Assembly: GCA_021806135.1 (NCBI GenBank)
Contig: JAJZYB010000006.1
Location: forward strand, 7,735 to 71,734
DNA: 64,000 nucleotides
Source: Thermoplasmata archaeon
Lineage (GTDB): Archaea; Thermoplasmatota; Thermoplasmata; Lutacidiplasmatales; UBA184
Direction: 5' to 3'
Shown: positions 1-64,000 of the stretch, piece after piece
Position numbering within the stretch: position 1 is the first letter of the stretch
How the letters are laid out: the number at the start of each line of letters is the position of its first letter
Notes under the pieces: generated by a model
Seen by the model: only the letters and a program-made list of their open reading frames with translations
Told to the model about the DNA's origin: nothing
Database searches by the model: none
Program-made: the position numbers and the translations under genes

Positions 1-979
1 ACAGGCCTGCCCGGAGGCTGTTCATCGCAGAACCTTGCGACCCTCAACTGCACGCCAACCCAGGGCGGGTTGTTCAACATCACGGTGTCCGTGACCGATG
101 CGGTGGGGGGTTCCACGACGGCGAGCGTCCAATTGACGGTGACCCCTTCCGGGTCCTCGTCCGGTTTCCTCGGGATCACCGGGGGGGACTGGCTCTGGGT
201 GATCATCGGTGTGGCTGCGGTGGTGGTGATCGTCCTCGCGGTGTTGCTCCTGGTTTCGCGCCCGGGCCGGCCGGGACGAACGCCCCCCCCGGCAAGAGCC
301 GCTCCTCCCGGGCCTCGAGCCCCTAGCCCCTCCCCTTCGAACTCCGGGCCCCGGTCTCCGTGACCCGTGGCGGTCCCCGGCCCGGCCCACGCGGCCCCTC
401 TTCCCTGAGGCCCGTCCGAAAGGGTCCCGACGAGCGTTCCGTCGGGGAAACAGACCGATCCGGCCTCCGCCTTGGCAACCTCGGTGGAGTCCCCGGCGGG
501 ACGAGGATTTCTCTACGGTTCAGCAGACCGGCCATTCCCCCACCCAGCGCTACGGATGGGTCTCTCCGGCCAGACAGGCGGGATCGGCGCCGGCGTCCGG
601 AAGCGAGCCCACCTTCCCGAGAGGAGAGCGCCGACTTCGGAAACGCCCTCGCCCTTCATCCGTGGGGCCTTGGACGGGCTCCCTTTCGCCACGGAAGCCC
701 GGGGGCGAGTAGCCGGGTCGCCGCCCAAGAGGTTCCGGCCCCTCCCGGTACGCCAGGTCCCGGAACCAGGGTCGGTCCCTCGCGGGGGAGGGTCTCCCGG
801 CGGGCTCGACCCGTTTGGCCGTATCCGGTAGGGGGGCCTCATCGCGTGAAAGAGCGGGGGGCGGCCCCTCCGATCGAGGACCGGAGGGTGGAGACCTCCG
901 CCAGACCCCGGAATGGACGGGGCGCCTCTCTCCACCGGGCCCCCCTCCTTCTTGCTGAAATCCCTGCCGGAACTTCCGT

Positions 980-2581
980 ATGACCAAGGAAACCCGGGCG
1001 AACCTCGAGGCGCTCGTCTCCATCGGACGCGGGACGACCTGGATGGCTATCGGAAGCTTCCTCTTCCTCATCTTCGGGTTCTTCGGCCGCCTCGGGGTGG
1101 CCCGCATCGTCTCGGTCGGTGCATGGGGATTGTTCAACATCGGGATCTCCCTGGCGGGGTTCCTCTCCATCGTGGCCCTGCTCGGGCTCCCGCAGGCCAC
1201 GGCGCGAGCCCTCTCCTTCGAGCGCGATCCCTGGGTTCGGCGGGCGGTGGTCCGGCAAAGCCTCTTTTTCACTTCGCTCGACGCGGCGGGGGTCTCCATC
1301 GCGGTCTACCTGTTCGCTCCGGCGCTTGCGAGGGTCTTCTCCCCGGCCTCCGTCGGCTCGCTCACCCAGGTTTTCGAGCTCTTCTCCGTGCTGGTGGGCT
1401 TCACCCTGATGTCCTCGTACCTTTCGGCGCTCTTCCAGGGTTTCGAGCGGGCACAGCCGAATGCCTGGTTCACCCAGATCCTCGGCCCCGGCCTGTTCGT
1501 GGCCTTCCTGGCGCTCTCCTTCGGGCTTCGCCTGGGGTTCACCGGGGTGCTCGTGGCCTACGTGGCGGCTGCGGCGATCGCCTTCGTGGCCCTCCTGCTC
1601 TACACGCTTGCCCGGTTGCCGCCAGTCTTCACTCGTCCCACCGGGCCTCCGCCGCTGAAGATCTCCGTCCCGCCCGATTTCTGGCACCTGTCCCTCTCTC
1701 TCTGGGGGGTGAGCTCGCTGGCGTTCATCATGACGTTCGCCGACACGCTCATCCTCGCCGTCTTCTGGCCGGCGACCACGGTGGGCCTTTACTCGGCGGC
1801 CACCACCTTCGCCCGGCTCTTCCTTCTGGTCAATGGCGCGCTGGCGTACATCTTCCTGCCGGTCACGGCGCGGTTGGCCCGGGGGAAGGCCTTCCGGGTC
1901 ATCGAGTGGACCTACGTGACCTCCACCCGGTGGATCGTCGCTCTCGGGATCCCTTTGCTCTTCCTCTTTGTCTTTCTGCCGGGCCAGAGCCTCCGGGAAC
2001 TGTTCGGCGGGAGCTACAAGGCCGCCGCCCTTCCCCTCCAGATCCTGACGCTGGGCGCGTTCGCGTCCGTCGCGGTCGGTCCCGTGAACGCCTGCCTGGC
2101 CGGTTTGGCCCGATCGAGGACCTTGCTGATCACTTCCGTGGTCCCCGCCGGCGCGAACTTGCTGCTCTCCTTTACGCTCATCCCGCGTTACGGAGCGATG
2201 GGAGCCGCGGTGGCGTGGACCGTGGCCCGGCTGGCCAACACCGGTTTCGGGGCCTTGGCCCTGGCGTGGGGGAATGGCATATCTGCGTTCCGACGGCCCC
2301 TCACCCTCCCCCTGGCGGTGACCTTCGCCATCGGGATCCCGGTCTTCGCCGGGATGGCCCTCCTGCAGGTGCCGGGCTGGTCGATCTTCCCCCTGGCGAT
2401 CGGAAGCTTCGGGCTCTTCTTGGGAGCCTCCCTGGTCACCCGCTCCCTGAACCGGGGGGACCTTCTGATCGTTCGAGCGGCGGAGCGGGTCCTCGGGAGA
2501 TCCCTTCCCACGGTCCGGCGCTTCCTCGAGAGGTACATGGCGCCGGACCCCCTCCCTTCGTCCCCTCCCCTGCCCGAATAG
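980..2581 (+). CDS. Polysaccharide/oligosaccharide flippase, Wzx/MOP-superfamily membrane protein
   Basis: 533 aa, ~12-14 hydrophobic TM segments throughout; N-terminal region and overall architecture typical of Wzx/RfbX-type polysaccharide biosynthesis transporters. Confidence 0.6.
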   Translation: MTKETRANLEALVSIGRGTTWMAIGSFLFLIFGFFGRLGVARIVSVGAWGLFNIGISLAGFLSIVALLGLPQATARALSFERDPWVRRAVVRQSLFFTSLDAAGVSIAVYLFAPALARVFSPASVGSLTQVFELFSVLVGFTLMSSYLSALFQGFERAQPNAWFTQILGPGLFVAFLALSFGLRLGFTGVLVAYVAAAAIAFVALLLYTLARLPPVFTRPTGPPPLKISVPPDFWHLSLSLWGVSSLAFIMTFADTLILAVFWPATTVGLYSAATTFARLFLLVNGALAYIFLPVTARLARGKAFRVIEWTYVTSTRWIVALGIPLLFLFVFLPGQSLRELFGGSYKAAALPLQILTLGAFASVAVGPVNACLAGLARSRTLLITSVVPAGANLLLSFTLIPRYGAMGAAVAWTVARLANTGFGALALAWGNGISAFRRPLTLPLAVTFAIGIPVFAGMALLQVPGWSIFPLAIGSFGLFLGASLVTRSLNRGDLLIVRAAERVLGRSLPTVRRFLERYMAPDPLPSSPPLPE

Positions 2582-2942
2582 CGTCGGACCCATCCTCAAG
2601 GATGACGGAAGCCGGGAATCGGCGCGGGCTACACACCCTCGGGCTTCGGGCCCCCCAGGAGCTCTCGTTGCGATGGGTGGGCGCACTCAAACCGCATTCC
2701 CCACCGGGGCCATGGAAGAGGGGGCCGGCGGTACTGGAACCGGTGCCTCGGAGACGTCGGCGAGCTGTGATGGACTCCCTGGGTCATCAACGAGGCCGGC
2801 GCTTGTTGACCCTGGATCTGGACAGTTTGAGCACGAACCCCGAATGGGATGGCGGGGTACGCCCGGTCGCACTTCCCCGAGGGTGGGGGGCGACCCCGTG
2901 AGCGCTCGAGGGGGCAGTGAAAAGGGGGTTGGGGCTGGAAAG

Positions 2943-5585
2943 CTACGGGGGTGGGACACGGTGGGTTCCGTGCTCACGGCGGCGACGCCGTAGCAGCAGG
3001 ACGCCCGCGACGAGGAGACCGGCCGCCAAGGCACCGACCCCAAGGCTCTCCCAAGGCTCCGCGGGGGCACCGAAACGGCCGGTCGGCGTTGCGTTCGAAG
3101 GGGCCAGCGGCAGCGCCACCCCTTGAGAAACCGGCTGCCCGTTGACCACCACATGGAAGACCATCGGAGCATAGCCCGAAGCGTTGGTCTGGACCGTGTA
3201 GGAACCGTTCGCCACCAGGAACGTGTACCCCCCCGAGGGTGAGGTGAGCACCCAGTCGCTGGCCGAGAGGCTGACGTTCGCCGCGTCGATGGGCCTTCCT
3301 GTCGTCTCGGAAGAGACGACCCCCGTCAGGGGGAACGTCTGGGCCAGGAGCGAGAAATTCTCGCTCGCTGCCTCTCCATGGACGACAACGAGCGTGCTCT
3401 CTTCCAAGAAACCGGCCTTCTGTACCGTGAGCGGATAGCTCCCGTTCCCCGCCCAGAACCAGAAGGTCCCGTTGCCGCCCGTGCGGAACGCGCCCGTGGA
3501 GTTCCAGGCGACCGTGGCGTTCTGGACCGGGGACTGGTTGGAGGCGTACCTCACGACCCCCGAGATCTCGTAGAGGAGGGTCCTGACGAGGGAAAAGTTC
3601 TGGTCGACGGGGGCACCCGAGACCGTGATCGAAGCCTCTTGGGCCTGGTACCCGGCCGCGGCGATCGAGACCGAGTAGGTCCCGTTCTGAAGGCCCATCC
3701 CAAACCTTCCCGTGGTGTTCGTCGTGACGTTCCCCGCGCCGCGGACCGAGAGGATGGCGTTCGGGACCGGCAGGCCCTGACCCGCCGCCGTCACCTCCCC
3801 CTGCCACCGGTAGAGAACGGGGGTCAAGGGGACATTCTCCACAAGGTTCGCGCCGTTCACCAGCACCGTGAGATCGACGCCGTGGTACCCTGGGTCCGTT
3901 ACGCGAAGCGCATAGCTCCCATTAGGTGCGTTGAAGGAGTATGCGCCCGTAGGTCCCGTGAGCACCGTCCCCACCCCGGCGAGGGTGACGTTCGCCCCGG
4001 CCACGGCCGTGCCGGCCGTCTCGAAGGTCACGGTGCCCGACACGACGTACGTTCCGAACGATAGGGGAGCGAGGGCAAAATCCTGGGTCTGCGGAGCCCC
4101 GCTCACCCGGGTCGAAACGCTCAATGGCGTGTCCCCCCGGGCGGTCGCCGTGACCGTGTAGGTGCCGTTCGCGAGGGACATGCCGTAGTCGCCCTGCGCG
4201 TTGGTCTCGGTGGACGGGCCGTTGGGAACGGACACGTTGGCGCCCACGATGGCGGCTCCCGTCCAGGCGTTCGTAACGGACCCGGACAGCCCGTAGACCC
4301 GGGGGAGGAGCGTAAAGTCTTGGGTGAGGTTCGAACCCGAGACCTCGGCCGTGACGCTCGAGCCAAGGAAGCCGGCGGCGGAAGCGCTCACCGTGTAGGA
4401 CCCGTTGGTCAGCCTCACCGAATACTCTCCCGAAGTACCGGTCGTGGTGGAGGTCCCCCCCAAGATGGCAACCGTGGCCCCCGGGATGGGCGCGTTCGTC
4501 CCGGAGGTGGTGACCACTCCCGAGAGAGTGTAACCATCCGTGCTCGGAAACCTGAAGAGGCCCTTCATCGCGGGAAATGCTGCGGTGCTGTCATGGCCGG
4601 TCCCAGTGCCCGGCAGCCCAAGGAGCCACTCGATGGTCGACATCAGGTTGTAGTGGGAGGCGTTCGTGGCGTCCACGGCCCCGATGCCTTTCGAGTACGG
4701 GCTCACCGACGCCAGATAGACGGGACCGCCATCCAGGCCGTGGTAGCCGCTTCGGGGCTGGGAACCGAACGACTCATCGTACGTCACGAAGATGGCGCTG
4801 CTGGAGAACCACGTCTGATTCACGAGCTTGGACACGAACCGGGAGAGGAACCAATCCGCCACAGCGGCGGAGGTGTCGTGCCCGTCGTTCCGCAGGTTCG
4901 GTGCGATGAAGGTGAAGTTGGGAGGGGTGTTCCGGAACGGATAGTCTTCCGTGAGGTTCGCGAGAGGGAGGTCATGGGTCCTGCAGATCGAGCCGGAGGC
5001 GTCGCCGCCGAGATTGCCATAGAACGGGACAGGATTGTGGCGCACTGCGTATTCGCCGGAGGATTGGATGTCGCAGGCCGCGGGCATGCTCTCCGCGTAC
5101 GCCGTCCAGGACCGGCCGGCGGTGTCGAGCAGAGTGAAGAGGTTCTTTTCGGTGGTGTAGTTGTGGTAGGCGTCCGAACCGCACTGCAGGGGGTTCCCCG
5201 AGGTCACCGCCAGGTAGTTCGGCGCGGAAGGATGGCAGACCGCGTAGTACCCGGTCATGTGGTGGGTGAGCGCATCGCCCCCCCAGGCGTACGCATTGGC
5301 CAAGTGGGTCTCAAATGGCACTTTGCCGTAGATCTGATCGACCCCTTCGTTCTCCATGTAGATGAGGAACACGTGCCGGATCGGGGTCGGGAGGATGCTC
5401 CCCAGAGCCACCGGCGCGAGGGCCACGCCCGCGCTCGGCGGGCTTCCGCTCCCCTCAACGGTCCCGGTCGTCCCGATCCCGCTCGCGACCACCAGTACGA
5501 CCAGCACCGATATCAGGAGGGATTCCAGGGGCGTGCCAAGGCGCCGTGGCTTGAAGCCCTCCGCGAGGGGTGGGTCCTGCGCCAT
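2943..5585 (-). CDS. Secreted phosphoesterase-family enzyme (phospholipase C/acid phosphatase fold) with tandem carboxypeptidase-regulatory-like (CarboxypepD_reg) domains and C-terminal TM anchor
   Basis: N-terminal signal/TM; motifs HVFLIYMENEG...DQIYG and PNLRNDGHDTS match the phosphoesterase family (ENxxxD, NDxH); followed by at least 5 repeats of the G..V.....G......T...G.Y.....G.Y pattern; ends with hydrophobic stretch plus RRRRR. Confidence 0.65.
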   Translation of the reverse strand: MAQDPPLAEGFKPRRLGTPLESLLISVLVVLVVASGIGTTGTVEGSGSPPSAGVALAPVALGSILPTPIRHVFLIYMENEGVDQIYGKVPFETHLANAYAWGGDALTHHMTGYYAVCHPSAPNYLAVTSGNPLQCGSDAYHNYTTEKNLFTLLDTAGRSWTAYAESMPAACDIQSSGEYAVRHNPVPFYGNLGGDASGSICRTHDLPLANLTEDYPFRNTPPNFTFIAPNLRNDGHDTSAAVADWFLSRFVSKLVNQTWFSSSAIFVTYDESFGSQPRSGYHGLDGGPVYLASVSPYSKGIGAVDATNASHYNLMSTIEWLLGLPGTGTGHDSTAAFPAMKGLFRFPSTDGYTLSGVVTTSGTNAPIPGATVAILGGTSTTTGTSGEYSVRLTNGSYTVSASAAGFLGSSVTAEVSGSNLTQDFTLLPRVYGLSGSVTNAWTGAAIVGANVSVPNGPSTETNAQGDYGMSLANGTYTVTATARGDTPLSVSTRVSGAPQTQDFALAPLSFGTYVVSGTVTFETAGTAVAGANVTLAGVGTVLTGPTGAYSFNAPNGSYALRVTDPGYHGVDLTVLVNGANLVENVPLTPVLYRWQGEVTAAGQGLPVPNAILSVRGAGNVTTNTTGRFGMGLQNGTYSVSIAAAGYQAQEASITVSGAPVDQNFSLVRTLLYEISGVVRYASNQSPVQNATVAWNSTGAFRTGGNGTFWFWAGNGSYPLTVQKAGFLEESTLVVVHGEAASENFSLLAQTFPLTGVVSSETTGRPIDAANVSLSASDWVLTSPSGGYTFLVANGSYTVQTNASGYAPMVFHVVVNGQPVSQGVALPLAPSNATPTGRFGAPAEPWESLGVGALAAGLLVAGVLLLRRRRREHGTHRVPPP

Positions 5586-6043
5586 GGTGCGATGGCATGC
5601 CCACGCCGGTCGAGCGGTGGCACCGCTGCCCGGGGCGTGGCGGCCGTGTCGACAGTGGGCGGGGGATTATAACTAGGCCTCCTGAACTCCTACCCACTTG
5701 AGATACCGGCTCCCCTTTCCGGTCCGGTCCTCGATCCTATTGCATCGGGCGCGGGCCCGGAGCCCGGGCACCAAAGAGGAAAGGGGGGAGAGTCCGGTGG
5801 CAGGGGCATAAGGCGTACCCCTTCCCGCTGGAGAGTTAGCGAAGCGTGGGGAGCCCGCGGGCCGGAGGTTCGGCCCTGCCCCCGTGGGGCGCTCCCCGGG
5901 GCAGGACTGGCCGGGCGGACCTCCCATCGGGGGTGTTCCCCGTGCGGATGCCCCCGTCGAAGTGTGAACTTTTTGAAAAAGCGCATAACATTCTTCTACC
6001 CGCTCCTCTGTAACCATCCCCCCCTCCGGGGTCCAGGTCCACC

Positions 6044-7516
6044 GTGGTCCCTCCTGTGGTCCCTCCAAACCCGGCCCCGGGCGGCTCCCCTCCCCGGCTC
6101 CGACGCAATGTCCTCCACCTGCTCGATCTCATCCCGCTCTCGACGTCCAGCGTCGCCCCCACCTTCAGCCTCGCCGCCGCCTTCGGGGTCATGGTCGCCT
6201 ACGCCGGCCCCCAGGCGATCATGTCCGTGCTGGTCGCCTTTCCCTTCTTCCTCTTCGCCGCGCTGCTCTTCCGTCAGTTGAACATCCACTACCCGCACGC
6301 GGGAGCCTCCTACCACTGGGGAAGCCGCATCGTGGGCCGGCGCTTCGGCGGGCTCCAGGCCTGGATCGTCACCCTGGCCTACTTCCTCTCCCTCCCTCCG
6401 ATCCTGATACCGGCGGGCGCCTACACCCTGAGCCTCCTCTCCTCCTTCGGCCTGGTCTCCTCCCCTGTGGTCTCGAGCGTCTTTTGGCAGTCCATGACCG
6501 GCATCGCCTGGGCCGGGGTGGCCGCGATCCCCCTCATCCTCGGCGCCAAACCCACGGCCCGGTTCACCGAGGCGTTCCTCCTCGTGGAAGTGGTGATCCT
6601 CGGGGTCTTCCTGGGAGTGGGGTTTCTTGCCCTGCCCACCCACACGGTGAACCCCGTGTCGCTCTCCTGGTTCTTCTCCACCCGGGTGAACCCCCTGGAT
6701 TTCGCCCTCGCCTTGGTGGTGGTGGCCACCATCCTCGATGGCTGGGAGATCGACAGCTACGCCTCGGAAGAGGCCCGACGCCCGCGTGACTGGCCCGGGA
6801 CCTCGGGGATTTTGGGGCTTCTCTGCGTCTTCGCCATCTATCTGGTCACCATGCCCCTCATGGTCGCAGAGACCCCCCTCTCGTCGCTCTCCTCCAGCCC
6901 GGACCCGTTGGCCACCTGGATCGGGGGCGTCATGCCCTCGGCCACCTGGGGAATGGACCTCGCGGTGATCATCTCCACCGCCAGTTCCCTCTGGCTCACC
7001 GCGTTCATCTTGAGCCGGGCCTGGTACGCCCTTGGACGGGATGGGCTCCTGCCCGGGGCCTTCGCGCGCCTCCATCGGCGGTTCCAGAGCCCCTGGTTCA
7101 GCGTCGGCGTGATCACCTCGGCGGAGGTGGCGGTCCAGCTCACCGAGCTCACCTCCTCCTCCGTCTTCGCGTTCTTCAGCGTGGTGCTCACCGCCGCCGG
7201 GGTCTTCCTCATGCTCGAGTTCGCCTTGGACGCCATTTCCGCCACCGTGGGGCTCCGCAAGGCCCACCGGGCCCTCGCCCTGGAGCGCGGTGCCCTCCGC
7301 CACTCCCATCCGTTCTACCGGATCATCGCCCCGATCACGGCCGGGGCCATGCTCACCATCGTGGCCATCGGACTGTACACGAACATCACCCTCCTCTACG
7401 TCTCCAGCGCTCTGCTGGTCCCGGCGCTGTACTTTGTCTGGCGGGCCGCTCGGACCCCCTCCATCGCCCCTCCTCTGGAACCGGAGGCCGGAACTCTCCT
7501 GCCAATCCCCCCTTGA
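6044..7516 (+). CDS. APC-superfamily amino acid/polyamine permease
   Basis: 490 aa, 12 TM-like segments; N-terminal ...LHLLDLIPLSTSSVAPTFSLAAAFG... resembles the first TM/substrate site of APC transporters; true start may be a downstream Met. Confidence 0.6.
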   Translation: MVPPVVPPNPAPGGSPPRLRRNVLHLLDLIPLSTSSVAPTFSLAAAFGVMVAYAGPQAIMSVLVAFPFFLFAALLFRQLNIHYPHAGASYHWGSRIVGRRFGGLQAWIVTLAYFLSLPPILIPAGAYTLSLLSSFGLVSSPVVSSVFWQSMTGIAWAGVAAIPLILGAKPTARFTEAFLLVEVVILGVFLGVGFLALPTHTVNPVSLSWFFSTRVNPLDFALALVVVATILDGWEIDSYASEEARRPRDWPGTSGILGLLCVFAIYLVTMPLMVAETPLSSLSSSPDPLATWIGGVMPSATWGMDLAVIISTASSLWLTAFILSRAWYALGRDGLLPGAFARLHRRFQSPWFSVGVITSAEVAVQLTELTSSSVFAFFSVVLTAAGVFLMLEFALDAISATVGLRKAHRALALERGALRHSHPFYRIIAPITAGAMLTIVAIGLYTNITLLYVSSALLVPALYFVWRAARTPSIAPPLEPEAGTLLPIPP

Positions 7517-7626
7517 TGGAGGCATCCTCCGGGAACCCACGACCCATCTCTTGGGCACTGTAGGCACCAGGCCGAGCTGCCCTTCGCGCCGTTCTCCGGG
7601 AGTCTTGTCGAACAGGGCCCACTGCG

Positions 7627-8392
7627 TTAGTCGGGTCTGACGTCCATCAAACGCCCTGTGTCTTCCACCCGGGTCGAGCCTCGGACAGACGGTCTTGTCG
7701 CTGCGAGCACGACCCCTCCTGCGAAACCCCCCCGAGCCCCGTGCCTTCGTAGACGGCACCGTCTTGCTCCTGGCCTCCATCGTCGGGCTCCTCTTGGAGG
7801 CGCTGCAGGACCCCAGCCTTCCCGGTCAGTCGGTCGGACAGCGAGGTCAGGTCCTCCGAAGAGGGCCCAGGAACGAGTTCCTTGGTGACCTTGTTCCTCC
7901 TTTCGGCAGGGAGTCTGGAAGGTCGGCATCTTGCCGTCCTCCCTGGAGCGCTTGCGGGCCGCGGACATCGTCACCTTCTGCGAGGGCCGGTGCTTGGCCT
8001 CCTTCCGGTAGATGGTGAGCGTCGTCTCCGGCCCCGTCTTGAGCATCCGCTTCACCGCCGTGCGGGGGAACGACTTCAGATGCAGGTCCCCTTCAATCTC
8101 GGTCGACCGTTGCCGACCTTCTGCCCGCTGTGCTCCGCTCTGGGCACGGGGCGCGCGTAGGAGGCGAGGTGCCCTTGGTTGGAAAACCGGTTGATGGCTT
8201 CGATCTCCGCGAGGATCCCGTTGGCCGAGTAGAAGTTCACCCGGGGGTGATCATCAGGGAGTTGACATCCTTGCGTCCCTGGGTGGCCTTGGCCAGCTCG
8301 ACCTGCATCGCCTCCTCTCGTCGGAGGAGGAGCTCCAGTTGTTCGAGCTGTGCCCTGGGGATGGCCCTTAGGACGCGAGCATCCGTCTCCAT
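7627..8392 (-). pseudogene. IS110-family transposase relic (C-terminal Transposase_20 domain only; two frameshifts; N-terminal DEDD domain missing)
   Basis: Hand translation of the minus strand gives ...RKDVNSLMITPG / VNFYSANGILAEIEAINRFSNQGHLASYARPVPRAEHSGQKVGNGRPRLKG / ...LKTGPETTLTIYRKEAKHRPSQKVTMSAARKRS in three different frames. This matches the IS110 C-terminal consensus (IPGIG..tAa.llAEIGdi.RF.s...LasYAGlvPr..sSGk...g.isKrGn...YerllakGKpkkvAlvAvARKLL). There is no upstream catalytic domain. Confidence 0.6.
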
Positions 8393-8908
8393 TACCCGGG
8401 CATGAATCGTAAGCTCACAAGACCAAGAGTCTTTATACGGGGTTCCTTTTGCCTGTCATGGCGTAGGGCGGCGTGTCGAGCCTTGGCTGAGGGGAGACCC
8501 ACCCAGGCTGCCCGTCTTGACCGGGAAAGCGAATGGCTGAGGGGAATGGACGAAGGGCGGGACACGGAGAGAGTCAACGGGGACCGCCGAGACGATCCTC
8601 GCTGACAGAGGACCAACGACGACACCGGATCAATGAATTGTTCAGGCTGCAGAGCACCATTCAACGGTGGATAGAGGCCTCAGCGGATCGGGAGAAGGTC
8701 TCCGCCCTCATCGGGGTGAACATGTACGTCCAGGGGAGGATCCGGCTCCTGAGCGGAGGGAGGCCGAGAAGTGCCGAGGGAATGTCTGCGCTGGGAAGCC
8801 AACCTGTGACCCTTACCGTATGTCAAAGTCCTCATGGTCAAGAGGGAAGCGGGCAAAGTGTAGAGAGCGCCGGAATGCCAGGGGAACTTCTTCAACAAGG
8901 AAACGAAC

Positions 8909-11900
8909 ATGAATAGAAAAGCGCGTGTGAGAGCGGCAACAGCGGTACTAGTGACGCTAATCGCCGTAGTGAGCTTTTCACTAGGGGGCATTGCCTTGCC
9001 CACAACAACCTCAGCAAATACGGGCAGCACTTCAGCAAGTTCGACGGGCGCGGCTACCAGTGTAGTCAACACCCCTTTGGCCCAGATCACCCCGGCGTCC
9101 AACACACAAACGAGCGCCAATTCGCCGTACACTGTAAGCCCAGCGGCAACAACCAATTCTGGTCATGTGATGAGCGCATACATAGGGTTGAGTCCTACCT
9201 CCAGTATCAGCGCTTATCAACAAGAGATCAGCAACCCGGCATCTCCAATGTACAGACACTTCTTAACCGCAGCAGGAGTGGCGTCCAACTTTGGAACTTC
9301 GACCACTCAGTACCAAGCGACTGTCAACTACTTTGAAAGCTATGGATTGAGTGTTCAGACGAGCCCTGAGCGGTTGAGCTTGCAAGTGAGCGGAACAGTT
9401 GCTCAAATGGATGCGGCCTTCAACACTCAGATCGGAGCCTACAACATCGTATACAAGTCTGATGGAATATACAACAATCTGTTCGGACAAAGCAGCGCTG
9501 TAAACGGGACAACATCAAACATAACTATTTATGCAAATAGTGTTCCGACATACTTACCATCCGGACTAGACGTGGCAGGGATATCAGGTGTCGGGCAGAA
9601 CCTTGCGCAGGATGCATTAGCTCTACCGTATAACACGTCGGCATCGTCCGACTTCAATGCGTCTCAATACCAGCGTGGCGGCCTTACCGGCAACGTCGGA
9701 TACAACCACGCATTCCAGGTGGACACAAACACAGGTGCAGGTAACTACACCTGGACCAATCCAACCATGTCTCCAGGACTTGGCAATCTGCTGGGCAACA
9801 CGGGCAACTATCAATTCCTATTCCCCAGTTCGATGCCTACGCTGATGGGGGCCAACAACCTGTGGAGCGGTGGCACTACAATAGCCAGTGAGCCAGATCT
9901 TGGACAGGGCGTGACCATCGCGGTGATAGAGGTGGGGTGCCCACTCATTAGTGATCTGCAGCAGTTTGCCCAGATGACATTCAACAATTCTGGGCAGATC
10001 ACTAGCAGACTCAGTATTATTGGTATAAACAATGCACCATCTGGTGTCTCAATGAATACTTACAATCAATGTGTGAACCGGGGATTCGCTTATGGCTGGA
10101 CATTAGAGACCGAGTTGGACATTGAATATGCAGCCACCATGGCCCCTGACGCACACATAGACGTGATTGCATTGCCGACAGCTGACTTCACGGACTTCTT
10201 CCAGGCGTATACCGACATTGCCAGCTATCTCACATCCGGATCAGCCGTGACGCTTCCATCGTCCGTGGGAACGGTCTTCAACAGCCTAACTGGCTCGGCT
10301 GGTCAGGGCGTTAGCGCGGCAGCGGCTTCCATCAGCATTACCAGCAATTCTTACGGGGAAGGGGAGCTGTACGGACTGTTTGCAGGAACGCCAGTTTACC
10401 AAATACTCTCCAATGAAACACTAGGGACTCTAGCCATACAGGGAGTCACAAATTTCTTTGCTAGTGGAGATACATCATCCATAGGGTTCGGCTCAGGAGG
10501 ACCGCTACAGGCGGGGATGTTTGCACAATCCACCGGAGTGACCTCTGTTGGTGGAGGTATGCTCACCGCCGCAGGTTCCAATGGGGAGTATCCAGCCACC
10601 GGAAACTATGTATATCTACGTTCTCAATTTGGTTACATATTCAATGAGACAGTGGTCCCTGCCAGCGCAGTTGCATCGTTTACATACTGGGCTGAGGGCG
10701 TTTCACTGTGCTTCAACTTCATTTACCCGGGCGACTGTTTCCCCATCATCGGGCTAGGGTTCTTCGCTGGTGGAGGATTCGGAGTCAGTACAACTCAAGC
10801 ACAGCCGTGGTGGCAGAACGCACTGGACACCTACTCGACTGGCGCAAAGATCGTTCCAGTGATTGCCGGTTCAGCCGACTTCAACATGTCGGTGTGGGCC
10901 TTTGGCGGGTGGGACCAGCTGTTCGGGGGAACGTCCTTTGCTACCCCCATAGAAGCTGGATCCTGGGCACTCATAGAGGAACAGTCGATAGTGGCGTTTG
11001 GAAACCAGAAGTTTGGTGACATCAATTCATTGCTGTTTGCTGACCACAACGCGCAGCAGGCTGGAGTGTCGTCCATTGGAACAGATGCATTCATACCCAT
11101 GACTGATCTCGGAACGGGCCCAGAGCCAACCGCGTGCAACATCGTGGCGTTTATTGCGCAGTGCATCCAGTTTTGGGCTCCGGGAAATCCGTTCATCACC
11201 GGACTGGCCAACGCATCATCATTCTACCCGGCGGATCCCAACATCCCGTCGTGGTATGCCACACTCAACAACCCAGCTGGGAGTGGATGGAACTTCCTAC
11301 AAGGGCTTGGACTTCCACAGACAGATGTTCTGGATCAGCAAATAATCGGACAAGTACCTAGTTCGCAGCACGCATTAGCTAACGAACCATTCGCTGTTAC
11401 AGAAGTCACTTCATCTGGAGACATTCCGTTCGGACAACTGACAGGGGGGACCAGCTATACTTTCCAGATCGTACAGTCCAATGGGCTCACTGGGGGAACG
11501 TTCAACGTACAGGCCTATGACGGAGGACTGAACGATGGGACTTATGGCGGAGGAACTACAACCACAATGCAGGTCACCAACGGAGAGTTCACGTTCACGC
11601 CAACATACGCAGTAAATGCAGCTATGCCCCCAAGTGCATCTAGCGAATACGGGTACTTCCTAATTGGCGTGCCTGGCAGCAGTGCGTGGGCGTTCCAAGC
11701 ATTTTCCGTAGTACCGTCGGCAGCTAATGGAACGCTGCAACTGGGCGTACAGACCGAGAATGGACTCATCACCTCCGGTGAAGCGATCGTGCAGATGATC
11801 GGGGCATCCGATCCGGTCGTCGGCGGAGGGGGTCCATCCTACGGAGGATTGGACACCGTCACGCTCAATGGGATGCCGGTCCAGGATGCCGTGGTTACAG

Positions 11901-13570
11901 AGACCGCGGTACAGACCAACTTCGCAATCTTCGACCCCACCATAAACCCGACAATGTTCAGTCCAGGAGCTACGGTCGGTTCATTCCTCACGGATTCCTC
12001 AGGAATGTCTGGATTCTGGAAGAACAGTGTGCTAGAGGGACTTGAACCAATAGGGGTTCCTCAGCCCCTGCCGCTGACACCATCTGTGTTCACATTACAG
12101 GCCAGCTACGGGGGCCTCACATCAAACCCAGTCACGGTGGTTGTTGAACCGGAAGGGGGAAACTTCGTGAACAACCTGGCCCTCAACGCTGCTGGTACAG
12201 CTATCACCGGACAGCTCCAATTTGAAGCAATGCCTTGGGTTAGCAGTGTGAATGTTAGCGTAGGTGGTTCACCTGGTCAATACCAAGTGACAAACTTCGT
12301 GGCCAACACTGTAAAGACTGGAGTCATCAACGTAGATCTGACCAGCCTGCCATCGGGCCCGGTCGTCGTCAGCGCCATAGCGACCGGCGCTAACTTGTAC
12401 CCCAGCTTTGGTTGCGGCGGATGGCTGGAATTCCTAACGTGTGGATTCAGTGATACACCAACAAACTACGCGTTACAGTGGCAGGATCCATTGGTGTTCC
12501 TACCAGCAACATTGACTTCTACCGGAACGAGCACGATCGTATCGGGAGACGTAACGCTGTCATACAGTGGAACGGCAGCCGCCCAGGCCACAGGTACATT
12601 GCGACTAGTCTCCGGGCAAGGGACGCAAACCCTGGCCACGGGTATCTCTGGTGCTTACACACTCAATACTGCAACATTGCCTGATGGATGGTACAGCGCT
12701 GTGTATACTGAGACTGGATACGGGACCTCAACTACGAAGACTGTGACATTCTACACGGACAACGTTGCCGAGTCACTGAACTCAACGATCAGTGCTCTAC
12801 AGCAAGAAGTGCAAAGCCAGAAATCTACAATCTCTGACTTGAACGCTGAACTGTCCTCAGACGCTAGCACGATCAGTTCGCTACAAGCGAGTCTCGCATC
12901 TGCGAACGCAAACATTGGAGAGCTGCAAGCCCAAGTGTCCACGCTGCAGGCACAAGTGTCTGGCCTGCAGGGAACCGTCTCTACCCTGAACGGCCAGTTG
13001 GCCTCCGCACAGTCTAGTATCACCTCGTTGCAAGCCCAGGTCGCCTCCCTCAATGTTACAAGTGCGGCCGACGCGAGTTTGATCACACAGCTAAAGGCAG
13101 ATCTGTCTGCGGCTCAGACCACTATTGGGACACAGCGATCCCAGCTGAGCGCTGACCAGGCGACCATAACTTCTGACAACCAGACAATTCAGACACTGCA
13201 GAACGAGCTGGCACAGAGGAAGACCGCAGCGCCACTACCGGCAGCGGCATCCGCTCAGCCCCCAATTTCCATGATGGAGGTGTTGTTAATTGTGATTGCA
13301 GCACTGGCCATTGGTGGTGGAGTTGGGTATGTTCTTGCACGCCGAAGCAAGAAGGAAAACCAGACCGTCGCCCATGCTGGCGAGCCGGTATCTAGGAGGA
13401 TGACGGCGAGCAGCGTTGAGGGGCTCAGCACACTCATGAAGGCGGCCAAGTTACAGAAGACGCTGACATCCCGAGGAAACTACGTCGAAGCGCAAATGGT
13501 GGGGGTTCGTGTCGAGAGCCTCATGAGGGAGATGGGAGTTGACCGGAGCCAGGTTTACAAGACCAACTGA
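8909..13570 (+). CDS. Membrane-anchored sedolisin/kumamolisin-like (S53) serine peptidase with pro-domain, long C-terminal coiled-coil stalk and C-terminal TM anchor
   Basis: Signal peptide; region HFLTAAGVASNFGTSTTQYQATVNYFESYGLSV...LSLQVSGTVAQMDAAFNTQI resembles the pro-kumamolisin activation domain; GGTSFATPIEAGSWALIEE resembles the catalytic-Ser motif; ~300 aa of Q/S/L/A heptad-like repeats (..ISALQQEVQSQKSTISDLNAELSS..LQAQVSTLQAQVSGLQ..) then hydrophobic TM plus RRSKKE; gene is ~50% GC versus ~68% flanking. Confidence 0.55.
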   Translation: MNRKARVRAATAVLVTLIAVVSFSLGGIALPTTTSANTGSTSASSTGAATSVVNTPLAQITPASNTQTSANSPYTVSPAATTNSGHVMSAYIGLSPTSSISAYQQEISNPASPMYRHFLTAAGVASNFGTSTTQYQATVNYFESYGLSVQTSPERLSLQVSGTVAQMDAAFNTQIGAYNIVYKSDGIYNNLFGQSSAVNGTTSNITIYANSVPTYLPSGLDVAGISGVGQNLAQDALALPYNTSASSDFNASQYQRGGLTGNVGYNHAFQVDTNTGAGNYTWTNPTMSPGLGNLLGNTGNYQFLFPSSMPTLMGANNLWSGGTTIASEPDLGQGVTIAVIEVGCPLISDLQQFAQMTFNNSGQITSRLSIIGINNAPSGVSMNTYNQCVNRGFAYGWTLETELDIEYAATMAPDAHIDVIALPTADFTDFFQAYTDIASYLTSGSAVTLPSSVGTVFNSLTGSAGQGVSAAAASISITSNSYGEGELYGLFAGTPVYQILSNETLGTLAIQGVTNFFASGDTSSIGFGSGGPLQAGMFAQSTGVTSVGGGMLTAAGSNGEYPATGNYVYLRSQFGYIFNETVVPASAVASFTYWAEGVSLCFNFIYPGDCFPIIGLGFFAGGGFGVSTTQAQPWWQNALDTYSTGAKIVPVIAGSADFNMSVWAFGGWDQLFGGTSFATPIEAGSWALIEEQSIVAFGNQKFGDINSLLFADHNAQQAGVSSIGTDAFIPMTDLGTGPEPTACNIVAFIAQCIQFWAPGNPFITGLANASSFYPADPNIPSWYATLNNPAGSGWNFLQGLGLPQTDVLDQQIIGQVPSSQHALANEPFAVTEVTSSGDIPFGQLTGGTSYTFQIVQSNGLTGGTFNVQAYDGGLNDGTYGGGTTTTMQVTNGEFTFTPTYAVNAAMPPSASSEYGYFLIGVPGSSAWAFQAFSVVPSAANGTLQLGVQTENGLITSGEAIVQMIGASDPVVGGGGPSYGGLDTVTLNGMPVQDAVVTETAVQTNFAIFDPTINPTMFSPGATVGSFLTDSSGMSGFWKNSVLEGLEPIGVPQPLPLTPSVFTLQASYGGLTSNPVTVVVEPEGGNFVNNLALNAAGTAITGQLQFEAMPWVSSVNVSVGGSPGQYQVTNFVANTVKTGVINVDLTSLPSGPVVVSAIATGANLYPSFGCGGWLEFLTCGFSDTPTNYALQWQDPLVFLPATLTSTGTSTIVSGDVTLSYSGTAAAQATGTLRLVSGQGTQTLATGISGAYTLNTATLPDGWYSAVYTETGYGTSTTKTVTFYTDNVAESLNSTISALQQEVQSQKSTISDLNAELSSDASTISSLQASLASANANIGELQAQVSTLQAQVSGLQGTVSTLNGQLASAQSSITSLQAQVASLNVTSAADASLITQLKADLSAAQTTIGTQRSQLSADQATITSDNQTIQTLQNELAQRKTAAPLPAAASAQPPISMMEVLLIVIAALAIGGGVGYVLARRSKKENQTVAHAGEPVSRRMTASSVEGLSTLMKAAKLQKTLTSRGNYVEAQMVGVRVESLMREMGVDRSQVYKTN

Positions 13571-13583
13571 GTGAACCATTTCG

Positions 13584-13605
13584 GGGGGTCTGAAAAGACC
13601 CCCTT
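13584..13605 (+). terminator. Perfect hairpin immediately after the S53 gene stop (GGGGGTCT-GAAA-AGACCCCC) followed by a T-containing tract
   Basis: Inverted repeat with 8-bp GC-rich stem and GAAA loop 14 nt after the stop codon at 13570. Confidence 0.5.
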
Positions 13606-13882
13606 GACCTTTCCTCCACGGAGGGGTTGAGCAGGGTGGGAGGCGGGTGAGAGCCCGCGTTCTGGTTACTGGGGACCGGGAGGCAGGACCTTGCCGGGAC
13701 CGTCGCGGTGAGTCGGTCGTGGACTCTGAGGGAACCCCTGACTGTGGGGCCCCTCTCTCACTTTCCCCTCCCGGCAGGGGGGAAGGATTGGAGCTTTAGG
13801 CAGATCGCGGGAGGATTCATGGAATGCAGATCCCGTTCAATGGGCAGTCTCCCCGGGAAGCAACCCTTATCCCTGAGGGCCC

Positions 13883-14134
13883 TTGCGCCTTGCTGATATG
13901 GACGGACCCTTGGTCTTCCTCTCCCAGTTCATGGAGCGGAAGGTGGTGGTCCGGCTCAAGGACGCGCGGACCCTGGAAGGCCGCCTCCTGGGGTTCGACG
14001 AGCATCTCAACCTGGTGCTCGACGAGACCTTGGAGCGGAACGACGAGGCGGGTCGCCGTCTGGGACGGGTGGTGGTACGAGGGAACAACGTGCTCGCGCT
14101 GAACGCACCCCCCGGCCCCGGCGCTCCCGCGTGA
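13883..14134 (+). CDS. Sm-like (LSm/SmAP) RNA-binding protein
   Basis: PLVFLSQFMERKVVVRLKDARTLEGRLLGFDEHLNLVLDETLE...RLGRVVVRGNNVLAL matches the archaeal Sm1/Sm2 motifs; start may be the Met at 13898. Confidence 0.8.
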   Translation: MRLADMDGPLVFLSQFMERKVVVRLKDARTLEGRLLGFDEHLNLVLDETLERNDEAGRRLGRVVVRGNNVLALNAPPGPGAPA

Positions 14135-14820
14135 CCCCGTCTCCCGGGAGCCCCCCCCGGCTCCCCCGAGAGGCGGTCTCGCTGGTGAAGTACCTCGCTT
14201 CCCGGGGTGCCCTCTCGGCGCCGGTGGCGGTCTCGAGCCGGGAGGTCGGAAAGTCGGTGGGCCTGAGCCAGCAGGGCGCCGCCAGGCAGCTCCTCCTCCT
14301 CGAACGGGACGGCTTCCTGCGTCGATCGCTCGGGGCCCGCCTTCCCCGGCTCGAGCTCACGGAGAAGACCCGGGGCGCCCTCGCCCTCGAGGTCCAGGAG
14401 CTCACCCGGCTCCTCCAGAGACCTCAGCCGGTGACGCTGGAAGGTACCGTGGCCTCCGGGCTGGGGGAGGGAGGCTACTACCTCTCCCTGCCCGGGTACC
14501 GTCGGCAGTTCGAAGAGCGCTTGGGCTACACTCCCTTCCCGGGCACCCTGAACCTCCGCCTCACCTCCCGAGAGCTCGCCCAGGTCGACGCGCTCCGGAG
14601 CCTTCCCGGCATCCCCATCGACGGGTTCTCCGACCAGGGCCGGTCCTTCGGGGGGGCCCGCTGCCACCCGGCCAGCCTCCGGGGAAGGCGCGCCCACGTG
14701 ATCCTGCCGGACCGTTCCCATTACCGGGACGTCCTCGAGATCATGGCACCGGTGAACCTACGGAAGGCCCTCCACTTAAAGGACGGAGAACGCCTGGCGG
14801 TGAAGGTGCTGAGCCCATGA
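14131..14820 (+). CDS. rbkR: wHTH-fused CTP-dependent riboflavin kinase (RbkR-like riboflavin kinase/transcriptional regulator)
   Basis: N-terminal winged-helix-like segment (VKYLASRGALSAPVAVSSREVGKSVGLSQQGAARQLLLLERDGFL) and C-terminal MJ0056-type riboflavin kinase motifs (YTPFPGTLNLRL, IMAPVNLR); start overlaps Sm stop (ATGA). Confidence 0.7.
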   Translation: MTPSPGSPPRLPREAVSLVKYLASRGALSAPVAVSSREVGKSVGLSQQGAARQLLLLERDGFLRRSLGARLPRLELTEKTRGALALEVQELTRLLQRPQPVTLEGTVASGLGEGGYYLSLPGYRRQFEERLGYTPFPGTLNLRLTSRELAQVDALRSLPGIPIDGFSDQGRSFGGARCHPASLRGRRAHVILPDRSHYRDVLEIMAPVNLRKALHLKDGERLAVKVLSP

Positions 14821-15851
14821 CCCCGGCCACCTCCTCGTTCGCCCACCGGGTGGCGGAGGAACGACGTCCTGCTCCCGGCTCCCCGGCAGATGCCCGGCAC
14901 TACGTGAAGCTCTGGCAGGAACCGGAGTCCTTAGACGGCGAACGGGTCCGCGCCTTCGTGCTCATCCTCCGGACCCGGGGATGCTATTGGGCCGACGTGA
15001 AGGGATGCACCATGTGCGGATACGCCCGGGACACCCTGGGGCGCTCCGCCACCGAGGAAGAGATCGGTCTCCAGCTCGCCCGGGCGCTCACGGCCTACCG
15101 GGACGAACCGTACGTGAAGATCTACACGTCCGGGAGCTTCCTGGACCGCCGGGAGGTCCCGGAGGCCGCCCGCTCACGGGTGGCCGCGGCCTTCGCCGGA
15201 CGCGCCCGGCGCCTCCTCGTGGAGACCCTTCCCGAGTTCGTCACCCCGGAAGCCCTCCGGGAGCTCCGGGACTCCTTCGGGGGGACCCTCGAGGTGGCGC
15301 TGGGGTTGGAGAGCACCCAGCCCCGGGTCCTCGCCAAGGCCGTGCACAAGCACGAGACCCCGACGCAGTACCTCGAGGCGGCGGACCGTGTCCGGCGGGG
15401 CGGCGCCTCCCCCAAAGCCTACCTCCTGCTGAAGCCCCCCTACCTCACCGAGCGGGAGTCCATCGAGGATACCGTGACCTCCGTGGCCCGGGCCAGCTCG
15501 CACTTTGACACCTTGTCGGTGAATCCGGTCCACCTGCAGGGGGGGACCGTGGTGGAGCATCTCTTCCGCCGGGGCCTGTACCGGCCCCCGTGGCTCTGGA
15601 GCCTGGTGGAGGTCCTCTCCCGGGCGAGCCGACTCCGGGCTCCCGGCACCCGTCTGGTGAGCTTCCCCACCTCCGGGGGGAACCCTCGTGGGGTCCACAA
15701 CTGCCTTCGCTGCGATCCGGAGATCCTCTCCCGGATCCAGGAGAGCTCCCTGGCCCAGGACTTCTCTCTCCTCGACGGTTTGCCCGATTGCCCCTGCCGG
15801 GAGACCTGGCGGCATTCCTTGGCCCTCGAGGCGCTTTCGCCGGAGGCCTGA
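14817..15851 (+). CDS. Archaeal radical SAM protein, TIGR01210/RaSEA-like (archaeosine-formation-associated family)
   Basis: Cys cluster RTRGCYWADVKGCTMCGY near N-terminus; ~340 aa; overall similarity to the archaeal-specific radical SAM family as I recall it; overlaps rbkR stop. Confidence 0.5.
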   Translation: MTPATSSFAHRVAEERRPAPGSPADARHYVKLWQEPESLDGERVRAFVLILRTRGCYWADVKGCTMCGYARDTLGRSATEEEIGLQLARALTAYRDEPYVKIYTSGSFLDRREVPEAARSRVAAAFAGRARRLLVETLPEFVTPEALRELRDSFGGTLEVALGLESTQPRVLAKAVHKHETPTQYLEAADRVRRGGASPKAYLLLKPPYLTERESIEDTVTSVARASSHFDTLSVNPVHLQGGTVVEHLFRRGLYRPPWLWSLVEVLSRASRLRAPGTRLVSFPTSGGNPRGVHNCLRCDPEILSRIQESSLAQDFSLLDGLPDCPCRETWRHSLALEALSPEA

Positions 15852-15860
15852 AGGGACCCC

Positions 15861-16673
15861 ATGCCGGAAAGGCTCGCCGTGACCCTCCCGCCCCGGGCCC
15901 GGGAGACCCTCGTGCGCTTCCTCTCGGCCCAGGTGGCGGAGGCCTCGGCTTCCGGGGTCGTAGTAGGCCTCTCGGGAGGGGTGGACAGTGCCCTGGTGGC
16001 CCGCCTGGCGCGAGAGGCCCTGGGCCCGGAGCGCGTCCGGGCCCTCTCCCTCCCGGACGAGAACACCCCCCCGGCGCTCCGGTCCGAGGTGAAGCAGTTC
16101 GCCGATGACCTGGGCATTCCGCTGCGGGAGGTCTCCTTGGAGCCCTGGTTCGCCGCCTTAAAGACGGACCTCCCGGAGCTATCGGACCGGACCGGGGGTG
16201 GGAATGCCCGGGCCCGGCTCCGGATGATCGCCCTCTACGCCCACGCCCGGGCCCACCAGGCCCTGGTCCTCGGCACCGGGAACAAGTCTGAGATCCTGCT
16301 CGGTTATTTCACCAAATTCGGCGATGGGGGCGCCGACCTCCTCCCCCTGGGCGATCTCTACAAGACGGCGGTCTATGCGCTCTCCCGGGACGTGGGTCTT
16401 CCCTCGGGCATCCTCGACCGTCCTCCGTCCGCCGGCCTCTACCCCGGACAGACCGACGAGGAGGAGCTCGGAGAGCCCTATGCCACCTTGGACCCCATCC
16501 TCCGGGGCCTGGAAGAGCTCTGGGAACCGGAGGCCATCGCCCGGGAGCTAAAGCTCCCGCTCCCCCGGGTCCTGGCCGTGGCGCGTCGGGTCGATGCCTA
16601 CCGGCACAAGCGGAGGCTTCCCCCGATCCCGAAGCTGGGTCTGCGTACCGTGGGTCTGGATTGGAGGGACTAG
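15861..16673 (+). CDS. nadE: NH3-dependent NAD+ synthetase
   Basis: PP-loop GLSGGVDSA; conserved LGTGNKSE..GYFTKFGDGG..L.PLGDLYKT motifs. Confidence 0.85.
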   Translation: MPERLAVTLPPRARETLVRFLSAQVAEASASGVVVGLSGGVDSALVARLAREALGPERVRALSLPDENTPPALRSEVKQFADDLGIPLREVSLEPWFAALKTDLPELSDRTGGGNARARLRMIALYAHARAHQALVLGTGNKSEILLGYFTKFGDGGADLLPLGDLYKTAVYALSRDVGLPSGILDRPPSAGLYPGQTDEEELGEPYATLDPILRGLEELWEPEAIARELKLPLPRVLAVARRVDAYRHKRRLPPIPKLGLRTVGLDWRD

Positions 16674-16748
16674 GAGCGTGGGCGAACTCCCCTCCCTAGA
16701 ATCTTATCCACCTCCCCGGTTCCGCCCTCCCATCGAGGACCCTTCGTC

Positions 16749-17663
16749 ATGGTCTTGTTGAGCCGGGAGGAATACCAGGCCCTTTCCCGGGAGCTGGAGA
16801 CCCACGAGGATGTCTCCCGGGTCGCCCGGGAAAAGGGGCTGGACGAGGGCCTCCTCATGGTGATCTACACCCAGCGGATCACCCGGGACGCGACGAAACG
16901 CTTCTACGTGGTCCAGAACCAGGCTCCCCGCCTCGTCAAGCAGTGGCAGGCCGGGGCGAGCTACCTCTCCCTCGCCCGGGAGTGGCGGTTTCCCCCCGTC
17001 CTCATGGCCCAGATGATCGAGCGGCAGAAGAACACGCCCCGGAAGGCGTTCTGGGACGGGTTCCGGAACCCGGCGGCCATCCCGGATGCCCGGATCCGTC
17101 GCGAGGTCAACGAGGTCCTGGCGGAGGACTGGATCTACTCCCCCCGGGGGGGCGAGCTCCAACGGGAGCGGGGGGTCCAGGGCGAGGCGCGCCTGGCCGC
17201 CTGGCTGAACCGCTTCGGCCTCGGGTTCCGGACGGAGAAGGACCTCCGGGGCAAGTTCGCGAAGACCCCCGACGCCTTGCTCGACGAACCGGTCTGGATC
17301 GAGGGCCAGAAGGTCCAGTGGATCGAGTCGAAGGCGAACTTCGGGGACGAAGTGGAGCTCCGGCGCAACCTCCGCAAGCAGCTGGAACCCTACGTCCGGA
17401 TGTTCGGAGAAGGCATCGTGGTGTACTGGTACGGGCACTTGAGAGGGGCCGAGGGGCCCCCCGGTATCCGGATCACCGAGGGCGATGCCTTCGAGTCCTT
17501 GGTCCCCGGCCCAGAGGGCGCCCCGGGCCCATCCGGGAAGCCTACCCCCCGCCCGGAGCCGGCCCCTCGACCCCTTCCCCCGGTGCGGCCGGTGGCCGGG
17601 GCAGGCGGTCCTCCACCGAAGCGAAAGGCACGGCCTCCTGTTGACCGCTCTGCATATTTCTGA
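16749..17663 (+). CDS. TPD-domain protein (C15orf41/CDIN1-like predicted PD-(D/E)XK nuclease)
   Basis: Contains KTPDALLDEPVWIEGQKVQWIESKANFGD (T-P-D motif followed by E-x-K), resembling the TPD family; Pro-rich C-terminal tail overlaps the convergent hisS 3' end. Confidence 0.45.
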   Translation: MVLLSREEYQALSRELETHEDVSRVAREKGLDEGLLMVIYTQRITRDATKRFYVVQNQAPRLVKQWQAGASYLSLAREWRFPPVLMAQMIERQKNTPRKAFWDGFRNPAAIPDARIRREVNEVLAEDWIYSPRGGELQRERGVQGEARLAAWLNRFGLGFRTEKDLRGKFAKTPDALLDEPVWIEGQKVQWIESKANFGDEVELRRNLRKQLEPYVRMFGEGIVVYWYGHLRGAEGPPGIRITEGDAFESLVPGPEGAPGPSGKPTPRPEPAPRPLPPVRPVAGAGGPPPKRKARPPVDRSAYF

Positions 17664-18903
17664 GGATCACGTCCCCGCGGGAGAGTTCGTCCGGGGCGAG
17701 GAGGATCACCGTCCGGGCCTCCCGCCGGGCGGCCTCCTTCATCTGGCGTCCCAGGGGCCGGTCCATCAGGTCGTGCTCCACGCTGAAGCCGGCGCGGCGA
17801 AGACGCCGGACCAGGACGAGGGACCGGGGCCGAAGTTCGGGACTGGCCACCGCCACGTAGGCCTGGGGGCCGGTGCGCGAACTGGGCCAGAGCCCCGCAC
17901 GACGGAGCAAGAGCTCCACGGTGAGGTCCCCGATGGCCAGACCGCAGGCGGGCACCGGCCCACCTCCGAAGAGCTCGATGAGCCGATCGTAGCGCCCTCC
18001 CCCGAAGAGCGCCCGGAGCTCCCCCCGCCGGTCATACGCCTCGAAGACGGTGCCCGTATAGTAGGCGAGGCCGCGGGCGAGCAGGGGGTCGAAACGCCAG
18101 GACACCTCGAGCCCGGACTCCACTCCCAGGGCAAAGAGCCGTTCGAGGGAACCCAGCCCGGCCAGCGCCTCCTCCCCCAGACCCCACGAGGCGGTCTCCT
18201 CTCGTAGCCGGGAGAGCGCGTCCCGGTTGGAGCGTTCCGCCGACACGGCGTCGAGGAGCCCGAAGAGGCGGGCCCGCGCCCCCTCGTCGAGGCCGGCCTC
18301 CCCCAGTTCCTGCCCGAACGCCTCCGGCGAGAGCTTCTCGCGTCGGTCCAGCACTCTTAGCAGCCGCTCCGGGTCCCGGCCCCCGAGCGCCATGCCCAAA
18401 CCCTGGGCCAGCCGTCGGTCGTTCACCCGGAAGACCACCTCCCCGCCCACGCCGAGTTCCTCGAAGATGGCTGCGCTGGTCGCCAAGAGCTCCAGCTCGG
18501 CCTCGACCCCCGGGACCCCGAAGATGTCCAGCGAGCACTGGGAGAACTCCCGGGTCCGGCCCGCTTGGGGCTCCTCGTAGCGCCAGAGCTTCGAAAAGGC
18601 CACCCACTTCACGGGCAGGGGCTCGGCCTTCGCCCGGGAAGCCAGGAGCCGGGCCACGGAGGGGGTGTTCTCCGGCACCAAGGTCACCTCCCGTCCGCCT
18701 TTGTCCCGGAAGGAGAAGGTCTCCTCCACGATCCCCTCCCCGCTCTTCACTTGGAGGAGCTCGAGGCTCTCCACCGATGGGGTCTCCACCTCCTCGAAGC
18801 CCGCCCGCTCCGCCACCGAGCGGATCGTGGCCGTGATCCAAGCGCGGTGGGCCGCATCCGGGGGCAGGATGTCCCGGAATCCCCGGAGGGGCTTCCATGT
18901 CAT
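17542..18903 (-). CDS. hisS: Histidine--tRNA ligase
   Basis: Class II aaRS motifs; MTWKPLRGFRDILPPDAAHRAWI...REFSQCSLDIFG...; HisRS-like anticodon-binding C-terminus. Confidence 0.85.
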   Translation of the reverse strand: MTWKPLRGFRDILPPDAAHRAWITATIRSVAERAGFEEVETPSVESLELLQVKSGEGIVEETFSFRDKGGREVTLVPENTPSVARLLASRAKAEPLPVKWVAFSKLWRYEEPQAGRTREFSQCSLDIFGVPGVEAELELLATSAAIFEELGVGGEVVFRVNDRRLAQGLGMALGGRDPERLLRVLDRREKLSPEAFGQELGEAGLDEGARARLFGLLDAVSAERSNRDALSRLREETASWGLGEEALAGLGSLERLFALGVESGLEVSWRFDPLLARGLAYYTGTVFEAYDRRGELRALFGGGRYDRLIELFGGGPVPACGLAIGDLTVELLLRRAGLWPSSRTGPQAYVAVASPELRPRSLVLVRRLRRAGFSVEHDLMDRPLGRQMKEAARREARTVILLAPDELSRGDVILRNMQSGQQEAVPFASVEDRLPRPPAAPGEGVEGPAPGGG

Positions 18904-19006
18904 GGGCGCCCGGGGGCACCTCCGGGGAGGCCTTTAAGGCTCAGGGGCCGCCCGGGGACTCGCACCTTACGGGGAAGGTTCAAGAGGGACCCTTTCCCCC
19001 TTCCGG

Positions 19007-20905
19007 GTGGGGTCGAACCCTCCCATGGACGCCCAAGTCCTCCGAGAACGGCCGTTCCTCTTGCTCGTGGCCGTCACGCTCATCGCCATCGCCATGGTCC
19101 TTCCCTCCTTCCCGTCAGCGGGCCTCCCCTCTCACGGAATAGGGCCGGGCTCTGCTGCAACGGGGGCCGCCCCCCTCCTGCCGGGGCCGAAGCCCTCGGG
19201 GACTCCCTTACTCTCGCCGCTGCCTGCGCGAAGGGCGCCCTCCCCCGAGCTCACGACCCTTCCCGGGGGCTTTCCCCTCTGTCCGGGGCTCTCCAACCCT
19301 CTCACTGGCTCGTACAGCACGAATGCCTCGGGGGGGCCCTGCTCGGTCGAAACCAACCTGACCGTGGCCCCCACGGGGAGCCTGGTGGTCTGGGGGACCT
19401 CGTCCCTCCTTCTGGTGAACACCAGCCGGAGCGCCACCGACCCCATCACGCTGAGGGTGGCCGGGAGTCTGCGGGTGGGCGGCGGAGGGCTCGTGCAGGT
19501 GGGAACGGGGACCCCCGCCACCTTGGTGCTCGCCGGGACCGTCGGGATCGACCCGGGCAGCACCCTGGCCCTGGACTCCACCTCCCAGCTCGACCTGAAC
19601 GCCAACAGCTCCTTGACCATCGATGGGGGATTCGTCTTCCTGGACGGGGCAGCCGCTGTGGCCTCCGGTGGTTCGGTCACCGTGGCCGGCGGCGGGGTCT
19701 GGGAGGGATCCACTTCCGTCTCCCCCATTCCGCCCCGGGTGGCCCACCTCGACGTGGCGGGCGTCCTCGCCGATCTCACGGTCACCGGCTCCCAGGTGGA
19801 GGGCCTGAACCTGAGCGAGGTGGGGAACCTCTCGGTCGTCGGGGCCGACGTCTCGAACCTGACCATCACCGGGAGCGTCGGGACCATGAGCCTCCTCGGG
19901 TTCTACACCCGGCTCTCCCAGGTGGTGCACGTCACGGTGGCCTCGGTCTCGACGTTCCGCGCCGACGATGTCAACCTCACCGGGGTGCTCTTCGACTCGG
20001 CCGGGAACGTCACCCTGGGGACGGCCTCGACCCCGGAAGACCTGGTCGGGGTCTATGGCCTCACGGTGGCGTCGCCCGGCCTCGAGGACCTGACCATCGA
20101 CCACGCGCAGTTGACCAGCCTCGCCTTGAGCGGAGTGGAGAACGTGAGCGTCTTCTCCTCCACCGTGGGACCGGGGGCCGCCTCGCTGACGGCCGCGAGC
20201 GGGAACCTCACCGTCCACGGCACGAGCCGGTTCCTCGCCCCTCTGGTGATCTCCGGGGGGCCCACCGTGAGCCTGGTGAATGTCTCCGCCCCGGGCCTCG
20301 TGGTCTCCGGCCCGGCGAACGTCCAGGCCGTGAACTGGGCGGGGAACACCACCAACGCGACCGGTCCTTCTCCCTCGCTCCCCTCCATCTCGGTGACCAA
20401 CCACCGGGCCAGCGTGGAGGTCAGCCGCTACGTCCTCCTCCGGGTGGTCGTTCCCGGTGGCTCGCTCCCTCCCCAGGGAAGCTCCGTCCGGATCTGCAAC
20501 GACGTGCTCGCCGGGACCCCCTGCACTACGGTGGCGTTGAACGGGACCTCGGCCGCGGGCATGTTCCTCCTGACGGACCGGGTGACCTTCGGGGGGGACA
20601 CCTTCCTGGGACGCTACACCTTCGCCGCGTCCGGCCCCGGATACCCCGCGAGCCCGGTCAGCGTGTCCATCACCCGGGCGAACACCGTCCTCTCCCTGTC
20701 CATGAGCGCCCCGGTCCTCCCGCCCCAGATCTACCCCTACCTCCTCGCCGAGGGGGCGGCTTTGGTGGTGGTGGCGGTGGGGATCGTCTGGCTCCGGCGT
20801 CGGATCCGCAGCCGACGGGGGGCCTCATCGGAGAGCGGGGCCACCCCCCCGGAGGACCTTTCGGAAGGTCCGCTCGGTCCGGGCGACCTCGTGCCCCCCC
20901 CGTGA
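19007..20905 (+). CDS. Surface glycoprotein, tail-anchored, repetitive beta-rich; function unknown
   Basis: N-terminal signal/TM, >20 N-x-S/T sequons, C-terminal hydrophobic segment followed by RRRIRSRR; supersedes the off-frame Arg/Gly-rich ORF 18565..20964. Confidence 0.55.
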   Translation: MGSNPPMDAQVLRERPFLLLVAVTLIAIAMVLPSFPSAGLPSHGIGPGSAATGAAPLLPGPKPSGTPLLSPLPARRAPSPELTTLPGGFPLCPGLSNPLTGSYSTNASGGPCSVETNLTVAPTGSLVVWGTSSLLLVNTSRSATDPITLRVAGSLRVGGGGLVQVGTGTPATLVLAGTVGIDPGSTLALDSTSQLDLNANSSLTIDGGFVFLDGAAAVASGGSVTVAGGGVWEGSTSVSPIPPRVAHLDVAGVLADLTVTGSQVEGLNLSEVGNLSVVGADVSNLTITGSVGTMSLLGFYTRLSQVVHVTVASVSTFRADDVNLTGVLFDSAGNVTLGTASTPEDLVGVYGLTVASPGLEDLTIDHAQLTSLALSGVENVSVFSSTVGPGAASLTAASGNLTVHGTSRFLAPLVISGGPTVSLVNVSAPGLVVSGPANVQAVNWAGNTTNATGPSPSLPSISVTNHRASVEVSRYVLLRVVVPGGSLPPQGSSVRICNDVLAGTPCTTVALNGTSAAGMFLLTDRVTFGGDTFLGRYTFAASGPGYPASPVSVSITRANTVLSLSMSAPVLPPQIYPYLLAEGAALVVVAVGIVWLRRRIRSRRGASSESGATPPEDLSEGPLGPGDLVPPP

Positions 20906-20921
20906 ACGGGACGGCGCGCCC

Positions 20922-22001
20922 TCAGCGGGAGGCCGCTTCGGCCACCGGGCGCTCCCGGGCCTGACGGAGCTCCTCCCGGAGGCGGGGGAGCCCCTGGGCG
21001 GCCCGAAGCGGCTGCGACTCCCGAAGCTCCTCCGTAAGGTCCCGGGCCAGCAGGATCGCCCGCTCGACGTCGGTCCCCTTGGCCCGCAACGTCCGCAGCT
21101 CCACGCTGAGCCCGTGGAGCTCCTCCACGAGGCGGTCCGTGAGCAGCTCGCCCAGGCGCTGGACCTCCTCCCCGAGCATGGTCTCGGCGGCGGTCCGCCC
21201 TCCGGTCCGGGCCGCTTCCAGGGCCTTTCGTTCCAGCCCGGCAACCAAGGACGGGTCCCCGCCCAAGAACCTCAGCCAGGACTTCAAGTGGGCCATCGAC
21301 CGCAACAGCTCCCCCACCGAGCCAAGCTGCGCTTCCAAAAGGCCCATCTCCCCGTCGAGCCGCCGGAGCGTGACCTGGGCCTGGCGGAGGTCGCCGGAAC
21401 GCAGGGCGTCCCTCAGGGGGTCGAGGTAGCCGAGCGCGTCGTCGATCCGGACGAAGGGGTCGAAGGTCCGCAATTGCGACGTGGCCGCGGTCAGCCGGTT
21501 GGCGAACTCGTTCCCCAGGTGGTCGTAGAGCCGACCGCGAAGGGTGAGGAGCGCTTCCCGGGAGAGCTCCGGATCCATGGAGCGCATGCTGTCCAGGAGC
21601 CGGGCGGTCTCCGGTCCGAAGGCGGAGAGGTTGAACCCCGCCCGCCGCCCGATCTGCAGGAAGTCGCTGAGCTCGTCCACGATCTCCTGGAGGGGAAGCC
21701 CGTCCGCCGAGGCCAGCGGAGGGACCCGGATCTCCTCCTCCCCGAGGGTGGGCTCCGGCATGAGCCGCTCCGTCGCCTCCTCGGGGCCGGTTTCAACGAA
21801 CCCTCCGGCAGCCGGTTGGCGCCGGAGGCCTTCCAGCGCGTTCACCCACTGCTCGTACGGGTCGTCCCCTCCCGGTGACGCAAGGGGGGAACGGGCCCCC
21901 GGCCAGAGCTCCCGCGGGAGCCCACAGGTGGGGCAGACCTTCCCCTCCGTGGGGAGCGGGGCCTGGCAGACGGGACAGACGAAGCGGCCTGATGCTGTCA
22001 T
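20922..22001 (-). CDS. Hypothetical protein with N-terminal double CxxC zinc ribbon and long alpha-helical region
   Basis: Start chosen at MTASGRFVCPVCQAPLPTEGKVCPTCGLP; rest Leu/Arg/Glu-rich helical; upstream part of the long ORF overlaps tiaS and is Arg/Pro-rich. Confidence 0.4.
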   Translation of the reverse strand: MTASGRFVCPVCQAPLPTEGKVCPTCGLPRELWPGARSPLASPGGDDPYEQWVNALEGLRRQPAAGGFVETGPEEATERLMPEPTLGEEEIRVPPLASADGLPLQEIVDELSDFLQIGRRAGFNLSAFGPETARLLDSMRSMDPELSREALLTLRGRLYDHLGNEFANRLTAATSQLRTFDPFVRIDDALGYLDPLRDALRSGDLRQAQVTLRRLDGEMGLLEAQLGSVGELLRSMAHLKSWLRFLGGDPSLVAGLERKALEAARTGGRTAAETMLGEEVQRLGELLTDRLVEELHGLSVELRTLRAKGTDVERAILLARDLTEELRESQPLRAAQGLPRLREELRQARERPVAEAASR

Positions 22002-22126
22002 GCGTCGCACCCTCCCATCCCCGTTCCCTGCCTGGCCCCCTCCCCAGGGAAGAGGGTGCTTTCCGGAGGGCGGGGTTGGTATAAACCTCCGGCGGGAGGC
22101 CTCGGCCCGCTCCCGACCGGCGCCGC

Positions 22127-23446
22127 TCAAGGCCAGGGACGCCCAGGCAAGGGGGCGAGATGGCGGCGGGCGGAGGGCGTGGGATGGGCGGCGCCCTCGA
22201 GCCGGGAGCGCGAGACCCATCTGCCGGGGGCCGCCTCCGGTGGGATCCTGACCCCGCAGCCCCGGCACCGGAACCCCGCCTGTCTGCCGGCACTCGCCGG
22301 ACGTTTTCCGCACCGGGGGCAGCGGGGCCGTCCTGACCGCAGGAACGCAGGACGGGCCGCCAGGACCCTAAGCCCCTCCAGGTTGAGGCTGAGTCCCGGC
22401 TCGCCGAGCGGGCGGGTCCCCCACAGCCGCACCCGGTCCCCCGGCAAGAGCTCCCGGGCCACCGCGGGAAGCGTCTTTGTCGGTTCGAAGGCGTAGGTGT
22501 CGGCCATCGCCTCCCCTTCTCGGACCGTGACCCGGACGTGGCCGCCCGGCAGCCGCTCGGGCTCAGCGGCCACGGAGGCCTCGACCACCCCGGAGGTGCC
22601 GGGGGGCCAGGAGGCCAGCGACCGCGGGACCAGATGGTCCCCGGACGCCTGGTTGGTGAGGAAGACCACCCATCGTTCCGGGCCCTCCCCTTTCACGAGC
22701 TTGGCCGCCCGGGGGAGGTCGTGGGGGTCCTTCCCCCGGATCCCGTAGAGAATGGGGCAGGGGGTGTGGGGGGAGAGGAGCAGCCGCCGGGTCTTCGGAT
22801 CGTAATTGTGGAAGGTGGAGGGGTAGCGACGGGAGATCAGTTCCCCGTCCCGGGGGTCCGGGCTCCGGGGTCCCCCCCAGCGAGCCGGGTGCCGGTACGC
22901 CAGCAGTTCGTAGGTCACCCGGTGGTGGGGCCAGGCCAGGCTTGCCGCTGCCCCCACCAGGCCCTGACCGCTCCCCCGGGCCTCCCACTGGGCGCCGGCG
23001 ATGCCCTGGAGCAGTCGCTCCACCCGGGCCACGGGAACGATCTGCCGGACCGCGCTCCAATACAACGCCTCGGGGAGTGGCCGGGGGGTCAGCACGAACG
23101 CCGGATCCGCGTGGGGGTCCTCCCATCGGGCCGTCCGTCGAAGGAGCTCCCGGACCCGCTCGGGAAGCTCCCGGGCCTCTGGGGGGGTGAGCGGACGGCC
23201 GCGAGGGTAGGCCACGAGGGGCTGCCCGCCGAACCGACCGACCCGCCGGGGCTTGCCGCTACCATGCCCAAGACGCGCCGCCAGCGCCCCGTTCCCCCGG
23301 GTCTTGAACGGGACGTTCGGGTTGAGCCGGACCAGACGGGGGTACCCGATGAGGTCGAGTGGCGCGATCTCCCTCAGGAGCTCGGTGAGCACCCAGGTGG
23401 TGCAGCCGCCGCGCGGGGAGTCGGTGTCGTCGAGGCCCACGTACAC
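22127..23446 (-). CDS. tiaS: tRNA(Ile2) 2-agmatinylcytidine synthetase TiaS
   Basis: MYVGLDDTDSPRGGCTT...YPRLVRLNPNVPFKTRGNGA...HTPCPILYGIRG...YAFEPTK...CPRCGKRPASAGRQAGFRCRGCG...PSARRHLAPLP match the characteristic TiaS kinase-like, OB and zinc-ribbon segments. Confidence 0.85.
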   Translation of the reverse strand: MYVGLDDTDSPRGGCTTWVLTELLREIAPLDLIGYPRLVRLNPNVPFKTRGNGALAARLGHGSGKPRRVGRFGGQPLVAYPRGRPLTPPEARELPERVRELLRRTARWEDPHADPAFVLTPRPLPEALYWSAVRQIVPVARVERLLQGIAGAQWEARGSGQGLVGAAASLAWPHHRVTYELLAYRHPARWGGPRSPDPRDGELISRRYPSTFHNYDPKTRRLLLSPHTPCPILYGIRGKDPHDLPRAAKLVKGEGPERWVVFLTNQASGDHLVPRSLASWPPGTSGVVEASVAAEPERLPGGHVRVTVREGEAMADTYAFEPTKTLPAVARELLPGDRVRLWGTRPLGEPGLSLNLEGLRVLAARPAFLRSGRPRCPRCGKRPASAGRQAGFRCRGCGVRIPPEAAPGRWVSRSRLEGAAHPTPSARRHLAPLPGRPWP

Positions 23447-23486
23447 ACTGCCCCCGTGACCACGTCCCGGGTCCGGCCCCTTCCGG

Positions 23487-24359
23487 TCAGGCGAGGCCGC
23501 TCAGGAGCTTCTCGTAGCGGGCCCGGTTGGCCTCCAGCGAGATCTCGGCGGTCGCCGGGGCGGACTCGACGGTGGGAATCAGGGTCCGGTCCAAGGAGGG
23601 GGCCAGCCGGTCGTCCGACGGGCGGAAGAGCAGTCCCACCGGTATCCTCCCGGCGGCGATGGTGGACAGGCAGCCGGCGATCGCCTTGGTCCGGTCCGTC
23701 CGGTCGTAGCCGGGAACGGTATCCACGTTCTGGACCTGTTCCCGCCACTCCTTGTACGTGTCGTTGTACGTGACACAGGGGGAGAGGATCTCCACGAAGG
23801 CGAACCCCCGCCGCTCCCGGTTGAACTGGATCGCCTGGGTGATGAGCTGCCCCGCCTCCCGGGGCGCCCCAGAGAATCCCCGTGCCACGAACCCGCTGGA
23901 GGGGATGCTCATGGCGAGGAGCGTGGCGTCGAAGGGGGTCTCCACGTTCCCCGAGAAGCCTACCGGCGCCGTGGGAGAGGCCTGGCCCTTCGTCAACCCG
24001 TACGTCTCGTTGTTCATCACCACGTAGGTGAGGGCGGCGTTCTTCTTCAGCGCGTGGACGAAGTGCCCCATGCCGATGGCGTAGCCGTCCCCGTCACCCC
24101 CGATGGCCAGGACCGTGAGCTTCGGGTTGGCCAACTTCACGCCCACCGCGGTGGGGAGAAGCCTCCCGTGCAGGGAGTGGAACCCGTATCCCTCCATGAA
24201 ATTGTGGATGGCCCCCGAGCAGCCGATGCCTCCCACCAGGACGGTCTCCTCCGCGGGGACCTTGAGCTCCGTGAGCGCCCGTTTGATGGCGGCCATCACG
24301 CCGAAGTCCCCGCAGCCGGGACACCAGATGGGCGAGGTGGGCTTGGCGGTCTCGGTCAC
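23487..24359 (-). CDS. korB: 2-oxoacid:ferredoxin oxidoreductase, beta (TPP-binding) subunit
   Basis: WCPGCGDFG...GIGCSG...GGDGDGYAIG motifs. Confidence 0.85.
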   Translation of the reverse strand: MTETAKPTSPIWCPGCGDFGVMAAIKRALTELKVPAEETVLVGGIGCSGAIHNFMEGYGFHSLHGRLLPTAVGVKLANPKLTVLAIGGDGDGYAIGMGHFVHALKKNAALTYVVMNNETYGLTKGQASPTAPVGFSGNVETPFDATLLAMSIPSSGFVARGFSGAPREAGQLITQAIQFNRERRGFAFVEILSPCVTYNDTYKEWREQVQNVDTVPGYDRTDRTKAIAGCLSTIAAGRIPVGLLFRPSDDRLAPSLDRTLIPTVESAPATAEISLEANRARYEKLLSGLA

Positions 24360-26161
24360 GGCCGTCCCTCCGTCACGCGCTTGACCAGTGCCGGGGCCCG
24401 GAACGCGTTCCCATCGTACTGGACGATGCTCGAGAAGGATGACCGGGGGAGCGCCTGGCGGAGCAGCAGGGCGAGCTGGCCGGTGAAGTTATGCTCCACC
24501 ACGAACGCGCGTTCCACGGTGGCGAGGAACTCCTCCACCTCGGCGGTGGGGACCGGCCAGAGGGTGCGGGCCTGGAAGAAGCGGGAAGAGATGCCCCGGC
24601 CGGCGAGCAGGCGCTGGGCCTCCCGGATCGGTCCGTAGGTGCTCCCGTAGCCGACGAACCCAACCTGTCCCCGGGCCTCCCCGTAGATCCGCGCCCGGGG
24701 GAGGTCCCCCCGGGCCCGTTCCATCTTCCCCAGCCGCTTCGCCATCATCCGGCGGCGGTTCTCCGGGTTCACCGAGACGTGCCCCCACTCGTCGTGCTCG
24801 TTGCCGGTGGTCTGGCCCATCCCGCCGCGCTGGCCCGGAACGCTCCGGGGGGAGATCCCATCGTCGGTGAAGAGGTAGCGTTTGTAGACGGGAAGTGCGG
24901 CGAGCGCTTCCTGGCTGAGGAGCTTGCCCCGGTCGATCCGCACCTTGGAGAGGTCGAAGGGCTCCGAGCTCTGGGTGTACTCGCTCAGGTTCTCGTCGAG
25001 CAGCAGGAAGACGGGGAGTTGCCACTTCTCCGCGAGGTTGAGGGCCTCCACGGTCAGCTCGAAGGCGTCGGCGGGAAAGCCCGGGGCGAGGACGAACCGG
25101 GGAAACTCCCCGTGGGAACCGAAGACCACGTGGAGAAGATCGCTCTGTTCGTGCCGGGTGGGCTCCCCAGTGCTCGGCCCGACCCGCTGGCAGTCCACGA
25201 TGACCACGGGGACCTCGGCCTGCCCGGCATGCCCCATCCCTTCCGTCATGAGGGAGAGCCCAGGCCCGCTGGTGGCGGTCATGCTCCGGGCCCCCGCGTA
25301 GGCGGCCCCGATGGTCATGTTGATGGCGGAGAGCTCGTCCTCCGCTTGCCGGACCACCCCACCGAAGGTGGGGAGCCACCGGGTGAGATGGTCCATGATG
25401 GGGGTGGCCGGGGTGATGGGGTAGCCGGCGAAGAAGCGGCCCCCGCCGACCACGAAGCCCAGGGCGGCGGCCTGGTTCCCGGTGGTCAGGATGGACCGGG
25501 TGTTCGTCCCCGGCTCAAGGAGGAAGAGGGGGTTTGCCCCCACCTGTTCCCGGGCCAGCGTGCGGCCCAGGTCGAAGGCGCTGAGGTTCTTCTGGAGCGC
25601 TTCCCCGCCCCGGCGGCCGAACCGTCCCTCGATGACCCCCCGGGCCTTCGTCTCGTCAAAGCCCAACAGATGCGAGAGCGCCCCGTAGGCCACGGTGTTC
25701 TTGTAAAGACCGTTGCCCACCTTGCTGGCCGCCGTCAACGAGAGCGGCAACAGGTACAGCCGCTCGGGGCCCTCGCTCACCCCGCCTTGGTCTCCCAGGA
25801 TGAACCCTTCGGGGTCGAGTTCGGCCTGGCCGATGCGCACCGCCTCGTCATCGAAGGCCACCAGGACGTCCTGGGTGGCCTTCTGGGCCCAGACCGGCTC
25901 CACGCTCCCCCGGGTGGAGGCGTCGGCATGCCCTCCCCGGATCCGGGAGAGCACGTTGCGAGCGGTGTAGACGTACAGGTGCTGCTCGTGGAAGTACCGG
26001 CCCAGGAGGTCGGAGACGGTCAGGGTCCCGTCCCCCCCCTGCCCGCCGATCATCACGGAAAGGTCCTTCCGTGGCCCGGCCCGGCGCGTCGAGGGGGGGA
26101 GCCGCTCGCTCGGAACGGGGGTGGACAGGTCGGTGGCCGGTGTGGTGGTCATGGTGATCAA
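24356..26161 (-). CDS. korA: 2-oxoacid:ferredoxin oxidoreductase, alpha subunit (fused gamma-alpha type of two-subunit OFORs)
   Basis: 601 aa; N-terminal gamma-like domain (MIGGQGGDGTLTVSDLL) fused to the alpha domain; 4-nt overlap with korB. Confidence 0.8.
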   Translation of the reverse strand: MITMTTTPATDLSTPVPSERLPPSTRRAGPRKDLSVMIGGQGGDGTLTVSDLLGRYFHEQHLYVYTARNVLSRIRGGHADASTRGSVEPVWAQKATQDVLVAFDDEAVRIGQAELDPEGFILGDQGGVSEGPERLYLLPLSLTAASKVGNGLYKNTVAYGALSHLLGFDETKARGVIEGRFGRRGGEALQKNLSAFDLGRTLAREQVGANPLFLLEPGTNTRSILTTGNQAAALGFVVGGGRFFAGYPITPATPIMDHLTRWLPTFGGVVRQAEDELSAINMTIGAAYAGARSMTATSGPGLSLMTEGMGHAGQAEVPVVIVDCQRVGPSTGEPTRHEQSDLLHVVFGSHGEFPRFVLAPGFPADAFELTVEALNLAEKWQLPVFLLLDENLSEYTQSSEPFDLSKVRIDRGKLLSQEALAALPVYKRYLFTDDGISPRSVPGQRGGMGQTTGNEHDEWGHVSVNPENRRRMMAKRLGKMERARGDLPRARIYGEARGQVGFVGYGSTYGPIREAQRLLAGRGISSRFFQARTLWPVPTAEVEEFLATVERAFVVEHNFTGQLALLLRQALPRSSFSSIVQYDGNAFRAPALVKRVTEGRP

Positions 26162-26211
26162 GCCTCAGGGCCGGGGTCCCAAGGAACTCGTGGTTTGGCA
26201 GGGAGAAAAGC

Positions 26212-26220
26212 GTATTTAAC
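26212..26220 (-). promoter_or_regulatory. TATA-like box (TTAAATAC on minus) in divergent korAB / leuA intergenic region
   Basis: Only AT-rich element between korA start (26161) and leuA start (26345). Confidence 0.35.
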
Positions 26221-26344
26221 CTTGAGACCGGCGCGGCTCCCCCGATAGCCGGGAAGGGCCGGGAGGGACGGCCCGCCCAGGGCCGGCACGTTAACGTCCG
26301 TCGTGCTTCGCTATATGTGCCTGGGGCCTGGGACCGGCAAGACC

Positions 26345-27646
26345 ATGGCCGGCCTCTCCTCGACCCTGCCCCTGGTGGAAGACCCGCACGAACTGGCCCG
26401 TGACCAACGGCACCTCCCGGACCGGCTCGTCCTGTGGGACGAGACGCTCCGGGACGGGGAGCAGATGCCGGGGGTGCACTTCTCCCCGGCGGAGAAGCTC
26501 GCCATCGCGGAGAAACTCTCCGAGGTCGGGATCCCGCTGTTGAACGCGGGGATCCCCGTGGTGAGCCCCGAGGAGGCCGAGAGCGTCCACCGTCTGGCCC
26601 ACGCGGGCCTGAAGGCCAAGGTCCTGGCGGCGGCCCGGACCGTGCCCGGCGACGTGGAGGCGGTGATCCGCTCGGGGGTGGACCACATCGCCATCTTCGT
26701 GGCCGCCTCCCAGGTCCACCTCCGCTACAAGCTCAAGATGACCGAGGACGAGGTCCTCGCCGCCTCGGTGGCCCAGGTCCGACGGGCGCACCAGGCGGGC
26801 CTCCACGTGGCCTTCGTCACCGAGGACACCGTCCGCGCTCCCTTCCCATTCGTGGAGCGCCTTTACCGGGCCTGCCGGGAAGCGGGAGCGGACCGGCTCG
26901 TGGTGAGCGACACGGTGGGGATCATGACCCCGAGCACCTTCCGGGCTTTCCTCCGAGAGTTCCGGCGCCGGGTGGAGCCGACCGATTGGTCCGTCCATTG
27001 CCACAACGATTTCGGGATGGCCACGGCGAACACCTTGACCGCGCTGGAAGAGGGCGTCCAGTCGCCTCACGTCTGCGTCAACGGGCTGGGGGAGCGCGCG
27101 GGGAACACCTCCCTGGAGGAGGTGGTGATGTCGCTCGAGGCCCTCTACGGCTACCGGACCGGCATCCGGACGGAAGCGCTCTACGAGCTCTCCCGCCTGG
27201 TGGAGGAACTCTCCGGGATCCCGATCCCCCCCAACAAGGCCCTGGTCGGCTACAACGCGTTCGCCCACGAGGCCGGGATCCACAGCCACGGCGTCCTCCG
27301 GCATACCCTCACCTACGAACCGATCCAGCCGGAGCGGGTGGGACGCCATCGTCTGTTCGTGCTCGGCAAGCACACCGGGAAGGCGGCGGTGGTGGAGAAG
27401 CTCAAGGAACGCCGGCTGGAGGCCACCGAGGCCCAGCTCACTTCCCTCCTCTCCCGGGTGAAGGCCGAAGCGGAGCGCAGGGGAAAAGGCCCCTCCCGGG
27501 AGTTCCTCGGCCGCTACCATGCCCTGTTCGAGAACCCGGGGCTCGACGAGGAGGAGTTCTTCTCCTGGGCCCGTGAGGTCGGGATCCATGCCGGCCCCGA
27601 ACCCGCCCTGCTGGCCTCCCCCGGAGCGAAGGGGAGTGGGCCATGA
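26345..27646 (+). CDS. 2-isopropylmalate synthase/homocitrate synthase family enzyme (short form without LeuA regulatory domain)
   Basis: DxTLRDGEQ motif (LWDETLRDGEQMPG), HCHNDFGMATANTLTALEEG; ~430 aa; first gene of leuCDB-like cluster. Confidence 0.75.
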   Translation: MAGLSSTLPLVEDPHELARDQRHLPDRLVLWDETLRDGEQMPGVHFSPAEKLAIAEKLSEVGIPLLNAGIPVVSPEEAESVHRLAHAGLKAKVLAAARTVPGDVEAVIRSGVDHIAIFVAASQVHLRYKLKMTEDEVLAASVAQVRRAHQAGLHVAFVTEDTVRAPFPFVERLYRACREAGADRLVVSDTVGIMTPSTFRAFLREFRRRVEPTDWSVHCHNDFGMATANTLTALEEGVQSPHVCVNGLGERAGNTSLEEVVMSLEALYGYRTGIRTEALYELSRLVEELSGIPIPPNKALVGYNAFAHEAGIHSHGVLRHTLTYEPIQPERVGRHRLFVLGKHTGKAAVVEKLKERRLEATEAQLTSLLSRVKAEAERRGKGPSREFLGRYHALFENPGLDEEEFFSWAREVGIHAGPEPALLASPGAKGSGP

Positions 27647-28965
27647 GCCCGGCGGAGGCCCTGCCTGGGGCGTCCTCCCCCTCGGTCCGGTCCCCCGGAG
27701 GAGGACAGACCCTCGCTGAGAAGATCCTGGCCCGGGCCTGCGGGAACCCTTCCGTGGTCCCGGGGCAGATCGTGGTGGGTCAGGTGGACCTGGCCATGGC
27801 CCACGAACAAGGGGCCCAGGCGATATTGCCCTTCCACCAGATGGGGGCCGAACGGGTCTGGGACCCGGAGCGGGTGGTCATCGCCATCGACCACTGGGTC
27901 CCAGCGTCCACCGAGGGGGCCGCCACGCTGCACCAGATGCTCCGGCATTTCGCGAAGGAGCAGCACCTCCCCCACTTCTACGACATCGGGCGCCACGGCA
28001 TCTGCCACCAGATTTTGGCGGAGAACGGCTGGGTGGTCCCCGGGGACCTGGCGGTGGGCACGGACTCGCACACGAACATGCTAGGGGCCATGGGCGCCTT
28101 CGCCGTGGGGATCGGCCCCACCGAGTACGCGGCGGTCCTGGCCACCGGGAAGATCTGGCTCAAGGTCCCCCCCACCCTCCGCCTCACCGCGGACGGGCGC
28201 CTGGGAAAGGGGGTCTACGCGAAGGACCTCGTCCTCCGTCTCCTCGGCGAGGTGAAGGTCACCGGGGCGACCTACAAGGCCGTGGAGTTCGACGGGGGAA
28301 CCATCCAGGGGCTCTCCATGCCCGAGCGCTTCACCCTCTGCAACATGACCACGGAGATGGGCGCCAAGGCCGGGATGGTCGCCCCGGACGAGAGGACGTT
28401 CCATTATCTGGAGGGCATCGCCAAGCACTCCATGCACCCGGTCGTCCCGGACCGGGACGCCCGGTACGAGCGGGAGGTCCACGTGAATGTGGACGACCTC
28501 GAACCCCAGGTGGCCTGCCCGTACTCCCCGGACAACGTCCGCCCGCTCGCGGAGGTCGCCCGGGAACATGTCCGGATCGACCAGGCCTTCCTCGGTTCGT
28601 GCACCAACGCACGGATGGAGGATCTTCGGGAGGCCGCCGCGATCTTCCGGGGGGAGAAGGTGGCCCCCGGGGTGCGCTTCATCGTCTCCCCGGCCTCCAC
28701 CCGGATCTACCAGGAGTGCCTCAAGGAAGGGCTGGTGGGGGTCTTCACGGATGGCGGGGCCGTCTTCACCAACTCGAGCTGCTCGGCCTGCTTCGGGGGG
28801 AACATGGGCCTCCTCTCTCCTACGGAGGTCTGCGCCTCGAGCTCCAACCGGAACTTCCCGGGCCGGATGGGCGCGAAGGAGGCCCAGATCTACCTCATGT
28901 CCCCCGCCGCGGTGGCGCTCAGTGCGATCCGGGGAGAGGTCGCCGACCCCCGGGAGGTGCTCTGA
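27643..28965 (+). CDS. leuC: 3-isopropylmalate/homoaconitate dehydratase large subunit
   Basis: Aconitase-family motifs (GTDSHT, GSCTNAR, NRNFPGRMG); overlaps upstream stop. Confidence 0.85.
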   Translation: MSPAEALPGASSPSVRSPGGGQTLAEKILARACGNPSVVPGQIVVGQVDLAMAHEQGAQAILPFHQMGAERVWDPERVVIAIDHWVPASTEGAATLHQMLRHFAKEQHLPHFYDIGRHGICHQILAENGWVVPGDLAVGTDSHTNMLGAMGAFAVGIGPTEYAAVLATGKIWLKVPPTLRLTADGRLGKGVYAKDLVLRLLGEVKVTGATYKAVEFDGGTIQGLSMPERFTLCNMTTEMGAKAGMVAPDERTFHYLEGIAKHSMHPVVPDRDARYEREVHVNVDDLEPQVACPYSPDNVRPLAEVAREHVRIDQAFLGSCTNARMEDLREAAAIFRGEKVAPGVRFIVSPASTRIYQECLKEGLVGVFTDGGAVFTNSSCSACFGGNMGLLSPTEVCASSSNRNFPGRMGAKEAQIYLMSPAAVALSAIRGEVADPREVL

Positions 28966-29486
28966 TGGGAACACCGCTCAAGGGCCGGGTCTGGTGCGTG
29001 GGGGATGACCTGGACACGGACCAACTGATCGCCGGCAAGTACCTGACCATCATCGACCCGGAACTGCTCAAGCGCCACGTCCTGGAGAACGTGGAACCCC
29101 GCTTCTCCCAGGAGGCCCGGGTGGGCGACCTCCTGGTGGGGGGGATCAACTTCGGCTGTGGCTCCTCCCGGGAGCATGCCCCGGCGGCCCTCAAGGCCAT
29201 CGGCCTGGGGGCGGTGGTGGCCGATTCCTTCGCGCGGATCTTCTTCCGCAACGCCATCAACCTGGGCCTTCCGGCCGTGGAGGCCCCGGGGGTCCGTGCC
29301 CTCTTCCAGCCGGGGGACCAGGCCGAGGTGGACCTGGAACGCGGGACGGTGGAGAACCGCACCCGGGGGGGCTCGGTCCGTTTCGAGCCCTTCCCGAAGC
29401 ACCTGAAGGAGATCCTGGAGGCTGGCGGTCTCGTGGAGAAGGTGCGGCGGGAGCTCCATCCACCGGCCCCGGGAGCCGCTCCGTGA
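28965..29486 (+). CDS. leuD: 3-isopropylmalate/homoaconitate dehydratase small subunit
   Basis: MGTPLKGRVWCVGDDLDTDQLI...GINFGCGSSREHA swivel-domain motifs; ATG overlaps leuC TGA (ATGA). Confidence 0.85.
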   Translation: MGTPLKGRVWCVGDDLDTDQLIAGKYLTIIDPELLKRHVLENVEPRFSQEARVGDLLVGGINFGCGSSREHAPAALKAIGLGAVVADSFARIFFRNAINLGLPAVEAPGVRALFQPGDQAEVDLERGTVENRTRGGSVRFEPFPKHLKEILEAGGLVEKVRRELHPPAPGAAP

Positions 29487-30616
29487 GTCGGGGAAGCTAC
29501 GACGTGGTCCTCCTCCCGGGGGACGGGACCGGACCGGAGGTGATCCGGGAGGGACGAAAGGTCCTCCAGGCGCTCGAGCTCTCCGGAACGCCCTCCCTCC
29601 GCCTCACCGAGGTGGCCTGCGGGGCCCAGTATTACCAGCGGACGGGGTCGGAGTGGGAGCCCGGGGGGCTCGAGCGCGCGCGGAGGGCCGACGCCATCCT
29701 CCTGGGGGCCGTGGGGTGGCCGGGGGTGAACCTTCCGGACGGCAACATCGCCGGCTTCGGGGTGGTCTTCGGCCTGCGCCTGGGGCTCGACCTGTATGCC
29801 AACGAGCGGCCCTGCCGCCTCTATCCCGGGGTGAAGCACCGGCTGGGAGGGGCCTTCACCCAGATCTGGGAGCCGGGGAAGGTGGACGTGCTCTTCTTCC
29901 GGGAGAACACCGAGGGGCTCTACACCCCGGCCCACGGGGAGCTGACCCGGGGGGGGACCACCGAGGTGGCGATCGACACCCGCGTGATCACCCGGAAGGG
30001 GAGCGAGCGGATCATCCGGCGTGCCTTCGAGGCCGCCCGGTCCCTTCCCCGGGGAGCCCCGGAGGACGGCGTCCGTCGGGTCACCTGTGTGGACAAAGCG
30101 AACGTGCTCCGGGGCTGCCAGTTCTTCCGGAAGGTCTTCGACGAGGTGGGATCGGAGTACCCGGACATCGCCCGCGAGTACGCGTATGTCGACGCGTTCA
30201 CCCAGTGGCTCATCCGCTCCCCCGAGCATTACCAGGTGGTGGTCACCACCAACCTGTTCGGGGACATCGTGACGGACCTGGCCGCCAGCCTGCAGGGGGG
30301 CCTCGGATTCGCCGCAGGGGGGAACGTGGGGGACCACCACGGCATGTTCGAGCCTGTCCACGGCTCCGCCCCCAAGTATGCCGGGAAGAACCAGGTGAAC
30401 CCTTTCGCCACGTTCCAGGCGGTGGGGATGATGCTCCGTTGGCTCGGGCGGGAGCACCAGGAGGACCGGCTGCGGGAGTCGGCCGAACGGTTGGAGCTCG
30501 CCATCTCCCGGGTGCTCGCCGCCGGGAGCGCCCGGACCTACGACCAGGGAGGGCACGTCACCACCGCGGAAGCGGGGGACCGGGTGGTGGAGGCGCTCGG
30601 CGAGGAACGACGATGA
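29483..30616 (+). CDS. leuB: 3-isopropylmalate/homoisocitrate dehydrogenase family
   Basis: Isocitrate/isopropylmalate DH family; VVLLPGDGTGPEV, NLFGDIVTDLAASLQGGLG; overlaps neighbours by 4 nt. Confidence 0.8.
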   Translation: MSRGSYDVVLLPGDGTGPEVIREGRKVLQALELSGTPSLRLTEVACGAQYYQRTGSEWEPGGLERARRADAILLGAVGWPGVNLPDGNIAGFGVVFGLRLGLDLYANERPCRLYPGVKHRLGGAFTQIWEPGKVDVLFFRENTEGLYTPAHGELTRGGTTEVAIDTRVITRKGSERIIRRAFEAARSLPRGAPEDGVRRVTCVDKANVLRGCQFFRKVFDEVGSEYPDIAREYAYVDAFTQWLIRSPEHYQVVVTTNLFGDIVTDLAASLQGGLGFAAGGNVGDHHGMFEPVHGSAPKYAGKNQVNPFATFQAVGMMLRWLGREHQEDRLRESAERLELAISRVLAAGSARTYDQGGHVTTAEAGDRVVEALGEERR

Positions 30617-31797
30617 ACGGCCCGTTGCGCAGGGTGGCCTTGGTCGGGGGGGGCATCACTCCCTTCGGCGTGCGCGCCGCCACCTTCCCCGAGCTCATCC
30701 AGGAGGCAGGCGCCCGGGGGTTCGGGAGCCTGCCGAACCTCGCGCCGGAGGACGTGGACAGCCTTTTCGTCGGCGCCGCCCAGCCCGAACGGCTGGCCTT
30801 CCAGTCCCACGTGGCCCCCCTGGCGGCGGAACTCCTCGGGCTCACCCCGACCCGGGTGATCCAGCGGACAGAGCTCGCCTGCGCCTCCGGCCAATCGGCG
30901 CTGCGCAGCGCCTACGCCGCCATCGCCTCGGGGCTCTCCGACCTGGCCGTGGTCCTCGGGGTGGAGAAGATGAACCTGCCGGACATGGCGGAGGCGAACA
31001 CCTCCATGGCGGACGTGCTGGACCGTCCCTGGGACGGGGTCCACGGGGCCACGGCCCCTCCCTTCTTCGCCATGGTCGCGCAGCGGCACATGCACGAGTA
31101 CGGCACGACCGAGGAACAGCTCGCCTTGGTCTCGGAAAAGAACCACCGGTTCGCGAACCGGAACCCCACGGCCCAGTTCCAGGGGAAGGTCTTCACCCGG
31201 GAGAAGCTCCGGGGACTCCCGGTGGTGGCCCCTCCCCTCCGGCTGGGGGACTGCTCCTCCATGACCGACGGGGCCGCGCTCGCGGTCCTCGTGGAGGGGT
31301 CCCGGGCGCGGGAGTTCACCGATACGCCGGCCTGGCTGGTGGGAAGCGCCCAGTGCTCGACCTTCCACAACCTCGCCCACGCCGGCTCCCTCTCCTCCTG
31401 GGAGGGGCTGCGGAAGGCGGGCCAGGAGCTCTACCGGAGCTCCGGGCTGGGCCCGAAGGACGTCCAGGTCGCCGAACTGCACGACTGCTTCACCATCTCG
31501 GAGATCGTCGAGTACGAGGAGCTGGGGTTCTGCCCGAAGGGAGAGGGGGGGCGCTTCGTGGAGGAGGGGCAGAGCGACCTCGGCGGACGGGTGACGGTGA
31601 ACCCTCGGGGCGGGCTCCTGGGATGCGGGCATCCGCTCGGCGCCACCGGCGTCGCCCAGGCGGTGGAGATCCTCGGCCAGCTCCAGGGAACGGCCCCCTC
31701 CGGCCGACAGGTCCCCGGTGCCGCGGTGGCCCTCCAGCACAACCTCTCCGGTAGCGCCAACGTCCATTCCCTGCTGCTCTGGCGGAGGGAGAATTGA
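30613..31797 (+). CDS. Archaeal thiolase-like protein (acetyl-CoA C-acetyltransferase/ketoacyl-CoA thiolase family)
   Basis: RVALVGGGITPFG..., Cys active-site region ELACASGQSAL, C-terminal GCGHPLGATG; start overlaps leuB stop. Confidence 0.75.
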   Translation: MNGPLRRVALVGGGITPFGVRAATFPELIQEAGARGFGSLPNLAPEDVDSLFVGAAQPERLAFQSHVAPLAAELLGLTPTRVIQRTELACASGQSALRSAYAAIASGLSDLAVVLGVEKMNLPDMAEANTSMADVLDRPWDGVHGATAPPFFAMVAQRHMHEYGTTEEQLALVSEKNHRFANRNPTAQFQGKVFTREKLRGLPVVAPPLRLGDCSSMTDGAALAVLVEGSRAREFTDTPAWLVGSAQCSTFHNLAHAGSLSSWEGLRKAGQELYRSSGLGPKDVQVAELHDCFTISEIVEYEELGFCPKGEGGRFVEEGQSDLGGRVTVNPRGGLLGCGHPLGATGVAQAVEILGQLQGTAPSGRQVPGAAVALQHNLSGSANVHSLLLWRREN

Positions 31798-32357
31798 CGG
31801 CGAGCACTCCTTCTGGCCAGTCGTCTGGGGCTGGGGGGGATGCCGGGACGACCCTCCCCCGGAGCGACGCGCTCGCCTCCGAGCGCCCTCCCCGTCGGGA
31901 GGAGCCCCCGGACCCCTCTCCACTGACGCTGTTGGACTTCTACCCCCCCCAGGACCCGCGATGGACGCGGATCGCCCCGTTCTTCTTGGCCCTCAAGGAC
32001 GGACGATTCACCACCACCCGGTGCACCCGGGATGGGACATTCCACTGGCCCCCCGCCGTGGCCTGCCCAAAATGTCACCGGGAGGAGCTTCAGTGGGTGG
32101 ACCTGCCCACCCACGGACGGCTCTACGCTTTCAGCGAGGTCCGGGGAGGGGCTCCGCTCGGCATGGAGGGGGGAGTTCCTTTCGTGGTGGGCCTCGTGGA
32201 CCTCCCCGGGGCTCCCCTCCGGCTCTTCAGCCGGATCGTGGGCCGGCCCTATGCCGAGCTTGCCCTGGGGGAGCCGGTCCGGTTCGAGACCTTCCCGATC
32301 CGGGACGGCCGCCTCTTCTACCGGTTCCGCGCGGGTGGGGAGCCGGCCACCCGTTGA
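31794..32357 (+). CDS. DUF35-type OB-fold/zinc-ribbon protein (thiolase/HMG-CoA synthase-associated scaffold protein family)
   Basis: CTRDGTFHWPPAVACPKCH zinc ribbon followed by OB-fold-like segment; immediately downstream of and overlapping the thiolase, as in archaeal thiolase-DUF35 pairs. Confidence 0.65.
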   Translation: MTASTPSGQSSGAGGDAGTTLPRSDALASERPPRREEPPDPSPLTLLDFYPPQDPRWTRIAPFFLALKDGRFTTTRCTRDGTFHWPPAVACPKCHREELQWVDLPTHGRLYAFSEVRGGAPLGMEGGVPFVVGLVDLPGAPLRLFSRIVGRPYAELALGEPVRFETFPIRDGRLFYRFRAGGEPATR

Positions 32358-32472
32358 GACGGTGTGGCATACCGTCCAACTTTCCGGCCCGGTTCAGGAA
32401 CCGTCTCTCAAGAGCCCCCGGCCCTCCTCTCGGCCGGGCCCGGGAGGGCCCAGGGAAGGAAGGACCAGGAAC

Positions 32473-33900
32473 ATGAACGCCATGAGCATGCCCAGAACGA
32501 CCACCCTCGCGCTGGCGGGCCTCCTGCTGCTGGGGATCGCACTTCCCCTGGTGTCGGCGAGCCCCGCCCCCGCGCTGAACCCCTCGAACCCGCCGCAGAC
32601 CTGGGCCTATGGGGGCCAGGGAGTCTTCAACGAAAAGATCTCCACCAGCGGGTTGGTGAACGCCAGCTACACCGTCCATGCGTACCTGGCCTTCAGCGTG
32701 GTCCTGACCCAGACCAACACCACCAACCAGACGTTCACTCTCGAGGCGGTCCGGACGGTGGACCTGAGCTTCTTCGCACAGGGATGTTCGCCCAACTGCG
32801 TCCAGCCCCAGCGGGAGCTCAACGTCTCCCTGATCGGGAGCGAGCGCGACCGGCTCTTCGGGAACTTCACGCTCGCGGGGAACGTCACCGAGAACGGCAC
32901 GCAGGTTCCTGCCCTGGCGATCCTGAACGCCCAGGCGCACCTGGGCGCGAACCTGACCGAGAGGGGCCAATGGACTCTCTCCCGGCTGGGATTCGCCTCC
33001 AACGGGAGCGTCTTCCTGAGCGCCCAACGGGCGGCGCAGGGCAGCCTGGTCTTCTCCCCCGGGCTCGGCCTGGTCCCGCTCAGCCTGTCCCCGGACACCC
33101 ACTGGAACTCCACGAGCGAGTACGCCTCCCAGGGGAACGATTCGGTGGCCTGCCAGTGGTCGGTGGTGCTCGGAAGCCGCAGCAACGCCGGGAACTGCAG
33201 CGCCACCCACCAGCTCCTCTCCAACGGGACCGTCCGCCTGAACGGGGAAGACCGGGGGGCCTCGGGCCTCGTCTTCGGCCATGCGCACGCCCGGGCCCTT
33301 TCCCTCGAGGTGGAAGGGCTTGGGGGATGGCGGAGCACCGACGGGCTCCTCTTCCTCCCGGGGTCCGAGGAACTCTGGGATGACAGCAGCCTCGGGCCGG
33401 TGAGCGCCGGTTTCGCTTCCCTCGCCACCAGTCAGGTGGACTACGAAGGCGGGCTCGGGCACCTGGGGATCATTGCGTCCAGTGCGCTCTACCAAGGCAT
33501 CCTCCCGACCGGGATCCCCGGCGGGGGTGCCGGATCTGCCGCGCCCAGCGCCGCCGTGCTCCCTGCGACCTCACCGGCGTGGACCGTGAACGCGACCCCG
33601 GAGAGCGTCCAGCAGGCCCAGTGCGTGTCGACCGGCTGCGCTCAAGGCACCGCCCCCGGGCCCTCCTACGCGGGAGGGTTCGGGCTTCCGCTGGGGCTGC
33701 TCGCGCTGGCCGGGGCCGGCGCGCTCGCGGGGGTTGTGGCGGCCGTCCTCCTGCTCACCCGCCGGCCGCCTCGGAGCCCGATGGGGGCGTACTCCACCCG
33801 CCCGCCCTCAGCCTTCCTGCTGAACGGACGGATAGCCCCCCCCGCACCAGGCTCGCCCGTCCCTCCGCCGGCGGGGCCGGCCCGGGAGGCTCGGCGCTGA
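32473..33900 (+). CDS. Secreted, tail-anchored surface glycoprotein (hypothetical)
   Basis: Signal peptide MNAMSMPRTTTLALAGLLLLGIALPLVSASPA, ~20 N-x-S/T sequons, C-terminal TM (LGLLALAGAGALAGVVAAVLLL) plus basic residues. Confidence 0.55.
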   Translation: MNAMSMPRTTTLALAGLLLLGIALPLVSASPAPALNPSNPPQTWAYGGQGVFNEKISTSGLVNASYTVHAYLAFSVVLTQTNTTNQTFTLEAVRTVDLSFFAQGCSPNCVQPQRELNVSLIGSERDRLFGNFTLAGNVTENGTQVPALAILNAQAHLGANLTERGQWTLSRLGFASNGSVFLSAQRAAQGSLVFSPGLGLVPLSLSPDTHWNSTSEYASQGNDSVACQWSVVLGSRSNAGNCSATHQLLSNGTVRLNGEDRGASGLVFGHAHARALSLEVEGLGGWRSTDGLLFLPGSEELWDDSSLGPVSAGFASLATSQVDYEGGLGHLGIIASSALYQGILPTGIPGGGAGSAAPSAAVLPATSPAWTVNATPESVQQAQCVSTGCAQGTAPGPSYAGGFGLPLGLLALAGAGALAGVVAAVLLLTRRPPRSPMGAYSTRPPSAFLLNGRIAPPAPGSPVPPPAGPAREARR

Positions 33901-33918
33901 ACGGCGAAGGCGTGAGGG

Positions 33919-34016
33919 CCCCGGGCGTCTCCCGGGGCAAACCCTTTCCCTCTTCTTACCTTCCCTTCCTGCCGGGCAGACCCGGGCGATCTGCCCGGGG
34001 AGACACGCCGGGGGGC
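33919..34016 (+). other. Nested inverted repeats (long imperfect hairpin enclosing a 9-bp inner hairpin) between surface-protein gene and aglB
   Basis: CCCGGGCGTCTCCCGGGG ... GCCGGGCAGA-cccgggcga-TCTGCCCGG ... CCCGGGGAGACACGCCGGGGGG; pyrimidine-rich tract between the arms. Confidence 0.4.
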
Positions 34017-34085
34017 CAGGGCCGTTCCCCCGTGACCTGTCGGGACATGGCGTGGTCGCTTCCTCTCGATAAAACAGCTCCAAAG

Positions 34086-34093
34086 TATAAATA
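34086..34093 (+). promoter_or_regulatory. TATA box (TATAAATA) with upstream A-rich BRE-like sequence, ~50 nt upstream of aglB start
   Basis: Only AT-rich octamer in an otherwise ~70% GC intergenic region. Confidence 0.45.
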
Positions 34094-34140
34094 TCGGGTC
34101 GGGTCTCGCGCGCCTCGATCCCCTCTCAGGTTCCAACTTC

Positions 34141-37100
34141 ATGGTCGATTCCATTGATGGCAGCGGGGGGTGGTGGCGACGCCACGGCCTGGTGGTCTTC
34201 CTCCTGGCCCTGGCCGCCTCCATCTCGCTCATCCTCCGGGTCCTGTACTCCTACCAGCTGATCTCCACCTGTGACGTCTACTATTGCTTCGCCGGGGGAT
34301 CGGACTCCTTCTACCACGCCCGGGTGATGCAGTACATCATCACCTACCACACGAACCTCATCCACGACGCGGCGCTGAACTACCCGTTGGGCTACACCAA
34401 CCCCCGGGAACCGCTGTTCGACTGGATGAACGCCATCTTCGGGATCCTGCTCGCCCCGTTCTTCGGCGGGAACGCGGTCCAGGCGGGAATGTGGGTCCTC
34501 GAGATGCAGCCGGCGATATGGGCCGCCCTCGGGGTCTTCCCCGTCTACCTGCTGGGGAAGGAGGTCTCGTCCCGGCGGATGGGGGTCGTCGCCGCCCTCC
34601 TCTTCCCCCTCATCGTGGGGAACATGGAGAGCACGGTGGCGACCTATGCCAATTACCTGTCCTTCTACGCGTTCTTCGTGGTCCTTTCCCTGGCCCTCTT
34701 CATCCATACGGCCAAGCTCGCGGGGACCCGCCGCTGGGTGGAGAGCTACCGGTCCCCCCGGGCGGTCTGGGCGGGGCTGAAGGCGTTCGCCCGGACCGAG
34801 GAGATGTCCGTCCGCTGGGCGGTCCTCACCGGCGTCACCCTGGGCGCCACCATGCTCGCCTGGCAGGGGTATACCTACGTGGTGGCCGTGGTGGTGATCT
34901 TCCTGGCCGTCGTCCTGGTGGTGGAACGCATCCGGGGCCTGGACTCCTTCGGCCTCTACGTGGTGACGCTCATCGTGGGCACCGTGGGCTTCCTCATGGC
35001 CATGCCCTACTACTACATCCAGGGGGACTTCGGGTACTGGTTCACCGTCCCGCTCTTCCTCTGGTTCGGCGGGCTGTTGGTGCTCCTGCCCTTCCTCTTC
35101 CTGAGGAACGCCCCCTGGGTGGTCTCCGTGCCTGCGCTCTTCCTCTCCGTCCTGGCCGCGGCCGGGGGCCTCTACCTGTACAACCCCGCGTACTTCAGCG
35201 CGGTGCTCACCGGGCAGGGCTACTTCATCAAGAGCCTCATCTACTCCACCGTCGCCGAGGCGCAGGCCCCGAGCTTCGACGCGCTCATCGTGAGCTACGG
35301 GGTGCTCACCTTCTTCCTGGCCTTCGCGGGGCTTGCGCTGTTCCTCTACTATCTCTACGCCCACCGGTTCCGCCGGGAGCACGTCTTCATGGTGATCTTC
35401 AGCCTGCTGGGGATCTACCTCCCGGTCTCGGCGGCGAAGTTCTTCCTCTTAGGATCGCCGGTCTTCGCCCTCCTCCCGGCGGAGGTCGTCCTGGTGGGGA
35501 TCGACCGGCTGGGCCTCCCGCAGATGCGCCGGAACTTCGCCTCCCTCGGGGGAAGGGGGAACCGCTGGCTCGCCCTCCGCCGCTCGGTGAAGCTCCGTCA
35601 CGTGGCGGTGGGCCTCATCCTGATCGCGCTCCTGCTCCCGAACGTCTGGTATGCCACGGACGCGGCCATCCCCTACAACGTGAAGGCCCAGTACAACCAG
35701 CAGGTCTACAACTCGCTTCCGCCGGGGCTGAGGGCCTCTCCCGCGAATGCCACCTCCGCCTACTTCGGCGCCGCGGGGATCCAGGTGGACACTCCCACCC
35801 AGTATGACGAGAGCGGGTACAATTGGTTGGCCCAGCAGGATACGAACATCCTGCCGATCAGTTCGCGTCCCGCCTTCATCAGTTGGTGGGATTACGGGTT
35901 CCAGGCGCTGGATCAGGGCCAGCATCCCACGGTCGCCGACAACTTCCAGGATGGGATCGACCCTTCCGGTAATTTCCTGCTGGCCCAGAACGAGTCAGCC
36001 GCCATCGGGGTCATGGCGGCGGACCTCCTCTACGCCGAGGCCCAGACCTCCGGGAAGCCGTACCTCCCGGCCGCTTTGAACGCGCAACTGGCCAACGACA
36101 ACGTGAACTTGACCCTGCTTCACGCCTACCTGGCCAACCAGACCGCCGACGTGAGGATCGTCCTGGGGAACCCGAACCTCTACGGACCGTTCAACCCTGC
36201 CACCATCAGCCCACTGAGCGCCATGTACAACGTGGTCTCCATCTTCCTGGCCTCCAGCCTCTCGGAGAACCAGGTGGTGAAGGTCTACCAGGACGTCCAG
36301 GCCTACACGGGCTGGAGCATCCGTTACGCCATGTCCAACAGCCTGCTCTTCCCCTCGTCCGGGAGCAACACGGGGATCTTCTACGCCCCGGCGGACCTCA
36401 CCGGCCGGGTGATCAGCTCCGGGGGCATCCCCACGGGATTCTTCCAGGTGACGGTCCTCGGCACGGACGGGAACACCTACATCCTCGGCCAGCAACCCCC
36501 CGGCGTGGGCGTGGCCTCCTACAACATCAGCTACGCCCCCTCGTTCTTCAACAGCATGATCTACCGCTTCTTCGCCGGGTACAACGGGACCGACATCGGT
36601 GCCGGGGCCGGCATCCCCGGGCTGTCGAGCTCGCTGTCGAACTACCAGCCCGAGCCCGGCTGGATGATGCAGCACTTCATGGTGGGGTACCGGACGGCCT
36701 ACTGGTGCCCCTACAAGGACTACCAGGCGCATCCCAACTGCTTCGTCGCGGTGAACTACCAGCAGGCGCTGGCCTACCAGACCGCGGGGATCGGGACGGT
36801 GGACCTCTCGCCGACCTCGTATTACAGCAACGGCGAGACGATCATGGAATACTACCCCGGGGCGACGGTGGTCGGGTCGGTCCGGCTGGCCGACGGGAAG
36901 CCCGCCCCGGGTCTCCGGGTCACCGTGCTGGACCAGTACGGCACCCCCCACATGACCGTCACCACCAACGCCCTGGGCGGCTACTCCCTCATCGCCCCGC
37001 CGGGCCCGGTCTCGGTGGTGGTGAGCTACGGGGCGCTCGACCCGCTCACGCAGGAGGGGGCCTACGTGGTGGCGGAGCAGAACCTCACGATCACCCAGGC

Positions 37101-40100
37101 CCAGGCCTACCAGACGGACCCGGCCCCGGTGCCGGTGAGCTTCTCGCTGCCGTCGAGCACGGTGAGCGGACAGGTCTACTTCAACGAGGCCCGCACGAAC
37201 GCCTTCGCCTCGAACGACACGATCCTTCCGCTCGCCCCGGTCCTCCTGGCGAGCACCACCGGCGGGCTCACCTACCGGGGGACGACCGATGCGAGCGGAT
37301 TCTTCCAGTTCGGCGATGTGGCGCCGGGAAGCTACGCGCTCCAGGTGAAGGTGGGCTCCACCCTGGTGAACTACACCACCGTCGACGTGAGCCGGGGGGG
37401 CCCCATCACCGAGAGCGTCGGTCTCGCCCCCGGCCGGGTCATCGGACAGGTGGTCTCTCGCACCGGCCTGCCCGTCGGCTCCGCCACGGTGAGCCTCGTC
37501 TCTGTGACGAATGGCTCGGTCCGTTCGTTCGTGACGAACGGGACGGGCAACTTCTCCTTCACTCCGTTGGCGCCCGGGAACTACTCCCTCCGGGCCAGCG
37601 TCCCCGGGGGTCTCTCCTCGACGCCGTTGAGGCTCTCCGTGACCAAACTGGGGACCAACCTCACGGAGACCCTCACCGTGGAGGTGCCGGTGACCGTGAC
37701 CCTCTCGGTCGACTACCACGGCTTCCCCCTGCCCAACGTGCCGGTCCGCTTCACCCCCCTGGGGACGGTGAGCAATTCCACCAGCACCGCCAACCAGTCC
37801 TACCTCTTCTTCTCCAACGGCGGCGGGACGATCACCGCCCAGGTCCCCGAGGGGAACTGGTCGGTCTACGCGCTAGCGGCCGTGAACGGGACCTACGTGG
37901 CCGGCATGGGGAACCTCCTGCTGACGGCAGGGCCGGCTTCCGGCTACGCTGGGACCCTGTCCCTCCTCCCCGCGGGTCTGCTCTCCGGCTCCACCTATAT
38001 TGCGGGTACGCCGGCTCCCGAGGGAGGGGTCACCCTCCTCATCCAGAGCGCGCAGGGAGCTGTCCTCCCCGCCTACTCGAACGCCTCCGGCCGCTACCAG
38101 CTCTATCTTCCGGTGGGCAGCTACACGTTCCTCGCAAGCTATCCGGGCACGAGCCCCCTGTCCAAGGTGGCCCTGGGGGGAGTGACCCTTGGTACCTCCC
38201 CGCTCACCCTCAACCTGGACCTGGGGAGCGGGTTCTCCTTCGTCCCCCAGGTGGGCTACCTCAACGCCACCGGTGCCTTCTCTCCCCTTCCGGGGGCCCG
38301 GGTGAACCTCACGGCCCAACCGGGCTCCACCCTCCAGCTCCTCACGGGAGGGGCGGGGAACCTGACCGTCCGGCTACCCCTGGGGAACGTCACCTACTCG
38401 GTCAGCGTCAGCGCACCGGGCTTCCTGTCCTACGCGCGGACGGACCTCACTCCCTCCACCCTCAGCGGGATCAGCCGGGTGACCCTCACCCCGGCCCCGG
38501 TGCCGGTGGCGATCTACGGGCCCGGGCTGCCGGCGGGTTCGAGCCTTCCGCAGTTCAACGTGACCTATCTCCTAAGCGGAGCGACCGTCGATGCGCGGGG
38601 GAACCCGGCAAACTTCTCGCTGGCCCCGGGGAGCTACGTCATCAACGGGTACGCGACCGGCCCGGGCTCCAACCGGACGGTCTACCGGCCCCTGGCCGCT
38701 GTGCCGTTGACCGTGCCGCTGGGCTCCCCGGGGATCACCGTGACGGCCTACCTCTACCCCCAGCGGACGTACGTGGGCAACCTCACGGGCACCTCGCTCG
38801 GCAACGGAACGCTCAACCGGGCCTCCGTGAAGGTCTATGGCCAGCCTGGGAACCTCACCTTCAGTGGGGTGCAGTTCCGGACGAGCTTCCTTGCCCCACC
38901 GGGGAACTATACCATCTGGGCCACCACCCAGGGGCTGTCCGGTTCGTACGCCTTCTTCGGGAACGTGACACTCCTGTCGAACGGCACCCTCTCCCCACGC
39001 CAGCTCAACCTCTCCCGGGCCGGGAGCCTGACGGCGAGACTCCAGACGCTGGGGGGAGTCGCCGTGAACCGGAGCCTTTCGGTCACGGTCCAGGACCTCT
39101 CGGGGGGCTCGGTGGACCTCCGCACTACGGGTAGCGGAGGCCTCGACCTGGTCCTGCCGGCGGGAACCTATCGCTTCCGGGTGAATGCCACCGCTGCGTG
39201 GGCCCCTTCCGGCCCGGCACGGAACTTCACGTTCCAGACGGTGGGGAACGTCACCTGCACGGTGGTGGTCGGGGGCCAGAACTCCAATTGCACGGTCCCG
39301 GTCTCCGCCTCGCTTGCCACCACCACGGTGGACCTGGGATTCCGCGTGGGATCGGCGACACCAGCGGGCTACGGCACCCTCTGGGTCTCCCCCCTGGGCC
39401 AGAACGCTTCGGCCCCCCGGCGCTACTCCGTCGCCAGCACGGGGGTCGCCCTCTCCCTGATCCCGGGAACGTATCGCCTCTACGGTGTCCTGGACGCCTC
39501 CGGGGTGCCCTTGGCGGGGTTCGGGAACCTCACCGTTCCCTACTCCCCGGTGCCCGTGGCCTCCACGCTCTCCTTGGGTCCGGGCTGGACGCAGGTGATC
39601 TCGATCTCCTCTCCGTCGGGCCTGCCGACTCCCTCCGGGGTGAACGTCACCCTCACGGGAGCGGGTACGGCCGGAGGGCTGGCCCTGGGGAAGTACCCCT
39701 GGGGCACCCCGGTGACCCTGGTCCTCCCCTCCGGCTCGTTCTCGGTGAGCCTTACCGCGGTGGTGGCCCCCTACGGCCCGGCCGTGAACCTCACCCGGAC
39801 GTTGAGCCTGACGGTGGCGAGCTCCAACGGGGCCGAGTCCACGTCGCTCTCCCCCGACTACTTCCCCTCCGCGAGCCTCACGTCGTTGGGCCCGACGAGC
39901 CTCACCGCGCTCACCGGGAACGCGTTGAGCGTTCCCCTGGTGGTCCGGAACACGGGTAACCAGGTGCTGAACCTGACCATGAACGGGACTCCATCGAACT
40001 GGGCGATCCGCTTCTCCCCGGGCAACTTCACGCTGGTCCCGGGTGGCACCCAGGCCGTGGAGGCAGAGGTCTTAGTGCCCGCCAATGCGCTCTCCACCCA

Positions 40101-40716
40101 TGCACCGGTGATCCTCTCCCTCTACTCCCGCCCGCTGACGAACGCATCCCTGGCCCAGTACACGGTGCCGTTGACCCTGATCCCGGTCTACGCGGTGGTG
40201 GGGGGGGAGGAGCCGGCCTCGGTCACCGTCTCCTCCACCAGCGTCTACCTCCCGTTCTACGTGGGAGGGGCGGGGAACACCCCGAGCACGGTCAGCATCG
40301 CGGTGGCGAACGGGGCGGTCCTTTACCAGGACGGATGGAACTACCAGATCACCACCAGCTCCGGCGGGACCTTGCCCGGCGCGTTCACCGTGACGCCGGG
40401 CGCTTCTCCGCAGCAGGCCCAGTTCCGACTGCTGGCCAGGACCTCCGCTCCCATCCTGCCCGGCGCGGTGCTGCTCTACGTGCAGGACCTCACGTTCCCG
40501 GGAGCCAGTATCACCCTGCGTCTCCAGCTCCCCTCGGCCACTCCCCTGGCGTTGAACAACAGTCTCGCCGTGACGGGGCCCTCCGTGGGCGGTCAGCCGC
40601 CGGCCGCGTACCTGCCCGTGGCCTACGCTCTGATCTCGGTGGCCCCGGCGATCGCCATCGTGGCCCTGGCCCTGGTCTACCGTTGGCGCAAGCACCGGAG
40701 GTGGGTGCGTCGATGA
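34141..40716 (+). CDS. aglB: Archaeal oligosaccharyltransferase AglB (STT3 homologue) with ~1300-aa C-terminal extension of tandem CarboxypepD_reg/Ig-like domains and terminal TM anchor
   Basis: ~13 TM N-terminal domain with DSFYHAR (D-x-x-Y-x-x-R loop motif) and the catalytic WWDYG motif (FISWWDYGFQALD). Then >=8 repeats of the G.V....G.P..GA.V.L........TT...G.Y.L....G.Y pattern. Ends in VAPAIAIVALALVYRWRKHRRWVRR. Confidence 0.8.
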   Translation: MVDSIDGSGGWWRRHGLVVFLLALAASISLILRVLYSYQLISTCDVYYCFAGGSDSFYHARVMQYIITYHTNLIHDAALNYPLGYTNPREPLFDWMNAIFGILLAPFFGGNAVQAGMWVLEMQPAIWAALGVFPVYLLGKEVSSRRMGVVAALLFPLIVGNMESTVATYANYLSFYAFFVVLSLALFIHTAKLAGTRRWVESYRSPRAVWAGLKAFARTEEMSVRWAVLTGVTLGATMLAWQGYTYVVAVVVIFLAVVLVVERIRGLDSFGLYVVTLIVGTVGFLMAMPYYYIQGDFGYWFTVPLFLWFGGLLVLLPFLFLRNAPWVVSVPALFLSVLAAAGGLYLYNPAYFSAVLTGQGYFIKSLIYSTVAEAQAPSFDALIVSYGVLTFFLAFAGLALFLYYLYAHRFRREHVFMVIFSLLGIYLPVSAAKFFLLGSPVFALLPAEVVLVGIDRLGLPQMRRNFASLGGRGNRWLALRRSVKLRHVAVGLILIALLLPNVWYATDAAIPYNVKAQYNQQVYNSLPPGLRASPANATSAYFGAAGIQVDTPTQYDESGYNWLAQQDTNILPISSRPAFISWWDYGFQALDQGQHPTVADNFQDGIDPSGNFLLAQNESAAIGVMAADLLYAEAQTSGKPYLPAALNAQLANDNVNLTLLHAYLANQTADVRIVLGNPNLYGPFNPATISPLSAMYNVVSIFLASSLSENQVVKVYQDVQAYTGWSIRYAMSNSLLFPSSGSNTGIFYAPADLTGRVISSGGIPTGFFQVTVLGTDGNTYILGQQPPGVGVASYNISYAPSFFNSMIYRFFAGYNGTDIGAGAGIPGLSSSLSNYQPEPGWMMQHFMVGYRTAYWCPYKDYQAHPNCFVAVNYQQALAYQTAGIGTVDLSPTSYYSNGETIMEYYPGATVVGSVRLADGKPAPGLRVTVLDQYGTPHMTVTTNALGGYSLIAPPGPVSVVVSYGALDPLTQEGAYVVAEQNLTITQAQAYQTDPAPVPVSFSLPSSTVSGQVYFNEARTNAFASNDTILPLAPVLLASTTGGLTYRGTTDASGFFQFGDVAPGSYALQVKVGSTLVNYTTVDVSRGGPITESVGLAPGRVIGQVVSRTGLPVGSATVSLVSVTNGSVRSFVTNGTGNFSFTPLAPGNYSLRASVPGGLSSTPLRLSVTKLGTNLTETLTVEVPVTVTLSVDYHGFPLPNVPVRFTPLGTVSNSTSTANQSYLFFSNGGGTITAQVPEGNWSVYALAAVNGTYVAGMGNLLLTAGPASGYAGTLSLLPAGLLSGSTYIAGTPAPEGGVTLLIQSAQGAVLPAYSNASGRYQLYLPVGSYTFLASYPGTSPLSKVALGGVTLGTSPLTLNLDLGSGFSFVPQVGYLNATGAFSPLPGARVNLTAQPGSTLQLLTGGAGNLTVRLPLGNVTYSVSVSAPGFLSYARTDLTPSTLSGISRVTLTPAPVPVAIYGPGLPAGSSLPQFNVTYLLSGATVDARGNPANFSLAPGSYVINGYATGPGSNRTVYRPLAAVPLTVPLGSPGITVTAYLYPQRTYVGNLTGTSLGNGTLNRASVKVYGQPGNLTFSGVQFRTSFLAPPGNYTIWATTQGLSGSYAFFGNVTLLSNGTLSPRQLNLSRAGSLTARLQTLGGVAVNRSLSVTVQDLSGGSVDLRTTGSGGLDLVLPAGTYRFRVNATAAWAPSGPARNFTFQTVGNVTCTVVVGGQNSNCTVPVSASLATTTVDLGFRVGSATPAGYGTLWVSPLGQNASAPRRYSVASTGVALSLIPGTYRLYGVLDASGVPLAGFGNLTVPYSPVPVASTLSLGPGWTQVISISSPSGLPTPSGVNVTLTGAGTAGGLALGKYPWGTPVTLVLPSGSFSVSLTAVVAPYGPAVNLTRTLSLTVASSNGAESTSLSPDYFPSASLTSLGPTSLTALTGNALSVPLVVRNTGNQVLNLTMNGTPSNWAIRFSPGNFTLVPGGTQAVEAEVLVPANALSTHAPVILSLYSRPLTNASLAQYTVPLTLIPVYAVVGGEEPASVTVSSTSVYLPFYVGGAGNTPSTVSIAVANGAVLYQDGWNYQITTSSGGTLPGAFTVTPGASPQQAQFRLLARTSAPILPGAVLLYVQDLTFPGASITLRLQLPSATPLALNNSLAVTGPSVGGQPPAAYLPVAYALISVAPAIAIVALALVYRWRKHRRWVRR

Positions 40717-41555
40717 GCTGGCGTCCCGCGCCCGCCCGGGCCCTTCTCGTGCTCAGTGTGCTGCTCTTCGCCGGTCTGGTCCCGGTCGGGCTCGGGGCGG
40801 CCGCCCCCCCCTCTCCGGGGTCCGCTCCGGTCTCCGGGGCGTCGAACCCGCTCACCGCCCATCTGACCGGTCCGTCGGTGCTCGCGCTCAAGGGGACGGG
40901 GGCATTCTACATGGTGGCCTTCAACGGCACCGCCGTGAACACCTCCGGCCTGGTGGGGAACTATACGTTCACCACCCAGCTGCTCGGGCCGAACACCACG
41001 GGAGCCTTCGTCCAACCCCCGTCAGGGGCCTTCGCCACGAACAACCAGACCTTCACGGTCGGGTCCATCAGTTCCACCGGCACCTACACCCTGGCCGTCT
41101 CCCTGACCTCCCACGGCCCGTCGGGGAACGAGACGGCGAACTTCACCAAGACCTTCCAGGTGGTGACCCCTTACCTCCTCACCGCCACGGTGTACAACCC
41201 GGGCAACCGGACCGTGACGGGGGCTTCGGTGGAGGTCCTCCTGGACGGGAACTTCCTGGGCAGCGCCGGGCTCACGTCGCTCGCCCCCCTCACCCACGCC
41301 ACCTTCACCTACAACTACACCACCCTCGGTCTCTCTCCCGGCGAACACACCTTCACCCTGGTGATCCAGTCCGTGCCCGGGCTCCTGGTCTTCTCCGGAG
41401 GGAGCCATTCGGTGAGCGTCAGCTTCTACGTGCAGGCGCCCGCCGCCAACTATACCCTGGACTGGGAGGCGGGGATCGTCCTCGCGCTGCTGGCCATCTT
41501 TATATCGGTCATGATCGTGGTGCCCCGCCGCTCCCGCTCCCGGAAGAATCCATGA
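40713..41555 (+). CDS. Secreted, tail-anchored surface glycoprotein (hypothetical), translationally coupled to aglB
   Basis: Signal peptide, ~10 sequons in 280 aa, C-terminal TM + RRSRSRKNP; ATG overlaps aglB stop. Confidence 0.55.
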   Translation: MSWRPAPARALLVLSVLLFAGLVPVGLGAAAPPSPGSAPVSGASNPLTAHLTGPSVLALKGTGAFYMVAFNGTAVNTSGLVGNYTFTTQLLGPNTTGAFVQPPSGAFATNNQTFTVGSISSTGTYTLAVSLTSHGPSGNETANFTKTFQVVTPYLLTATVYNPGNRTVTGASVEVLLDGNFLGSAGLTSLAPLTHATFTYNYTTLGLSPGEHTFTLVIQSVPGLLVFSGGSHSVSVSFYVQAPAANYTLDWEAGIVLALLAIFISVMIVVPRRSRSRKNP

Positions 41556-41761
41556 GCACCCCGCAGCCTTCTGCCGCCTCCAGCGCCTCCCCGTCCGGGG
41601 CGACCCTCCACACCTGCATCTCCTGTGGAAGGAGCCTGCGGGCCAAGGGCTCGGTGGAGTTCGCCTGCCCGGACTGCGGGGAACCGTTGGGCCGTTGCCA
41701 GCAGTGCCGGGACCAGAGCGTGACCTACCGCTGCCCCCAATGTAGGTTCCTCGGTCCTTAA
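41552..41761 (+). CDS. Small four-CxxC zinc-ribbon protein (HVO_2753/COG2888-like, translation-associated Zn-ribbon family)
   Basis: 69 aa with CISCGRS, CPDCGE, CQQCRD, CPQCRF; located immediately upstream of aEF-1beta as in many archaea; start overlaps upstream stop. Confidence 0.6.
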   Translation: MSTPQPSAASSASPSGATLHTCISCGRSLRAKGSVEFACPDCGEPLGRCQQCRDQSVTYRCPQCRFLGP

Positions 41762-41770
41762 GGGGCGGTC

Positions 41771-42037
41771 ATGGGAACGGTCTCCGTGCTCTACCGGGTC
41801 ATGCCCCAGGACGTGCAGGTGGACATGCGCGCTCTGGCGGAAGGGGCCAAGGCGGCGTTGCCACCGCAGGTCAAGCTACGGGGCCTCCAGGTCCGGGACG
41901 TGGCCTACGGTCTGAAGGAACTGCTCGTCGCCGTCCAGATGGACGATGCCGGGGGTATCCTGGAGCAGGTGGAAAGGGCCCTGGCCGCTGTCCCCCACGC
42001 CGAGAGCGTGGAGGTCCTGGAGAGCTCCCTGCTCTAG
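41771..42037 (+). CDS. ef1b: Translation elongation factor 1-beta (aEF-1beta)
   Basis: 88 aa; VLYRVMPQDVQVDMRALAEGAKAALP...GLKELLVAVQMDD matches aEF-1beta. Confidence 0.8.
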   Translation: MGTVSVLYRVMPQDVQVDMRALAEGAKAALPPQVKLRGLQVRDVAYGLKELLVAVQMDDAGGILEQVERALAAVPHAESVEVLESSLL

Positions 42038-42090
42038 CCCCCGGATGGGGTCGCCAGGGCGGAGCGGAACGAGCGGTCCCGGAGCGGTTC

Positions 42091-43065
42091 ATGGACCTGT
42101 TCACCCACGTCCTGGTGGCCTACCTGGTCTCCTTCATCGCCTTCGGGCCACAGGCGCCCCTCTACATCGCGGCGGGGGCCCTCGCCGGCGGCCTGCCGGA
42201 CGCGGACATCTTGTTCTTCCCGCTCGCCCGGCGCTATCCACTGCTCGGCCACCACGGGATCACCCACTCCCTGGTCGGAGTGACCGTCATCGCGGCCGGG
42301 GGTGCGATCTTCGCCCCCCTGCTGGCCGGCGGGATCTGGTGGATGTTCTTCCTCGCCATGGAGCTCGGGGGGATCAGCCACATCCTCCTGGACGGTTTCA
42401 CGAACTTCGCCGTCCCCCCTTTCGCGCCCTTCTCCGACCGGCAGGTCCACCTGGACGCCGACCGGGCGGTGAACTTCGCCACGCTCGCGATGACCGCGGT
42501 CTCCTTCACGGTCCTCTTGACGGAGCGGAACCGGACCCCGCCGGAGATCTGGGTGGTCACCGCGTGGGTCCTGGCCGGGATCTACGCGCTCTATCTGACC
42601 GTGCGGGGACTCGGGCGGCTCCGGGTGGAGGGGATCCGCAAGCGCGAGGGCTACACGGGGGTCATCCCCAGCGGGAACCCCCTGCGATGGACCCTCATCG
42701 ACGAGCAGGTCCGACCGGAGGGCACCGCGGTGCGCTTCCGCCGTTACACGCTCGGACGGGGTTTCACGGGGCCGGCGCATGAGCTCGAGGTCCACCCGGC
42801 CATGACCGCTTCCGGACCGGTCGTGGGGGGCCAGGAGGCGATGGACCGCTCGTACCCGGCCGCCATGTCCCGGAGCCGGTTCCTCTCCCGGTCCTACTTC
42901 TTCGCCGAGGTGACGCCCGCGCCGGGGGCCTTCGAGGTCTTCTGGTACTCCCTGGAGTTCGAGTCCCTGGGCCGGACGGCGGGGGTGCTCGCCCGGGTCG
43001 ACGCCGCGAGCGGCAGCGTGGAGACCCGGACGGTCTGGCGCCGTCCCCCCGGCGGAGGCCGGTAA
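42091..43065 (+). CDS. Membrane-bound metal-dependent hydrolase (DUF457/YdjM family)
   Basis: N-terminal HVLVAYLV..., HHGITHSL, HILLDGFT motifs and multiple TM segments. Confidence 0.55.
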   Translation: MDLFTHVLVAYLVSFIAFGPQAPLYIAAGALAGGLPDADILFFPLARRYPLLGHHGITHSLVGVTVIAAGGAIFAPLLAGGIWWMFFLAMELGGISHILLDGFTNFAVPPFAPFSDRQVHLDADRAVNFATLAMTAVSFTVLLTERNRTPPEIWVVTAWVLAGIYALYLTVRGLGRLRVEGIRKREGYTGVIPSGNPLRWTLIDEQVRPEGTAVRFRRYTLGRGFTGPAHELEVHPAMTASGPVVGGQEAMDRSYPAAMSRSRFLSRSYFFAEVTPAPGAFEVFWYSLEFESLGRTAGVLARVDAASGSVETRTVWRRPPGGGR

Positions 43066-43066
43066 T

Positions 43067-43075
43067 CTTTTATGG
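43067..43075 (+). promoter_or_regulatory. TATA-like box (CTTTTATGG) ~27 nt upstream of tRNA-His; the T-tract may also terminate the upstream gene
   Basis: AT-rich element directly after the stop at 43065 and at the canonical archaeal distance from the tRNA 5' end. Confidence 0.45.
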
Positions 43076-43097
43076 CCCTTCCCTCTCGCGCGCCCGC

Positions 43098-43204
43098 GGC
43101 CGGGATGGGGTAGTTTGGTTATCCTGGGGGACTGTGGATCCCTCGACCCGGGTTCAAAGGGAGCGGGGGACCACCCCCCGCTCCGGAGAATCTCGGTCCC
43201 GGCC
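43098..43204 (+). tRNA. tRNA-His (anticodon GUG) with encoded G-1 and a ~32-nt intron in the T-loop (between positions ~59/60)
   Basis: Hand fold: G-1, acceptor GCCGGGA/TCCCGGC, discriminator C73. D-arm GGGT-AGTTTGGTTA-TCCT. Anticodon stem GGGGA/TCCCT with loop CTGTGGA (U33, G34U35G36, G37). Variable CGAC. T-stem CCGGG/CTCGG with loop TTCAAA|T, which is restored only after removing GGGAGCGGGGGACCACCCCCCGCTCCGGAGAA (43159..43190), itself a perfect hairpin. Confidence 0.6.
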
Positions 43205-43244
43205 CTCCGGGTCTCTCCTTCGCGGACGCCCGGGTCCCCGGGGT

Positions 43245-44030
43245 TCACGACGACCGGGGGCTCCCGGCCCCGGGGCGGCCGGGGTGCGCGGGGCGCTTGG
43301 GGTGGCCTCTTCCCGCCCCCACTTTGCCGGGAGGGGACGTCGGGGGGCTGGGGGTGCCCAGGATCCCGGGAAGGGCCTCGGGAAGCCCGTCTAAGGCATA
43401 GTCCGCCCACTTGGCCCCCCAGCGCTTCATGTCGGCCGGGGTGATCGACCAACCCGGCAGATGGCATGCCCGGCCCACCGGGACGACCCCGGGTACGGTC
43501 TGCGCGACCTCCATGTCGAACCGGGAGTCCCCCACAAGGACCATGGGCAGGTCCGGCCATCGGGCGCGGTAGGTCCGCAGATGGACATCCTTCGTCCCCT
43601 GGCCGGCCCCCTGGACCTCCTCGAAGAAGAACCCGAGCCCCTCGCGTTCCAGGAGGAGCTCCGCCATCTCCCTCTCACCGCCGGTGGAGACGACCTGGAC
43701 GTACCCCTGGCGGTCGAGGGCCTTGAGAAGCCGGGGGACCTCAGGGAAGAAGGTGGCGTGGGCATAGGCGCCCTTCACCTTGGCCTCGTGGAACTTCCGG
43801 GTGGCGGCCAGCTGTTCGAAGGGGGTGGCCTCCGGGTAGAGCTCCTTGACCTGAAGCTCGAAGGGCTTCCCCGTGGTCCGCAGGTAGTCCACCTCGGCCT
43901 TGGGCCGGGGGGTCCCGAACGCCTCGTTCAGCACCTGGCCGGCGGTGACCGAGACCTGGCGCATATCGTCCAGCAGGGTGCCGTCGAGGTCGAAGACGAT
44001 CACGGCCGGGGCCCGGCGCGCATCAGGCAC
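43245..44030 (-). CDS. HAD-superfamily hydrolase (phosphatase)
   Basis: VIVFDLDGTLLD (motif I), STGG (motif II region), VGDSRFD (motif IV); C-terminal tail of ORF probably over-extended. Confidence 0.6.
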   Translation of the reverse strand: MPDARRAPAVIVFDLDGTLLDDMRQVSVTAGQVLNEAFGTPRPKAEVDYLRTTGKPFELQVKELYPEATPFEQLAATRKFHEAKVKGAYAHATFFPEVPRLLKALDRQGYVQVVSTGGEREMAELLLEREGLGFFFEEVQGAGQGTKDVHLRTYRARWPDLPMVLVGDSRFDMEVAQTVPGVVPVGRACHLPGWSITPADMKRWGAKWADYALDGLPEALPGILGTPSPPTSPPGKVGAGRGHPKRPAHPGRPGAGSPRSS

Positions 44031-44100
44031 GGGCCGTCATGGGGCCGGGTCGGGATAACGGTTTAAGGCGGGCCCCGGGAAGGGGTCGGGGGCCGAGCCG

Positions 44101-44109
44101 CTTAATTAG
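44101..44109 (+). promoter_or_regulatory. TATA-like box (CTTAATTAG) ~26 nt upstream of coaBC ATG (leaderless transcript likely)
   Basis: Sole AT-rich element in intergenic region. Confidence 0.4.
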
Positions 44110-44130
44110 CGGGCCTCCCGTAGGCGGACC

Positions 44131-45411
44131 ATGCATCCGAGCGAGGCCATCCGGGGCCGCCGCTCCACCCTTCTGGAGGGACGGCGCATCGTGGTGGGCG
44201 TCTCCGGGTCCATCGCGGCGGTGGAGGTCCCCCGCCTGCTGAGGGAGCTGCTCCGGCACGGCGCCACGGTGGACTGCGTGCTGAGCCCGGAAGCGCTCAG
44301 GCTCGTGAGCCGGGAGGCGGTGCACTTCGCGCTGGGCCATCCACCGGTGACGGAGCTCACCGGAGCGGTGGAGCACATCCGCCTCTTGGGCCCCGGACCG
44401 GGCCAGGCCGACCTCCTGCTGCTCGCGCCCGCCACTGCGAACACCCTGGGGAAGATCGCCCACGGCATCGACGACACGCCGGTCACCACCTGCGCGGCGG
44501 TGGCCCTGGGGAACGGCCTGCCCGTCCTGGTGGCCCCGGCCATGCACCGGGACATGGGAAGGAATCCCTTCGTTGAGGAGAATATCCATAGGCTCCAGGC
44601 GCAGGGGGTCTCGTTCATCCCCCCCGTCCGGGAGGAAGGGGAGGAGAAGATCCCCGCACCGGAAGTGGTGGCCGCCCATGTGCTCCACCGGATGGCCCGG
44701 GGTCCCTGGGCGGGCCGGTCCGTGGTCGTGGTGGGCGGGGCCTCCGTGGCTCCCGTGGACTCGGTGCGGTACCTGGGGAACGCCAGTTCCGGTCGGATGG
44801 CCCTGGAGCTCTCCACCCAGGCCTTCTTCCGGGGGGCCAGCGTGGCGACCTGGCTGGGCGACGCGAAGGTCCCCATACCCTCCTTCCTTCCCACCGTCCG
44901 CCGCTTCCGGACCCTCACGGACCTGCGGGAGCTGGTGACCACCTACGCCGAGGAGCTCCGGTCGGCTTCGGCCGTCTTCGTCCCCGCCGCGCTATCGGAC
45001 TACGCGGCGGAGGCCCAGCCCGGGAAGATCTCCTCGGAGGAGACCCCCTCCCTCACCTTGAGGCTCCACCGGGAGGAGAAGCTCCTGCCCCGGCTGCGGT
45101 CGGCCGCCCCGCCACCGACGCTCTTGGTGGGGTTCAAGCTCGAACCGGGCAGCCGCGCGGAGCCCCTGACGACCCGGGCCCGGGGCGCGCTGGAGCGGTA
45201 CGGGCTCGACGCGGTGGTGGCGAACGGGCTGGAGGCCGTGGGAGGGGAGGAAACGGTGGTCACGCTGGTCCGGGCGGAGGGCAGGCCCCACCGCTATCAG
45301 GGAACGAAAGGGCTCGTGGCGGGGAAGCTCCTGGACGACCTCGCCGGGGACCTGCTTCCGCCGGTCAGTGGGGGAGCCCCAGGACGATCCCCAGGATCCC
45401 GTTCACGATGA
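44131..45411 (+). CDS. coaBC: Bifunctional phosphopantothenoylcysteine decarboxylase/phosphopantothenate--cysteine ligase
   Basis: N-terminal flavoprotein domain (RIVVGVSGSIAA) and C-terminal DFP/CoaB domain (VGGASVAPVDSVRYLGNASSGRMA). Confidence 0.8.
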   Translation: MHPSEAIRGRRSTLLEGRRIVVGVSGSIAAVEVPRLLRELLRHGATVDCVLSPEALRLVSREAVHFALGHPPVTELTGAVEHIRLLGPGPGQADLLLLAPATANTLGKIAHGIDDTPVTTCAAVALGNGLPVLVAPAMHRDMGRNPFVEENIHRLQAQGVSFIPPVREEGEEKIPAPEVVAAHVLHRMARGPWAGRSVVVVGGASVAPVDSVRYLGNASSGRMALELSTQAFFRGASVATWLGDAKVPIPSFLPTVRRFRTLTDLRELVTTYAEELRSASAVFVPAALSDYAAEAQPGKISSEETPSLTLRLHREEKLLPRLRSAAPPPTLLVGFKLEPGSRAEPLTTRARGALERYGLDAVVANGLEAVGGEETVVTLVRAEGRPHRYQGTKGLVAGKLLDDLAGDLLPPVSGGAPGRSPGSRSR

Positions 45412-46003
45412 ACTGGACGGCCAGGGCCGCGAGGAGCAGCCCCAGGATGCGGGTGATGGCGGTGATCCCCACGCGGCCGAGGCGGCGGAAGAGCCCCTGG
45501 CCATAGCGCAGGATGAGCCAGGCGCTCACCGTGACGATGCCGACGGCGAGGAAGATGCCCAGGAGGGAGAGGACGTCGGTACCGGCGTTCCCCACGTAGA
45601 CCATGACCGTGGCGATGGACCCGGGCCCGGCGAGGAGCGGGATGCCGAGCGGGGCCACGGCGAGCTCGTCCCGCCGTTGGATGGCCTCCTGCCGGGTGGC
45701 GGGGGGAAGCTTCTGCCCCATCTCCCCACGGAACATGTCGTAGGCGGTGAAGAAGAGGAGGATGCCCCCGGCGATCTCGATGGAGAAAAGGGTGAATCCG
45801 AAGGCGGCGAAGAGGTAGCGCCCGAAGATGGCGAAGGCCACCAGGACGCCCCCGAGGACGCTCACCGCCCGTTCGACCATCGTCTGGCGGTCGTGGTCGT
45901 CAAAGTCGTGGGTCAAGGCCACGAAGAAGGGCAGGGTCCCGATGGGGTCGACCACCACGAAGAGGCTGGCGGTGGCGGCGAGGGTGAATTCCAGGGCGGA
46001 CAT
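45365..46003 (-). CDS. MarC-family integral membrane protein (UPF0056)
   Basis: 212 aa, 6 TM; FVVVDPIGTLPFFVALT N-terminal motif typical of MarC family. Confidence 0.65.
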   Translation of the reverse strand: MSALEFTLAATASLFVVVDPIGTLPFFVALTHDFDDHDRQTMVERAVSVLGGVLVAFAIFGRYLFAAFGFTLFSIEIAGGILLFFTAYDMFRGEMGQKLPPATRQEAIQRRDELAVAPLGIPLLAGPGSIATVMVYVGNAGTDVLSLLGIFLAVGIVTVSAWLILRYGQGLFRRLGRVGITAITRILGLLLAALAVQFIVNGILGIVLGLPH

Positions 46004-46045
46004 GGGCTCGATCCCGCCCCGGCGGGCGGTCCAGGGAGGCCCGGG

Positions 46046-46053
46046 GAACCGGG
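46046..46053 (-). promoter_or_regulatory. TATA-like box (CTTAAAAG) 43-50 nt upstream of marC start; possibly bidirectional with sucC
   Basis: AT-rich element in GC-rich divergent intergenic region. Confidence 0.35.
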
Positions 46054-46146
46054 CTACTTAAAAGCGCGCGTCTGGGGCCCGTCCCGGCTCCCCGGAGCAC
46101 GCAAAGGAGAATACCCCGAACCGGTTGGGCGGCCCGAAGGGATACC

Positions 46147-47316
46147 ATGGTCCGGCTGGAAGAGTGGCGAGGCAAGGAGATCTTTCGACGCTATGGCCTG
46201 CCCCTCCCGAAGGGCGTCCTGGTGCGGTCCTTGGAGGAACTGGACCGCGCCTTCGAGGGAAACACGGTCCCGTTCCCCTGCGTGGTGAAGGCCCAGGTCC
46301 TCGCCGGGGGCCGCGGGAAGGGGGGAGCCGTCCGCTTTGCGGAGACCCCCGTCGCGGCCCGGGAGGCGGTGGCGGCCCTCCTGGGGACGGAGTTCAAGGG
46401 GGAGAAGGTCAGCGCCGTGCTCCTGGAAGAGAAGCTCGGCATCTCCCGGGAGCTCTACCTCTCGGTGACCCTGGACCGTTCCCGCCGGTTGCCCTTGCTG
46501 ATGGCCTCCTCCTCGGGTGGGATGGAGATCGAGAGCCTCCCGGACGAGGCGATCCAGAAGACCTGGATCCACCCGATGAGCGGACTGGTGGCCTACCAGC
46601 GCCGCAAGGTGGCGCGGACCCTCTCGCTTCCCGGCCCCGCCCAGATGGACCTGGAGCGGATCTTGAACCTTATCTGGCGCATCTTCCGGGAGGAGGATGC
46701 CGAGCTCGTGGAGATCAACCCCCTGGCTCTGGTGGGGGACCATCTCGTCGCGCTCGACGCCAAGATGGTGGTGGAGGACGACGCGCTCTTCCGTCATCCC
46801 GAGTACGAGGGGCTGCAAGGGGAGCTCACCCCCCTCGAGGAGAAGGCCCACGAGAAGGGCATCGCTTTCGTGGAGATCGGGGGGGACATCGGGGTGATCG
46901 CCAACGGGGCCGGGCTCACCATGGCCACCCTGGACGTGCTGCTGCAGGAGGGGGGAAAACCCGGGGTCTTCCTGGACCTGGGAGGGACCGACGATTCCCG
47001 GAAGGTGGCCGAGGCGTTCCTTCTCATGACCGAGGCGCACCCGAAGGTGGTCTTTGTGAACATCTTCGGGGGAGTGACCCGGTGTGACACGGTGGCCAAG
47101 GGGCTCTTGGAGGCCATGGCGCGGGCCCCTCCCCGGTTCCCGTTGGTGGCCCGGATCCGCGGGAACAACGAGAAGGAAGGGGTGGCCATCCTCAAGGCGG
47201 GTGGGGTGGGCTCCTACACGGACCTTGCGGAATCGGTCCGCCACGTGGTGGCCCTCGAAGAGGGCCGCGAGCAGGCTACGCCCACGGTGGGGCTCAGGAC
47301 CGGAGGATCCCCATGA
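46147..47316 (+). CDS. sucC: Succinyl-CoA synthetase beta subunit
   Basis: ATP-grasp N-terminus ([16 protein letters not shown]...[15 protein letters not shown]) and CoA-ligase C-terminus ([17 protein letters not shown]). Confidence 0.85.
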
Positions 47317-48197
47317 GCGTCCTGGTCGGGGACGAGACCCGGGTGGTGGTCCAGGGGATCACCGGGCACCAGGGGACCCTTCACACCCGGGGCATGCTCG
47401 CCTTCGGCACGAAGGTGGTGGCCGGGGTCACTCCGGGGCGCGGGGGCGCGACCGTGGAGGGGGTCCCCGTCTTTGACGCGGTGGAGGACGCGGTCCGGGC
47501 GACCGGGGCGAATGCCGCGTGCATCTTCGTCCCGGCCCCGTTCGCCAAGGATGCCCTTATCGAGGCCGTGGACGCCGGCATCCCATTGGCCGTGATCATC
47601 ACGGAGCACATCCCGTTCCACGACATGCTGGAGATGCTCTACTACGCCCGGGCCCAGGGGACGCGGATCATCGGTCCGAACTGCCCGGGCCTCGCGAGCC
47701 CGGGGAAGGCGAAGGTGGGCATCCTGCCCAACGTGATCTTCCGCCCGGGGCGGGTGGGGGTGGTGAGCCGGAGCGGCACGCTCACTTACGAGATGGTGAA
47801 CTCGGTGAGCGAGGCCGGGTTCGGGCAGTCCACCTGCATCGGCCTGGGGGGGGATCCGGTGAACGGCACCACGTTCGTGGACGCGCTGGAGCTCTTCCAG
47901 AGGGACCCGGGGACGGACGCCATCGTGATGGTGGGGGAGATCGGCGGGGTGGCGGAGGAGGAGGCGGCGGAGTTCATCGAAGCGAAAGTGACCAAGCCGG
48001 TGGTCGGCTACATCGCCGGGCGTTCTGCTCCGCCGGGGAAGAGGATGGGCCACGCCGGGGCGATCATCACCCGGGGGCGGGGGACGGCCGAGAGCAAGGT
48101 AAAGGCCCTCACGCGCGCCGGGGTACGGATGGCCCGATTCCCCTATGAGATACCGGACCGGGTCCGGGAGGCCGTGGCCTCCCTGGGAGGCCGGTAG
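47313..48197 (+). CDS. sucD: Succinyl-CoA synthetase alpha subunit
   Basis: [23 protein letters not shown], phosphohistidine region GHAGAI; 4-nt overlap with sucC. Confidence 0.85.
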
Positions 48198-48198
48198 G

Positions 48199-48423
48199 AT
48201 GCCCCCGGGGGACGAGCAGCGTCCCCGGCCCCCGACCGAGGAGCCTCCGTGCATGGTTCCGGGCTGTGGGGCTGTCTCGGAGCGCTCCCTGGCCCTGGCG
48301 GAGGCCCGGAAGGTCTTTCCAGCGCTGCCAGAGGGCCGTCGGGCCCACCTCTGCCGCGCGCACTACAAGGAATGGAAGAAGGGGACCAAGAAGGACCGGG
48401 AACTCCGCCGGCTCGGCTGGTAG
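48199..48423 (+). CDS. Small basic Cys/His-containing protein (hypothetical; CxxxxC...HxCxxH), coupled to sucD
   Basis: ATG 2 nt after sucD stop; 74 aa: CMVPGC ... HLCRAH motif and Lys/Arg-rich C-terminus. Confidence 0.35.
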   Translation: MPPGDEQRPRPPTEEPPCMVPGCGAVSERSLALAEARKVFPALPEGRRAHLCRAHYKEWKKGTKKDRELRRLGW

Positions 48424-48473
48424 GCGCCTTCGGGAAAGGGTTGGCCGCGTGGGCGGGCCAGGGGGATCCTCCC

Positions 48474-48581
48474 TCACTGGGCCCGCATCTTCTGGGCGCG
48501 CATGCGGCGGCGCATGCGCTTCTTCCGCCACTTCCAGCGCATGTGCCCGCGCTTCTTCCACACCCGGGAGCTGCGTTTCAT
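48474..48581 (-). CDS. rpl41e: Ribosomal protein L41e (35 aa; not in the >=60-aa ORF track)
   Basis: Minus-strand ORF [35 protein letters not shown]; closely resembles eukaryotic/archaeal L41e ([22 protein letters not shown]); TATA-like GTTAATAAC 42-50 nt upstream. Confidence 0.7.
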   Translation of the reverse strand: [35 protein letters not shown]

Positions 48582-48622
48582 CCAGGAACCACCGATAGGG
48601 CCAGCGGCCCTACCGACCTCCC

Positions 48623-48631
48623 GTTATTAAC
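48623..48631 (-). promoter_or_regulatory. TATA-like box for rpl41e
   Basis: TTATTAA element at appropriate distance upstream of the L41e start on the minus strand. Confidence 0.45.
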
Positions 48632-48737
48632 GTTGCGGCCCCCCGGAGCGCGAGTGGAGCAGAACAACTCTTTCCGGTCCAGGAGGGGGGGCGGGGGAAG
48701 GAGGATGGGTTAATCGTCCCGGACTCCTCGTCCAGGC

Positions 48738-49181
48738 ATGCTCTCCGATGAGGAACTCCAAGGGCAGGTGCTGACCTTCCGGGGAACGGCGTTCTCCTAT
48801 GAACGTCAGCTGGAGGGGCCTGGGGGGCCCTGGGCGCTCTTCCACCGTCGGGAGACGGAGGCCAAGGCGAAGCTTCGACCGAAGGTGATCAGACGGTGGG
48901 TCCTGGTCCCGCTCTCCTGGATCTTCGAGGAGCGGGGTAACGGTTCGCTCGTCCTTGGAAAGGGAGGCCGCCGCCCCCCGTCGGTGCTCTCCCCGGGCCC
49001 CATGGTCTCGGAGGAACCCCTCCCGCTGCCGGGGTCCTCGTTCGAGGAGCAGGGAATCCCCTTCCACACGTTCCACTTCCCGTCGGGGGAGGAGCTCTAC
49101 GTTCCCGAGGAGCAAAGGGGGACGTGGGTCGAGAGCACGAACCTCGCCCGGCTTGGACTGTCGGCTCCCCGGGAGGGCTGA
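48738..49181 (+). CDS. Hypothetical protein
   Basis: 147-aa ORF with balanced composition in a non-coding-looking gap; no recognisable motif. Confidence 0.3.
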   Translation: MLSDEELQGQVLTFRGTAFSYERQLEGPGGPWALFHRRETEAKAKLRPKVIRRWVLVPLSWIFEERGNGSLVLGKGGRRPPSVLSPGPMVSEEPLPLPGSSFEEQGIPFHTFHFPSGEELYVPEEQRGTWVESTNLARLGLSAPREG

Positions 49182-49229
49182 CCTCCGGGGGAAGAAGGTT
49201 TAGGAGCTCTACCCGTCCTCTCCGGCACC

Positions 49230-49550
49230 ATGCTCCTTGAGGAGGGGACCTCCCTGGGCCGGGCCGAGCTCGAAAGGCTTCACCGGGAGCTCCAGGAGGA
49301 GCTGAACGACCTGGGGGAGCGGATCCGGTCCCCATCGGCGGAGGTGTTGGAACCGGGTCTCCTCTGGTCGGCCCGCGAACTGTCCGAGGCCTTCTCCCAT
49401 GTCCCCGGGGACCTCTCGCTGGGGTCGACGGAGGATCTTCGCCGGTGGGTGAACCTCGAGCATGCCCTCTCGGTGGTCCTCCTCGAGCACTTGAAGCTCG
49501 CCACCGCGCTACCGCGGGTGCCCCGCCGGCGGGCGACCTCCGCGCCGTGA
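49230..49550 (+). CDS. Hypothetical protein
   Basis: 106-aa ORF, helical/charged; no recognisable motif. Confidence 0.25.
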   Translation: MLLEEGTSLGRAELERLHRELQEELNDLGERIRSPSAEVLEPGLLWSARELSEAFSHVPGDLSLGSTEDLRRWVNLEHALSVVLLEHLKLATALPRVPRRRATSAP

Positions 49551-49600
49551 AGGGCGGGCCGGTAACGCGACCCCTTCCCTGCCCTCCGGGCACGGGGGGA

Positions 49601-50737
49601 TCAGAGAACGCCCATCTCGGTGAGCTTCTGGGGCAGGTAGGTCTGCGTCACGTAGTTCAGCCCGTACTTCGCCAGGGACTGCTGCTCGGCCTTCTTCCCG
49701 TTCTGGAGCATGAGCTCGATCTCGGCCCGCCACTGCTCGGTGTTGAACCGGGGGTCCGTGAGCTCCGCCCGGAGCGCCTGCACGTCCTGGACCGTGAGCT
49801 TGTCGCTGGGGAGCTTGTAGTTCTCGATGTCCGAGGCCGTGACCCCCAGGAACTCCGCTCCGGGGGTGGCCAGGTAGTGGGAGATGTGGGCGGTCTTGAT
49901 GGCCCCGAAGGCCACCGACGCATAGATCCGGAACGACCAGGGGTCCCCGTCGGTGAAGACGACCACGGGGAGCTTCAGTTCCTCGTTCAGGCGTTTGACG
50001 AAGCGGCGGGTGGAGCGGGCCGGCTGGCCCTTCAGGTGGACGAGGAGGGCCCGGTTCTCCTCGTCGAACCCGTTCTCCGCGAGGCGGTCGACCATTCCCC
50101 CGCACTCGATGGCCAGCACGAACTTCAGGTTGTGTCCTTTGAAGGTGATCTTCTCCTTCTCCACGTTGGCGGGAAGCTGGTAGCCCCCGTCCCCCACGTC
50201 GTCCCGGCAGTTGATCTTCTTCTTCTGGCCCTTCCGGTTGATCTCCTCCAGGGTGAGATCCCCGATGACGGAGGCCCCGTTCTCCTCCGGCTTCAGCCGG
50301 AAGTCCTCCCGGAGCGCGGTGCAGAGGACCTCCAGGTCCTCCACCAGGAGGTTCGACTCGTTCTCGGAGTGGAACTTGGCCTCCTCCCACTGTTCGGAGA
50401 TGTAGTAGAGCTCCCTCAGGGTGGAGGTCTTGTGGTCCCTCGCCATCTCGTTGATGAACTCCACCAGCCAGAAGGTCCGCAGGAGCATGAGGGCCCCATC
50501 CAGCTTCCGGGCGGAACGGGTCCCGGACTGCTTCCCCAGGCGCCAGACCCCTTCCCGGAGGTTGAACTGGATGTTCTGCTTGGTGCGCAAGGGGAGCTTC
50601 ATCCGGGGGATCTCCCCGCGTTCCAGCTGACGGTAGATGTCCCGGGCCAGGTCCCGGGTGGGCTGGAGGGCTGCCGGGATCGCTCCCACCGGGTCAGTCT
50701 TCGTCCGAGGCGACGGATTCCTTTCCTTCTGCGGCAT
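49601..50737 (-). CDS. top6A: DNA topoisomerase VI subunit A (Spo11 homologue)
   Basis: Start chosen at MPQKERNP...; winged-helix region with catalytic Tyr region and Toprim domain ([13 protein letters not shown]..., [11 protein letters not shown]). Confidence 0.85.
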
Positions 50738-52736
50738 CGTAGTCCACCTCCTCCGGCTCCGTGCCGGTCGTCGGCCCCGTCTCGGCCGCCTCCACCAGGG
50801 CAGCGGGGAGACGCACGTCCCAGTCCCCGGGGAGGGGTTCTGCCCCGAGAAGATGGGATTCGTCCACCCCGGCCACGTAGACGTCGACGTCCTCCGGGTC
50901 GAGCTTGACCCCCCGGGGCCAGCGGAGAGTGAGCTCCAGGTGCCCGTTGGGGGAGAGCTCGGAGAGGGGGAAGGAGACGCGCCCGAGCTCAGGTTGGACA
51001 AGCTCGGGGGTGGGCTCCGCCTGGAAGCCCTCCTTCAGGGCCTCCAGGGGGAGTTCGAGGAAGACCTCCAACCGGCGCTTCCGGTCCGTGTAGTTCACCA
51101 GGCTGAGGGTGGCCAGGGGAGCGGGGTCTTCCGGGGCCTTCGGGTCCCCCCGGATCTCCACGGCCACCACATCCATGATCTTCGTGATGACCCGGGTGAG
51201 GTCGGGGATGGGTCCCTGGACGATCTCGCTGGCCTTCTCGGCGATCCGGGGGAGGATCCGCTGGATGATCCGGAACTTCTCCTCCGCGAAGGACCGGCGG
51301 ACCTGCCGGGAGAGGTGGACCTTCATGCTCCGGGCCGCGGCCTGGACCGCCAAAGCGATCTCCCGGGTGATCTCCTCCGTCTCCGCGACGGCCTCCTTGG
51401 CCTCGGAGGTGTAGGGGATCTTCGTCGAGGCGAGATGGACCAAGAGGATCACCGGGCCCACGGGGAGCGCCCCGCTCTTCTGCTCCAGCCCATAGCGGTG
51501 CCAGTCGAGCTCCGAGACGGTGCTGGTGATGGCGCAGGCGCCTTGCTGGAAGAGCAGCGGCACCCGGTTGGCGAACCTGAGCAGTTGGATGGGTTGGTCG
51601 GACGGGAGGTCGCCTCCGTAGACCAGCCCCACCTCCACCACAAAGGGGCAGCCCGCATGGACCTTGGGAGGGCGGGTGACCGGGGGTGCGTAGAAGTCCG
51701 GTCGCATGGTTCCGAGGACGTTCTTCAATCCCCGTTTGATGAGCAGGGGCCCGATGGGGGAGAGGCAATCCGAGGAGGGAGGTGCGAGCGGGGTGTTCTT
51801 CAACGCGGTCAAGAGGCTCTCCACCTGGGGGCCGGTGACGCCGCCCGGGGGATCCTTCGGTCCGATCCCGGCCGCTGCGAGTACCTCGCCCGCAGCCCGG
51901 CGGGAGAGCCCGGAAAGGTCCTCGGTGAGGAACTGCATCATGGCGTTCGACCGGCTCTGGTGGAGCCGTTGGTCCAGCTCCCCCAGCTCGAGCCCGTGGG
52001 GGTGGGGGGGGATCTCCCGCGGCAGGACGGGAAGTTCGGTGCTCGCCCGTTCCCAGGTGGTCCGGGTCCCATCCGGTTCCACGAGGGTGAGCCGGGCATG
52101 GGGGTTCACGATCGCCGTGCCACGGAGGTATTCGTAGGGGGACTGGCGCCCTCGCTGGTAACGGGCCTTCAGGGTCAGTTCCACCCGGGTCCCCTGGGGC
52201 CGATCCCAAGCGAGCGCGTCCTCCCGGAGGATCCGGGGCTGGTTCTTGGCGGTGTCGAGGAGGATCTCCACCTCGTAGGCGGCGGGGGCTTCGGCCACCT
52301 TGGAAACGATCCGGGTGGGATTGGCGGTGGTCAACCCGGCGTAGAGCACGGCCGCCGAGATGCCGATCCCTTGCTGCCCCCGGGCCTGCCGGTTGGCATG
52401 GAAACGGGAGCCGTAGAGGAGCCTACCGAAGACGTTGGGCACCTCCCTCCGAAGGATCCCCGGGCCATTGTCCTCCACCGCCACCGCGAGCCGGTCCTCT
52501 CCTGCCTTGCGGATCTCCACCAGGACGTCCGGGAGCACCCGGGCCTCCTCGGTGGCGTCCAAGGCGTTGTCCACGGCCTCCTTCACCGTGGTCAACAGGG
52601 CCCGCTGGGGGTTGTCGAAGCCGAGGATCTGGCGGTTCCGCTCGAAGAACTCCGCCACCGAGATGGAGCGCTGACGGGACGCCAGTTCCTCTGCCAGCGT
52701 CCGTTTGGGGGGCATCTTGTGCACGAGGAACGGCAC
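50694..52736 (-). CDS. top6B: DNA topoisomerase VI subunit B (GHKL ATPase)
   Basis: Bergerat-fold motifs (EAVDNALDA; DNGPGI; GQQGIG), transducer domain; 3' end overlaps top6A start by 44 nt. Confidence 0.85.
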
Positions 52737-52767
52737 GGCTTAAAGAGTCCACCGTTCACTGCGGCCC

Positions 52768-53529
52768 GTGGTGCGTGTCCCCCCAGCGCTGGGCGACGCC
52801 GACCGGCTCCGGCTCGAGGGAGAGAAGTCCCGGCGGCGTCGAGAGGTCTGGGAGGCCCTCCAACGGGAGCGGGTGGCCCGGTTCCCCTTTCCCCCCCAGG
52901 ACCGAATCCCCAATTTCGAGGGGGCCCTGGAGGCGGCCAAGGGGCTGGCGGCCACCCCCGAGTTCCAGGCGGCCCGCGTGGTCAAGGTCAACCCGGATGC
53001 GCCTCAACTACCGGTGCGCACGGAGGTCCTGCGCGGCGGGAAGCTCCTGGTGATGTCCGTTCCCAGGCTGAGGGACCCCCGGTGCTTCCGTCTCCTGAGG
53101 CCAGGGAGCGCGGTCCCCCCCACCATCGAGCGGGGGATGTCCCGGGGGGAGGCGCTCCTCCCCGAGGAGGTACCCTTTGTGGACCTCGTCGTGGCCGGGA
53201 GCGTGGTGGTGGGTCCCCGGGGCGAACGGCTGGGGAAGGGGGGAGGGTTCTCGGACCTGGAGTGGGGCCTCCTCCTGGCGGGGGAGCGGGTGGGGGTGGC
53301 CACGCGGGTGGCGACGACCATCCACCCTCTCCAGCGGAGCGAGGTGAACCTCCCGGTCCTGCCCCACGACGTGCCGCTCGATCTCGCGGCCACTCCACGG
53401 GGGGTGGAGCGCTTTCCTGCCTTCCTTCCCCGTCCCCCCGGGATCCTCCCGGAGGAACTCACTCCGGCGACCCTCAGCGAGATCCCTTGGCTGAAGGAGT
53501 GGCTGGCCCGTCGCGCCCGGCGCCGGTGA
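52768..53529 (+). CDS. 5-formyltetrahydrofolate cyclo-ligase family protein
   Basis: PQDRIPNFEGA and GERLGKGGGFSDL motifs typical of MTHFS/5-FCL-like proteins. Confidence 0.6.
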   Translation: MVRVPPALGDADRLRLEGEKSRRRREVWEALQRERVARFPFPPQDRIPNFEGALEAAKGLAATPEFQAARVVKVNPDAPQLPVRTEVLRGGKLLVMSVPRLRDPRCFRLLRPGSAVPPTIERGMSRGEALLPEEVPFVDLVVAGSVVVGPRGERLGKGGGFSDLEWGLLLAGERVGVATRVATTIHPLQRSEVNLPVLPHDVPLDLAATPRGVERFPAFLPRPPGILPEELTPATLSEIPWLKEWLARRARRR

Positions 53530-53646
53530 GGAAGGCCGCCCGGGCATCGGCTGGGGTGAGGCTGGCCGGGGATCTCCCCGGTCCGTCGGGACCGGGGCCG
53601 GGGGGAAGGTGAGGCGCCGGGAGACCTCGAGGCGAAGAGGAACGAA

Positions 53647-53655
53647 TGCTATATG
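53647..53655 (+). promoter_or_regulatory. TATA-like box (GCTATATGG) ~30 nt upstream of membrane-protein gene start
   Basis: AT-rich element in GC-rich intergenic region. Confidence 0.4.
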
Positions 53656-53681
53656 GCCCGGGTCCCCGATAATCAATCCCT

Positions 53682-54374
53682 ATGCCGCTGGTCCTGCAGT
53701 GGGACAACCTGGGGGGAGTGATCCTACCCTTCCTCACCTGCGCAAGTCTGGCCGCCTCGTTGGCCGCGCTCCTCTGGAAGGTGGGGGAGCGAGGAGGGTT
53801 GGTCCATCGGCGGGAGGCGTGTCTGGGCTGCACGCTGGAAGCGGCTTTGCGGAAGCGGGGGACCTGCTCGGAAGCCTGCGCCGTGAACTGGATCCCGGCT
53901 CTCCCGCTTGGCCTCTTCTTCGTGACCACCACCCTTCTCTTCCTCACGGTGGGGTTTCCGTGGGTGGTCTTGGACTACGTGATCCCCTTGGGAGCGAGCG
54001 GGAGTTCGAGCCTCGCCCTGGTGGGTCTCGTGGCCGGTTCCATGGGCGGAGCCGCCGTGGCCCTGGCCGGCTACTTTGTCCAGGAACGGGCCCGTAACCG
54101 GGAGATCTTCCTTCGTATCGGGGTCGGAGCCACGTTGGTGGGCGGGGTCGGGAGCCTGTTCCTGCCCGCTCCGCTGAACCTTTCGGCAGGATTGCTGACC
54201 CCTCTCGCCCTATGGATGCTTCTCCTGGGGCTGGGGCTCGAACGGTGGGCCCGGGAAGGCCGGGCGACCCTGGGGATCCGTGCCCTGGCCCTGACCCTGG
54301 TCCCCCTGTTCGTCCTGGTGGTCATCGCGCTGACCCGTCTCTTCCTGCTCTTGAAGGGCTCCGGGGCGCTCTGA
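53682..54374 (+). CDS. Integral membrane protein (hypothetical) with N-terminal Cys cluster
   Basis: 230 aa; CLGCTLEAALRKRGTCSEAC followed by ~6 TM segments. Confidence 0.45.
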   Translation: MPLVLQWDNLGGVILPFLTCASLAASLAALLWKVGERGGLVHRREACLGCTLEAALRKRGTCSEACAVNWIPALPLGLFFVTTTLLFLTVGFPWVVLDYVIPLGASGSSSLALVGLVAGSMGGAAVALAGYFVQERARNREIFLRIGVGATLVGGVGSLFLPAPLNLSAGLLTPLALWMLLLGLGLERWAREGRATLGIRALALTLVPLFVLVVIALTRLFLLLKGSGAL

Positions 54375-54672
54375 GGGCCAGCGGGGCAGGCGGGAGCGGA
54401 GAGGGGTCTGCCGAGGGGGGAGCGGAAGCCATGGGCAGGGTCAGGTGGACGACCGGAGCCCTCAACGAGGGGGGATCCCGAACCACGGTGAGGCTGACGA
54501 TGAGGAGGATGGCGGCGGACCCGAAGCCTGCCAGCACCAGGGCAGGGGCCCCTCCGTGGCCGGCCAGCAGGTAGTAGGCTGCGACCCCGGCCGTTCCCAG
54601 GGCCAACGCCACGAGTCGGTGGCGGAAGCGGACGGTTGCCTGGCGCTCTGGCATGGCTCCTTCCCTGGTGGA

Positions 54673-55785
54673 TCAATCTGGGGACGGGTCCCAGGGTCTC
54701 CGGAGCACCGGGGTCGACGGGGGAGAGGTACCGGATCGGAGACGCTGCTCAAGGGCCGAGAGCATCCCCTGCAGGTCCTCCTCGGAGACGTGGGGGTCGG
54801 GAGATGCCAAGGGGTCGGGTAGGGACGTCTCCCCGCTTGCGGCGGTCGGGCCGTGGGCTCGATAGGGGGAGGAGGAGCCGCGGCCGCTCCGGCTCGAAGG
54901 GCTCCGGGGGCGGCGTGGGGCATGCCCGGGGGGCACGGGAAGAGCCCGACGGAAACCCTCCAGACCCGCGCGGAGGGACCTCTCTTCAAGGGACTTCCCC
55001 CCCCCGGCTTTCTCGGGATCTGGGATGCCGTCTGGTCGGGGCTCTGTGAAGCCAGGGATGGCCCGGAGAAGCTCCTCTTCCGTCGGGAGCCTCAGGGGTC
55101 CGTTTCCCTTGGTCGTTTGGTCGGTCCCCGGAGGGCTGTCGGGGGGGCTGCGGGCGGGAACCACGGGCCGGGCCAGGTCCTCCTCGTCAACGGGGGCCGG
55201 AGCGGGGAGGGATGGCTCGACCCCAGGGGGGCCTGGTTCGTGAGGGGGGAGACCGGGGATGGGCCTGGTCAACTCTTCGGCGAGGCGGTCGAGTGTTGCC
55301 AGGACCCCCTCCGGGTTTCGGGGTAGGGTGAAACCGCCGCCCAGATCGGCAGGAAGAGGCCGGACCTGCCAGGGCCGATGAGGCGCGGGGTCCGTCCCTG
55401 TCTGGGCAAGGGCACCCGGGGGACCCGGGCTAAAGGACGGGCTGGAGCCGAGCGGTCCGGCCGCTGGTGACCGCAGGTGGGCCGATGGCTCTTGAGGTCC
55501 CGCCACCGCTATGGGGGGGGTGCGCCCGGTAAGGGGATCCGGTAGGTCGCCCGAACCGGCCTCCGGACCGGAAGCGGGGGCGGGGGAGATGGGGTTGGGA
55601 ACGAGGAAGAGGACGGAGACGATCAGCACCGAGGATCCTAACGCCACGTTGAAATATGGTCCGGGTCCGAGCTGTCCCAGGGCGAAGAGTTCGACCAGGC
55701 CGGCCAGGAGTGCCGTCGCCCCGGCGAGGATCAGCAGATAGAGAAGGGTCCGCCTTCTTTCCGGCAGGCCCGAGGTCTTCGTCAC
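54673..55785 (-). CDS. Membrane-anchored Pro-rich protein (hypothetical)
   Basis: Two N-terminal TM helices then ~300 aa of Pro/Ser/Gly-rich low-complexity sequence. Confidence 0.4.
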   Translation of the reverse strand: MTKTSGLPERRRTLLYLLILAGATALLAGLVELFALGQLGPGPYFNVALGSSVLIVSVLFLVPNPISPAPASGPEAGSGDLPDPLTGRTPPIAVAGPQEPSAHLRSPAAGPLGSSPSFSPGPPGALAQTGTDPAPHRPWQVRPLPADLGGGFTLPRNPEGVLATLDRLAEELTRPIPGLPPHEPGPPGVEPSLPAPAPVDEEDLARPVVPARSPPDSPPGTDQTTKGNGPLRLPTEEELLRAIPGFTEPRPDGIPDPEKAGGGKSLEERSLRAGLEGFRRALPVPPGHAPRRPRSPSSRSGRGSSSPYRAHGPTAASGETSLPDPLASPDPHVSEEDLQGMLSALEQRLRSGTSPPSTPVLRRPWDPSPD

Positions 55786-55871
55786 GGACCCTCCTCCTCG
55801 TTTCGCATGCTCACGGGGGCCGGGGTTTCCCTATGCGCCTGCCGGAGGATAATCCTGTTCCTTGGTGGGAC

Positions 55872-56549
55872 CTACCCACTGGTCGCTTCCAGGGTGATAC
55901 TGGCTGCGGTGGTGGTGGTGGCCCCGGTGTTGGTGACGGCGACGGCGAAGGAGAAGTAGATCACGCTGGTCCCGGAGGTCAGTCCGGAGAGGGTGAGGGG
56001 GGTCCCGGACCCGCTCGTGAGGAGCGAGAGGGAGGTCTGAGCTCCCGGGCAGGTGGGAGCGTAGACGGCCCAGGGGTTCCCATTCGCATCGGTCCCGGAA
56101 GCCAGGGGAGTTCCCGTGAGGGCGACCCCGGTGGGGGCGGCCGTGCAATAGAAGACGTAGGCCGAGTTGACGCCCGTTGCGGTCAGGGGGATGGAAACGG
56201 CGATGCTGACGGTCCAGGTGGCAGTGGTGGTGACCGTGGAGGCCACCTCTAAGGTATCGAGAACGTAGGTGCCGTAGGCCCCGTCCGCTCCGGAGACCGA
56301 GGTGGCCACCGAGGCCTGTTGACTGTTGGGGTAAGTGTTAACGCTGAAGCCCTGTCCGTTGGCGGTGGCGTAATTGGCCCCGTTCACGAACTCGAAGGGC
56401 GAGGTGGTGCCGGAGACGGACGCACTACCGTGGTAGGTGAGGATAACGTCGGCGTAGCCCACCGAGGCGATGGCGCCGGCGACAAAGATCCCCAGGAGGA
56501 GGGCCAGGATCCTTCGACTCAGCCTTCGGCGTGGGGACGGTCCGTTCAT
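55872..56549 (-). CDS. Secreted Thr/Ser/Gly/Ala-rich protein, paralogue A (hypothetical cell-surface protein)
   Basis: Sec-type signal (RRRLSRRILALLLGIFVAGAIASVGYA|DVILTY); shares ADV(I/V)LTY...SPF...G.NYATA.G.GF block with the next gene; TTCTTAAAGAA TATA-like element 36-46 nt upstream. Confidence 0.5.
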   Translation of the reverse strand: MNGPSPRRRLSRRILALLLGIFVAGAIASVGYADVILTYHGSASVSGTTSPFEFVNGANYATANGQGFSVNTYPNSQQASVATSVSGADGAYGTYVLDTLEVASTVTTTATWTVSIAVSIPLTATGVNSAYVFYCTAAPTGVALTGTPLASGTDANGNPWAVYAPTCPGAQTSLSLLTSGSGTPLTLSGLTSGTSVIYFSFAVAVTNTGATTTTAASITLEATSG

Positions 56550-56668
56550 ATGGGTCCTTCCTCCTTCATGGGGGTTCTTAAAGAATGGGTTGGAGGGAGG
56601 CCGGTACCGGATGGGTGCCGGCCCCCCTCGACGTGACTCTTGGTTAGCCTCCTCGCGGTTCGGTGGTC

Positions 56669-57406
56669 CTAGCTGATGGCCACGGGCACCGAGAAAGAGG
56701 CCATGCTGGCGCCGGACACGGTCCCGTCGGTGTAGATGGCGAAGCTGACGTACAGGATGGTGGCGGGGGCCGATGTGCTGGAGGTGAGGCTGCAGGCTCC
56801 GCCGATCGTGTCCGTGCCGATGGCCCCGGTAAGGAGGTTCACCACGGCGTAGGGGGTCCCAGTGCATCCGGCCCCAACGGTTCCGGTGCTAGTGGGCACG
56901 AAAGCGCCACAACCGGCCGGAGCGCCCGATACGGACGTGCCCGAGGTGGCAGGGACGTAGGCGGTGATGATCGCGTAAGCGCAGACGACGTTAGCGACCG
57001 TGGTCGGCGCGCCGCTGGTGAGCATCCCGCCGAGGACGGCGGTGTCGCCGCTGGGCAGGGTGCTGGCCAAGGTGAAGGTGTTGATGTTCACGAGTTCGAC
57101 GTTCACATCCTCGACCCCGGCGAGGGTGGTGGTCATGCTCGGTCCGGAGGTTCCGCCTCCGGGGAACGAGGTCGTAGCGAAGCCGAAGCCCGCGGCCGTG
57201 GCGTAGTTGCTTCCCTCCGCCCAGGCGAACGGGCTCGTCGCGTTGGCGGCGACTCCCGTGTTCGCCACGTAGGTCAGGACCACATCGGCCACGACGGACC
57301 CTGAGACGAGGACCACCGCCACCCCGAGGAGGAGCGGGAGCCATCGGATGCGCTTGTGCTTTCCGGCCTTGGGCGTGCTCTGGGATCGGACTGCTTCGTT
57401 GACCAT
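56669..57406 (-). CDS. Secreted Thr/Ser/Gly/Ala-rich protein, paralogue B (hypothetical cell-surface protein)
   Basis: Signal (KHKRIRWLPLLLGVAVVLVSGSVVA|DVVLTY); paralogous to 55872..56549. Confidence 0.5.
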   Translation of the reverse strand: MVNEAVRSQSTPKAGKHKRIRWLPLLLGVAVVLVSGSVVADVVLTYVANTGVAANATSPFAWAEGSNYATAAGFGFATTSFPGGGTSGPSMTTTLAGVEDVNVELVNINTFTLASTLPSGDTAVLGGMLTSGAPTTVANVVCAYAIITAYVPATSGTSVSGAPAGCGAFVPTSTGTVGAGCTGTPYAVVNLLTGAIGTDTIGGACSLTSSTSAPATILYVSFAIYTDGTVSGASMASFSVPVAIS

Positions 57407-57489
57407 GGGGGATTGCCTCCTGGCGCTGGCTGATATGCGAAAGGTCGAAAGATAAACCTTGTTGCGGGAGACGGTTTCCGAAATAGCCG

Positions 57490-57506
57490 ATGTTTATTTA
57501 TACGTA
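57490..57506 (-). promoter_or_regulatory. AT-rich box (TTTATTTATACGTATTAG) between rnhA 3' end and upstream surface-protein gene; candidate terminator/promoter
   Basis: Most AT-rich 18-mer in the window, located in a 100-nt gap between two minus-strand genes. Confidence 0.35.
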
Positions 57507-57986
57507 TTAGTGCGCGCCTCTCCGGCGGGGATCACGGGCCCCCTCAGACAGCCCCGTGGGGCCGGTGCGCCGGGCCCGCCGGAGCGCCTCCTGGGTGAGC
57601 TCGTTCGCGCGCTCGTTCTCTTCCCGAGGCACCCAGCGCAGCTGGAACGATTGGAAGCACGCCAGGGCCGAGCGGACCCGGTCGTTCAGCGGTCTCAGGT
57701 GAGCGGCCCGTACCCGGTATCCTCCTTCCAGCTGTCGGATCACCAGCTGGCTGTCCCCTTGGAGCACTACTGGCCCCCGGTACCCCCGCTGGAGGAGGTA
57801 CTCCAGGCCACGGAGGGCCCCGGAGTACTCGGCCACGTTGTTGGTGGCCTCCGGCGAACCCGCCGGCGCGGCAAGGCCGGACCCCTCGGTGTCCAGGCCT
57901 TCTCCCTCCACGACAAAGGCCCAGGTGGCAATCCCGCCTCCCCGGGCCGGCTGGCAGGCCCCGTCAAAGCTCACCCGCACTCCCAT
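57507..57986 (-). CDS. rnhA: Ribonuclease HI (type 1 RNase H)
   Basis: VSFDGACQ..., TNNVAEYSGALRGL, LQGDSQLVIRQL motifs (DEDD catalytic residues of RNase HI). Confidence 0.7.
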   Translation of the reverse strand: MGVRVSFDGACQPARGGGIATWAFVVEGEGLDTEGSGLAAPAGSPEATNNVAEYSGALRGLEYLLQRGYRGPVVLQGDSQLVIRQLEGGYRVRAAHLRPLNDRVRSALACFQSFQLRWVPREENERANELTQEALRRARRTGPTGLSEGARDPRRRGAH

Positions 57987-58162
57987 CCGGCTCCTGCCCT
58001 CCCCTCTGTGAGGAGGCAGCCGGCTCCCCCTGCAAAATGGTTCTCTCCGGCGGGCCCGGGCCCCGGGCACGGCCCCGGCCGTCCCCCCACGCCTCGCTGG
58101 CCCCCTGGAGCGGAGGTCTCTTAAGCGAGGTCGGATGTGTCCCGGCAGGGGTTCTGCGGGTC

Positions 58163-58588
58163 ATGCCAAGTCGACAAGAGACCCGATTCCGGGAACACCT
58201 CGCCCTCCTGCGTCAGGCGGCGGGTGGCCTGGGACGGGACATGGAGAACGAGGTCACCCAAATGGAGCGAAAGATCGAGCAGGGGGCCAAGCGGATGGGC
58301 TGGGAGTCCCAGGACCTCGCTCGGGAGATCGAGTATGATTTCGCGGTCATGGGGGTCAAGATCCAGAAGGGCCTGCGATCCCTTCCTGGCCAAGTGAAGA
58401 AGGGGAGCAAGGCCCTGGGAAGCGCGGTGGCCCGGGGAGGCGCAGCCGTTGGGAACAAGACCGCCGATGCGTCGGTGCGCCTCGGGAAGGCCACCAAGAA
58501 AGGGGTCAAGAAGGAACTGGCCCGGGCCGCTGGCACCTGGCACGAGCCACTCCGTCAGTGGTCTGCCGACGGCGACCGCGAAGATTGA
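58163..58588 (+). CDS. Hypothetical helical Lys/Ala-rich protein
   Basis: 142-aa ORF from Met at 58163; repeated KKG..K..A segments. Confidence 0.35.
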   Translation: MPSRQETRFREHLALLRQAAGGLGRDMENEVTQMERKIEQGAKRMGWESQDLAREIEYDFAVMGVKIQKGLRSLPGQVKKGSKALGSAVARGGAAVGNKTADASVRLGKATKKGVKKELARAAGTWHEPLRQWSADGDRED

Positions 58589-58634
58589 CCTCCGAGCCCT
58601 GGCCCCAGCCAGCGGCCCCACCGCCCCCGGGAGG

Positions 58635-59396
58635 TCACCGGAGCGCGACCAGGACCTGGTTCTCCATATGCTGCCAGAGGACGGCCACTTCCCGGAAACC
58701 CGCCGCCCTTAGCCGACGGGCGTGCTGCCCGGGGGTCAGGTTGGATTCGGCGGAGTGGTGCGGTGGGTAGCGGCGTTGGTGTTCCTCCCATTCGCGTTTG
58801 AGCGAGGTGGATCGGGCAACGCTTCGCCAGAACTCTTCCCAGGTTTCCCCCCGGACGCCCGAGTCTCGCCCCTCTCGCGCCCGACGGCGCCAACGGTGGG
58901 TTGCAGCGCGTAACCCGGGGCTGTCCGGAGGCAACGGCATGTGGTCCCCGTTCAAGAACAGGCCCCCCGGGCGGATCCGGCGTGACAACCCCCGGTAAAG
59001 CCGGGTAAGATCCCGGGAAGGGAGCCAGTGGAGGGCGGTGGTGGAGAGTGCCGCATCGTACCGTCCCGGGCCGAGGTCTGCATCCCACTCTGACGTACGA
59101 AGGTCTGCGTCCACCCAGCGCAGTCGGCCCCTCACCGTCCCCGCCGCCTTGGAACCGATCGTGAGCAATACCGGATCGTGGTCCACGGCCGTCATCGAGA
59201 GCCCCGGGAACCGGTTCAAGAGGCGTAGGGAAAGGGAACCGGGACCGCAACCGAGGTCCAGGACGCGACGAGGAGATCCCAACACTGCTTCCAGCGCGTC
59301 TCCCATGGCCCGGAACCGTTCCTCCCGATCAGGGAGATAGTGTTCCTGTTGTGCATCCCAACGACGGAGCCATCGGGCAGCCTCCGCTCGGTCCAC
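58635..59396 (-). CDS. Class I SAM-dependent methyltransferase
   Basis: VLDLGCGPGSLS (motif I), LHWLP region. Confidence 0.7.
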   Translation of the reverse strand: MDRAEAARWLRRWDAQQEHYLPDREERFRAMGDALEAVLGSPRRVLDLGCGPGSLSLRLLNRFPGLSMTAVDHDPVLLTIGSKAAGTVRGRLRWVDADLRTSEWDADLGPGRYDAALSTTALHWLPSRDLTRLYRGLSRRIRPGGLFLNGDHMPLPPDSPGLRAATHRWRRRAREGRDSGVRGETWEEFWRSVARSTSLKREWEEHQRRYPPHHSAESNLTPGQHARRLRAAGFREVAVLWQHMENQVLVALR

Positions 59397-59510
59397 GAGC
59401 CCGCCATCGCGCCCGGGCTAAGAGGGCTTTCCACCGGGCGTCCGCCGGGCGCGGGCCCAGCGCCGGGCGGGTCTCGAATGACTCATTAAGCCATTTCCCA
59501 TGGGACGGGC

Positions 59511-59945
59511 ATGGTGCTCTTGGCCAAGGACCTCATGGACCGGGAGGTCTTGGTCCTGGACGAAGCGACGGATGTGCTCTCCGCGGCGGCGACCATGGTC
59601 CAGCGGCGCAAAGGCTACGTCATCCTCACCCGGCACCCCGGGAGGGAACCAGTGGGGATCGTCACGGAATGGGACCTCTTGGAGAAGGTGCTGGCCCCGG
59701 GCCGATCGCCGCGGGAGGTCCGGCTCAAGGACATCGCATCCACCCATCTTCAAGAGTGCGGCCCGGAGACCCCCACGGACGAGGTGGTGGCCCGGATGGC
59801 TGACCTGGGAGTCCGCCGGATCGTGGTCCGTTCGGGAGACCAGGTCCTGGGCGTGATCACCTCCCGGAGCGTCCTGGCGAACTTCCGCAAGTACGTGGAC
59901 CGGGTGAGCGCTGGAATTGCGGGCTTCCAGGGACCCACCGGGTGA
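59511..59945 (+). CDS. CBS-domain pair protein
   Basis: Two CBS repeats (LAKDLMDREVLVLDE...; GIVTEWDLLEKV; VARMADLGVRRIVV...GVITSRSVL). Confidence 0.7.
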   Translation: MVLLAKDLMDREVLVLDEATDVLSAAATMVQRRKGYVILTRHPGREPVGIVTEWDLLEKVLAPGRSPREVRLKDIASTHLQECGPETPTDEVVARMADLGVRRIVVRSGDQVLGVITSRSVLANFRKYVDRVSAGIAGFQGPTG

Positions 59946-60039
59946 TGCCCCTCCCTTTGCCCCTCGGGGGACCAGCCCGCTGGAGTAAGGGGGCCCCCCT
60001 GTTGTTCCGGGGTCCATCGGACCCGGCGAGGGGGCCCGC

Positions 60040-61482
60040 ATGAAATACAAGTGGCTGGTCCTTTCCAACACCACTGTGGCCACCCTCATGGCGGCCATCG
60101 ACACCAACATCGTGCTCATCTCGCTCCCGACCATCGGAAGGGAGCTTCCCGATACGAGCGCCACCCTCCTTCTCTGGATCCTCATCGGGTATTCCCTGTT
60201 CACGGCGGTGGTCCTGCTCAACTTCGGACGCCTCTCCGACATGTACGGGCGGGTCCGCCTCTACGTCCTCGGATTTGCCGTTTTCACCCTCGGTTCGCTG
60301 CTCTGCGGCTTCTCCCAGACCGGGCTCGAGCTGGTGGGATTCCGGTTGGTCCAGGCGGTGGGGGCCGGTTTCCTCTTCTCGAACTCTGCGGCCATCATCA
60401 CCGACGCGTTCCCCCCCAACGAACGGGGTCGTGCTTTGGGCATCAATCAGGTCTCCATTGTGGCGGGGGCCGTGGTGGGCCTGGTCCTGGGAGGGATCAT
60501 CACCTCCACCATCGGTTGGCGCTGGATCTTCTTTGTGAACGTCCCCATCGGGCTCGTGGCCACGATCCGGGCACGCACAGATCTCAAGGAGCTTGCCCCG
60601 CCGGAGGTGCGCCCCCAACTGGATTGGGCGGGGAACCTGGTCTTCGCCGGGGGTTTGACCGCCCTCCTGTTGGGTATCACCCTAGGTGCCTTGGGAGAGG
60701 CCCCGGTCGACTGGGCCCTGGGCGGAGTCCTGCTGGGGTTGGGGCTCCTCGTGATCTTCCCCTTTCTGGAATTGCGAAGCGCGCACCCCATGCTGGACCT
60801 GACGTTGTTCCGGAACCGGGTCTTCGCGGGTTCCACGGTGGCGATCCTGTTGAACGCCCTCGCGAGAGGGGCTTTCACGTTCATCCTGGTGTTCTATCTC
60901 CAGGGCCCCCCCCGGTTCCTGAGCCCATTCACGGCGGGGCTCTTCCTGATCCCTACTTCCGCCTCTCTCGCCGTGCTGGGTCCGGTGAGCGGCTGGCTCT
61001 CGGACCGCTTCGGCTCTCGGGGATTCCTCGTCCTGGGACTCCTAGTGTCCTCCTCCGGTTTCCTTTGGTTGACCACCATCACGGACCACGCCACTTTCCT
61101 CCAACTCACCCCTCCCCTGGTGCTGGTGGGAGCCGGGATGGGCATGTTCGCTGCCCCGAACCGGGCGGCCATGATGACCGCCGTTCCGCCCACCCGACGG
61201 GGTGTCGCCTCGGGGGTCGGCACCACTTTTGTGAACACCGGGGCCACGGTGAGCCTGGGGCTGACCCTCCTCATCATGGCCTCCACCCTTCCGCGATCCC
61301 TGATCGATGGGATCTTCCTGGGAACCGCTACCAGCGGCGCCGCCGGCCGGGGTTTCCTGGATTCGATCCACCTCATCTTCCTCGTTTCGGCAGCCCTTTG
61401 TCTCGCGGCGTTGGTCCCCTCCATCCTGAGGGGTACCGCGCCTCCGTCCTCCACGTCCCCCTCGCTTCCCGTCGGGCGTTGA
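60040..61482 (+). CDS. MFS transporter (DHA2/EmrB-like, 14 TM)
   Basis: 480 aa; GRLSDMYGRVRLY (MFS motif A region), 14 hydrophobic segments. Confidence 0.75.
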   Translation: MKYKWLVLSNTTVATLMAAIDTNIVLISLPTIGRELPDTSATLLLWILIGYSLFTAVVLLNFGRLSDMYGRVRLYVLGFAVFTLGSLLCGFSQTGLELVGFRLVQAVGAGFLFSNSAAIITDAFPPNERGRALGINQVSIVAGAVVGLVLGGIITSTIGWRWIFFVNVPIGLVATIRARTDLKELAPPEVRPQLDWAGNLVFAGGLTALLLGITLGALGEAPVDWALGGVLLGLGLLVIFPFLELRSAHPMLDLTLFRNRVFAGSTVAILLNALARGAFTFILVFYLQGPPRFLSPFTAGLFLIPTSASLAVLGPVSGWLSDRFGSRGFLVLGLLVSSSGFLWLTTITDHATFLQLTPPLVLVGAGMGMFAAPNRAAMMTAVPPTRRGVASGVGTTFVNTGATVSLGLTLLIMASTLPRSLIDGIFLGTATSGAAGRGFLDSIHLIFLVSAALCLAALVPSILRGTAPPSSTSPSLPVGR

Positions 61483-61716
61483 GAAGTTCAGGTCGTGGCC
61501 CCCCTGAACTCCCAGGAGCTTTGACCCTGCCCGGAAGTGGGCGGCCTCGGTCAAAGCCGAGGTCCGCCATGCCGACTACCAGCAGGTGGCGGTAGGGGAC
61601 GGGGCCCTCCACCATCGGCCTCCCCGCGAGAGGGGAGCCCGGGCGCCACCTCGATCTCTCCCTGACAGAGCCGTGAGTCCCGAAATTTCCATAAGTCCTG
61701 GCGCCCAGGCCAAGGC

Positions 61717-62238
61717 ATGCAGGTCCGGAACGTTGCCTGGACGGACTTCACCGGGATCGCCGCTCTGCGAATGGGTCGGTACGATGCGATCGCCAATGAC
61801 CCCAACTACGGGATGGTGTCGAATCCCTCTAAGCCGACGGAGGCTGAGCTCGCGGCATGGTTCGGGGAGCTCCAACGCGGGATCCTGGAGGGCAAGCGGG
61901 TCTGCTCCGTGGCGGTGGAGGACGGCCACATCGTGGGTATGGCCGGGGTCACCCCGGAGGGACGGAGCGTCGAGACCCGTCACGTCGGGGTCCTCGGGAT
62001 CGAAGTTCTGGCGGGCTACCACGGCAGGGGGATCGGTTCCGCCCTGCTGGCCCACGTGCTCGAGGCATGTCGTGGAAGGTTCGATAGCGTTGACCTCGCA
62101 GTCATTCCGGAGAATCCTCGGGCGGAGAAGCTCTACCGAAAGTTCGGATTCGTAGAGTATGGTCGGCGACCCCGCGCGTTCCAACGAGGAGGAACCTATC
62201 ACGACTTCATCCTGATGCGCAAGGCCATCGCGCCTTGA
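61717..62238 (+). CDS. GNAT-family N-acetyltransferase
   Basis: VLGIEVLAGYHGRGIGSALL acetyl-CoA-binding motif. Confidence 0.7.
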   Translation: MQVRNVAWTDFTGIAALRMGRYDAIANDPNYGMVSNPSKPTEAELAAWFGELQRGILEGKRVCSVAVEDGHIVGMAGVTPEGRSVETRHVGVLGIEVLAGYHGRGIGSALLAHVLEACRGRFDSVDLAVIPENPRAEKLYRKFGFVEYGRRPRAFQRGGTYHDFILMRKAIAP

Positions 62239-62570
62239 GGGTTCTTAGCAGCCTAGCCCCTGCGCCCTCGCTTGTGTTCCATCCCCCCTTCCGCGCGGAG
62301 ACCCCCGTGGTGGCGACCGGGCAAAGCGCGCCAGATGACCGAAGGGTGTTCCCCGCGCGCCCTTGGCCTGAGGGCCTGGAGCCGACTTCAGGCGCAACCT
62401 ACGCGGCTTGGGCCGTCGTCAATCCGTTCCTCGCGGCCCCCTGAGGTGGGAGGGTCGAGGTCCTGGCGGGGGGAAGCGATGCTTCCGCGCTCGGAGCGGG
62501 ACGGCGGGTAGGCTCCCTCTCTCCCCGGTGCGCGTCCCCGCTCCCAAGTGGAGGCTGAAGAGTCACCGTC

Positions 62571-63101
62571 TCAGGCAGATGGTTGGGGTAGCGGGCGCCA
62601 CATCATCACTTGGTCCATGTACCGGTCTCCGCGCTTGATTGCGCGGGGGAGCCGTCCGCACTCCACGAACCCGTGCTTTCGGTACAACTTCTGGGCCCGT
62701 TCGTTGATGGACCACACCGTGAGCCGGACCATTTCGAACTTCCCCACGCAGAGTTTGAGCACCTCGTTCATGAGTTGCTCCCCGATGCCCTTCCCGCGCG
62801 CGCCAGGGAGGACGTGGATCGCCAGCTCACCCCCGTGCCTGTGCTCTGCGTGGGAGTTGAGCCGCCAGACGGTCGCCATCCCCAAGAGCTTCCCCCCCTC
62901 TTCCGCCACCACGGTGACCCGGTTCCCCTCGAGGATCTCCTTCTGCTCCCGGCCGAACCATTCGGCCTCCTCCCCCAGGGTGGGCCGCTCCGGAGGGACC
63001 GGAAGGCCCAGGTCGGGGTTGGTCGGGATCTCATCAAATCGGCTGAAGAAGAGGTCCGCCACGCCGGGAAAGTCGGTCCATTGGAGGGTTCGAACGATCA
63101 T
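62571..63101 (-). CDS. GNAT-family N-acetyltransferase (paralogue of 61717..62238, convergent)
   Basis: Start at MIVRTLQWTDF; HVLPGARGKGIGEQLM; ~40-45% identity by eye to the neighbouring GNAT (WTDF.G.A.L....D.I..P..G.........EAE.WFGE...ILEG.RV.VVAE.G..G). Confidence 0.65.
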   Translation of the reverse strand: MIVRTLQWTDFPGVADLFFSRFDEIPTNPDLGLPVPPERPTLGEEAEWFGREQKEILEGNRVTVVAEEGGKLLGMATVWRLNSHAEHRHGGELAIHVLPGARGKGIGEQLMNEVLKLCVGKFEMVRLTVWSINERAQKLYRKHGFVECGRLPRAIKRGDRYMDQVMMWRPLPQPSA

Positions 63102-63565
63102 GCCAGGAGGCTGACCGCGAGGATACTTGATGGTTCTTCCGCGTCTCGGGCGGGTAGTCCCTTGACAGTGCAAGGGGTCCGGCACGCGGGAGGTACGTCT
63201 GAGGGGCTTGGATCTCTGGAGCAGGCTTCGGGGACTGGAACGCCCTTGGACCGTCGGACGGGACACCTTCAGTGACAAGGGGCTGATGGTCGGAATCCAC
63301 ATGGAGCACGAGGAAGGCCCGCTTTGGGCCTTCCCCGAGTGCGGGACGAAGTTCCTCGCCTGCGACCACAAGGAGGAGAGGGTCTGGCGTCACCGGGACA
63401 CGATGACCTCCCAGACCCGGACCCAGCACCGTCCGATGTTCTGTCGGCTCCTGCCGGGGGCCACGAACGGCGTGCGGACGGTGTCGGAGACCCCGGGCCT
63501 CCTGAAGGAGGTGGGGGAGACGGGTCGGGTGAGCCTGGATGGGATGACCGTTCTCCTGTACCTAC

Positions 63566-64000
63566 TCATACGTGGACACGTACGATGACAGGTTCCTGAT
63601 TCACTTGGCGGCACCTGCCGTTGCCGGCATGAACCTCCGCCATCCGCCAGGCGTTTAGGCTCTCCGCCGAACTGGCGGCGAGCATCGCAAGATTGCGACT
63701 GGCATTCAGGTCCCGGTCCATGACGAGGCCACATCGCTCGCACCGATAGGTGCGCTCGGAGAGCGACATCGCCGCCTTCGCGTTCCCGCATCCGGAGCAC
63801 CGCTTCGTGCTCGGGTAGAATGGGTCCGCCTTGACGAGGCGCGACCCATACCACCGGCACTTGTACTCCAACTGCCGAACGAACTCCCCGAAGGAAACGT
63901 CCGAGAGGGACCGGGCAAGGGCGTGGTTGCGGAGCAGGTTCGCAGGACGCAGGTCCTCGGCTACGATGATGGGCTTGGTTCTCGCCAGCATCGTCGTGGC
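63566..64000 (-). mobile_element. tnpB: IS200/IS605-family TnpB (OrfB) transposase-associated RNA-guided nuclease gene, C-terminal part only (runs off window end)
   Basis: KPIIVAEDLRPANLLRNHALARSLSDVSFGEFVRQLEYKCRWYGSRLVKADPFYPSTKRCSGCGNAKAAMSLSERTYRCERCGLVMDRDLNASRNLA has the RuvC-II/III and CxxC..CxxC zinc-finger signature of TnpB. Confidence 0.7.

What the first reader, a model, noticed from the sequence alone, without database searches (positions are those of the whole stretch)
7627..13610. ~5 kb low-GC island encoding a giant tail-anchored sedolisin-like protease, abutting a degraded IS110 transposase
The 4.66-kb gene at 8909..13570 is ~50% GC with A/T-biased third positions, while everything else in the window is ~68% GC. 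This sharp compositional break points to recent horizontal acquisition. The protein has an unusual architecture: signal peptide, S53 pro-domain plus catalytic domain, a ~300-aa Q/S/L-rich coiled-coil stalk, then a C-terminal TM anchor. A perfect GC hairpin (GGGGGTCT-GAAA-AGACCCCC) follows the stop codon; its stem is 100% GC despite the gene's ~50% GC. On the other side the island touches a frameshifted IS110-family transposase that lacks its N-terminal half. That relic is either the vehicle for the insertion or a casualty of it.
Basis: partly seen in the sequence, partly recalled or inferred. Interest (0 to 1): 0.7.

Follow-up and report, generated by a model that had tools for sequence, protein, structure and literature searches.

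The report
Foreign gene for stalked surface protease
A high-GC acid-mine archaeon has picked up, from a low-GC relative, a 6.3-kb DNA segment encoding a giant acid protease predicted to sit on a membrane-anchored coiled-coil stalk; the transfer is well documented but ordinary, and the protein family is unstudied.

Summary
Window 8909..13570 is an intact 1553-codon gene at 53.6% GC and GC3 0.57. The rest of the window is 69% GC with GC3 about 0.9.

Close relatives (83-89% nt identity) have the permease gene followed after 107 nt by the Sm gene. So window 7517..~13845 (6.3 kb) is an insertion. An independent assembly reproduces both junctions.

The insertion holds an IS110 relic, a decayed small ORF, the protease gene and its 3' hairpin. 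The nearest homologues (79-82% aa) carry the same hairpin and small ORF, and sit natively in 35-45% GC contigs. A sister copy lies at a different locus in another ~70% GC contig.

Third positions show 273 AT->GC against 37 GC->AT changes on the window branch. The gene is therefore partly ameliorated, and the transfer is not very recent.

The protein has a signal peptide, an S53 pro-domain and catalytic domain, Ig-like beta-sandwiches, a 22-heptad coiled coil, a TM helix and a small cytoplasmic domain. The fold matches pro-kumamolisin, and E400, D404, D521 and S676 are invariant. The coiled coil is about 155 aa, not 300. This is a type I membrane protein, not a tail-anchored one.

The family is confined to Thermoplasmata. 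A close relative of the host carries three native high-GC paralogues. The IS110 relic's role is unresolved; a casualty or bystander is more likely than a vehicle.

The parts
7517..13845 (.). Whole inserted segment (6.3 kb) relative to the empty site of close relatives. It replaces about 55 nt of the permease-Sm spacer.
   Evidence: In blastn of L166-L173 against the window, homology ends at 7516 (the permease stop) and resumes at 13841-13851. Logan contig L175 is 100% identical over 7238..13961, across both junctions.
7517..7763 (.). Unassigned host-like-GC sequence between the permease stop and the end of the IS110 relic. It may be the IS 3' end.
   Evidence: No match in any fetched locus except L004, which is the same locus. 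GC of 7517-8400 is 0.652.
7764..8394 (-). IS110-family transposase relic. Only the middle and C-terminal part survives, with at least 2 frameshifts and in-frame stops. The N-terminal DEDD domain is missing.
   Evidence: The stitched frames hit PF02371 at 5.9e-11. tblastn of P0107 residues 112-308 maps to 8347..7797, and of the C-terminal tail of P0106 down to 7764; the METD... start of the stitched frame, read by eye at ~8394, lies at about P0107 residue 100. No N-terminal remnant lies elsewhere in the window.
8533..8916 (+). Decayed copy of a ~130-aa companion ORF with a probable zinc-ribbon C-terminus. In the low-GC relatives this ORF lies downstream of the protease gene. Here it is upstream and overlaps the protease start by 8 nt.
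   Evidence: tblastn with the L001 copy gives E 1.3e-7 and 32% identity. The alignment shows a 23-aa internal deletion and loss of the CPDC motif.
8909..13570 (+). Intact gene for a 1553-aa surface protein, the giant stalked S53 (sedolisin-like) peptidase. GC 0.536, GC3 0.57.
8909..9001 (+). Signal peptide (residues 1-31): a K/R-rich n-region followed by a hydrophobic core at residues 9-31.
   Evidence: Hydropathy scan and the translation.
9155..9460 (+). S53 activation (pro-kumamolisin) domain, residues 83-184.
   Evidence: PF09286 at E 8.1e-16. The model aligns with the pro-kumamolisin and TPP1 precursors.
9806..11068 (+). S53 catalytic domain, residues ~300-720. It carries E400, D404, D521 (oxyanion) and S676 (in GGTSFATP).
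   Evidence: These four residues are invariant in 33 and in 50 family members. Profile hits to TPP1 and kumamolisin cover the SGD and GTS motifs. Foldseek gives 1t1e at 6e-22 and 3edy at 2e-19.
11390..12757 (+). Run of roughly five Ig-like beta-sandwich domains, residues ~828-1283. This region is specific to the family.
   Evidence: AF2 model m43161bf84428. Foldseek hits are to tandem Ig-like arrays: adhesin repeats, Haloferax and Deinococcus S-layer proteins, and macroglobulin domains. Only 37 cluster representatives out of 1.84 billion match this region.
12761..13222 (+). Coiled-coil stalk: 22 unbroken heptads (a = I/V, d = L) with a Ser/Thr/Gln/Ala-rich surface, residues 1285-1438.
   Evidence: Heptad print-out and 3.5-residue periodicity. 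The model shows a long helix at 1286-1434. Sequence match to the coiled coil of Sulfolobus SlaB (8qox_B) at 5.8e-5, and 4.6e-8 with the profile.
13277..13342 (+). C-terminal transmembrane helix, residues ~1457-1478.
   Evidence: Hydropathy of 2.0-2.5 over windows 1451-1478.
13409..13564 (+). Small cytoplasmic three-helix domain, residues 1501-1552.
   Evidence: Helices at residues 1501-1552, where 10-residue block mean pLDDT is 74-90. Weak DUF7269 hit at E 0.025.
13583..13604 (+). Post-stop hairpin: an 8-bp stem plus a G-U pair, with a GAAA loop. It was transferred together with the gene.
   Evidence: -19 kcal/mol. The same stem follows the stop codon in the low-GC relatives L002 and L174. nt homology with L002 ends at about 13612.
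13613..13845 (.). Unassigned 233 nt of host-like GC (0.652) between the end of the low-GC segment and the resumption of homology with the empty site.
   Evidence: No match in any fetched locus, no Rfam hit, and no fold better than shuffles.

Best explanation
The segment 7517..~13845 is foreign DNA that entered the spacer between an amino-acid permease gene and the Sm (LSm) gene. The host is an uncultured ~69% GC Thermoplasmata archaeon; near-identical DNA occurs in a mine-drainage metagenome.

Its core (about 8400..13612) came from a low-GC (35-45%) archaeal lineage, probably also Thermoplasmata since the whole protein family is confined to that class. That core consists of a small zinc-ribbon-like ORF (now decayed), a 4.66-kb gene, and the gene's 3' hairpin. 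Since arrival the gene has drifted roughly halfway towards host composition while staying intact under purifying selection.

The gene encodes an extra, xenologous copy of a Thermoplasmata-specific surface protein. A close relative of the host carries three native high-GC paralogues.

Proposed working of the protein (inferred): it is exported by its signal peptide. The S53 pro-domain is removed autocatalytically at low pH, as in kumamolisin and TPP1. The active serine-carboxyl peptidase head then stays tethered to the cell. The tether is a chain of Ig-like domains, a ~23-nm coiled-coil stalk (probably trimeric, as in SlaB), one TM helix and a small cytoplasmic domain. The likely role is digestion of external protein next to the membrane for a peptide-scavenging acidophile, and it may also form part of the cell coat.

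Shown: the insertion, its composition, the donor-like clade, amelioration, the fold and the catalytic residues. Inferred: export, autoprocessing, oligomeric state, activity and physiological role.

The IS110 relic at the left edge is most likely a bystander or casualty. It is truncated exactly at the junction with the low-GC DNA.
For: Composition: gene GC 0.536 and GC3 0.57, against 0.69 and about 0.9 for the host, 11 sd below other 4.66-kb windows.

Empty site: eight contigs of relatives (permease >=90% aa identity, 83-89% nt) show permease, 107 nt, then LSM-RFK-rSAM-NadE-TPD-HisRS. Homology to the window breaks at 7516 and resumes at about 13845.

Not an assembly artefact: L175 (Logan, 100% identical) spans both junctions. 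L004 (another sample, 99.7%) spans the left junction.

Donor-like clade: L002, L003 and L174 (79-82% aa) and L163 (67-68% aa identity to the window protein; 81.5% to L001) lie in 0.35-0.45 GC contigs with matching GC3 of 0.31-0.35. L174 and L002 have the same hairpin and small ORF.

Second transfer: L001 carries a sister copy (GC3 0.33) at a different locus of a 0.70 GC contig. Identities give ((window, L002), (L001, L163)).

Low GC is not intrinsic to the family: 23 loci whose flanks are 0.64-0.71 GC hold copies with GC3 0.82-0.96. These include three paralogues in YP4.bin26, the same MAG that shows the empty site.

Amelioration: window-specific third-position changes are 273 W->S against 37 S->W. 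For L002 they are 50 against 79. A rough clock based on host divergence predicts GC3 0.60, and 0.57 is observed.

Selection: pN 0.12 against saturated pS 0.77, with no stop or frameshift in 1553 codons.

Protein: PF09286; invariant E400, D404, D521 and S676; profile hits to TPP1 and kumamolisin; Foldseek to pro-kumamolisin at 6e-22 with TM 0.73; beta-sandwiches, a long helix and a cytoplasmic bundle; 22 heptads, a TM helix, a signal peptide, 16 sequons and very few K/R residues in the ectodomain.
Against: - The actual donor is not sampled. Synonymous sites are saturated against the nearest low-GC relative, so a donor of intermediate GC cannot be told apart from in-situ amelioration.
- The integration mechanism is unknown. 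There is no integrase, tRNA, target duplication or significant terminal repeat.
- 7517-7763 and 13613-13845 are unexplained.
- The small ORF is on the opposite side of the gene compared with L001, L002 and L174.
- No Pfam catalytic-domain model hits the protein directly.
- No expression or activity data exist.
- A sister population (L004) has a TAG at codon 870, which may mean the gene is dispensable.
- The window branch has 1.6 times more amino-acid changes than the L002 branch, 120 against 74.
Confidence: 0.82

Rival explanations
1. The gene is native, and its low GC comes from its unusual amino-acid composition or from selection on a highly expressed surface-protein gene, not from transfer.
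For: The protein is rich in S, T, N, Q, G and A and poor in K and R. GC1 (0.53) and GC2 are also below the GC1 of neighbours. In several low-GC genomes the family gene is somewhat GC-richer than its flanks, which shows a protein-driven composition effect.
Against: GC3 is the position least tied to the protein, and it is 0.57 against about 0.9. Family members in other high-GC genomes have GC3 0.82-0.96. Close relatives lack the gene at this locus. The nearest homologues live in low-GC contigs.
Confidence: 0.02
2. Assembly chimera: a fragment from a co-occurring low-GC organism was wrongly joined into a high-GC contig.
For: The data are metagenomic. Low-GC relatives of the gene occur in assemblies with neighbouring ENA accession numbers (L163).
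Against: Both junctions are reproduced at 100% identity in a Logan assembly of SRR13235777. The left junction is reproduced in an assembly of another sample. The gene's GC3 (0.57) matches no sampled low-GC genome, and it shows a 7:1 W->S bias, as expected for residence in a high-GC genome. The flanking relic and spacer are host-like in GC.
Confidence: 0.03
3. The IS110 element was the vehicle. The low-GC cargo was mobilised or captured by the IS110 recombinase, or by recombination between IS copies, and the IS then decayed.
For: The relic lies inside the 6.3-kb insertion and touches the low-GC DNA. Other islands and family genes also sit next to transposases: L001 has a DDE_3 fragment, L028 an intact IS110, and L089 a DDE_Tnp_1 gene at the same Sm-upstream site.
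Against: There is only one partial copy and no second IS end. No N-terminal remnant lies on the far side of the island. The two edges share no significant repeats. From general knowledge, IS110-family elements move as minimal circles and are not known to carry cargo. The relic's GC (0.65) is host-like, unlike the cargo. Only three homologues at <=60% identity were found, all on short contigs, so the IS ends could not be defined.
Confidence: 0.15
4. The protein is mainly a structural cell-coat or S-layer anchor (a SlaB analogue), and the S53 head is inactive or has a non-proteolytic role.
For: The beta-sandwich, coiled-coil and TM architecture resembles SlaB, and the coiled coil matches 8qox_B. 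Multiple paralogues per genome and 16 N-glycosylation sequons are typical of coat proteins.
Against: The full catalytic set E400, D404, D521 and S676 is invariant in all 50 aligned members, and the pro-domain is kept. The match to SlaB is limited to the coiled coil, where composition alone can give such scores. The coat role and the protease role are not mutually exclusive.
Confidence: 0.1

Closest known systems
Sedolisins, MEROPS family S53 (kumamolisin, sedolisin/PSCP, human TPP1)
   Same: It has the N-terminal activation domain (PF09286) and a subtilisin-like catalytic fold. It has the Ser-Glu-Asp triad plus an oxyanion Asp, in the motifs ETELD, ASGD and GGTSFATP. The best fold matches are pro-kumamolisin 1t1e and the TPP1 precursor 3edy. 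The acidic habitat fits an acid optimum.
   Different: Known sedolisins are soluble enzymes of about 550 aa as precursors. This one is 1553 aa, with about 830 extra C-terminal residues: Ig-like domains, a coiled-coil stalk, a TM helix and a cytoplasmic domain. Sequence identity to solved S53 enzymes is only 14-23%. No Pfam or NCBIfam catalytic model reaches threshold.
SlaB, the membrane-anchored stalk of the Sulfolobales S-layer (PDB 8QOX chain B; PMC10903991)
   Same: Both have beta-sandwich domains followed by a long Ser/Thr/Gln/Leu heptad coiled coil and a C-terminal TM helix. The coiled coils match in sequence at 5.8e-5 (4.6e-8 with the profile).
   Different: SlaB has no enzyme domain and works with a separate lattice protein, SlaA. 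The similarity is confined to the coiled coil, so common descent is unproven. A trimeric state here is only assumed by analogy.
Tetrabrachion with its bound STABLE protease in Staphylothermus marinus (own knowledge; Peters et al. 1995 is listed in the references of bioRxiv 10.64898/2026.08.21.746120)
   Same: The idea is the same: a protease held away from the membrane on a long, membrane-anchored coiled-coil stalk of an archaeal cell surface.
   Different: There the protease is a separate subtilisin-type (S8) polypeptide bound non-covalently to a ~70-nm four-stranded stalk. Here an S53 protease and a ~23-nm stalk are one polypeptide. No sequence relationship was tested or claimed.
Horizontally acquired genomic islets with compositional amelioration (concept of Lawrence and Ochman; own knowledge)
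   Same: It shows atypical GC and GC3, absence from the syntenic site of relatives, an adjacent IS remnant, and directional drift of third positions towards host composition.
   Different: It is very small, effectively one gene. It has no integrase, tRNA or direct repeats. The transferred gene duplicates a function for which a close relative of the host already holds three native paralogues.
IS110-family insertion sequences
   Same: The relic has the Transposase_20 (PF02371) domain. Its closest homologue with a source name comes from a mine-drainage metagenome.
   Different: It is not a functional element. The DEDD catalytic domain is missing, there are at least 2 frameshifts, and the ends are undefined.

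Membership tests
Peptidase family S53 (sedolisin) | N-terminal pro-kumamolisin-type activation domain | tested here: met
   PF09286 at residues 83-184, E 8.1e-16, 59 bits against a cutoff of 23.5.
Peptidase family S53 (sedolisin) | Subtilisin-like alpha/beta catalytic fold closest to solved sedolisins | tested here: met
   AF2 model with pLDDT 78 and pTM 0.85. Foldseek top hits are 1t1e (6e-22, TM 0.73 on the target), 3edy (2e-19), kumamolisin-As and PSCP (1e-11 to 1e-12). S8 subtilisins score much weaker.
Peptidase family S53 (sedolisin) | Catalytic Ser-Glu-Asp triad plus oxyanion Asp | tested here: met
   E400, D404, D521 and S676 are invariant in 33 and in 50 family sequences. The SGD and GTS motifs align with TPP1. 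Equating ETELD with the EVELD motif of kumamolisin (E78/D82) rests on my memory of that sequence.
Peptidase family S53 (sedolisin) | Endo- or tripeptidyl-peptidase activity with an acidic optimum, and autocatalytic pro-domain removal | not testable with these tools
   This needs an enzyme assay.
SlaB-type S-layer stalk proteins | Beta-sandwich domains, a long C-terminal coiled coil and a TM anchor | tested here: met
   The model shows beta-sandwiches at about 828-1283 and a helix at 1286-1434. There are 22 heptads and a TM helix at 1457-1478.
SlaB-type S-layer stalk proteins | Sequence homology beyond the coiled coil | tested here: not met
   The significant stretch of the 8qox_B match covers only the coiled coil, query 1286-1382. 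With the family profile the best stretch (profile positions 1227-1419, chain 278-468) again ends in the coiled coil.
SlaB-type S-layer stalk proteins | Trimer that anchors a separate lattice-forming partner (SlaA) | not tested
   No multimer prediction or partner search was possible.
Horizontally acquired genomic island | Composition and codon usage differ from the host | tested here: met
   GC 0.536 against 0.69, and GC3 0.57 against about 0.9.
Horizontally acquired genomic island | Absent from the syntenic site of close relatives | tested here: met
   L166-L173 have the permease followed by 107 nt and then LSM.
Horizontally acquired genomic island | Closest homologues lie in genomes whose composition matches the island's origin | tested here: met
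   L002, L174 and L163 are in 0.35-0.45 GC contigs with GC3 0.31-0.35.
Horizontally acquired genomic island | Integrase, tRNA target or flanking direct repeats | tested here: not met
   The only tRNA is at 43099. There is no integrase. The 9-nt repeat CCCCCTTGA is at chance level.
IS110 family insertion sequence | C-terminal Transposase_20 domain | tested here: met
   PF02371 at 5.9e-11 on the stitched frames.
IS110 family insertion sequence | N-terminal DEDD (PF01548) catalytic domain and an intact reading frame | tested here: not met
   No N-terminal match anywhere in the window. There are at least 2 frameshifts and in-frame stops.
Tail-anchored membrane proteins (strict sense) | No signal peptide, and a single TM helix at the extreme C-terminus | tested here: not met
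   An N-terminal signal-like hydrophobic segment lies at residues 9-31, and 75 residues follow the TM helix.

The most novel reading that the evidence does not exclude
These giant proteins could be the main surface coat of Thermoplasmata, including wall-less members. Each would be a fused protease-on-a-stalk that combines the roles played by SlaB or tetrabrachion and a separate protease in other archaea. The coat gene would be swapped between lineages across a 30-point GC gap as a small cassette (gene, 3' hairpin and a zinc-ribbon-like companion ORF). The transfer might go through a circular or tandem intermediate, which would explain why the companion ORF is on the other side in this window.
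Probability: 0.15. Interest if true: 0.65.

Novelty: new variant of a known kind. Interest (0 to 1): 0.45.

Why it matters
As a transfer event this is a clean example. It has an empty site, donor-like relatives that carry the same 3' hairpin and companion ORF, a second independent insertion, and measurable amelioration. Conceptually, though, it is ordinary.

The more useful point is the protein family. It is an acid (S53) protease permanently fused to an S-layer-stalk-like anchor. It is found only in Thermoplasmata, with 37 clusters among 1.84 billion representatives, and some genomes hold up to three copies. I found no description of it in the searchable literature.

Thermoplasmata are regarded as peptide scavengers, and many lack a wall. 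A tethered protease coat would bear on how they feed and on what their surface is made of. Homologues in cultured species such as Picrophilus oshimae and Thermogymnomonas acidicola make this testable.

Tried and rejected
- Pfam and NCBIfam scans of the whole protein gave only the pro-domain plus many spurious coiled-coil hits such as SMC, ATG16 and MAD. I disregarded these as compositional.
- A single-sequence PDB search of the E/D motif region returned chloramphenicol acetyltransferase noise above kumamolisin.
- tblastx of relatives' upstream regions against the window gave only high-GC noise.
- The more distant relatives L084 and L086-L089 keep Sm-RFK-rSAM synteny but have different genes upstream. 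They could not serve as an empty site. The permease cluster members solved this.
- I looked for the missing half of the IS110 to the right of the island, for repeats between the two edges, and for an RNA family or stable fold in 13605-13850. All were negative.
- I tried to find intact copies of the IS. Only three partial homologues at <=60% identity turned up, on contigs under 1.4 kb.
- I tried to name the donor lineage through the neighbouring helicase. The best other hit was 56% identical and no informative names came back.
- The GTDB-representative scan did not contain the window's own gene. The best hit was 45%.
- A scan of viral contigs for the family found nothing.
- Nucleotide alignment of the region upstream of the start codon against L174 gave no clear junction for the permuted small ORF.
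- A check for a displaced C-terminal part of the truncated L028 gene beyond its IS110 was negative.

Full report
**1. The observation**

The window is uniformly GC-rich: 0.69 outside the feature, and every 1-kb bin outside the feature is 0.64-0.74.
- Between about 8400 and 13610 GC drops to 0.51-0.58.
- The ORF 8909..13570(+) is 1553 codons. It is 53.6% GC with GC1/2/3 = 0.53/0.51/0.57.
- Frames elsewhere with the signature of real genes have GC3 0.83-0.95.
- Other 4.66-kb windows average 0.691 (sd 0.014, minimum 0.658), so the gene is about 11 sd below.

The break is real. However, GC is 54% rather than 50%, and third positions are AT-shifted only relative to the host.

**2. The empty site**

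The permease next to the feature belongs to a 90%-identity cluster with members on many long contigs.
- Eight such contigs were fetched. They include NCBI MAGs GCA_027378585, GCA_027378795, GCA_027378775, GCA_027378655, GCA_027321945 and GCA_021827405 (Thermoplasmata archaeon YP4.bin26).
- All eight show permease, 107 nt, then LSM, CTP-dependent riboflavin kinase, radical SAM, NAD synthase, TPD and HisRS.
- These contigs are 83-89% identical in DNA to the window. Homology stops at 7516, the permease stop codon, and resumes at 13841-13851.
- The window therefore carries a 6.3-kb insertion, 7517..~13845, in place of about 55 nt of spacer.

Assembly error is unlikely.
- A Logan assembly of run SRR13235777 (L175) is 100% identical over 7238..13961, across both junctions.
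- A contig from another sample (L004) is 99.7% identical over 6843..12815.
- A mine-drainage metagenome contig, AUZY01006553 (L083), is 96-99% identical in protein over the three genes downstream of Sm (RFK 3' end, radical SAM, NAD synthase), so near-identical DNA occurs in mine drainage.

More distant relatives keep the Sm-RFK-rSAM block but have other genes upstream.
- In L084 the upstream gene is DnaK.
- In L089 there is citrate synthase, then a different 4.5-kb low-GC patch with a DDE transposase directly upstream of Sm.
- The position upstream of Sm therefore seems to be a repeated landing place.

**3. Anatomy of the insertion**

From left to right:
- 7517-7763: unassigned, host-like GC.
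- 8394..7764 (minus strand): IS110-family transposase relic. Three stitched frames hit Transposase_20 at 5.9e-11. The relic corresponds to residues ~100-308 of a partial mine-drainage IS110 transposase (P0107, 308 aa). It has at least two frameshifts and lacks the DEDD domain.
- 8533..8916: a 127-codon ORF.
- 8909..13570: the large gene.
- 13583..13604: the hairpin.
- 13613-13845: 233 nt of host-like GC with no match, no Rfam hit and no unusual fold.

No tRNA, integrase or significant terminal repeat is present.

**4. Where the core came from**

The nearest homologues of the protein are metagenomic.
- P0001 is 82% identical in BLASTP and 79.5% over the full alignment. It lies on contigs L002 and L003; the near-identical gene on L174 is 78.5% identical to the window protein.
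- P0002 is 71% identical (L001).
- P0004 is 68% identical (L163).

Their contexts differ sharply.
- L002, L174 and L163 are 0.35-0.45 GC throughout. Their copies have GC3 0.31-0.35, so the gene is compositionally at home there.
- L001 is a 0.70 GC contig whose neighbours have GC3 0.86-0.92. Its copy has GC3 0.33. It lies at a different locus, after CO-dehydrogenase-type genes, and abuts a DDE_3 transposase fragment.

Pairwise identities give ((window, L002), (L001, L163)). Each pair joins one native low-GC copy to one island in a high-GC genome. This indicates two independent low-to-high-GC transfers.

Two non-coding or accessory features travelled with the gene.
- The stem GGGGGTCT/AGACCCCC follows the stop codon in L002 and L174 as well, with one loop base different. 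Homology with L002 ends about 8 nt after it, at ~13612. This explains why a GC-rich hairpin sits at the end of the low-GC gene. L001 has a different 9-bp hairpin at the same place.
- A ~130-aa ORF with a CxxxH...CPDC end follows the gene in L001, L002 and L174. The window ORF 8533..8916 is a decayed homologue: tblastn E 1.3e-7, a 23-aa deletion, and the Cys motif lost. It lies upstream of the gene.
- In L174 no such ORF is upstream. A second giant paralogue is there instead.
- The permuted order suggests a circular or tandem intermediate. This is only a hypothesis.

**5. Low GC is not a property of the family**

A scan of GTDB species representatives found 148 relatives. Of the 78 distinct loci kept, 76 are titled Thermoplasmata or Thermoplasmatota (MAGs, Thermogymnomonas acidicola, Thermoplasma sp., Ca. 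Sysuiplasma); the other two are titled Methanobacteriota archaeon and, on a 4.4-kb contig, Anaerolinea sp..
- The best is only 45% identical.
- In the 23 full-length loci with 0.64-0.71 GC flanks, the gene has GC3 0.82-0.96.
- YP4.bin26, which shows the empty site, has three such native paralogues: L007, L009 and L015, at 38-41% identity.
- So this close relative of the host already carries three copies of the family, and the window gene is an additional xenologue.

**6. Age of the transfer**

I compared third positions at codons whose amino acid is identical in the window, L002 and L001 copies.
- Window-specific changes are 273 AT->GC against 37 GC->AT.
- L002-specific changes are 50 against 79.
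- Synonymous sites between the window and L002 are saturated (pS 0.77), while pN is 0.12. The frame is intact over 1553 codons. The gene has therefore been kept under purifying selection.

A rough clock gives a consistent age.
- Flanking host genes differ from the empty-site relatives by 13.3% strong-weak third-position differences at identical amino acids.
- In a two-state model with equilibrium GC3 0.9, this predicts that a gene starting at GC3 0.32 would now be near 0.60. The observed value is 0.57.
- The transfer is therefore about as old as the split from those relatives. It is not very recent.
- The L001 copy (GC3 0.33) looks much younger.
- A donor of intermediate GC cannot be excluded.

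**7. The protein**

Sequence features:
- Residues 1-31 are a signal peptide.
- Residues 41-82 are a T/S/A-rich linker.

Protease head:
- The pro-domain (PF09286, residues 83-184) and the catalytic domain (~300-720) are supported by a profile search (TPP1 3.5e-14, kumamolisin 2.9e-8).
- They are also supported by an AF2 model with pLDDT 78 and pTM 0.85. Its best PDB matches are pro-kumamolisin (6e-22) and the TPP1 precursor (2e-19).
- E400, D404, D521 and S676 are invariant in 50 sequences.

C-terminal part:
- The second model (pLDDT 71) shows a run of beta-sandwich domains at ~828-1283. They resemble tandem Ig-like arrays of adhesins and S-layer proteins.
- It then shows a helix at 1286-1434, and a small three-helix cytoplasmic domain at 1501-1552.
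- Residues 1285-1438 are 22 unbroken heptads with I/V at position a and L at position d. That is about 23 nm if fully helical.
- A TM helix follows at 1457-1478.
- The coiled coil matches that of Sulfolobus SlaB (8QOX chain B; PMC10903991). The match is limited to the coiled coil, so I treat it as architectural resemblance, not proven homology.

Other properties:
- The ectodomain has 16 N-glycosylation sequons and very few Lys or Arg residues, which fits an acid-exposed protein.
- The beta-sandwich region is found in only 37 of 1.84 billion cluster representatives. Where full length, these are proteins of 1150-1750 aa.

**8. Mechanism (inferred)**

The protein is exported by the Sec pathway. 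The pro-domain is cleaved autocatalytically at acid pH. The active serine-carboxyl peptidase is then displayed on an oligomeric stalk above the membrane. This fits the peptide-scavenging lifestyle proposed for Thermoplasmata, in which S53 enzymes and thermopsins are the predicted extracellular proteases (PMC5155288, PMC9287336, PMC10354927). A structural coat role is possible and not exclusive.

**9. The IS110 relic**

- It lies inside the insertion and is cut off exactly where the low-GC DNA begins.
- It is host-like in GC (0.65).
- It has no counterpart on the other side of the island.
- From general knowledge, IS110 elements are not known to carry cargo.
- I therefore favour casualty or bystander over vehicle. 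Without an intact copy of this IS the question stays open.

**10. Literature and verdict**

Full-text searches found S53 peptidases listed as predicted extracellular enzymes of Thermoplasmata. They found no description of this stalked architecture.

Verdict:
- The event is a well-supported but conceptually ordinary horizontal acquisition.
- The encoded family is an unstudied variant of sedolisins and deserves experimental attention.

Noticed in passing
window 11518 (and 11528); L004:4674-4676: A sister population (L004, 99.7% identical) has T>G at window 11518. This turns codon 870 (TAT) into TAG, so the gene was called as 869-aa and 429-aa pieces. It could be a truncated, non-anchored allele, a pseudogene or a sequencing error.
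   Followed up: partly
L089:4500-9000: In a more distant relative (557-kb contig), the same position directly upstream of the Sm gene holds a different 4.5-kb low-GC patch (0.53-0.59, against 0.65-0.73 for most of the flanks). It contains a DDE_Tnp_1 transposase and unknown ORFs. The site seems to be a repeated landing place for foreign DNA.
   Followed up: partly
L028:9965-14931: A family member of only 1158 aa ends before the stalk and TM helix. It is followed immediately by an intact IS110-family transposase ORF on the other strand. No displaced C-terminal part was found downstream.
   Followed up: partly
L001:14855-15244 and 15893-16261: The second high-GC host keeps the native order (gene, then small ORF). 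Its island abuts a DDE_3 (IS630-like) transposase fragment at the contig end. The low-GC DNA extends about 1.3 kb past the gene.
   Followed up: partly
L174:1-7846; L007, L009, L015: The family is multi-copy. Two giant paralogues lie in tandem in the low-GC lineage, 39% and 78% identical to the window protein. MAG YP4.bin26 has three copies on different contigs.
   Followed up: partly
window 34141-40716 (+): A 2191-aa ORF with host-like GC3 (0.92) combines an STT3/AglB oligosaccharyltransferase N-terminus with CarboxypepD_reg and Ig-like repeats. This is unusually long for AglB. It may be relevant to glycosylation of surface proteins such as the one studied.
   Followed up: no
window 2943-5585 (-): An 880-aa protein with a phosphoesterase domain followed by six CarboxypepD_reg repeats. 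It is probably another large secreted or surface enzyme.
   Followed up: no
window 7508-7516 and 13598-13606: The 9-nt string CCCCCTTGA occurs at the end of the permease gene (the left junction) and at the 3' arm of the hairpin (the end of the low-GC segment). Its score equals the mean of shuffled controls, so it is probably chance. It could also be a microhomology used in joining.
   Followed up: yes
L001:14483-14504: The sister gene in L001 has a different 9-bp hairpin (GAUUUC..GAAAUC type) at the same post-stop position. The structure, rather than the sequence, may therefore be what is conserved at the 3' end of these genes.
   Followed up: partly

Follow-up and report, generated by a model that had tools for sequence, protein, structure and literature searches.

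Why is a leucine-type set of genes for the lengthening of 2-oxoacids translationally coupled to a thiolase and its DUF35 partner? The question is raised by six plus-strand open reading frames, found at 26345-32357 where the first-pass annotation had placed them, in the 64-kb window, by which we mean the whole 64,000-nucleotide stretch of DNA analysed. Gene assignments were based on Pfam and NCBIfam profile searches, and the features of the locus are as follows.

23487-24359, minus strand: beta subunit of a 2-oxoacid:ferredoxin oxidoreductase (OFOR), second gene of the divergent operon (Pfam TPP_enzyme_C and PFO_beta_C)
24356-26152, minus strand: alpha subunit of a 2-oxoacid:acceptor oxidoreductase, fused to a gamma domain and reading away from the six-gene operon (Pfam POR, POR_N and PFOR_II)
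26212-26220, no strand assigned: TATA-like AT-rich element GTATTTAAC, candidate shared or bidirectional archaeal promoter, the sole such element in the 192-nt spacer between OFOR and synthase genes
26345-27646, plus strand: SYN, short-form 2-alkylmalate synthase of a non-canonical subfamily (Pfam HMGL-like and HCS_D2, 433 aa)
27643-28965, plus strand: LeuC-type dehydratase large subunit (aconitase family, E 4e-103)
28965-29486, plus strand: LeuD-type small subunit of the isopropylmalate/citramalate-isomerase type (Aconitase_C; passes TIGR02087)
29483-30616, plus strand: LeuB-type beta-decarboxylating dehydrogenase (Iso_dh)
30613-31797, plus strand: catalytic subunit of a two-subunit 3-ketoacyl-CoA thiolase (Thiolase_N and Thiolase_C_1)
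31794-32357, plus strand: DUF35 (zinc-ribbon and OB-fold) partner with a Pro/Ala-rich N-terminal linker (zf-ChsH2 and OB_ChsH2_C)
32358-32376, plus strand: 6-bp hairpin GACGGT-N7-ACCGTC followed by CAACTTTCC, a possible weak transcript end noted on reading the sequence

Direct reading of the junctions gave ATGA for SYN/LeuC, GTGA for LeuD/LeuB, ATGA for LeuB/thiolase and TTGA for thiolase/DUF35, each a 4-nt overlap, and TGATG for LeuC/LeuD. The initial description of ATGA or 4-nt overlaps throughout therefore holds for four junctions, while the remaining one is an overlap of 1 nt, and a GGAG-like motif lies 5-10 nt upstream at all five. The predicted TTG start of DUF35, which lies over the thiolase stop and is preceded by GGAGGGAG, is supported by relatives, where a start codon falls between -3 and +6 relative to that stop; in some (L004 and L011) it is the only one ahead of the conserved DUF35 domain, and L005 has an ATG at +2. 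A scan for AT-rich octamers between 20 and 36 kb returned four in total and no TATA-like element inside 26345-32357 that could serve the thiolase independently, in agreement with the initial reading of a single operon. The element at 26212-26220 may function as the promoter. The hairpin at 32358-32376 was not among the results of the terminator scan, and read-through past it is possible since the next gene, at 32473, has no TATA-like element ahead of it.

About 30 related contigs carry the six-gene block together with the divergent OFOR, their proteins being 53-94% identical to those here, and the full gene order was found again in independent assemblies. Of 22 related loci, 21 retain the 4-nt overlap of LeuB and thiolase even though protein identity has dropped to about 65%, and the OFOR beta gene is kept near the synthase across the clade. 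Such retention of overlaps and recurrence of gene order are far beyond chance, and the locus is a true operon, passed on by vertical descent within a Lutacidiplasmatales-like lineage of the Thermoplasmata; the tight coupling that had been proposed is borne out, and the linkage is conserved in relatives. That the genes share no pathway, being a lineage-specific fusion of neighbours that already lay within about 10 kb in older Thermoplasmata and were kept by inheritance, is improbable. In more distant Thermoplasmata thiolase-DUF35 and SYN-LeuC do lie 8-9 kb apart with unrelated genes in between, in one related locus (L006) LeuD and LeuB are separated by the insertion of an unrelated glycosyltransferase gene, and another (L108) has kept OFOR and SYN while LeuC through DUF35 are absent at the site. 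However, the coupling has persisted despite about 35% protein divergence, and the same families occur together in other gene orders in the Archaeoglobi and in metagenomic lineages of 46% GC. Furthermore, short-form synthases are found near OFOR or indolepyruvate-type (IOR) genes, thiolase and beta-oxidation genes at 15 of 33 other loci, a significant enrichment over canonical LeuA, which has such neighbours at none of 25 loci (Fisher p = 4e-5).

The host is an uncultured, high-GC soil archaeon of the Thermoplasmata, probably of the Lutacidiplasmatales/TMEG. Members of the Lutacidiplasmatales have been described as heterotrophs of roughly 69% GC with genes for beta-oxidation, propionate-to-succinate conversion and degradation of branched-chain amino acids (PMC9287336). 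No description of a six-gene leucine-type and thiolase/DUF35 module was found in the literature, in keeping with the earlier suspicion that it may be uncharacterised, and the coupling of a leucine-type lengthening set to a thiolase of the fat-breakdown type and its helper is an arrangement new to the literature as searched.

The first-pass annotation had expected an archaeal thiolase-DUF35 pair to partner with HMG-CoA synthase (HMGCS) and saw none adjacent. The gene is indeed lacking from the 64-kb window, and among about 80 relatives of the thiolase family none has HMGCS within 10 kb, but the premise itself does not stand, since archaea often hold several thiolase/DUF35 pairs with differing roles (bioRxiv 10.1101/2024.07.05.601840). 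Outside the order, the nearest relatives of the pair (54-59% identity) belong to beta-oxidation operons of Archaeoglobi and haloarchaea, such as the FadB-thiolase-OB-fold-acyl-CoA-ligase operon on pSTJ001 of the cultured Halobacterium hubeiense, and its kin include ECH-linked pairs in other Thermoplasmata. In a neighbour-joining tree, which carries no support values, the thiolase groups with enzymes from beta-oxidation contexts, whereas the structurally characterised mevalonate thiolase of M. thermolithotrophicus (6ESQ_A) falls in another clade with THL2-type enzymes. The mevalonate thiolase model NF053570 scores 324 bits, below both the second paralogue THL2 (419 bits) and the cut-off of 600. 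The DUF35 protein matches 6ESQ_E at 27.9 bits, and BbsA and ChsH2 at least as well; in its zinc ribbon, CxxD...CxxC, Asp replaces the second Cys, a change particular to the clade. Judged by sequence, then, the pair is a beta-oxidation-type and not a mevalonate-type paralogue. A housekeeping role in the mevalonate pathway as its acetoacetyl-CoA thiolase, with the HMGCS gene at another site and co-regulation with a leucine-type biosynthesis that likewise consumes acetyl-CoA, is unlikely, even though 6ESQ_A is the top solved match (232 bits) and the pair is present in nearly all sampled members of the order. The thiolase also has all the archaeal ACAT motifs CxS, GHx and HDxF (PMC12960953), here ACASG, GHP and HDCF, but enzymes from beta-oxidation contexts carry the same motifs.

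The synthase is of the short form without the LeuA feedback domain, as first stated; no LeuA_dimer domain was found by Pfam. It reaches none of the NCBIfam cut-offs and matches TIGR02090 at E 1e-127. The catalytic residues are invariant, and a C-terminal tail of roughly 50 aa is its own. The substrate pocket reads A96/A116/A156/V158/V186/S188 where canonical LeuA has L/H/E/S/N/P, and it departs at six positions from every characterised IPMS, CimA or HCS. E. coli LeuA, M. jannaschii CimA and S. aureus MvaS were among the references used in the analysis. The placement that had been called for sets SYN apart from canonical LeuA, and its sequence indicates a catalytically intact, short, separate subfamily distinct from canonical LeuA, CimA and HCS. 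Because of the six-position difference, a plain role in leucine or isoleucine synthesis is not assured. The earlier option of an HCS in AAA-type lysine synthesis is unlikely, since SYN is without the His and Arg that bind the carboxylate, and the Arg of homoaconitase is missing from LeuD. LeuC passes NF001614, TIGR01343 and TIGR02086. LeuD is nearest to the isopropylmalate/citramalate isomerase of M. jannaschii; its top solved relative, at 166.6 bits, is 3VBA, a small subunit of that type, the homoaconitase subunit 2PKP reaching 121.6 bits, and the specificity loop reads YLTI compared to YLVY in 3VBA and YLRT in 2PKP. As to the suggested choice between IPMDH and HICDH for LeuB, it is nearest to IPMDH, with PRK03437 IPMDH as top NCBIfam match (308 bits, under the cut-off) and IPMDHs as top solved relatives, tartrate DH and HICDH following close behind.

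Across the spacer, the OFOR beta subunit matches PorB_KorB (249.6 bits) and PRK11866 (265 bits), and the alpha subunit, whose gene overlaps that of beta by 4 nt, scores 592 bits for TIGR03710 OAFO_sf, above the cut-off of 483. The alpha start was taken from the gene call on an identical contig (L001), the frame being open up to 26161. We infer substrates, flux direction and any physical complex of the operon products, and tentatively favour, at somewhat less than an even chance, an exchange module between acyl-CoA or acetyl-CoA and 2-oxoacids in a heterotroph degrading fatty acids and peptides. SYN, LeuCD and LeuB would form a one-carbon elongation set in which SYN joins acetyl-CoA to an uncharged 2-oxoacid, and the resulting alkylmalate is isomerised by LeuCD and then oxidatively decarboxylated by LeuB. 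The coupled two-subunit thiolase and DUF35 would carry out thiolysis of 3-ketoacyl-CoA, and the broad-type OFOR, encoded divergently from the common spacer, would also interconvert 2-oxoacids and acyl-CoAs. Acetyl-CoA supplied by thiolysis and OFOR could then be used by the feedback-insensitive SYN to yield 2-oxoacids one carbon longer, the likeliest being 2-oxobutyrate and 2-oxoisocaproate, precursors of isoleucine and leucine. Several observations count against the exchange module. The pocket of SYN is unlike those of characterised enzymes, short forms outside the order rarely adjoin LeuCDB (2 of 33), and L108 does without LeuC-DUF35. The 64-kb window holds no genes for acyl-CoA dehydrogenase, enoyl-CoA hydratase (ECH) or hydroxyacyl-CoA dehydrogenase (HADH) and no ilv genes, and co-control of a catabolic thiolase with an amino-acid pathway is, to our knowledge, unusual.

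One may also speculate, as a somewhat unlikely alternative, that flux runs forward through all enzymes. SYN would make citramalate, or act recursively as an alkylmalate synthase, after which LeuCD and LeuB would give 2-oxobutyrate or longer 2-oxoacids, OFOR would convert these to propionyl-CoA or another acyl-CoA, and thiolase/DUF35 would condense the latter with acetyl-CoA to 3-ketovaleryl-CoA or a related compound for odd-chain lipids or a storage polymer. The genes are ordered like the steps of such a pathway with the OFOR step encoded alongside, and genes resembling methylmalonyl-CoA epimerase adjoin related clusters (L040 and L165). Exactly these reactions are run by Haloferax mediterranei, where propionyl-CoA arises by the citramalate/2-oxobutyrate route and a co-transcribed two-subunit thiolase and OB-fold protein, BktB, yields 3-ketovaleryl-CoA (PMC7137286). 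Recursive elongation towards acyl-CoAs is moreover driven in apple by a synthase without regulatory domain (PMC7826400). Nevertheless, a thiolase needs a coupled partner for condensation to become favourable (PMC12960953), neither a PHA synthase nor a ketoreductase nor any other enzyme that would use up 3-ketoacyl-CoA is encoded in the window, and SYN has small pocket residues where citramalate synthases have bulky ones.

The varied neighbourhoods of short-form synthases in other archaea (L019, L084 and L165), where OFOR or IorAB, thiolase/DUF35, ECH, HADH and acyl-CoA ligases, some PaaK-like, stand in different orders, bring to mind a catabolic shunt for 2-oxoacids whose acyl-CoA resists beta-oxidation. 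An aryl or beta-branched 2-oxoacid (e.g. phenylpyruvate or 2-oxoisocaproate) would gain one carbon by the action of SYN, LeuCD and LeuB and then be converted to the acyl-CoA by OFOR or IOR, beta-oxidised and cleaved by thiolase/DUF35; since cleavage gives back the acetyl-CoA spent by SYN, acetyl-CoA would be catalytic, and a demand for SYN and thiolase at 1:1 would account for the conserved translational coupling. LeuA engineered to accept larger substrates has H97, N167 and P169 mutated to small residues, and the equivalents in SYN are naturally A, V and S. The proposal is quite unlikely all the same: acyl-CoA dehydrogenase, hydratase and HADH are encoded in neither the operon nor the window, the partner in the Lutacidiplasmatales is a generic OFOR and not IOR, S139 is replaced by the bulkier Val, and we know of no biochemical precedent.

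Compared with known systems, the archaeal-type LeuCD and LeuB and the LeuD loop resemble the 2-oxoacid elongation enzymes of methanogens (M. jannaschii CimA/LeuA/AksA, MJ0499/MJ1277 as isopropylmalate/citramalate isomerase and MJ1003/MJ1271 as homoaconitase), whereas SYN differs in its pocket, its tail, its lack of a regulatory domain and its coupling to a thiolase. The FadB-like/thiolase/OB-fold/acyl-CoA-ligase operons of H. hubeiense (HHUB_RS13495-13480) and the Archaeoglobi show the same thiolase-to-DUF35 overlap, but here LeuB takes the upstream place of hydroxyacyl-CoA dehydrogenase/hydratase and no acyl-CoA ligase follows. The mevalonate system (6ESQ; 2018 work cited in PMC12960953 and bioRxiv 10.1101/2024.07.05.601840) likewise pairs a thiolase retaining these motifs with a co-translated zinc-ribbon/OB-fold DUF35, and differs from the present locus in paralogue clade, in the marginal similarity of DUF35 with its Asp, in the wide miss of the equivalog cut-off and in that HMGCS is adjacent in neither the window nor the relatives. 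The H. mediterranei route (BktB, PhaA; PMC7137286) follows the same logical order from alkylmalate synthase to thiolase and OB-fold protein, a likeness at the level of enzyme families; here the genes stand at one locus and PHA genes are absent from the window. The apple pathway (PMC7826400) shares the one-carbon elongation towards acyl-CoA-derived products, with a plant enzyme that stands outside any operon and has no thiolase. Finally, although the partners in the ketothiolase/DUF35 fatty-acid synthase complex of Sulfolobus acidocaldarius, a ketoacyl-CoA reductase and a MaoC dehydratase, are not encoded at the present locus, that complex likewise contains a non-mevalonate pair, and one able to scaffold other pathway enzymes (bioRxiv 10.1101/2024.07.05.601840).

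The six genes lie on the forward strand exactly where the first-pass annotation had placed them, as ORF listing and translation confirm, and a two-subunit 2-oxoacid:ferredoxin oxidoreductase (OFOR) is encoded divergently beside them. Assignments of the operon genes are from Pfam and NCBIfam.

SYN, 26345-27646, + strand: short-form 2-alkylmalate synthase, 433 aa, HMGL-like and HCS_D2 domains without LeuA_dimer
LeuC, 27643-28965, + strand: large subunit, aconitase family
LeuD, 28965-29486, + strand: small subunit, Aconitase_C
LeuB, 29483-30616, + strand: Iso_dh dehydrogenase
THL, 30613-31797, + strand: thiolase
DUF35, 31794-32357, + strand: zinc-ribbon/OB-fold DUF35 protein
OFOR alpha, 24356-26152, divergent, directly 5′ of the operon: gamma-fused, TIGR03710 592 bits against a cut-off of 483
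OFOR beta, 23487-24359, divergent: PorB_KorB 249.6 bits, just under the cut-off of 261.9

Overlapping stop and start codons had been claimed at every junction. This holds as 4-nt overlaps for ATGA, GTGA, ATGA and TTGA, but the remaining junction within the synthase set, TGATG, overlaps by a single nucleotide. A GGAG-like motif lies 5′ of each of the five junctions. The 192-nt spacer between OFOR and SYN carries a TATA-like AT-rich element, GTATTTAAC (26212-26220), the only one within 24.2-34.0 kb, and the sequence scan found none inside the operon. Sigma-70 promoter and intrinsic-terminator scans, whose models fit an archaeon poorly, gave no signal over shuffled controls; a weak hairpin lies 3′ of the DUF35 stop, and an Rfam search of the window returned no RNA families. 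That DUF35 starts at a TTG is unusual but credible, since relatives also place the start codon at the thiolase stop, from −3 to +6 relative to it. In the related loci L004 and L011 no other start precedes the conserved domain; in L005 there is an ATG at +2. In the relatives, 20-70 residues of a variable Pro/Ala-rich linker come after this start. The zinc ribbon reads CxxD...CxxC in 22/22 clade members, versus CxxC...CxxC in 56 other relatives; the clade genes combining the CxxD ribbon with the linker are those of the window, L003-L014, L055, L070 and L113-L130.

The window has a GC content of ~69%, is present as identical sequence on two ENA metagenome contigs and also encodes TiaS (upstream of the operon, beyond OFOR), topoisomerase VI, aS21 and an AglB-like giant protein, genes that mark it as archaeal. 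The THL/DUF35 pair has LeuB as its upstream neighbour and, downstream, a secreted protein. The latter position is occupied by a 475-aa ORF (32473-33900) with a signal-like N-terminus, numerous N-x-S/T sites and no Pfam match, starting 115 nt 3′ of DUF35 with no TATA-like element between; it is missing from some relatives, e.g. L163. Beyond it, a 2191-aa gene (34141-40716) joins an STT3/AglB-like N-terminus to repeated CarboxypepD_reg domains. Relatives keep this gene 3′ of the operon, and an AT-rich element of its own precedes it (34069-34095). Other genes seen were a Dfp (CoaBC) gene (44131-45411), succinyl-CoA synthetase beta and alpha (46147-48197, 4-nt overlap, ~14 kb downstream of the operon) and a 632-aa ORF without Pfam match (19007-20905). 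One 1553-aa ORF (8909-13570, +) makes up a low-GC island at 8500-13600 (50-57% against ~69%); its product carries a C-terminal coiled coil as well as an activation domain of the pro-kumamolisin (S53 sedolisin) type. The island was probably acquired horizontally, and S53 peptidases have been recorded for Lutacidiplasmatales (PMC9287336).

A thiolase-anchored scan of one genome per species, labelled by tblastn with the window proteins, yielded 80 loci. Every close homologue comes from a MAG named 'Thermoplasmata archaeon', AcS5-116, GCA_022750195.1 and GCA_022749975.1 among them, and these matches make Lutacidiplasmatales/TMEG the probable group of the window. The conserved order is TiaS, OFOR beta and OFOR alpha on one side and, divergently, SYN, LeuC, LeuD, LeuB, THL and DUF35. 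It is complete in L003, L007-L010, L013, L014 and L070, and in L055 it lacks only TiaS, where the contig ends. Contig ends alone interrupt it in L004, L011 and L012; L006 has a 1.9-kb glycosyltransferase insert between LeuD and LeuB, and L005 has no LeuB in the 1.5 kb preceding its contig end. One locus, L108, is a clear exception, in which TiaS, OFOR and SYN are kept with the AglB-like giant gene immediately after them. The LeuC-LeuD-LeuB-THL-DUF35 block is there absent as one unit (L108 10001-18078; a 1.2-Mb contig of the same clade). In the metagenome scan the full operon was seen again in L113, L115, L117, L120, L121 and L130, and consistent fragments in eight further loci; L163 and L164 are two additional loci. 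Identity to the window proteins across relatives is 65-92% for SYN, 66-94% for THL and 53-78% for DUF35, and the overlap of LeuB stop and THL start (ATGA or GTGA) is retained in 21/22 loci. The linkage proposed from this one sequence is thus kept in relatives, both in gene order across many loci and in the LeuB/THL overlap. These data indicate that overlapping codons hold SYN and THL together throughout the order; that the arrangement is a neutral fusion of neighbouring genes appears highly improbable.

The synthase was correctly described at the outset as a short form without the LeuA regulatory domain, Pfam matching HMGL-like and HCS_D2 only, and it stands apart from canonical LeuA. It resembles N. 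meningitidis IPMS (250 bits) as closely as S. acidocaldarius homocitrate synthase (HCS; 251 bits), and it attained the cut-off of no NCBIfam model: the best was NF002085 (445.6 bits against 517), with TIGR00973 at 324 against 599, the models considered for HCS, TIGR02660 and TIGR02146, at 370 against 463 and 317 against 414, and the CimA model TIGR00977 at 189.6 against 450. The DRE-TIM catalytic and metal residues (E. coli R13, D14, E141, T171, H202, H204) are all kept in SYN and 120 homologues. Two of the alignment references, E. coli LeuA and M. jannaschii CimA, were entered by hand; the resulting E. coli numbering matches the published positions H97, S139, N167 and P169. At the six pocket positions of canonical LeuA (E. 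coli L73/H97/E137/S139/N167/P169), which read L H E S N P, SYN has A A A V V S and S. acidocaldarius HCS has H A R T S A. The SYN pocket is invariant or nearly so across the 120 homologues, versus LHES[ND]P in all long-form synthases from the same metagenome scan.

Assignment of SYN to canonical LeuA was rejected on the differing pocket, the absent LeuA_dimer and the missed equivalog cut-offs. Nor does it qualify as CimA, since the model cut-off is missed and the bulky pocket residues are absent, Ala standing at the sites of Phe and His in the hand-entered M. jannaschii reference; activity with pyruvate is nonetheless conceivable. The carboxylate-binding H and R of S. acidocaldarius HCS (6KTQ) correspond to A96 and A156 in SYN. 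The AAA-type lysine option raised earlier is unlikely because SYN is without the distal-carboxylate His/Arg and the LeuD loop is without Arg; HCS and AksA were rejected on the pocket residues and the LeuD loop, and a Re-citrate synthase/aconitase/ICDH reading was set aside since SYN offers no residue for distal-carboxylate binding. Archaeoglobi and many lower-GC metagenomic lineages have this short form too, including its characteristic C-terminal tail of ~50 aa, with pockets including PPDVVA, SPDVVA and SLNVVA. Such residue patterns indicate that the short-form synthase may constitute a separate specificity class. Many members of the short-form clade (P0132, P0140, P0151 and others) carry the NCBI label 'homoaconitate hydratase', which looks like a propagated misannotation because the protein is HMGL-like/HCS_D2.

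LeuC and LeuD clear the cut-offs of archaeal IPMI/HACN models (NF001614 550 against 385, TIGR02086 484 against 410, TIGR02087 178 against 109). LeuD is closest to 3VBA, the M. jannaschii isopropylmalate/citramalate isomerase subunit (166.6 bits, with 121.6 for the homoaconitase subunit), and its specificity loop YLTI aligns with YLVY of 3VBA (IPMI/CMI) and not with YLRT of homoaconitase (2PKP), having no Arg. By these cut-offs and the Arg-free loop, LeuCD qualifies as an archaeal isopropylmalate/citramalate isomerase. LeuB comes nearest to IPMDHs among both models (308 bits, cut-off 393) and structures (3U1H, 201 bits), though not decisively, as tartrate dehydrogenase and HICDH score within ~20 bits; its substrate loop, F-G-V-V-F, is hydrophobic and without Arg. 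LeuCD and LeuB together point to probably uncharged substrates.

The label of acetoacetyl-CoA thiolase tempts one to place THL in the mevalonate pathway, and its best solved match is indeed the thiolase of the M. thermolithotrophicus mevalonate complex (6ESQ_A). THL carries the motifs ACASG, CGHPLG and HDCF in translation, corresponding to CxS, GHx and HDxF with the nucleophile kept. These are the defined archaeal thiolase motifs (PMC12960953), and they are non-discriminating because relatives in beta-oxidation context carry them too. Against the link to mevalonate synthesis that the first-pass annotation described as usual for such archaeal pairs stand the score of THL on the dedicated mevalonate thiolase model NF053570 (324 bits; cut-off 600), the weak match of DUF35 to the complex's DUF35 chain 6ESQ_E (27.9 bits, no better than to BbsA or ChsH2 at 27.9-30.5 bits), the tree position and the lack of HMG-CoA synthase (HMGCS) nearby, and this reading is now quite unlikely. 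In distant Thermoplasmata with two thiolases, THL1 is 59% identical to THL and adjoins enoyl-CoA hydratase (ECH); THL2, at 41-43% identity, reaches 419 bits on NF053570, and the DUF35 domain of its partner matches 6ESQ_E with 98.9 bits. In a neighbour-joining tree, computed without bootstrap or support values, 6ESQ_A groups with THL2, and THL with THL1, Archaeoglobi and haloarchaea. Relatives at 54-59% identity (Archaeoglobi, haloarchaea, other Thermoplasmata) have FadB, ECH and acyl-CoA ligase neighbours, in clusters of the form FadB-like, thiolase, DUF35 and sometimes amidohydrolase or acyl-CoA ligase. In the cultured Halobacterium hubeiense, RefSeq lists 3-hydroxyacyl-CoA dehydrogenase, thiolase (57% identity), OB-fold protein and long-chain fatty acid-CoA ligase, with overlapping codons in the cluster. 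These comparisons indicate that THL/DUF35 is a beta-oxidation-type paralogue, different from the mevalonate pair.

That no HMGCS adjoins the operon was also upheld: tblastn with M. thermolithotrophicus 6ESQ_I, rebuilt from the PDB alignment, and S. aureus MvaS, entered by hand, gave no bona fide match in the window or within 10 kb in ~80 relatives. The only HMGCS-like matches were pseudo-enzymes beside a different, second thiolase in distant Thermoplasmata. They are fusions of ~460 aa with DUF35, directly 3′ of that thiolase in L036 (19057-20436), L165 (8001-9410), L026, L031, L037 and L040; the HMGCS-like domain has its nucleophile Cys changed to Thr and has lost the catalytic Glu. The architecture resembles PhlA plus PhlB, and some JGI annotations call it HMG-CoA synthase. 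For the same two substitutions, the fusions with the second thiolase were rejected as a mevalonate pair. In a set of 5.8 billion proteins the family counts 40 members, and no contig of this clade carries one; with its altered residues it is therefore uninformative on mevalonate synthesis here.

Related associations recur in other archaea. In Archaeoglobi L019, a PaaK-like gene is divergent from a run of SYN homologue, IorA, IorB (IorAB-type oxidoreductase, IOR), OFOR gamma, alpha and beta, THL and DUF35, with LeuCDB 3 kb beyond. L084 (46% GC) has LeuC-LeuD-IorA-IorB and, on the opposite strand, THL-DUF35, ECH and HADH, then SYN, an ACS-like ligase and amidohydrolase; L165 and L040 hold within 17 kb ECH, amidohydrolase, an epimerase-like glyoxalase-fold gene, thiolase, DUF35 fusion, AMP ligase, SYN and LeuCD. 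An Amidohydro_2-family gene is recurrent beside thiolase/DUF35 pairs in Archaeoglobi, Thermoplasmata and one unassigned lineage (L017 12045-12869, L040 13651-14505, L084 13443-14261, L165 5430-6275). Among loci outside the window's clade, neighbours of the OFOR/IOR, thiolase/DUF35, FadB/ECH or PaaK kind accompany 15/33 short-form but 0/25 canonical long-form synthases (Fisher p = 4e-5), counts that are approximate since the tblastn labels derive from our own queries and locus lengths are unequal; LeuCDB neighbours show the opposite trend (2/33 against 8/25). This association, together with the operon, points to an uncharacterised metabolic link between 2-oxoacids and acyl-CoA.

The locus combines a conserved operon with an adjacent OFOR, of which alpha and beta match two-subunit family models. 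The operon's synthase is an intact Claisen-type enzyme whose pocket is new; its partners are, by homology, an IPMI/CMI-type LeuCD, a probably IPMDH-type LeuB and a beta-oxidation-type two-subunit thiolase. We infer that it joins the acyl-CoA/acetyl-CoA pool with the 2-oxoacid pool. In the reading we prefer, tentatively and with somewhat less than even confidence, thiolysis and OFOR would supply acetyl-CoA and 2-oxoacids, and the feedback-free SYN set would convert these into 2-oxoacids extended by one carbon, the precursors of Ile and Leu. A forward chain from citramalate through 2-oxobutyrate and propionyl-CoA to 3-ketovaleryl-CoA, proposed by analogy, is known as separate genes from Haloferax mediterranei (PMC7137286), but PHA genes are lacking in the 64-kb window and it seems unlikely here. 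The window likewise contains no ilv or beta-oxidation genes (FadB, ECH, ACAD). It is doubtful, though conceivable, that operon and OFOR form an undescribed archaeal route with +1 2-oxoacid elongation and two-carbon thiolase chemistry on the same chain. In one version, chains would be lengthened and then beta-cleaved with acetyl-CoA acting catalytically, so that blocked aryl or beta-branched 2-oxoacids become degradable; for such a shunt, taken by itself, we know of no precedent and regard it as very unlikely. In the other, hybrid +1/+2 elongation would yield odd or branched acyl-CoAs. Were a same-chain route true, the short-form subfamily (pocket A/S-A/P-A/D-V-V-A/S) would be a new alkylmalate synthase specificity class.

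Acidic soils and peat commonly harbour Lutacidiplasmatales/TMEG archaea. To our knowledge none is cultured, and their carbon metabolism is therefore known from annotation only. Database labels are inconsistent, the synthase appearing as 'homoaconitate hydratase' or 'isopropylmalate/homocitrate/citramalate synthase' and the thiolase as 'acetyl-CoA C-acetyltransferase' or '3-ketoacyl-CoA thiolase'. The operon's role matters for understanding how branched-chain and odd-chain compounds are built up or broken down in these archaea. Lutacidiplasma (type genome AcS3-62, GCA_022750295.1; ~69% GC, ~2.1 Mb) is described as an aerobic or facultative heterotroph with genes for beta-oxidation, propionate-to-succinate conversion and BCAA degradation (PMC9287336). 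In the literature on archaeal DUF35/thiolase, including isopropylmalate and HMG-CoA synthase, we found no account of the operon or of the short-form subfamily. All the enzyme families are already known; what is new is their conserved coupling, the pocket class and the association with OFOR/IOR and acyl-CoA genes.

Several ketothiolase/DUF35 pairs often occur in one archaeon, and in Sulfolobus such a pair scaffolds enzymes of fatty-acid synthesis (bioRxiv 10.1101/2024.07.05.601840). The closest relatives of the window pair lie among beta-oxidation genes, but its own 64-kb locus is without FadB, ECH or ACAD. In haloarchaea, the ketothiolases BktB and PhaA are composed of co-transcribed thiolase alpha and OB-fold beta subunits (PMC7137286); likened by family description, the window pair is also a thiolase with an OB-fold subunit, its two genes overlapping at TTGA.

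Follow-up and report, generated by a model that had tools for sequence, protein, structure and literature searches.

A giant AglB-like protein of Thermoplasmata with a sequon-rich beta-sandwich extension and a translationally coupled partner gene

Within the 64-kb window (the whole stretch of DNA analysed here), a single, unbroken open reading frame starts at an ATG and encodes a protein of 2191 amino acids, which we call giant AglB. The features of the locus are listed in Table 1. About 50 nt 5' of the start codon, in surroundings of 70% GC, lies the AT-rich sequence AAGTATAAATAT. In-frame GC3 stays at 0.82–0.98 over all 6.6 kb, and this continuity argues against a frameshift or a two-gene fusion. 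An independent ENA contig encodes an identical protein, and well over 100 full-length homologues measure 2167–2231 aa. These observations contradict the case that the sequence-only reading, which proposed one gene, had named against itself, namely two genes separated by a stop or frameshift.

Table 1. Positions in the window of the giant AglB gene, the parts of its product and the adjoining elements.
Feature	Position	Strand	Basis
TATA-like box, AT-rich; putative archaeal promoter	34083..34094	+	Read from sequence; function inferred
Giant AglB (STT3-family oligosaccharyltransferase) gene, 2191 aa	34141..40716	+	ORF and translation, uniform in-frame GC3, full-length homologues
N-terminal multi-pass membrane domain, aa 1–510, ~13 TM helices, GT-C fold	34141..35670	+	Pfam STT3, hydropathy, AlphaFold helices, Foldseek
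First catalytic motif GSD55SFYHAR (= D47 of AfAglB-L)	34297..34323	+	Aligned to AfAglB GGNDPWYY; D55 invariant in family
Y-A-N171-Y-L173, second metal-binding motif position (AfAglB-L D161-x-H163; D-H-D in most of the giant clade)	34645..34659	+	Alignments; canonical role from PMC7226087
T-V-A-E373, TIXE-type motif, external loop 5	35248..35259	+	T370, A372, E373 invariant, V371 nearly so
Extracellular catalytic core, aa 511–898	35671..36834	+	Pfam and TIGR04154 matches, alignments, Foldseek
WWDYG, aa 582–586	35884..35898	+	Conserved in family
Conserved N617-E-S sequon	35989..35997	+	Alignments
Eleven tandem CarboxypepD_reg/transthyretin-like beta-sandwich domains D1–D11, aa ~899–1894, sequon-rich	36835..39822	+	Pfam, jackhmmer, AlphaFold, hhalign; boundaries approximate
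Two Ig-like domains of a second type, D12–D13, aa ~1896–2132, weakly NEW3/CARDB-like	39826..40536	+	hhalign; Pfam below threshold
Linker, aa 2133–2156: conserved TGPSVG end of D13, then low-pLDDT stretch	40537..40608	+	Alignment, AlphaFold
C-terminal transmembrane helix, aa 2157–2184, conserved Pro2169	40609..40692	+	Hydropathy 2.44, AlphaFold helix, alignment
Cytoplasmic Arg/Trp tail RWRKHRRWVRR; family consensus RWWRTRRWxRR-COOH	40681..40713	+	Column conservation
Partner gene, 280 aa: signal peptide, two Ig-like domains (second = CARDB), 10 sequons, C-terminal TM, basic tail	40713..41555	+	ATG overlaps AglB TGA (ATGA)

The N-terminal part of the protein was compared with known oligosaccharyltransferases by sequence and by predicted structure. 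Pfam STT3 matched aa 45–455 at 29.2 bits (cut-off 24.5) and TIGR04154 matched aa 20–627 (E 1e-56), with a score of 192.7 against a curated cut-off of 450. Sequence similarity to AglB-L of Archaeoglobus fulgidus (AfAglB-L) is low (phmmer, E 6e-7). An AlphaFold model of aa 1–1100 (pTM 0.70) had AfAglB-L as its best Foldseek match (7e9s; E 5.5e-26, TM 0.67), with eukaryotic STT3 and PglB ranking below it. The model has low pLDDT at aa 358–377 (external loop 5, EL5), as expected of a mobile EL5. The D-x-x-Y-x-x-R motif, here GSD55SFY58HAR61, is conserved in the family, as is WWDYG. The catalytic residues of AfAglB-L are D47, R154, E360 and the WWD motif (PMC7226087), to which D55, R146, E373 and WWD correspond in giant AglB; these, along with the N617-E-S sequon, are invariant or nearly so across the family. 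Giant AglB has the fold and most of the catalytic motifs of AfAglB-L. The STT3/AglB hallmarks that had been noticed from the letters are therefore real, and the opposite outcome, no WWDYG-containing STT3 match, is excluded.

The position of the canonical second metal-binding motif (D-x-D/H) is occupied by an invariant N-Y-L in the subfamily of the 2191-aa protein. N171 and L173 sit where the metal ligands D161 and H163 are found in AfAglB-L, a change that had escaped the sequence-only reading. The same EL2 motif is also variable in other branches of the giant clade, which have GRMHTPE, GGYDD or ADWDA. No counterpart of the Ser/Thr-pocket (DK/MI) motif could be assigned in giant AglB, and the 2191-aa protein itself has N733 and L735 at positions that are D and R in 90% of its family.

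Beyond the core, Pfam detected CarboxypepD_reg domains (E 1e-39), and the AlphaFold model of the extension is all-beta with a terminal helix (mean pLDDT 86); the arrangement between domains is not confidently predicted (pTM 0.42). Its fold matches are generic Ig/MG/pilin-like arrays. Profile–profile comparison by hhalign resolved 11 related CarboxypepD_reg-like domains and two of another Ig-like type, which match each other (96%) and bear no relation to D1–D11. The earlier proposal of an AglB fused to an array of more than 1300 aa thus agrees with Pfam, AlphaFold and the homologues, as does its beta-sandwich fold with the model, while its count of at least eight repeats was too low, as 13 were found. 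Between aa 901 and 2150 we counted 41 N-x-S/T sequons, against 12.5 ± 3.1 in shuffled sequences and none in the TM domain, and the extensions of the family carry 30–49. This excess, together with conserved Cys pairs, fits an extracellular position. Being so rich in sequons, giant AglB is probably a glycosylation substrate itself, as had been suggested on the same grounds, with an extension that is probably heavily N-glycosylated. The composition is rich in Thr, Ser and Gly and poor in charged residues, as in acid-stable surface proteins. Another surface protein within the window is also built with CarboxypepD_reg arrays.

Hydropathy peaks at aa 2160–2178, within the predicted C-terminal helix, in agreement with the second membrane anchor and basic tail described previously. 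A TM helix and basic tail end every complete homologue. Column conservation is higher in the Arg/Trp tail (0.85) than in any other segment, the catalytic membrane domain reaching 0.73; among large regions, the membrane domain and core are the most conserved (0.72–0.73). Some distant members have ends of the PGF-CTERM, Loki-CTERM or Heimdall-CTERM type, two of them (P0184 and P0241) above curated cut-offs. Neither the 2191-aa protein nor its subfamily has a PGF-type motif, and sorting-domain HMMs gave no match even at E ≤ 10.

Of 60 loci, 59 have the partner gene, which the sequence-only reading had missed, directly 3' of the giant AglB gene, and at least 41 show the 4-nt ATGA overlap. The partner protein is 245–292 aa long across these loci and contains CARDB in 29 of 33 members. 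A profile of the partner picks up the C-terminal domain plus TM in longer AglBs (E values 1e-5 to 1e-11), and one sequence is an AglB–partner read-through fusion; similarity to the D13–TM module of the 2191-aa protein itself is weak (E 5e-4, probability 31%). No sequence similarity to OST subunits was detected: a PDB profile search gave only small CARDB-like proteins, and Pfam only CARDB/Ig. The partner is a likely accessory subunit of giant AglB. Sequon-rich membrane-anchored proteins flank the giant AglB gene.

The giant architecture is common to more than 280 protein clusters (E ≤ 1e-30), mostly of 2000–2800 aa, from Lutacidiplasma-like Thermoplasmata, DHVE2, Methanomassiliicoccales and others. 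The DHVE2 members include a protein from Aciduliprofundum sp. MAR08-339, whose name is styled like that of a cultured strain, and the 2191-aa protein aligns collinearly with it. In complete GTDB loci, from genomes of 32–72% GC, nearly all proteins measure 2070–2323 aa. Domain order and array length are conserved, which sets the array apart from a stalk of variable repeats. Characterised AglBs have 754–1054 aa (PMC5131992); giant AglB is more than twice the usual size. Measured against these, the architecture is as unusual as first proposed; within Thermoplasmatota, and across a large group of Thermoplasmata, it is instead the standard form. We found no published description of a giant, doubly anchored AglB. 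Intermediate relatives of 1100–1220 aa have a catalytic core 31–33% identical to that of giant AglB, a D1 orthologue (E 1e-17) and about two more CarboxypepD_reg-like domains; their extra domains thus number just ~3, and they lack a C-terminal TM helix.

Overall, we consider it fairly probable that the gene provides a Lutacidiplasma-like Thermoplasmata archaeon with its AglB-type N-oligosaccharyltransferase, in a giant form: an active, self-glycosylated enzyme whose own chain includes an ectodomain scaffold anchored at both ends, and which likely has an accessory subunit. Most likely, aa 1–898 would transfer a dolichol-phosphate-linked glycan to the Asn of N-x-S/T in proteins as they come out on the outer side of the membrane. 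Outside the cell, the extension would consist of 13 beta-sandwich domains in a fixed succession, with a contour length of very roughly 50 nm at ~4 nm per domain, before the chain re-enters the membrane by a single TM helix that would leave the Arg/Trp tail on the cytoplasmic side. With the membrane domain at one end and this helix at the other, the protein would therefore be an arch or loop held at both ends. Its ~40 sequons are probably glycosylated in cis or by neighbouring copies. The small type-I membrane glycoprotein encoded by the coupled gene most likely associates with the C-terminal module of AglB, its distant relative. From their anatomy, we infer that extension and partner may act outside the chemistry, as a glycan-coated structural scaffold by which the enzyme is embedded in the cell envelope or kept at a distance from it.

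Extension, C-terminal helix and partner might instead share in catalysis as accessory elements, by keeping nascent chains or the lipid-linked glycan in place or by attaching the enzyme to the Sec translocon, and would then be comparable to Ost1/ribophorin I, Wbp1/OST48 and Swp1, the type-I proteins with lumenal beta-sandwiches around eukaryotic STT3. The near-universal partner, whose coupling should yield roughly equal amounts of both proteins, speaks for such a two-component enzyme, as do its homology to the AglB C-terminal module and the single fusion. A tail more conserved than the catalytic domain suggests a specific contact, an elastic stalk would fit the constant number and order of domains less well than a defined assembly, and the pTM of the aa 1–1100 model suggests that D1–D2 may pack on the core in a defined way. 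However, the partner resembles no OST subunit in sequence, the extension matches generic Ig-like arrays alone and the likeness is topological only. We regard this arrangement as unlikely, if worth keeping in mind.

The extension could also be the precursor of a separate S-layer-like or glycocalyx glycoprotein, freed or re-anchored by proteolysis or archaeosortase-type processing, with the fusion merely guaranteeing co-expression and efficient glycosylation. In Haloferax, signals of the PGF-CTERM kind direct S-layer glycoproteins to cleavage and lipid attachment, and the sorting-type ends of some distant members, the surface-protein-like composition, a weak SlaB fold match (Foldseek rank 29) and the sequon-rich neighbours would suit this idea. 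Against it, sorting signals are absent from the 2191-aa protein and its subfamily, no archaeosortase gene lies within the window, and we saw no conserved cleavage motif at the core–D1 junction. The strong conservation of the cytoplasmic tail argues that the helix remains in place, and S-layer abundance would be improbable for an enzyme-linked protein. We give this scenario a slim chance.

Slimmer still is the chance that the subfamily has kept the fold and lost metal-dependent transfer, leaving glycosylation to another enzyme and serving as a scaffold that binds sequons or glycans. Both EL2 metal ligands are replaced, invariantly in the subfamily, and the Pfam STT3 and TIGR04154 scores are low. 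Yet D55, R146, TVAE373, WWDYG and long flanking stretches are invariant among sequences of 40–50% identity, and this pattern, with the high conservation of membrane domain and core, fits selection on catalysis. Other branches also differ in their EL2 motif, an Asn carbonyl oxygen can still bind a metal ion, and no second STT3 gene was seen within the 64 kb. Giant AglB is probably enzymatically active. Finally, an assembly or annotation artefact joining AglB to a surface protein by frameshift or in a chimeric contig can be dismissed: read-through or frameshifted versions do occur in occasional assemblies (L016, L038, P0175), but GC3 runs in frame without a break, a second contig carries the identical protein, and ORFs of 2070–2323 aa recur in dozens of independent MAGs, on long contigs and in the genome of one named strain.

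The structurally characterised archaeal oligosaccharyltransferase is AfAglB-L (PDB 3WAJ, 3WAK, 5GMY, 7E9S). Like giant AglB, it has a GT-C membrane domain with ~13 TM helices followed by an extracellular catalytic core, and the first acidic motif, TIXE-type motif, WWDYG, conserved Arg and N-E-S sequon align. AfAglB-L stops after the core, at ~870 aa, whereas giant AglB adds the 13 domains, the second anchor and the coupled partner gene, and has N171/L173 in place of D161/H163. Its best NCBIfam match, TIGR04154 (archaeo_STT3; 'oligosaccharyl transferase, archaeosortase A system-associated'), is matched over ~580 of 831 model positions at a score far below the curated cut-off; the PGF-CTERM-type ends shared by some distant giant members are lacking in the 2191-aa protein.

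SlaB of Sulfolobus and the haloarchaeal S-layer glycoprotein with PGF-CTERM resemble the predicted form of giant AglB in their heavily N-glycosylated beta-sandwich ectodomains, C-terminal TM helix or sorting signal, and composition poor in charged residues. They differ in being non-enzymes anchored at a single end, and the 2191-aa protein has no known sorting signal. NOMO (nodal modulator), a component of the BOS complex at the ER translocon, and further CarboxypepD_reg arrays likewise combine an extracytoplasmic transthyretin-like string with one C-terminal TM helix. NOMO and EMC7 domain models recur as weak Pfam matches through the giant AglB family, the NOMO-specific ones all below curated cut-offs (e.g. 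12.9 bits vs 27), and the BOS complex is a weak fold match (Foldseek rank 37). NOMO is not fused to an enzyme, and the similarity is one of shared fold class only.

Eukaryotic OST (STT3 with Ost1/ribophorin I, Wbp1/OST48 and Swp1/ribophorin II) also joins an STT3-fold unit to an extracytoplasmic beta-sandwich mass and to additional single TM helices whose short tails on the cytoplasmic side are basic; a separate type-I membrane protein supplies one such helix. In giant AglB, by contrast, most of the extra mass belongs to the same polypeptide, and neither its extension nor the partner showed homology to any OST subunit. The likeness between the two systems is topological and possibly convergent.

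The giant AglB is encoded by a single ORF (see table below) that begins with ATG. GC3 in the AglB frame stays between 0.82 and 0.98 across the whole 6.6 kb, with a frame switch only after 40716, and gave no indication along 34141–40716 that a frameshift had occurred or that two genes had been joined. An identical protein is present on an independent ENA metagenome contig, and a search of 5.8 billion proteins recovered well over 100 full-length homologues of 2167–2231 aa (40–88% identity, 98–100% coverage). Together, these observations show that the gene is real and exclude an assembly or annotation artefact in which separate genes were fused; the sequence-only reading, which had described a single 2191-aa gene, was correct on this point. 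In two loci from our scan of one genome per GTDB species (L016 and L038), the giant AglB ORF is broken. The RW-rich tail resurfaces in a downstream ORF in L016, while in L038 the partner gene is still present ~6.4 kb beyond the AglB start. Frameshift errors in the MAGs are the probable cause of these breaks, not real gene splitting.

Coordinates of the giant AglB gene, its sequence features and neighbouring elements in the window
Feature	Position	Strand	Description
880-aa protein	2943–5585	−	phosphoesterase domain, then six CarboxypepD_reg domains (E 9e-62)
Low-GC region	8001–14000		54–57% GC in a ~69% GC genome
1553-aa ORF	8909–13570	+	nearly fills the low-GC region; pro-kumamolisin activation domain near N-terminus; long coiled-coil-like region near aa 1275–1440
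Thiolase and presumed DUF35/OB-fold partner gene	30619–32357	+	DUF35 call for ORF 31794–32357 taken from L001–L003 counterparts
475-aa protein	32473–33900	+	directly upstream of AglB; start probably MNAMSMPRTT
TATA-like box AAGTATAAATAT	34083–34094		AT-rich, ~50 nt upstream of the AglB ATG, in 70% GC background
Giant AglB gene	34141–40716	+	2191 codons
Glu90 (NPREPLFDWMN)	34408–34410		external loop 1; invariant, only in the close N-Y-L subfamily
Y-A-N171-Y-L173	34645–34659 (aa 169–173)		second metal-binding motif position, by alignment to AfAglB-L
aa 733–735	36337–36345		place expected for the DK / DM-insert / MI Ser/Thr-pocket motif
ATGA	40713–40716		AglB stop overlapping partner start
Partner gene	40713–41555	+	280 aa: signal peptide, two Ig-like domains (second CARDB), 10 sequons, TM helix, basic tail
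tRNA-His (GTG)	43099–43188	+	90 nt, over standard size

The N-terminal part belongs to the STT3 family. The Pfam model PF02516 (STT3) matches aa 45–455 with 29.2 bits (cut-off 24.5), in agreement with hydropathy and AlphaFold helices, and a weak AglB_core-like Pfam match surrounds WWDYG. TIGR04154 (archaeo_STT3) matches aa 20–627 (E 1e-56) with 192.7 bits, far under its curated 450-bit cut-off. AglB-L of Archaeoglobus fulgidus (AfAglB-L) was recovered by phmmer when the window protein was searched against PDB sequences. An AlphaFold model of aa 1–1100 (mean pLDDT 78, pTM 0.70) contains ~13 membrane helices, an alpha/beta core and a low-confidence loop at 358–377, corresponding to the mobile EL5. 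Its best Foldseek match is again AfAglB-L (7e9s; E 5.5e-26, TM 0.67); human and yeast STT3 rank next, ahead of PglB. Both the Pfam match and the fold comparison thus bear out the AglB identity initially proposed.

From aa ~899, the enzyme continues into an array of beta-sandwich domains. CarboxypepD_reg (PF13620) was found by Pfam in five stretches (135.1 bits, gathering score 32.3; E 1e-39), and an iterated search delineated about ten CarboxypepD_reg-like units between aa 903 and 1790. Profile–profile comparison of thirteen segments placed D1–D11 (aa ~899–1894) in one family and D12–D13 (aa ~1896–2132) in a second type; the latter two are related to each other with 96% probability and unrelated to D1–D11. 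Among ten homologues, D12–D13 gave NEW3 and HYDIN-Ig Pfam matches, all under threshold. AlphaFold predicts aa 1001–2191 as all-beta with high confidence (mean pLDDT 86); at its end come a disordered segment and a helix of 28 residues (2157–2184). The pTM of this model, 0.42, fits a beads-on-a-string arrangement. The at least eight beta-sandwich repeats read from the sequence have therefore grown to eleven CarboxypepD_reg-like and two Ig-like domains, with the predicted fold as expected. A PDB fold search with the extension found no specific fold relative and returned generic multi-Ig proteins at TM ~0.1, namely alpha-2-macroglobulins, pilins and ciliary proteins. CarboxypepD_reg domains also occur in the 880-aa phosphoesterase protein encoded elsewhere in the window, and are therefore a general extracellular module of this organism, not one confined to AglB.

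The heavy studding of the extension with N-x-S/T sequons was confirmed by counting: it carries 41, against 12.5 ± 3.1 in shuffled sequence, and the membrane domain carries none. Family-wide, extensions hold 30–49 sequons, and 22 of the 27 sequon positions common to at least half of the sequences fall within this region. Thr, Ser, Gly, Ala and Val are abundant and Lys, Asp and Glu very scarce, and two Cys pairs are conserved. The combination fits an extracellular, heavily glycosylated chain.

Proteins of this design are numerous. A profile-free search with aa 1–900 against 1.84 billion cluster representatives gave at least 280 clusters at E ≤ 1e-30, most of them 2000–2780 aa long, and nearly all complete ones terminate with a TM helix followed by basic residues. 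The scan of one genome per GTDB species yielded 434 relatives. The best 80 of these 434 derive from Thermoplasmata MAGs, including Candidatus Lutacidiplasma silvani, DHVE2, Methanomassiliicoccales and Candidatus Saliniplasma; nearly all their complete ORFs measure 2070–2323 aa, in genomes of 32–72% GC. Aciduliprofundum sp. MAR08-339, whose name resembles that of a cultured strain, encodes a 2081-aa member on a 1.44 Mb contig, collinear with the window protein over aa 13–1329 and again further on. Lutacidiplasmatales genomes are described as ~2.1 Mb in size with ~69% GC (PMC9287336); the 69% GC of the window agrees with this order, as do its closest relatives. The architecture had been called unusual, which holds in comparison with characterised AglBs of 754–1054 aa (PMC5131992), but not within Thermoplasmatota, where it is widespread. 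A shorter class of 1100–1220 aa, with a core 31–33% identical, comprises the protein clusters P0239, P0245, P0252, P0255, P0259–P0264 and P0266. Its members have an orthologue of D1 and about two more CarboxypepD_reg-like domains, without a C-terminal TM helix. This suggests that the extension may have grown stepwise, with the shorter class as an intermediate stage.

The giant AglB has a constant companion. Sixty loci combine an intact giant AglB with sufficient sequence beyond it. A detectable partner homologue lies directly 3′ of the AglB stop in 51 of them, and an ORF of like size and layout in a further 8; the remaining locus is a frameshifted assembly. The 4-nt overlap recurs in at least 41 of the 60 loci, and the coupled layout extends to DHVE2, Methanomassiliicoccales and one member with a PGF-type C-terminus. 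CARDB was found by Pfam in 29 of 33 partners. We consider it doubtful that the extension and partner act as accessories in catalysis, by analogy with the subunits of eukaryotic oligosaccharyltransferase (OST). A partner sequence profile searched against PDB sequences and Pfam detected no homology to Ost1, Wbp1, Swp1 or Ost3/6 and no other specific relative, matching only small CARDB-like proteins in the former and only CARDB/Ig in the latter.

The partner profile does match the last domain and TM helix of longer AglBs, with E between 1e-5 and 1e-11. Clusters P0208, P0209, P0219 and P0223 (2500–2775 aa, a range that includes P0247) end in a CARDB-like domain and TM helix at E ~1e-9 to 1e-11, and P0247 does so at 4e-5. 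At least P0208 has no partner-sized gene downstream; the observation on these longest AglBs also covers locus L086. Possible histories are an origin of the partner from the AglB C-terminus or its absorption into it. Comparison of the partner with the D12-D13-TM module of the window family itself (hhalign; E 5e-4, probability 31%) is too weak to stand alone. We retain it only as a hint, in view of the clear match between the partner profile and the corresponding module of the longer AglBs. In P0175 (2667 aa), residues 2340–2667 run from a PGF-type end (PVPGFDG...AGRRG) into a full partner including its signal peptide (E 1.8e-27). Either the fusion occurs naturally, or the assembly is wrong by one base where the two genes overlap at ATGA.

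At its C-terminus the window protein carries a second anchor. The hydropathy maximum at 2160–2178 coincides with the predicted AlphaFold helix, and the family consensus reads V-T-G-P-S-V-G, ~10 aa, L-x-F-V-P-A-x-A (TM helix) and R-W-W-R-T-R-R-W-x-R-R-COOH. No other segment of the protein is as well conserved as the terminal 11-residue Arg/Trp tail (0.85), and the terminal TM helix with a basic tail noted at the outset is thereby upheld. By the positive-inside rule the tail should be cytoplasmic, in agreement with the known location of the AglB C-terminal domain outside the cell. A regular expression run over the six-frame translation matched the AglB tail and no other window protein; the tail is therefore not apparently a general sorting tag, 64 kb being a small sample. 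Processing of the extension into a separate surface glycoprotein appears improbable: the last 64 aa of the window protein contain no PGF motif and matched no NCBIfam sorting-domain HMM even at E ≤ 10. No archaeosortase was found among the scanned genes of the 64-kb window. Several distant giant members of 2350–2680 aa do end in P-G-F-type signals (clusters P0184, P0241, P0185, P0190, P0194 and P0243; locus L085, 6001–13988). P0184 and P0241 score above the curated thresholds for Loki-CTERM or Heimdall-CTERM and below that for PGF_CTERM; P0184 retains an overlapping 274-aa downstream gene. In these PGF-type members the OST would, oddly, itself be a candidate archaeosortase substrate.

The catalytic motifs were read from a 121-sequence family alignment. 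The D-x-x-Y-x-x-R and WWDYG motifs recognised in the sequence are both present and conserved. GGSD55S-x-Y-H-x-R is invariant or nearly so, its GGSD55S part fully invariant, with D55, the first acidic residue at the start of EL1 (D56 in PglB), aligning to GGND47P of AfAglB-L. R146 and the sequon N617-E-S are likewise invariant or nearly so. A TIXE/SVSE-type motif, T370-V-A-E373, lies within the low-confidence loop; V371 is nearly invariant and the other three residues fully so, and E373 corresponds to E360 of AfAglB and E319 of PglB. In WWDYG (582–586), found in nearly all clade members, every residue is invariant save for the nearly invariant Y585; the family reads S-W-W-D-Y-G586, with the preceding Ser also invariant or nearly so. 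D55, R146, E373 and WWD are thus the counterparts of the AfAglB-L catalytic residues D47, R154, E360 and WWD motif (PMC7226087). At the expected DK/MI place, judged from sequence, the family pattern is D733-S-R-L...I746; at least 90% of the family have D733 and R735, whereas the two positions are N733 and L735 in the window protein and the sequences nearest to it.

The second metal-binding motif in EL2, D-x-D/E/H, whose role has been described for AfAglB-L (D161-x-H163; PMC7226087), is absent from the alignment of the window subfamily. PglB and STT3 have D-x-D/E at this position, whereas N171-Y-L173 is invariant in the subfamily, and Y-A-N-Y-L is also invariant in its nearest sisters. The wider giant clade mostly keeps G-F-x-D-H-D, and other branches have GRMHTPE, GGYDD or ADWDA. 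N-Y-L together with Glu90 may indicate a rewired metal site or reduced activity. Outright loss of activity in the N-Y-L branch, to which the replacement of the canonical motif lends some weight, is very improbable given the conservation of membrane domain and core, which exceeds that of every other large region of the protein (column conservation 0.72–0.73). From this conservation we judge that the enzyme is probably active, with an altered metal site.

The surroundings of the gene are housekeeping and syntenic; the AglB locus is not a glycosylation island. Upstream lie genes for a homocitrate-synthase-like protein, aconitase and isopropylmalate/isocitrate dehydrogenase, then the thiolase and DUF35 genes; EF-1beta and YdjM follow downstream. 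The 475-aa protein, which has no Pfam match, carries a signal peptide and 14 sequons and ends in a TM helix with basic tail; sequon-rich membrane-anchored proteins thus flank AglB on both sides. At a similar place, locus L003 has a 499-aa protein without Pfam match, separated from AglB by an acetyltransferase gene, and L001 has none. The thiolase/DUF35 pair is also found in the distant relatives L001–L003. In archaea this pair performs the first steps of the mevalonate pathway, supplying isoprenoids and hence dolichol carriers; its link to AglB may be coincidental. Further away, the low-GC region contains no rRNA or other Rfam family and may be a horizontally acquired island. An Rfam scan of the window gave no RNA family; the tRNA-His, the sole tRNA found, may contain an archaeal intron.

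Taken together, our results firmly support the assignment to the AglB family and an architecture, conserved across much of Thermoplasmatota, in which a fixed ectodomain of 13 domains is combined with a second anchor and a coupled partner. The protein is most likely the working OST of these organisms. Its ectodomain would build, together with the partner, a structural scaffold coated with glycans within the envelope; assuming roughly 4 nm for each domain, the arch would have a contour of ~50 nm and reach at most 25 nm. Many Thermoplasmatota live without a classical cell wall, and the family bears on how their envelope is constructed. The occurrence of D-H-D, N-Y-L and other variants within one orthologous family lets the catalytic metal site be studied as a natural experiment. 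Aciduliprofundum and Methanomassiliicoccales have cultured members, and since the family includes a genome named as an Aciduliprofundum strain and Methanomassiliicoccales, these questions are experimentally addressable.

On a smaller, practical point, NCBI naming hides the OST of these genomes. The sequences are already public and machine-annotated, by JGI as STT3 or dolichyl-(di)phosphooligosaccharide-protein glycotransferase, and by NCBI mostly as 'carboxypeptidase regulatory-like domain-containing protein', occasionally as 'peptide transporter', 'glycosyltransferase family 39' or 'STT3 domain-containing protein'. We found no published description of the size, anchor, partner or motif change in the openly readable full-text literature.

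A more ambitious proposal, which we hold to be rather unlikely as a whole, is a self-scaffolded two-component OST. Here, in a large part of Thermoplasmatota, AglB, its 13-domain arch with TM return and a translationally coupled type-I partner would make up a single defined complex that controls substrate access or couples to the translocon, as an independently evolved counterpart of the eukaryotic OST, with an N-Y-L metal site in the Lutacidiplasma-like branch. Archaeal and bacterial OSTs are usually regarded as single-subunit enzymes of ~600–1050 aa, and the multi-subunit OST is considered a eukaryotic, at most Asgard-linked, development. A phylum-wide clade of doubly anchored, acceptor-site-studded AglBs of 2000–2800 aa, always paired with a partner, challenges this single-subunit picture. 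Such a clade would show that STT3 gained accessory architecture elsewhere in Archaea too.
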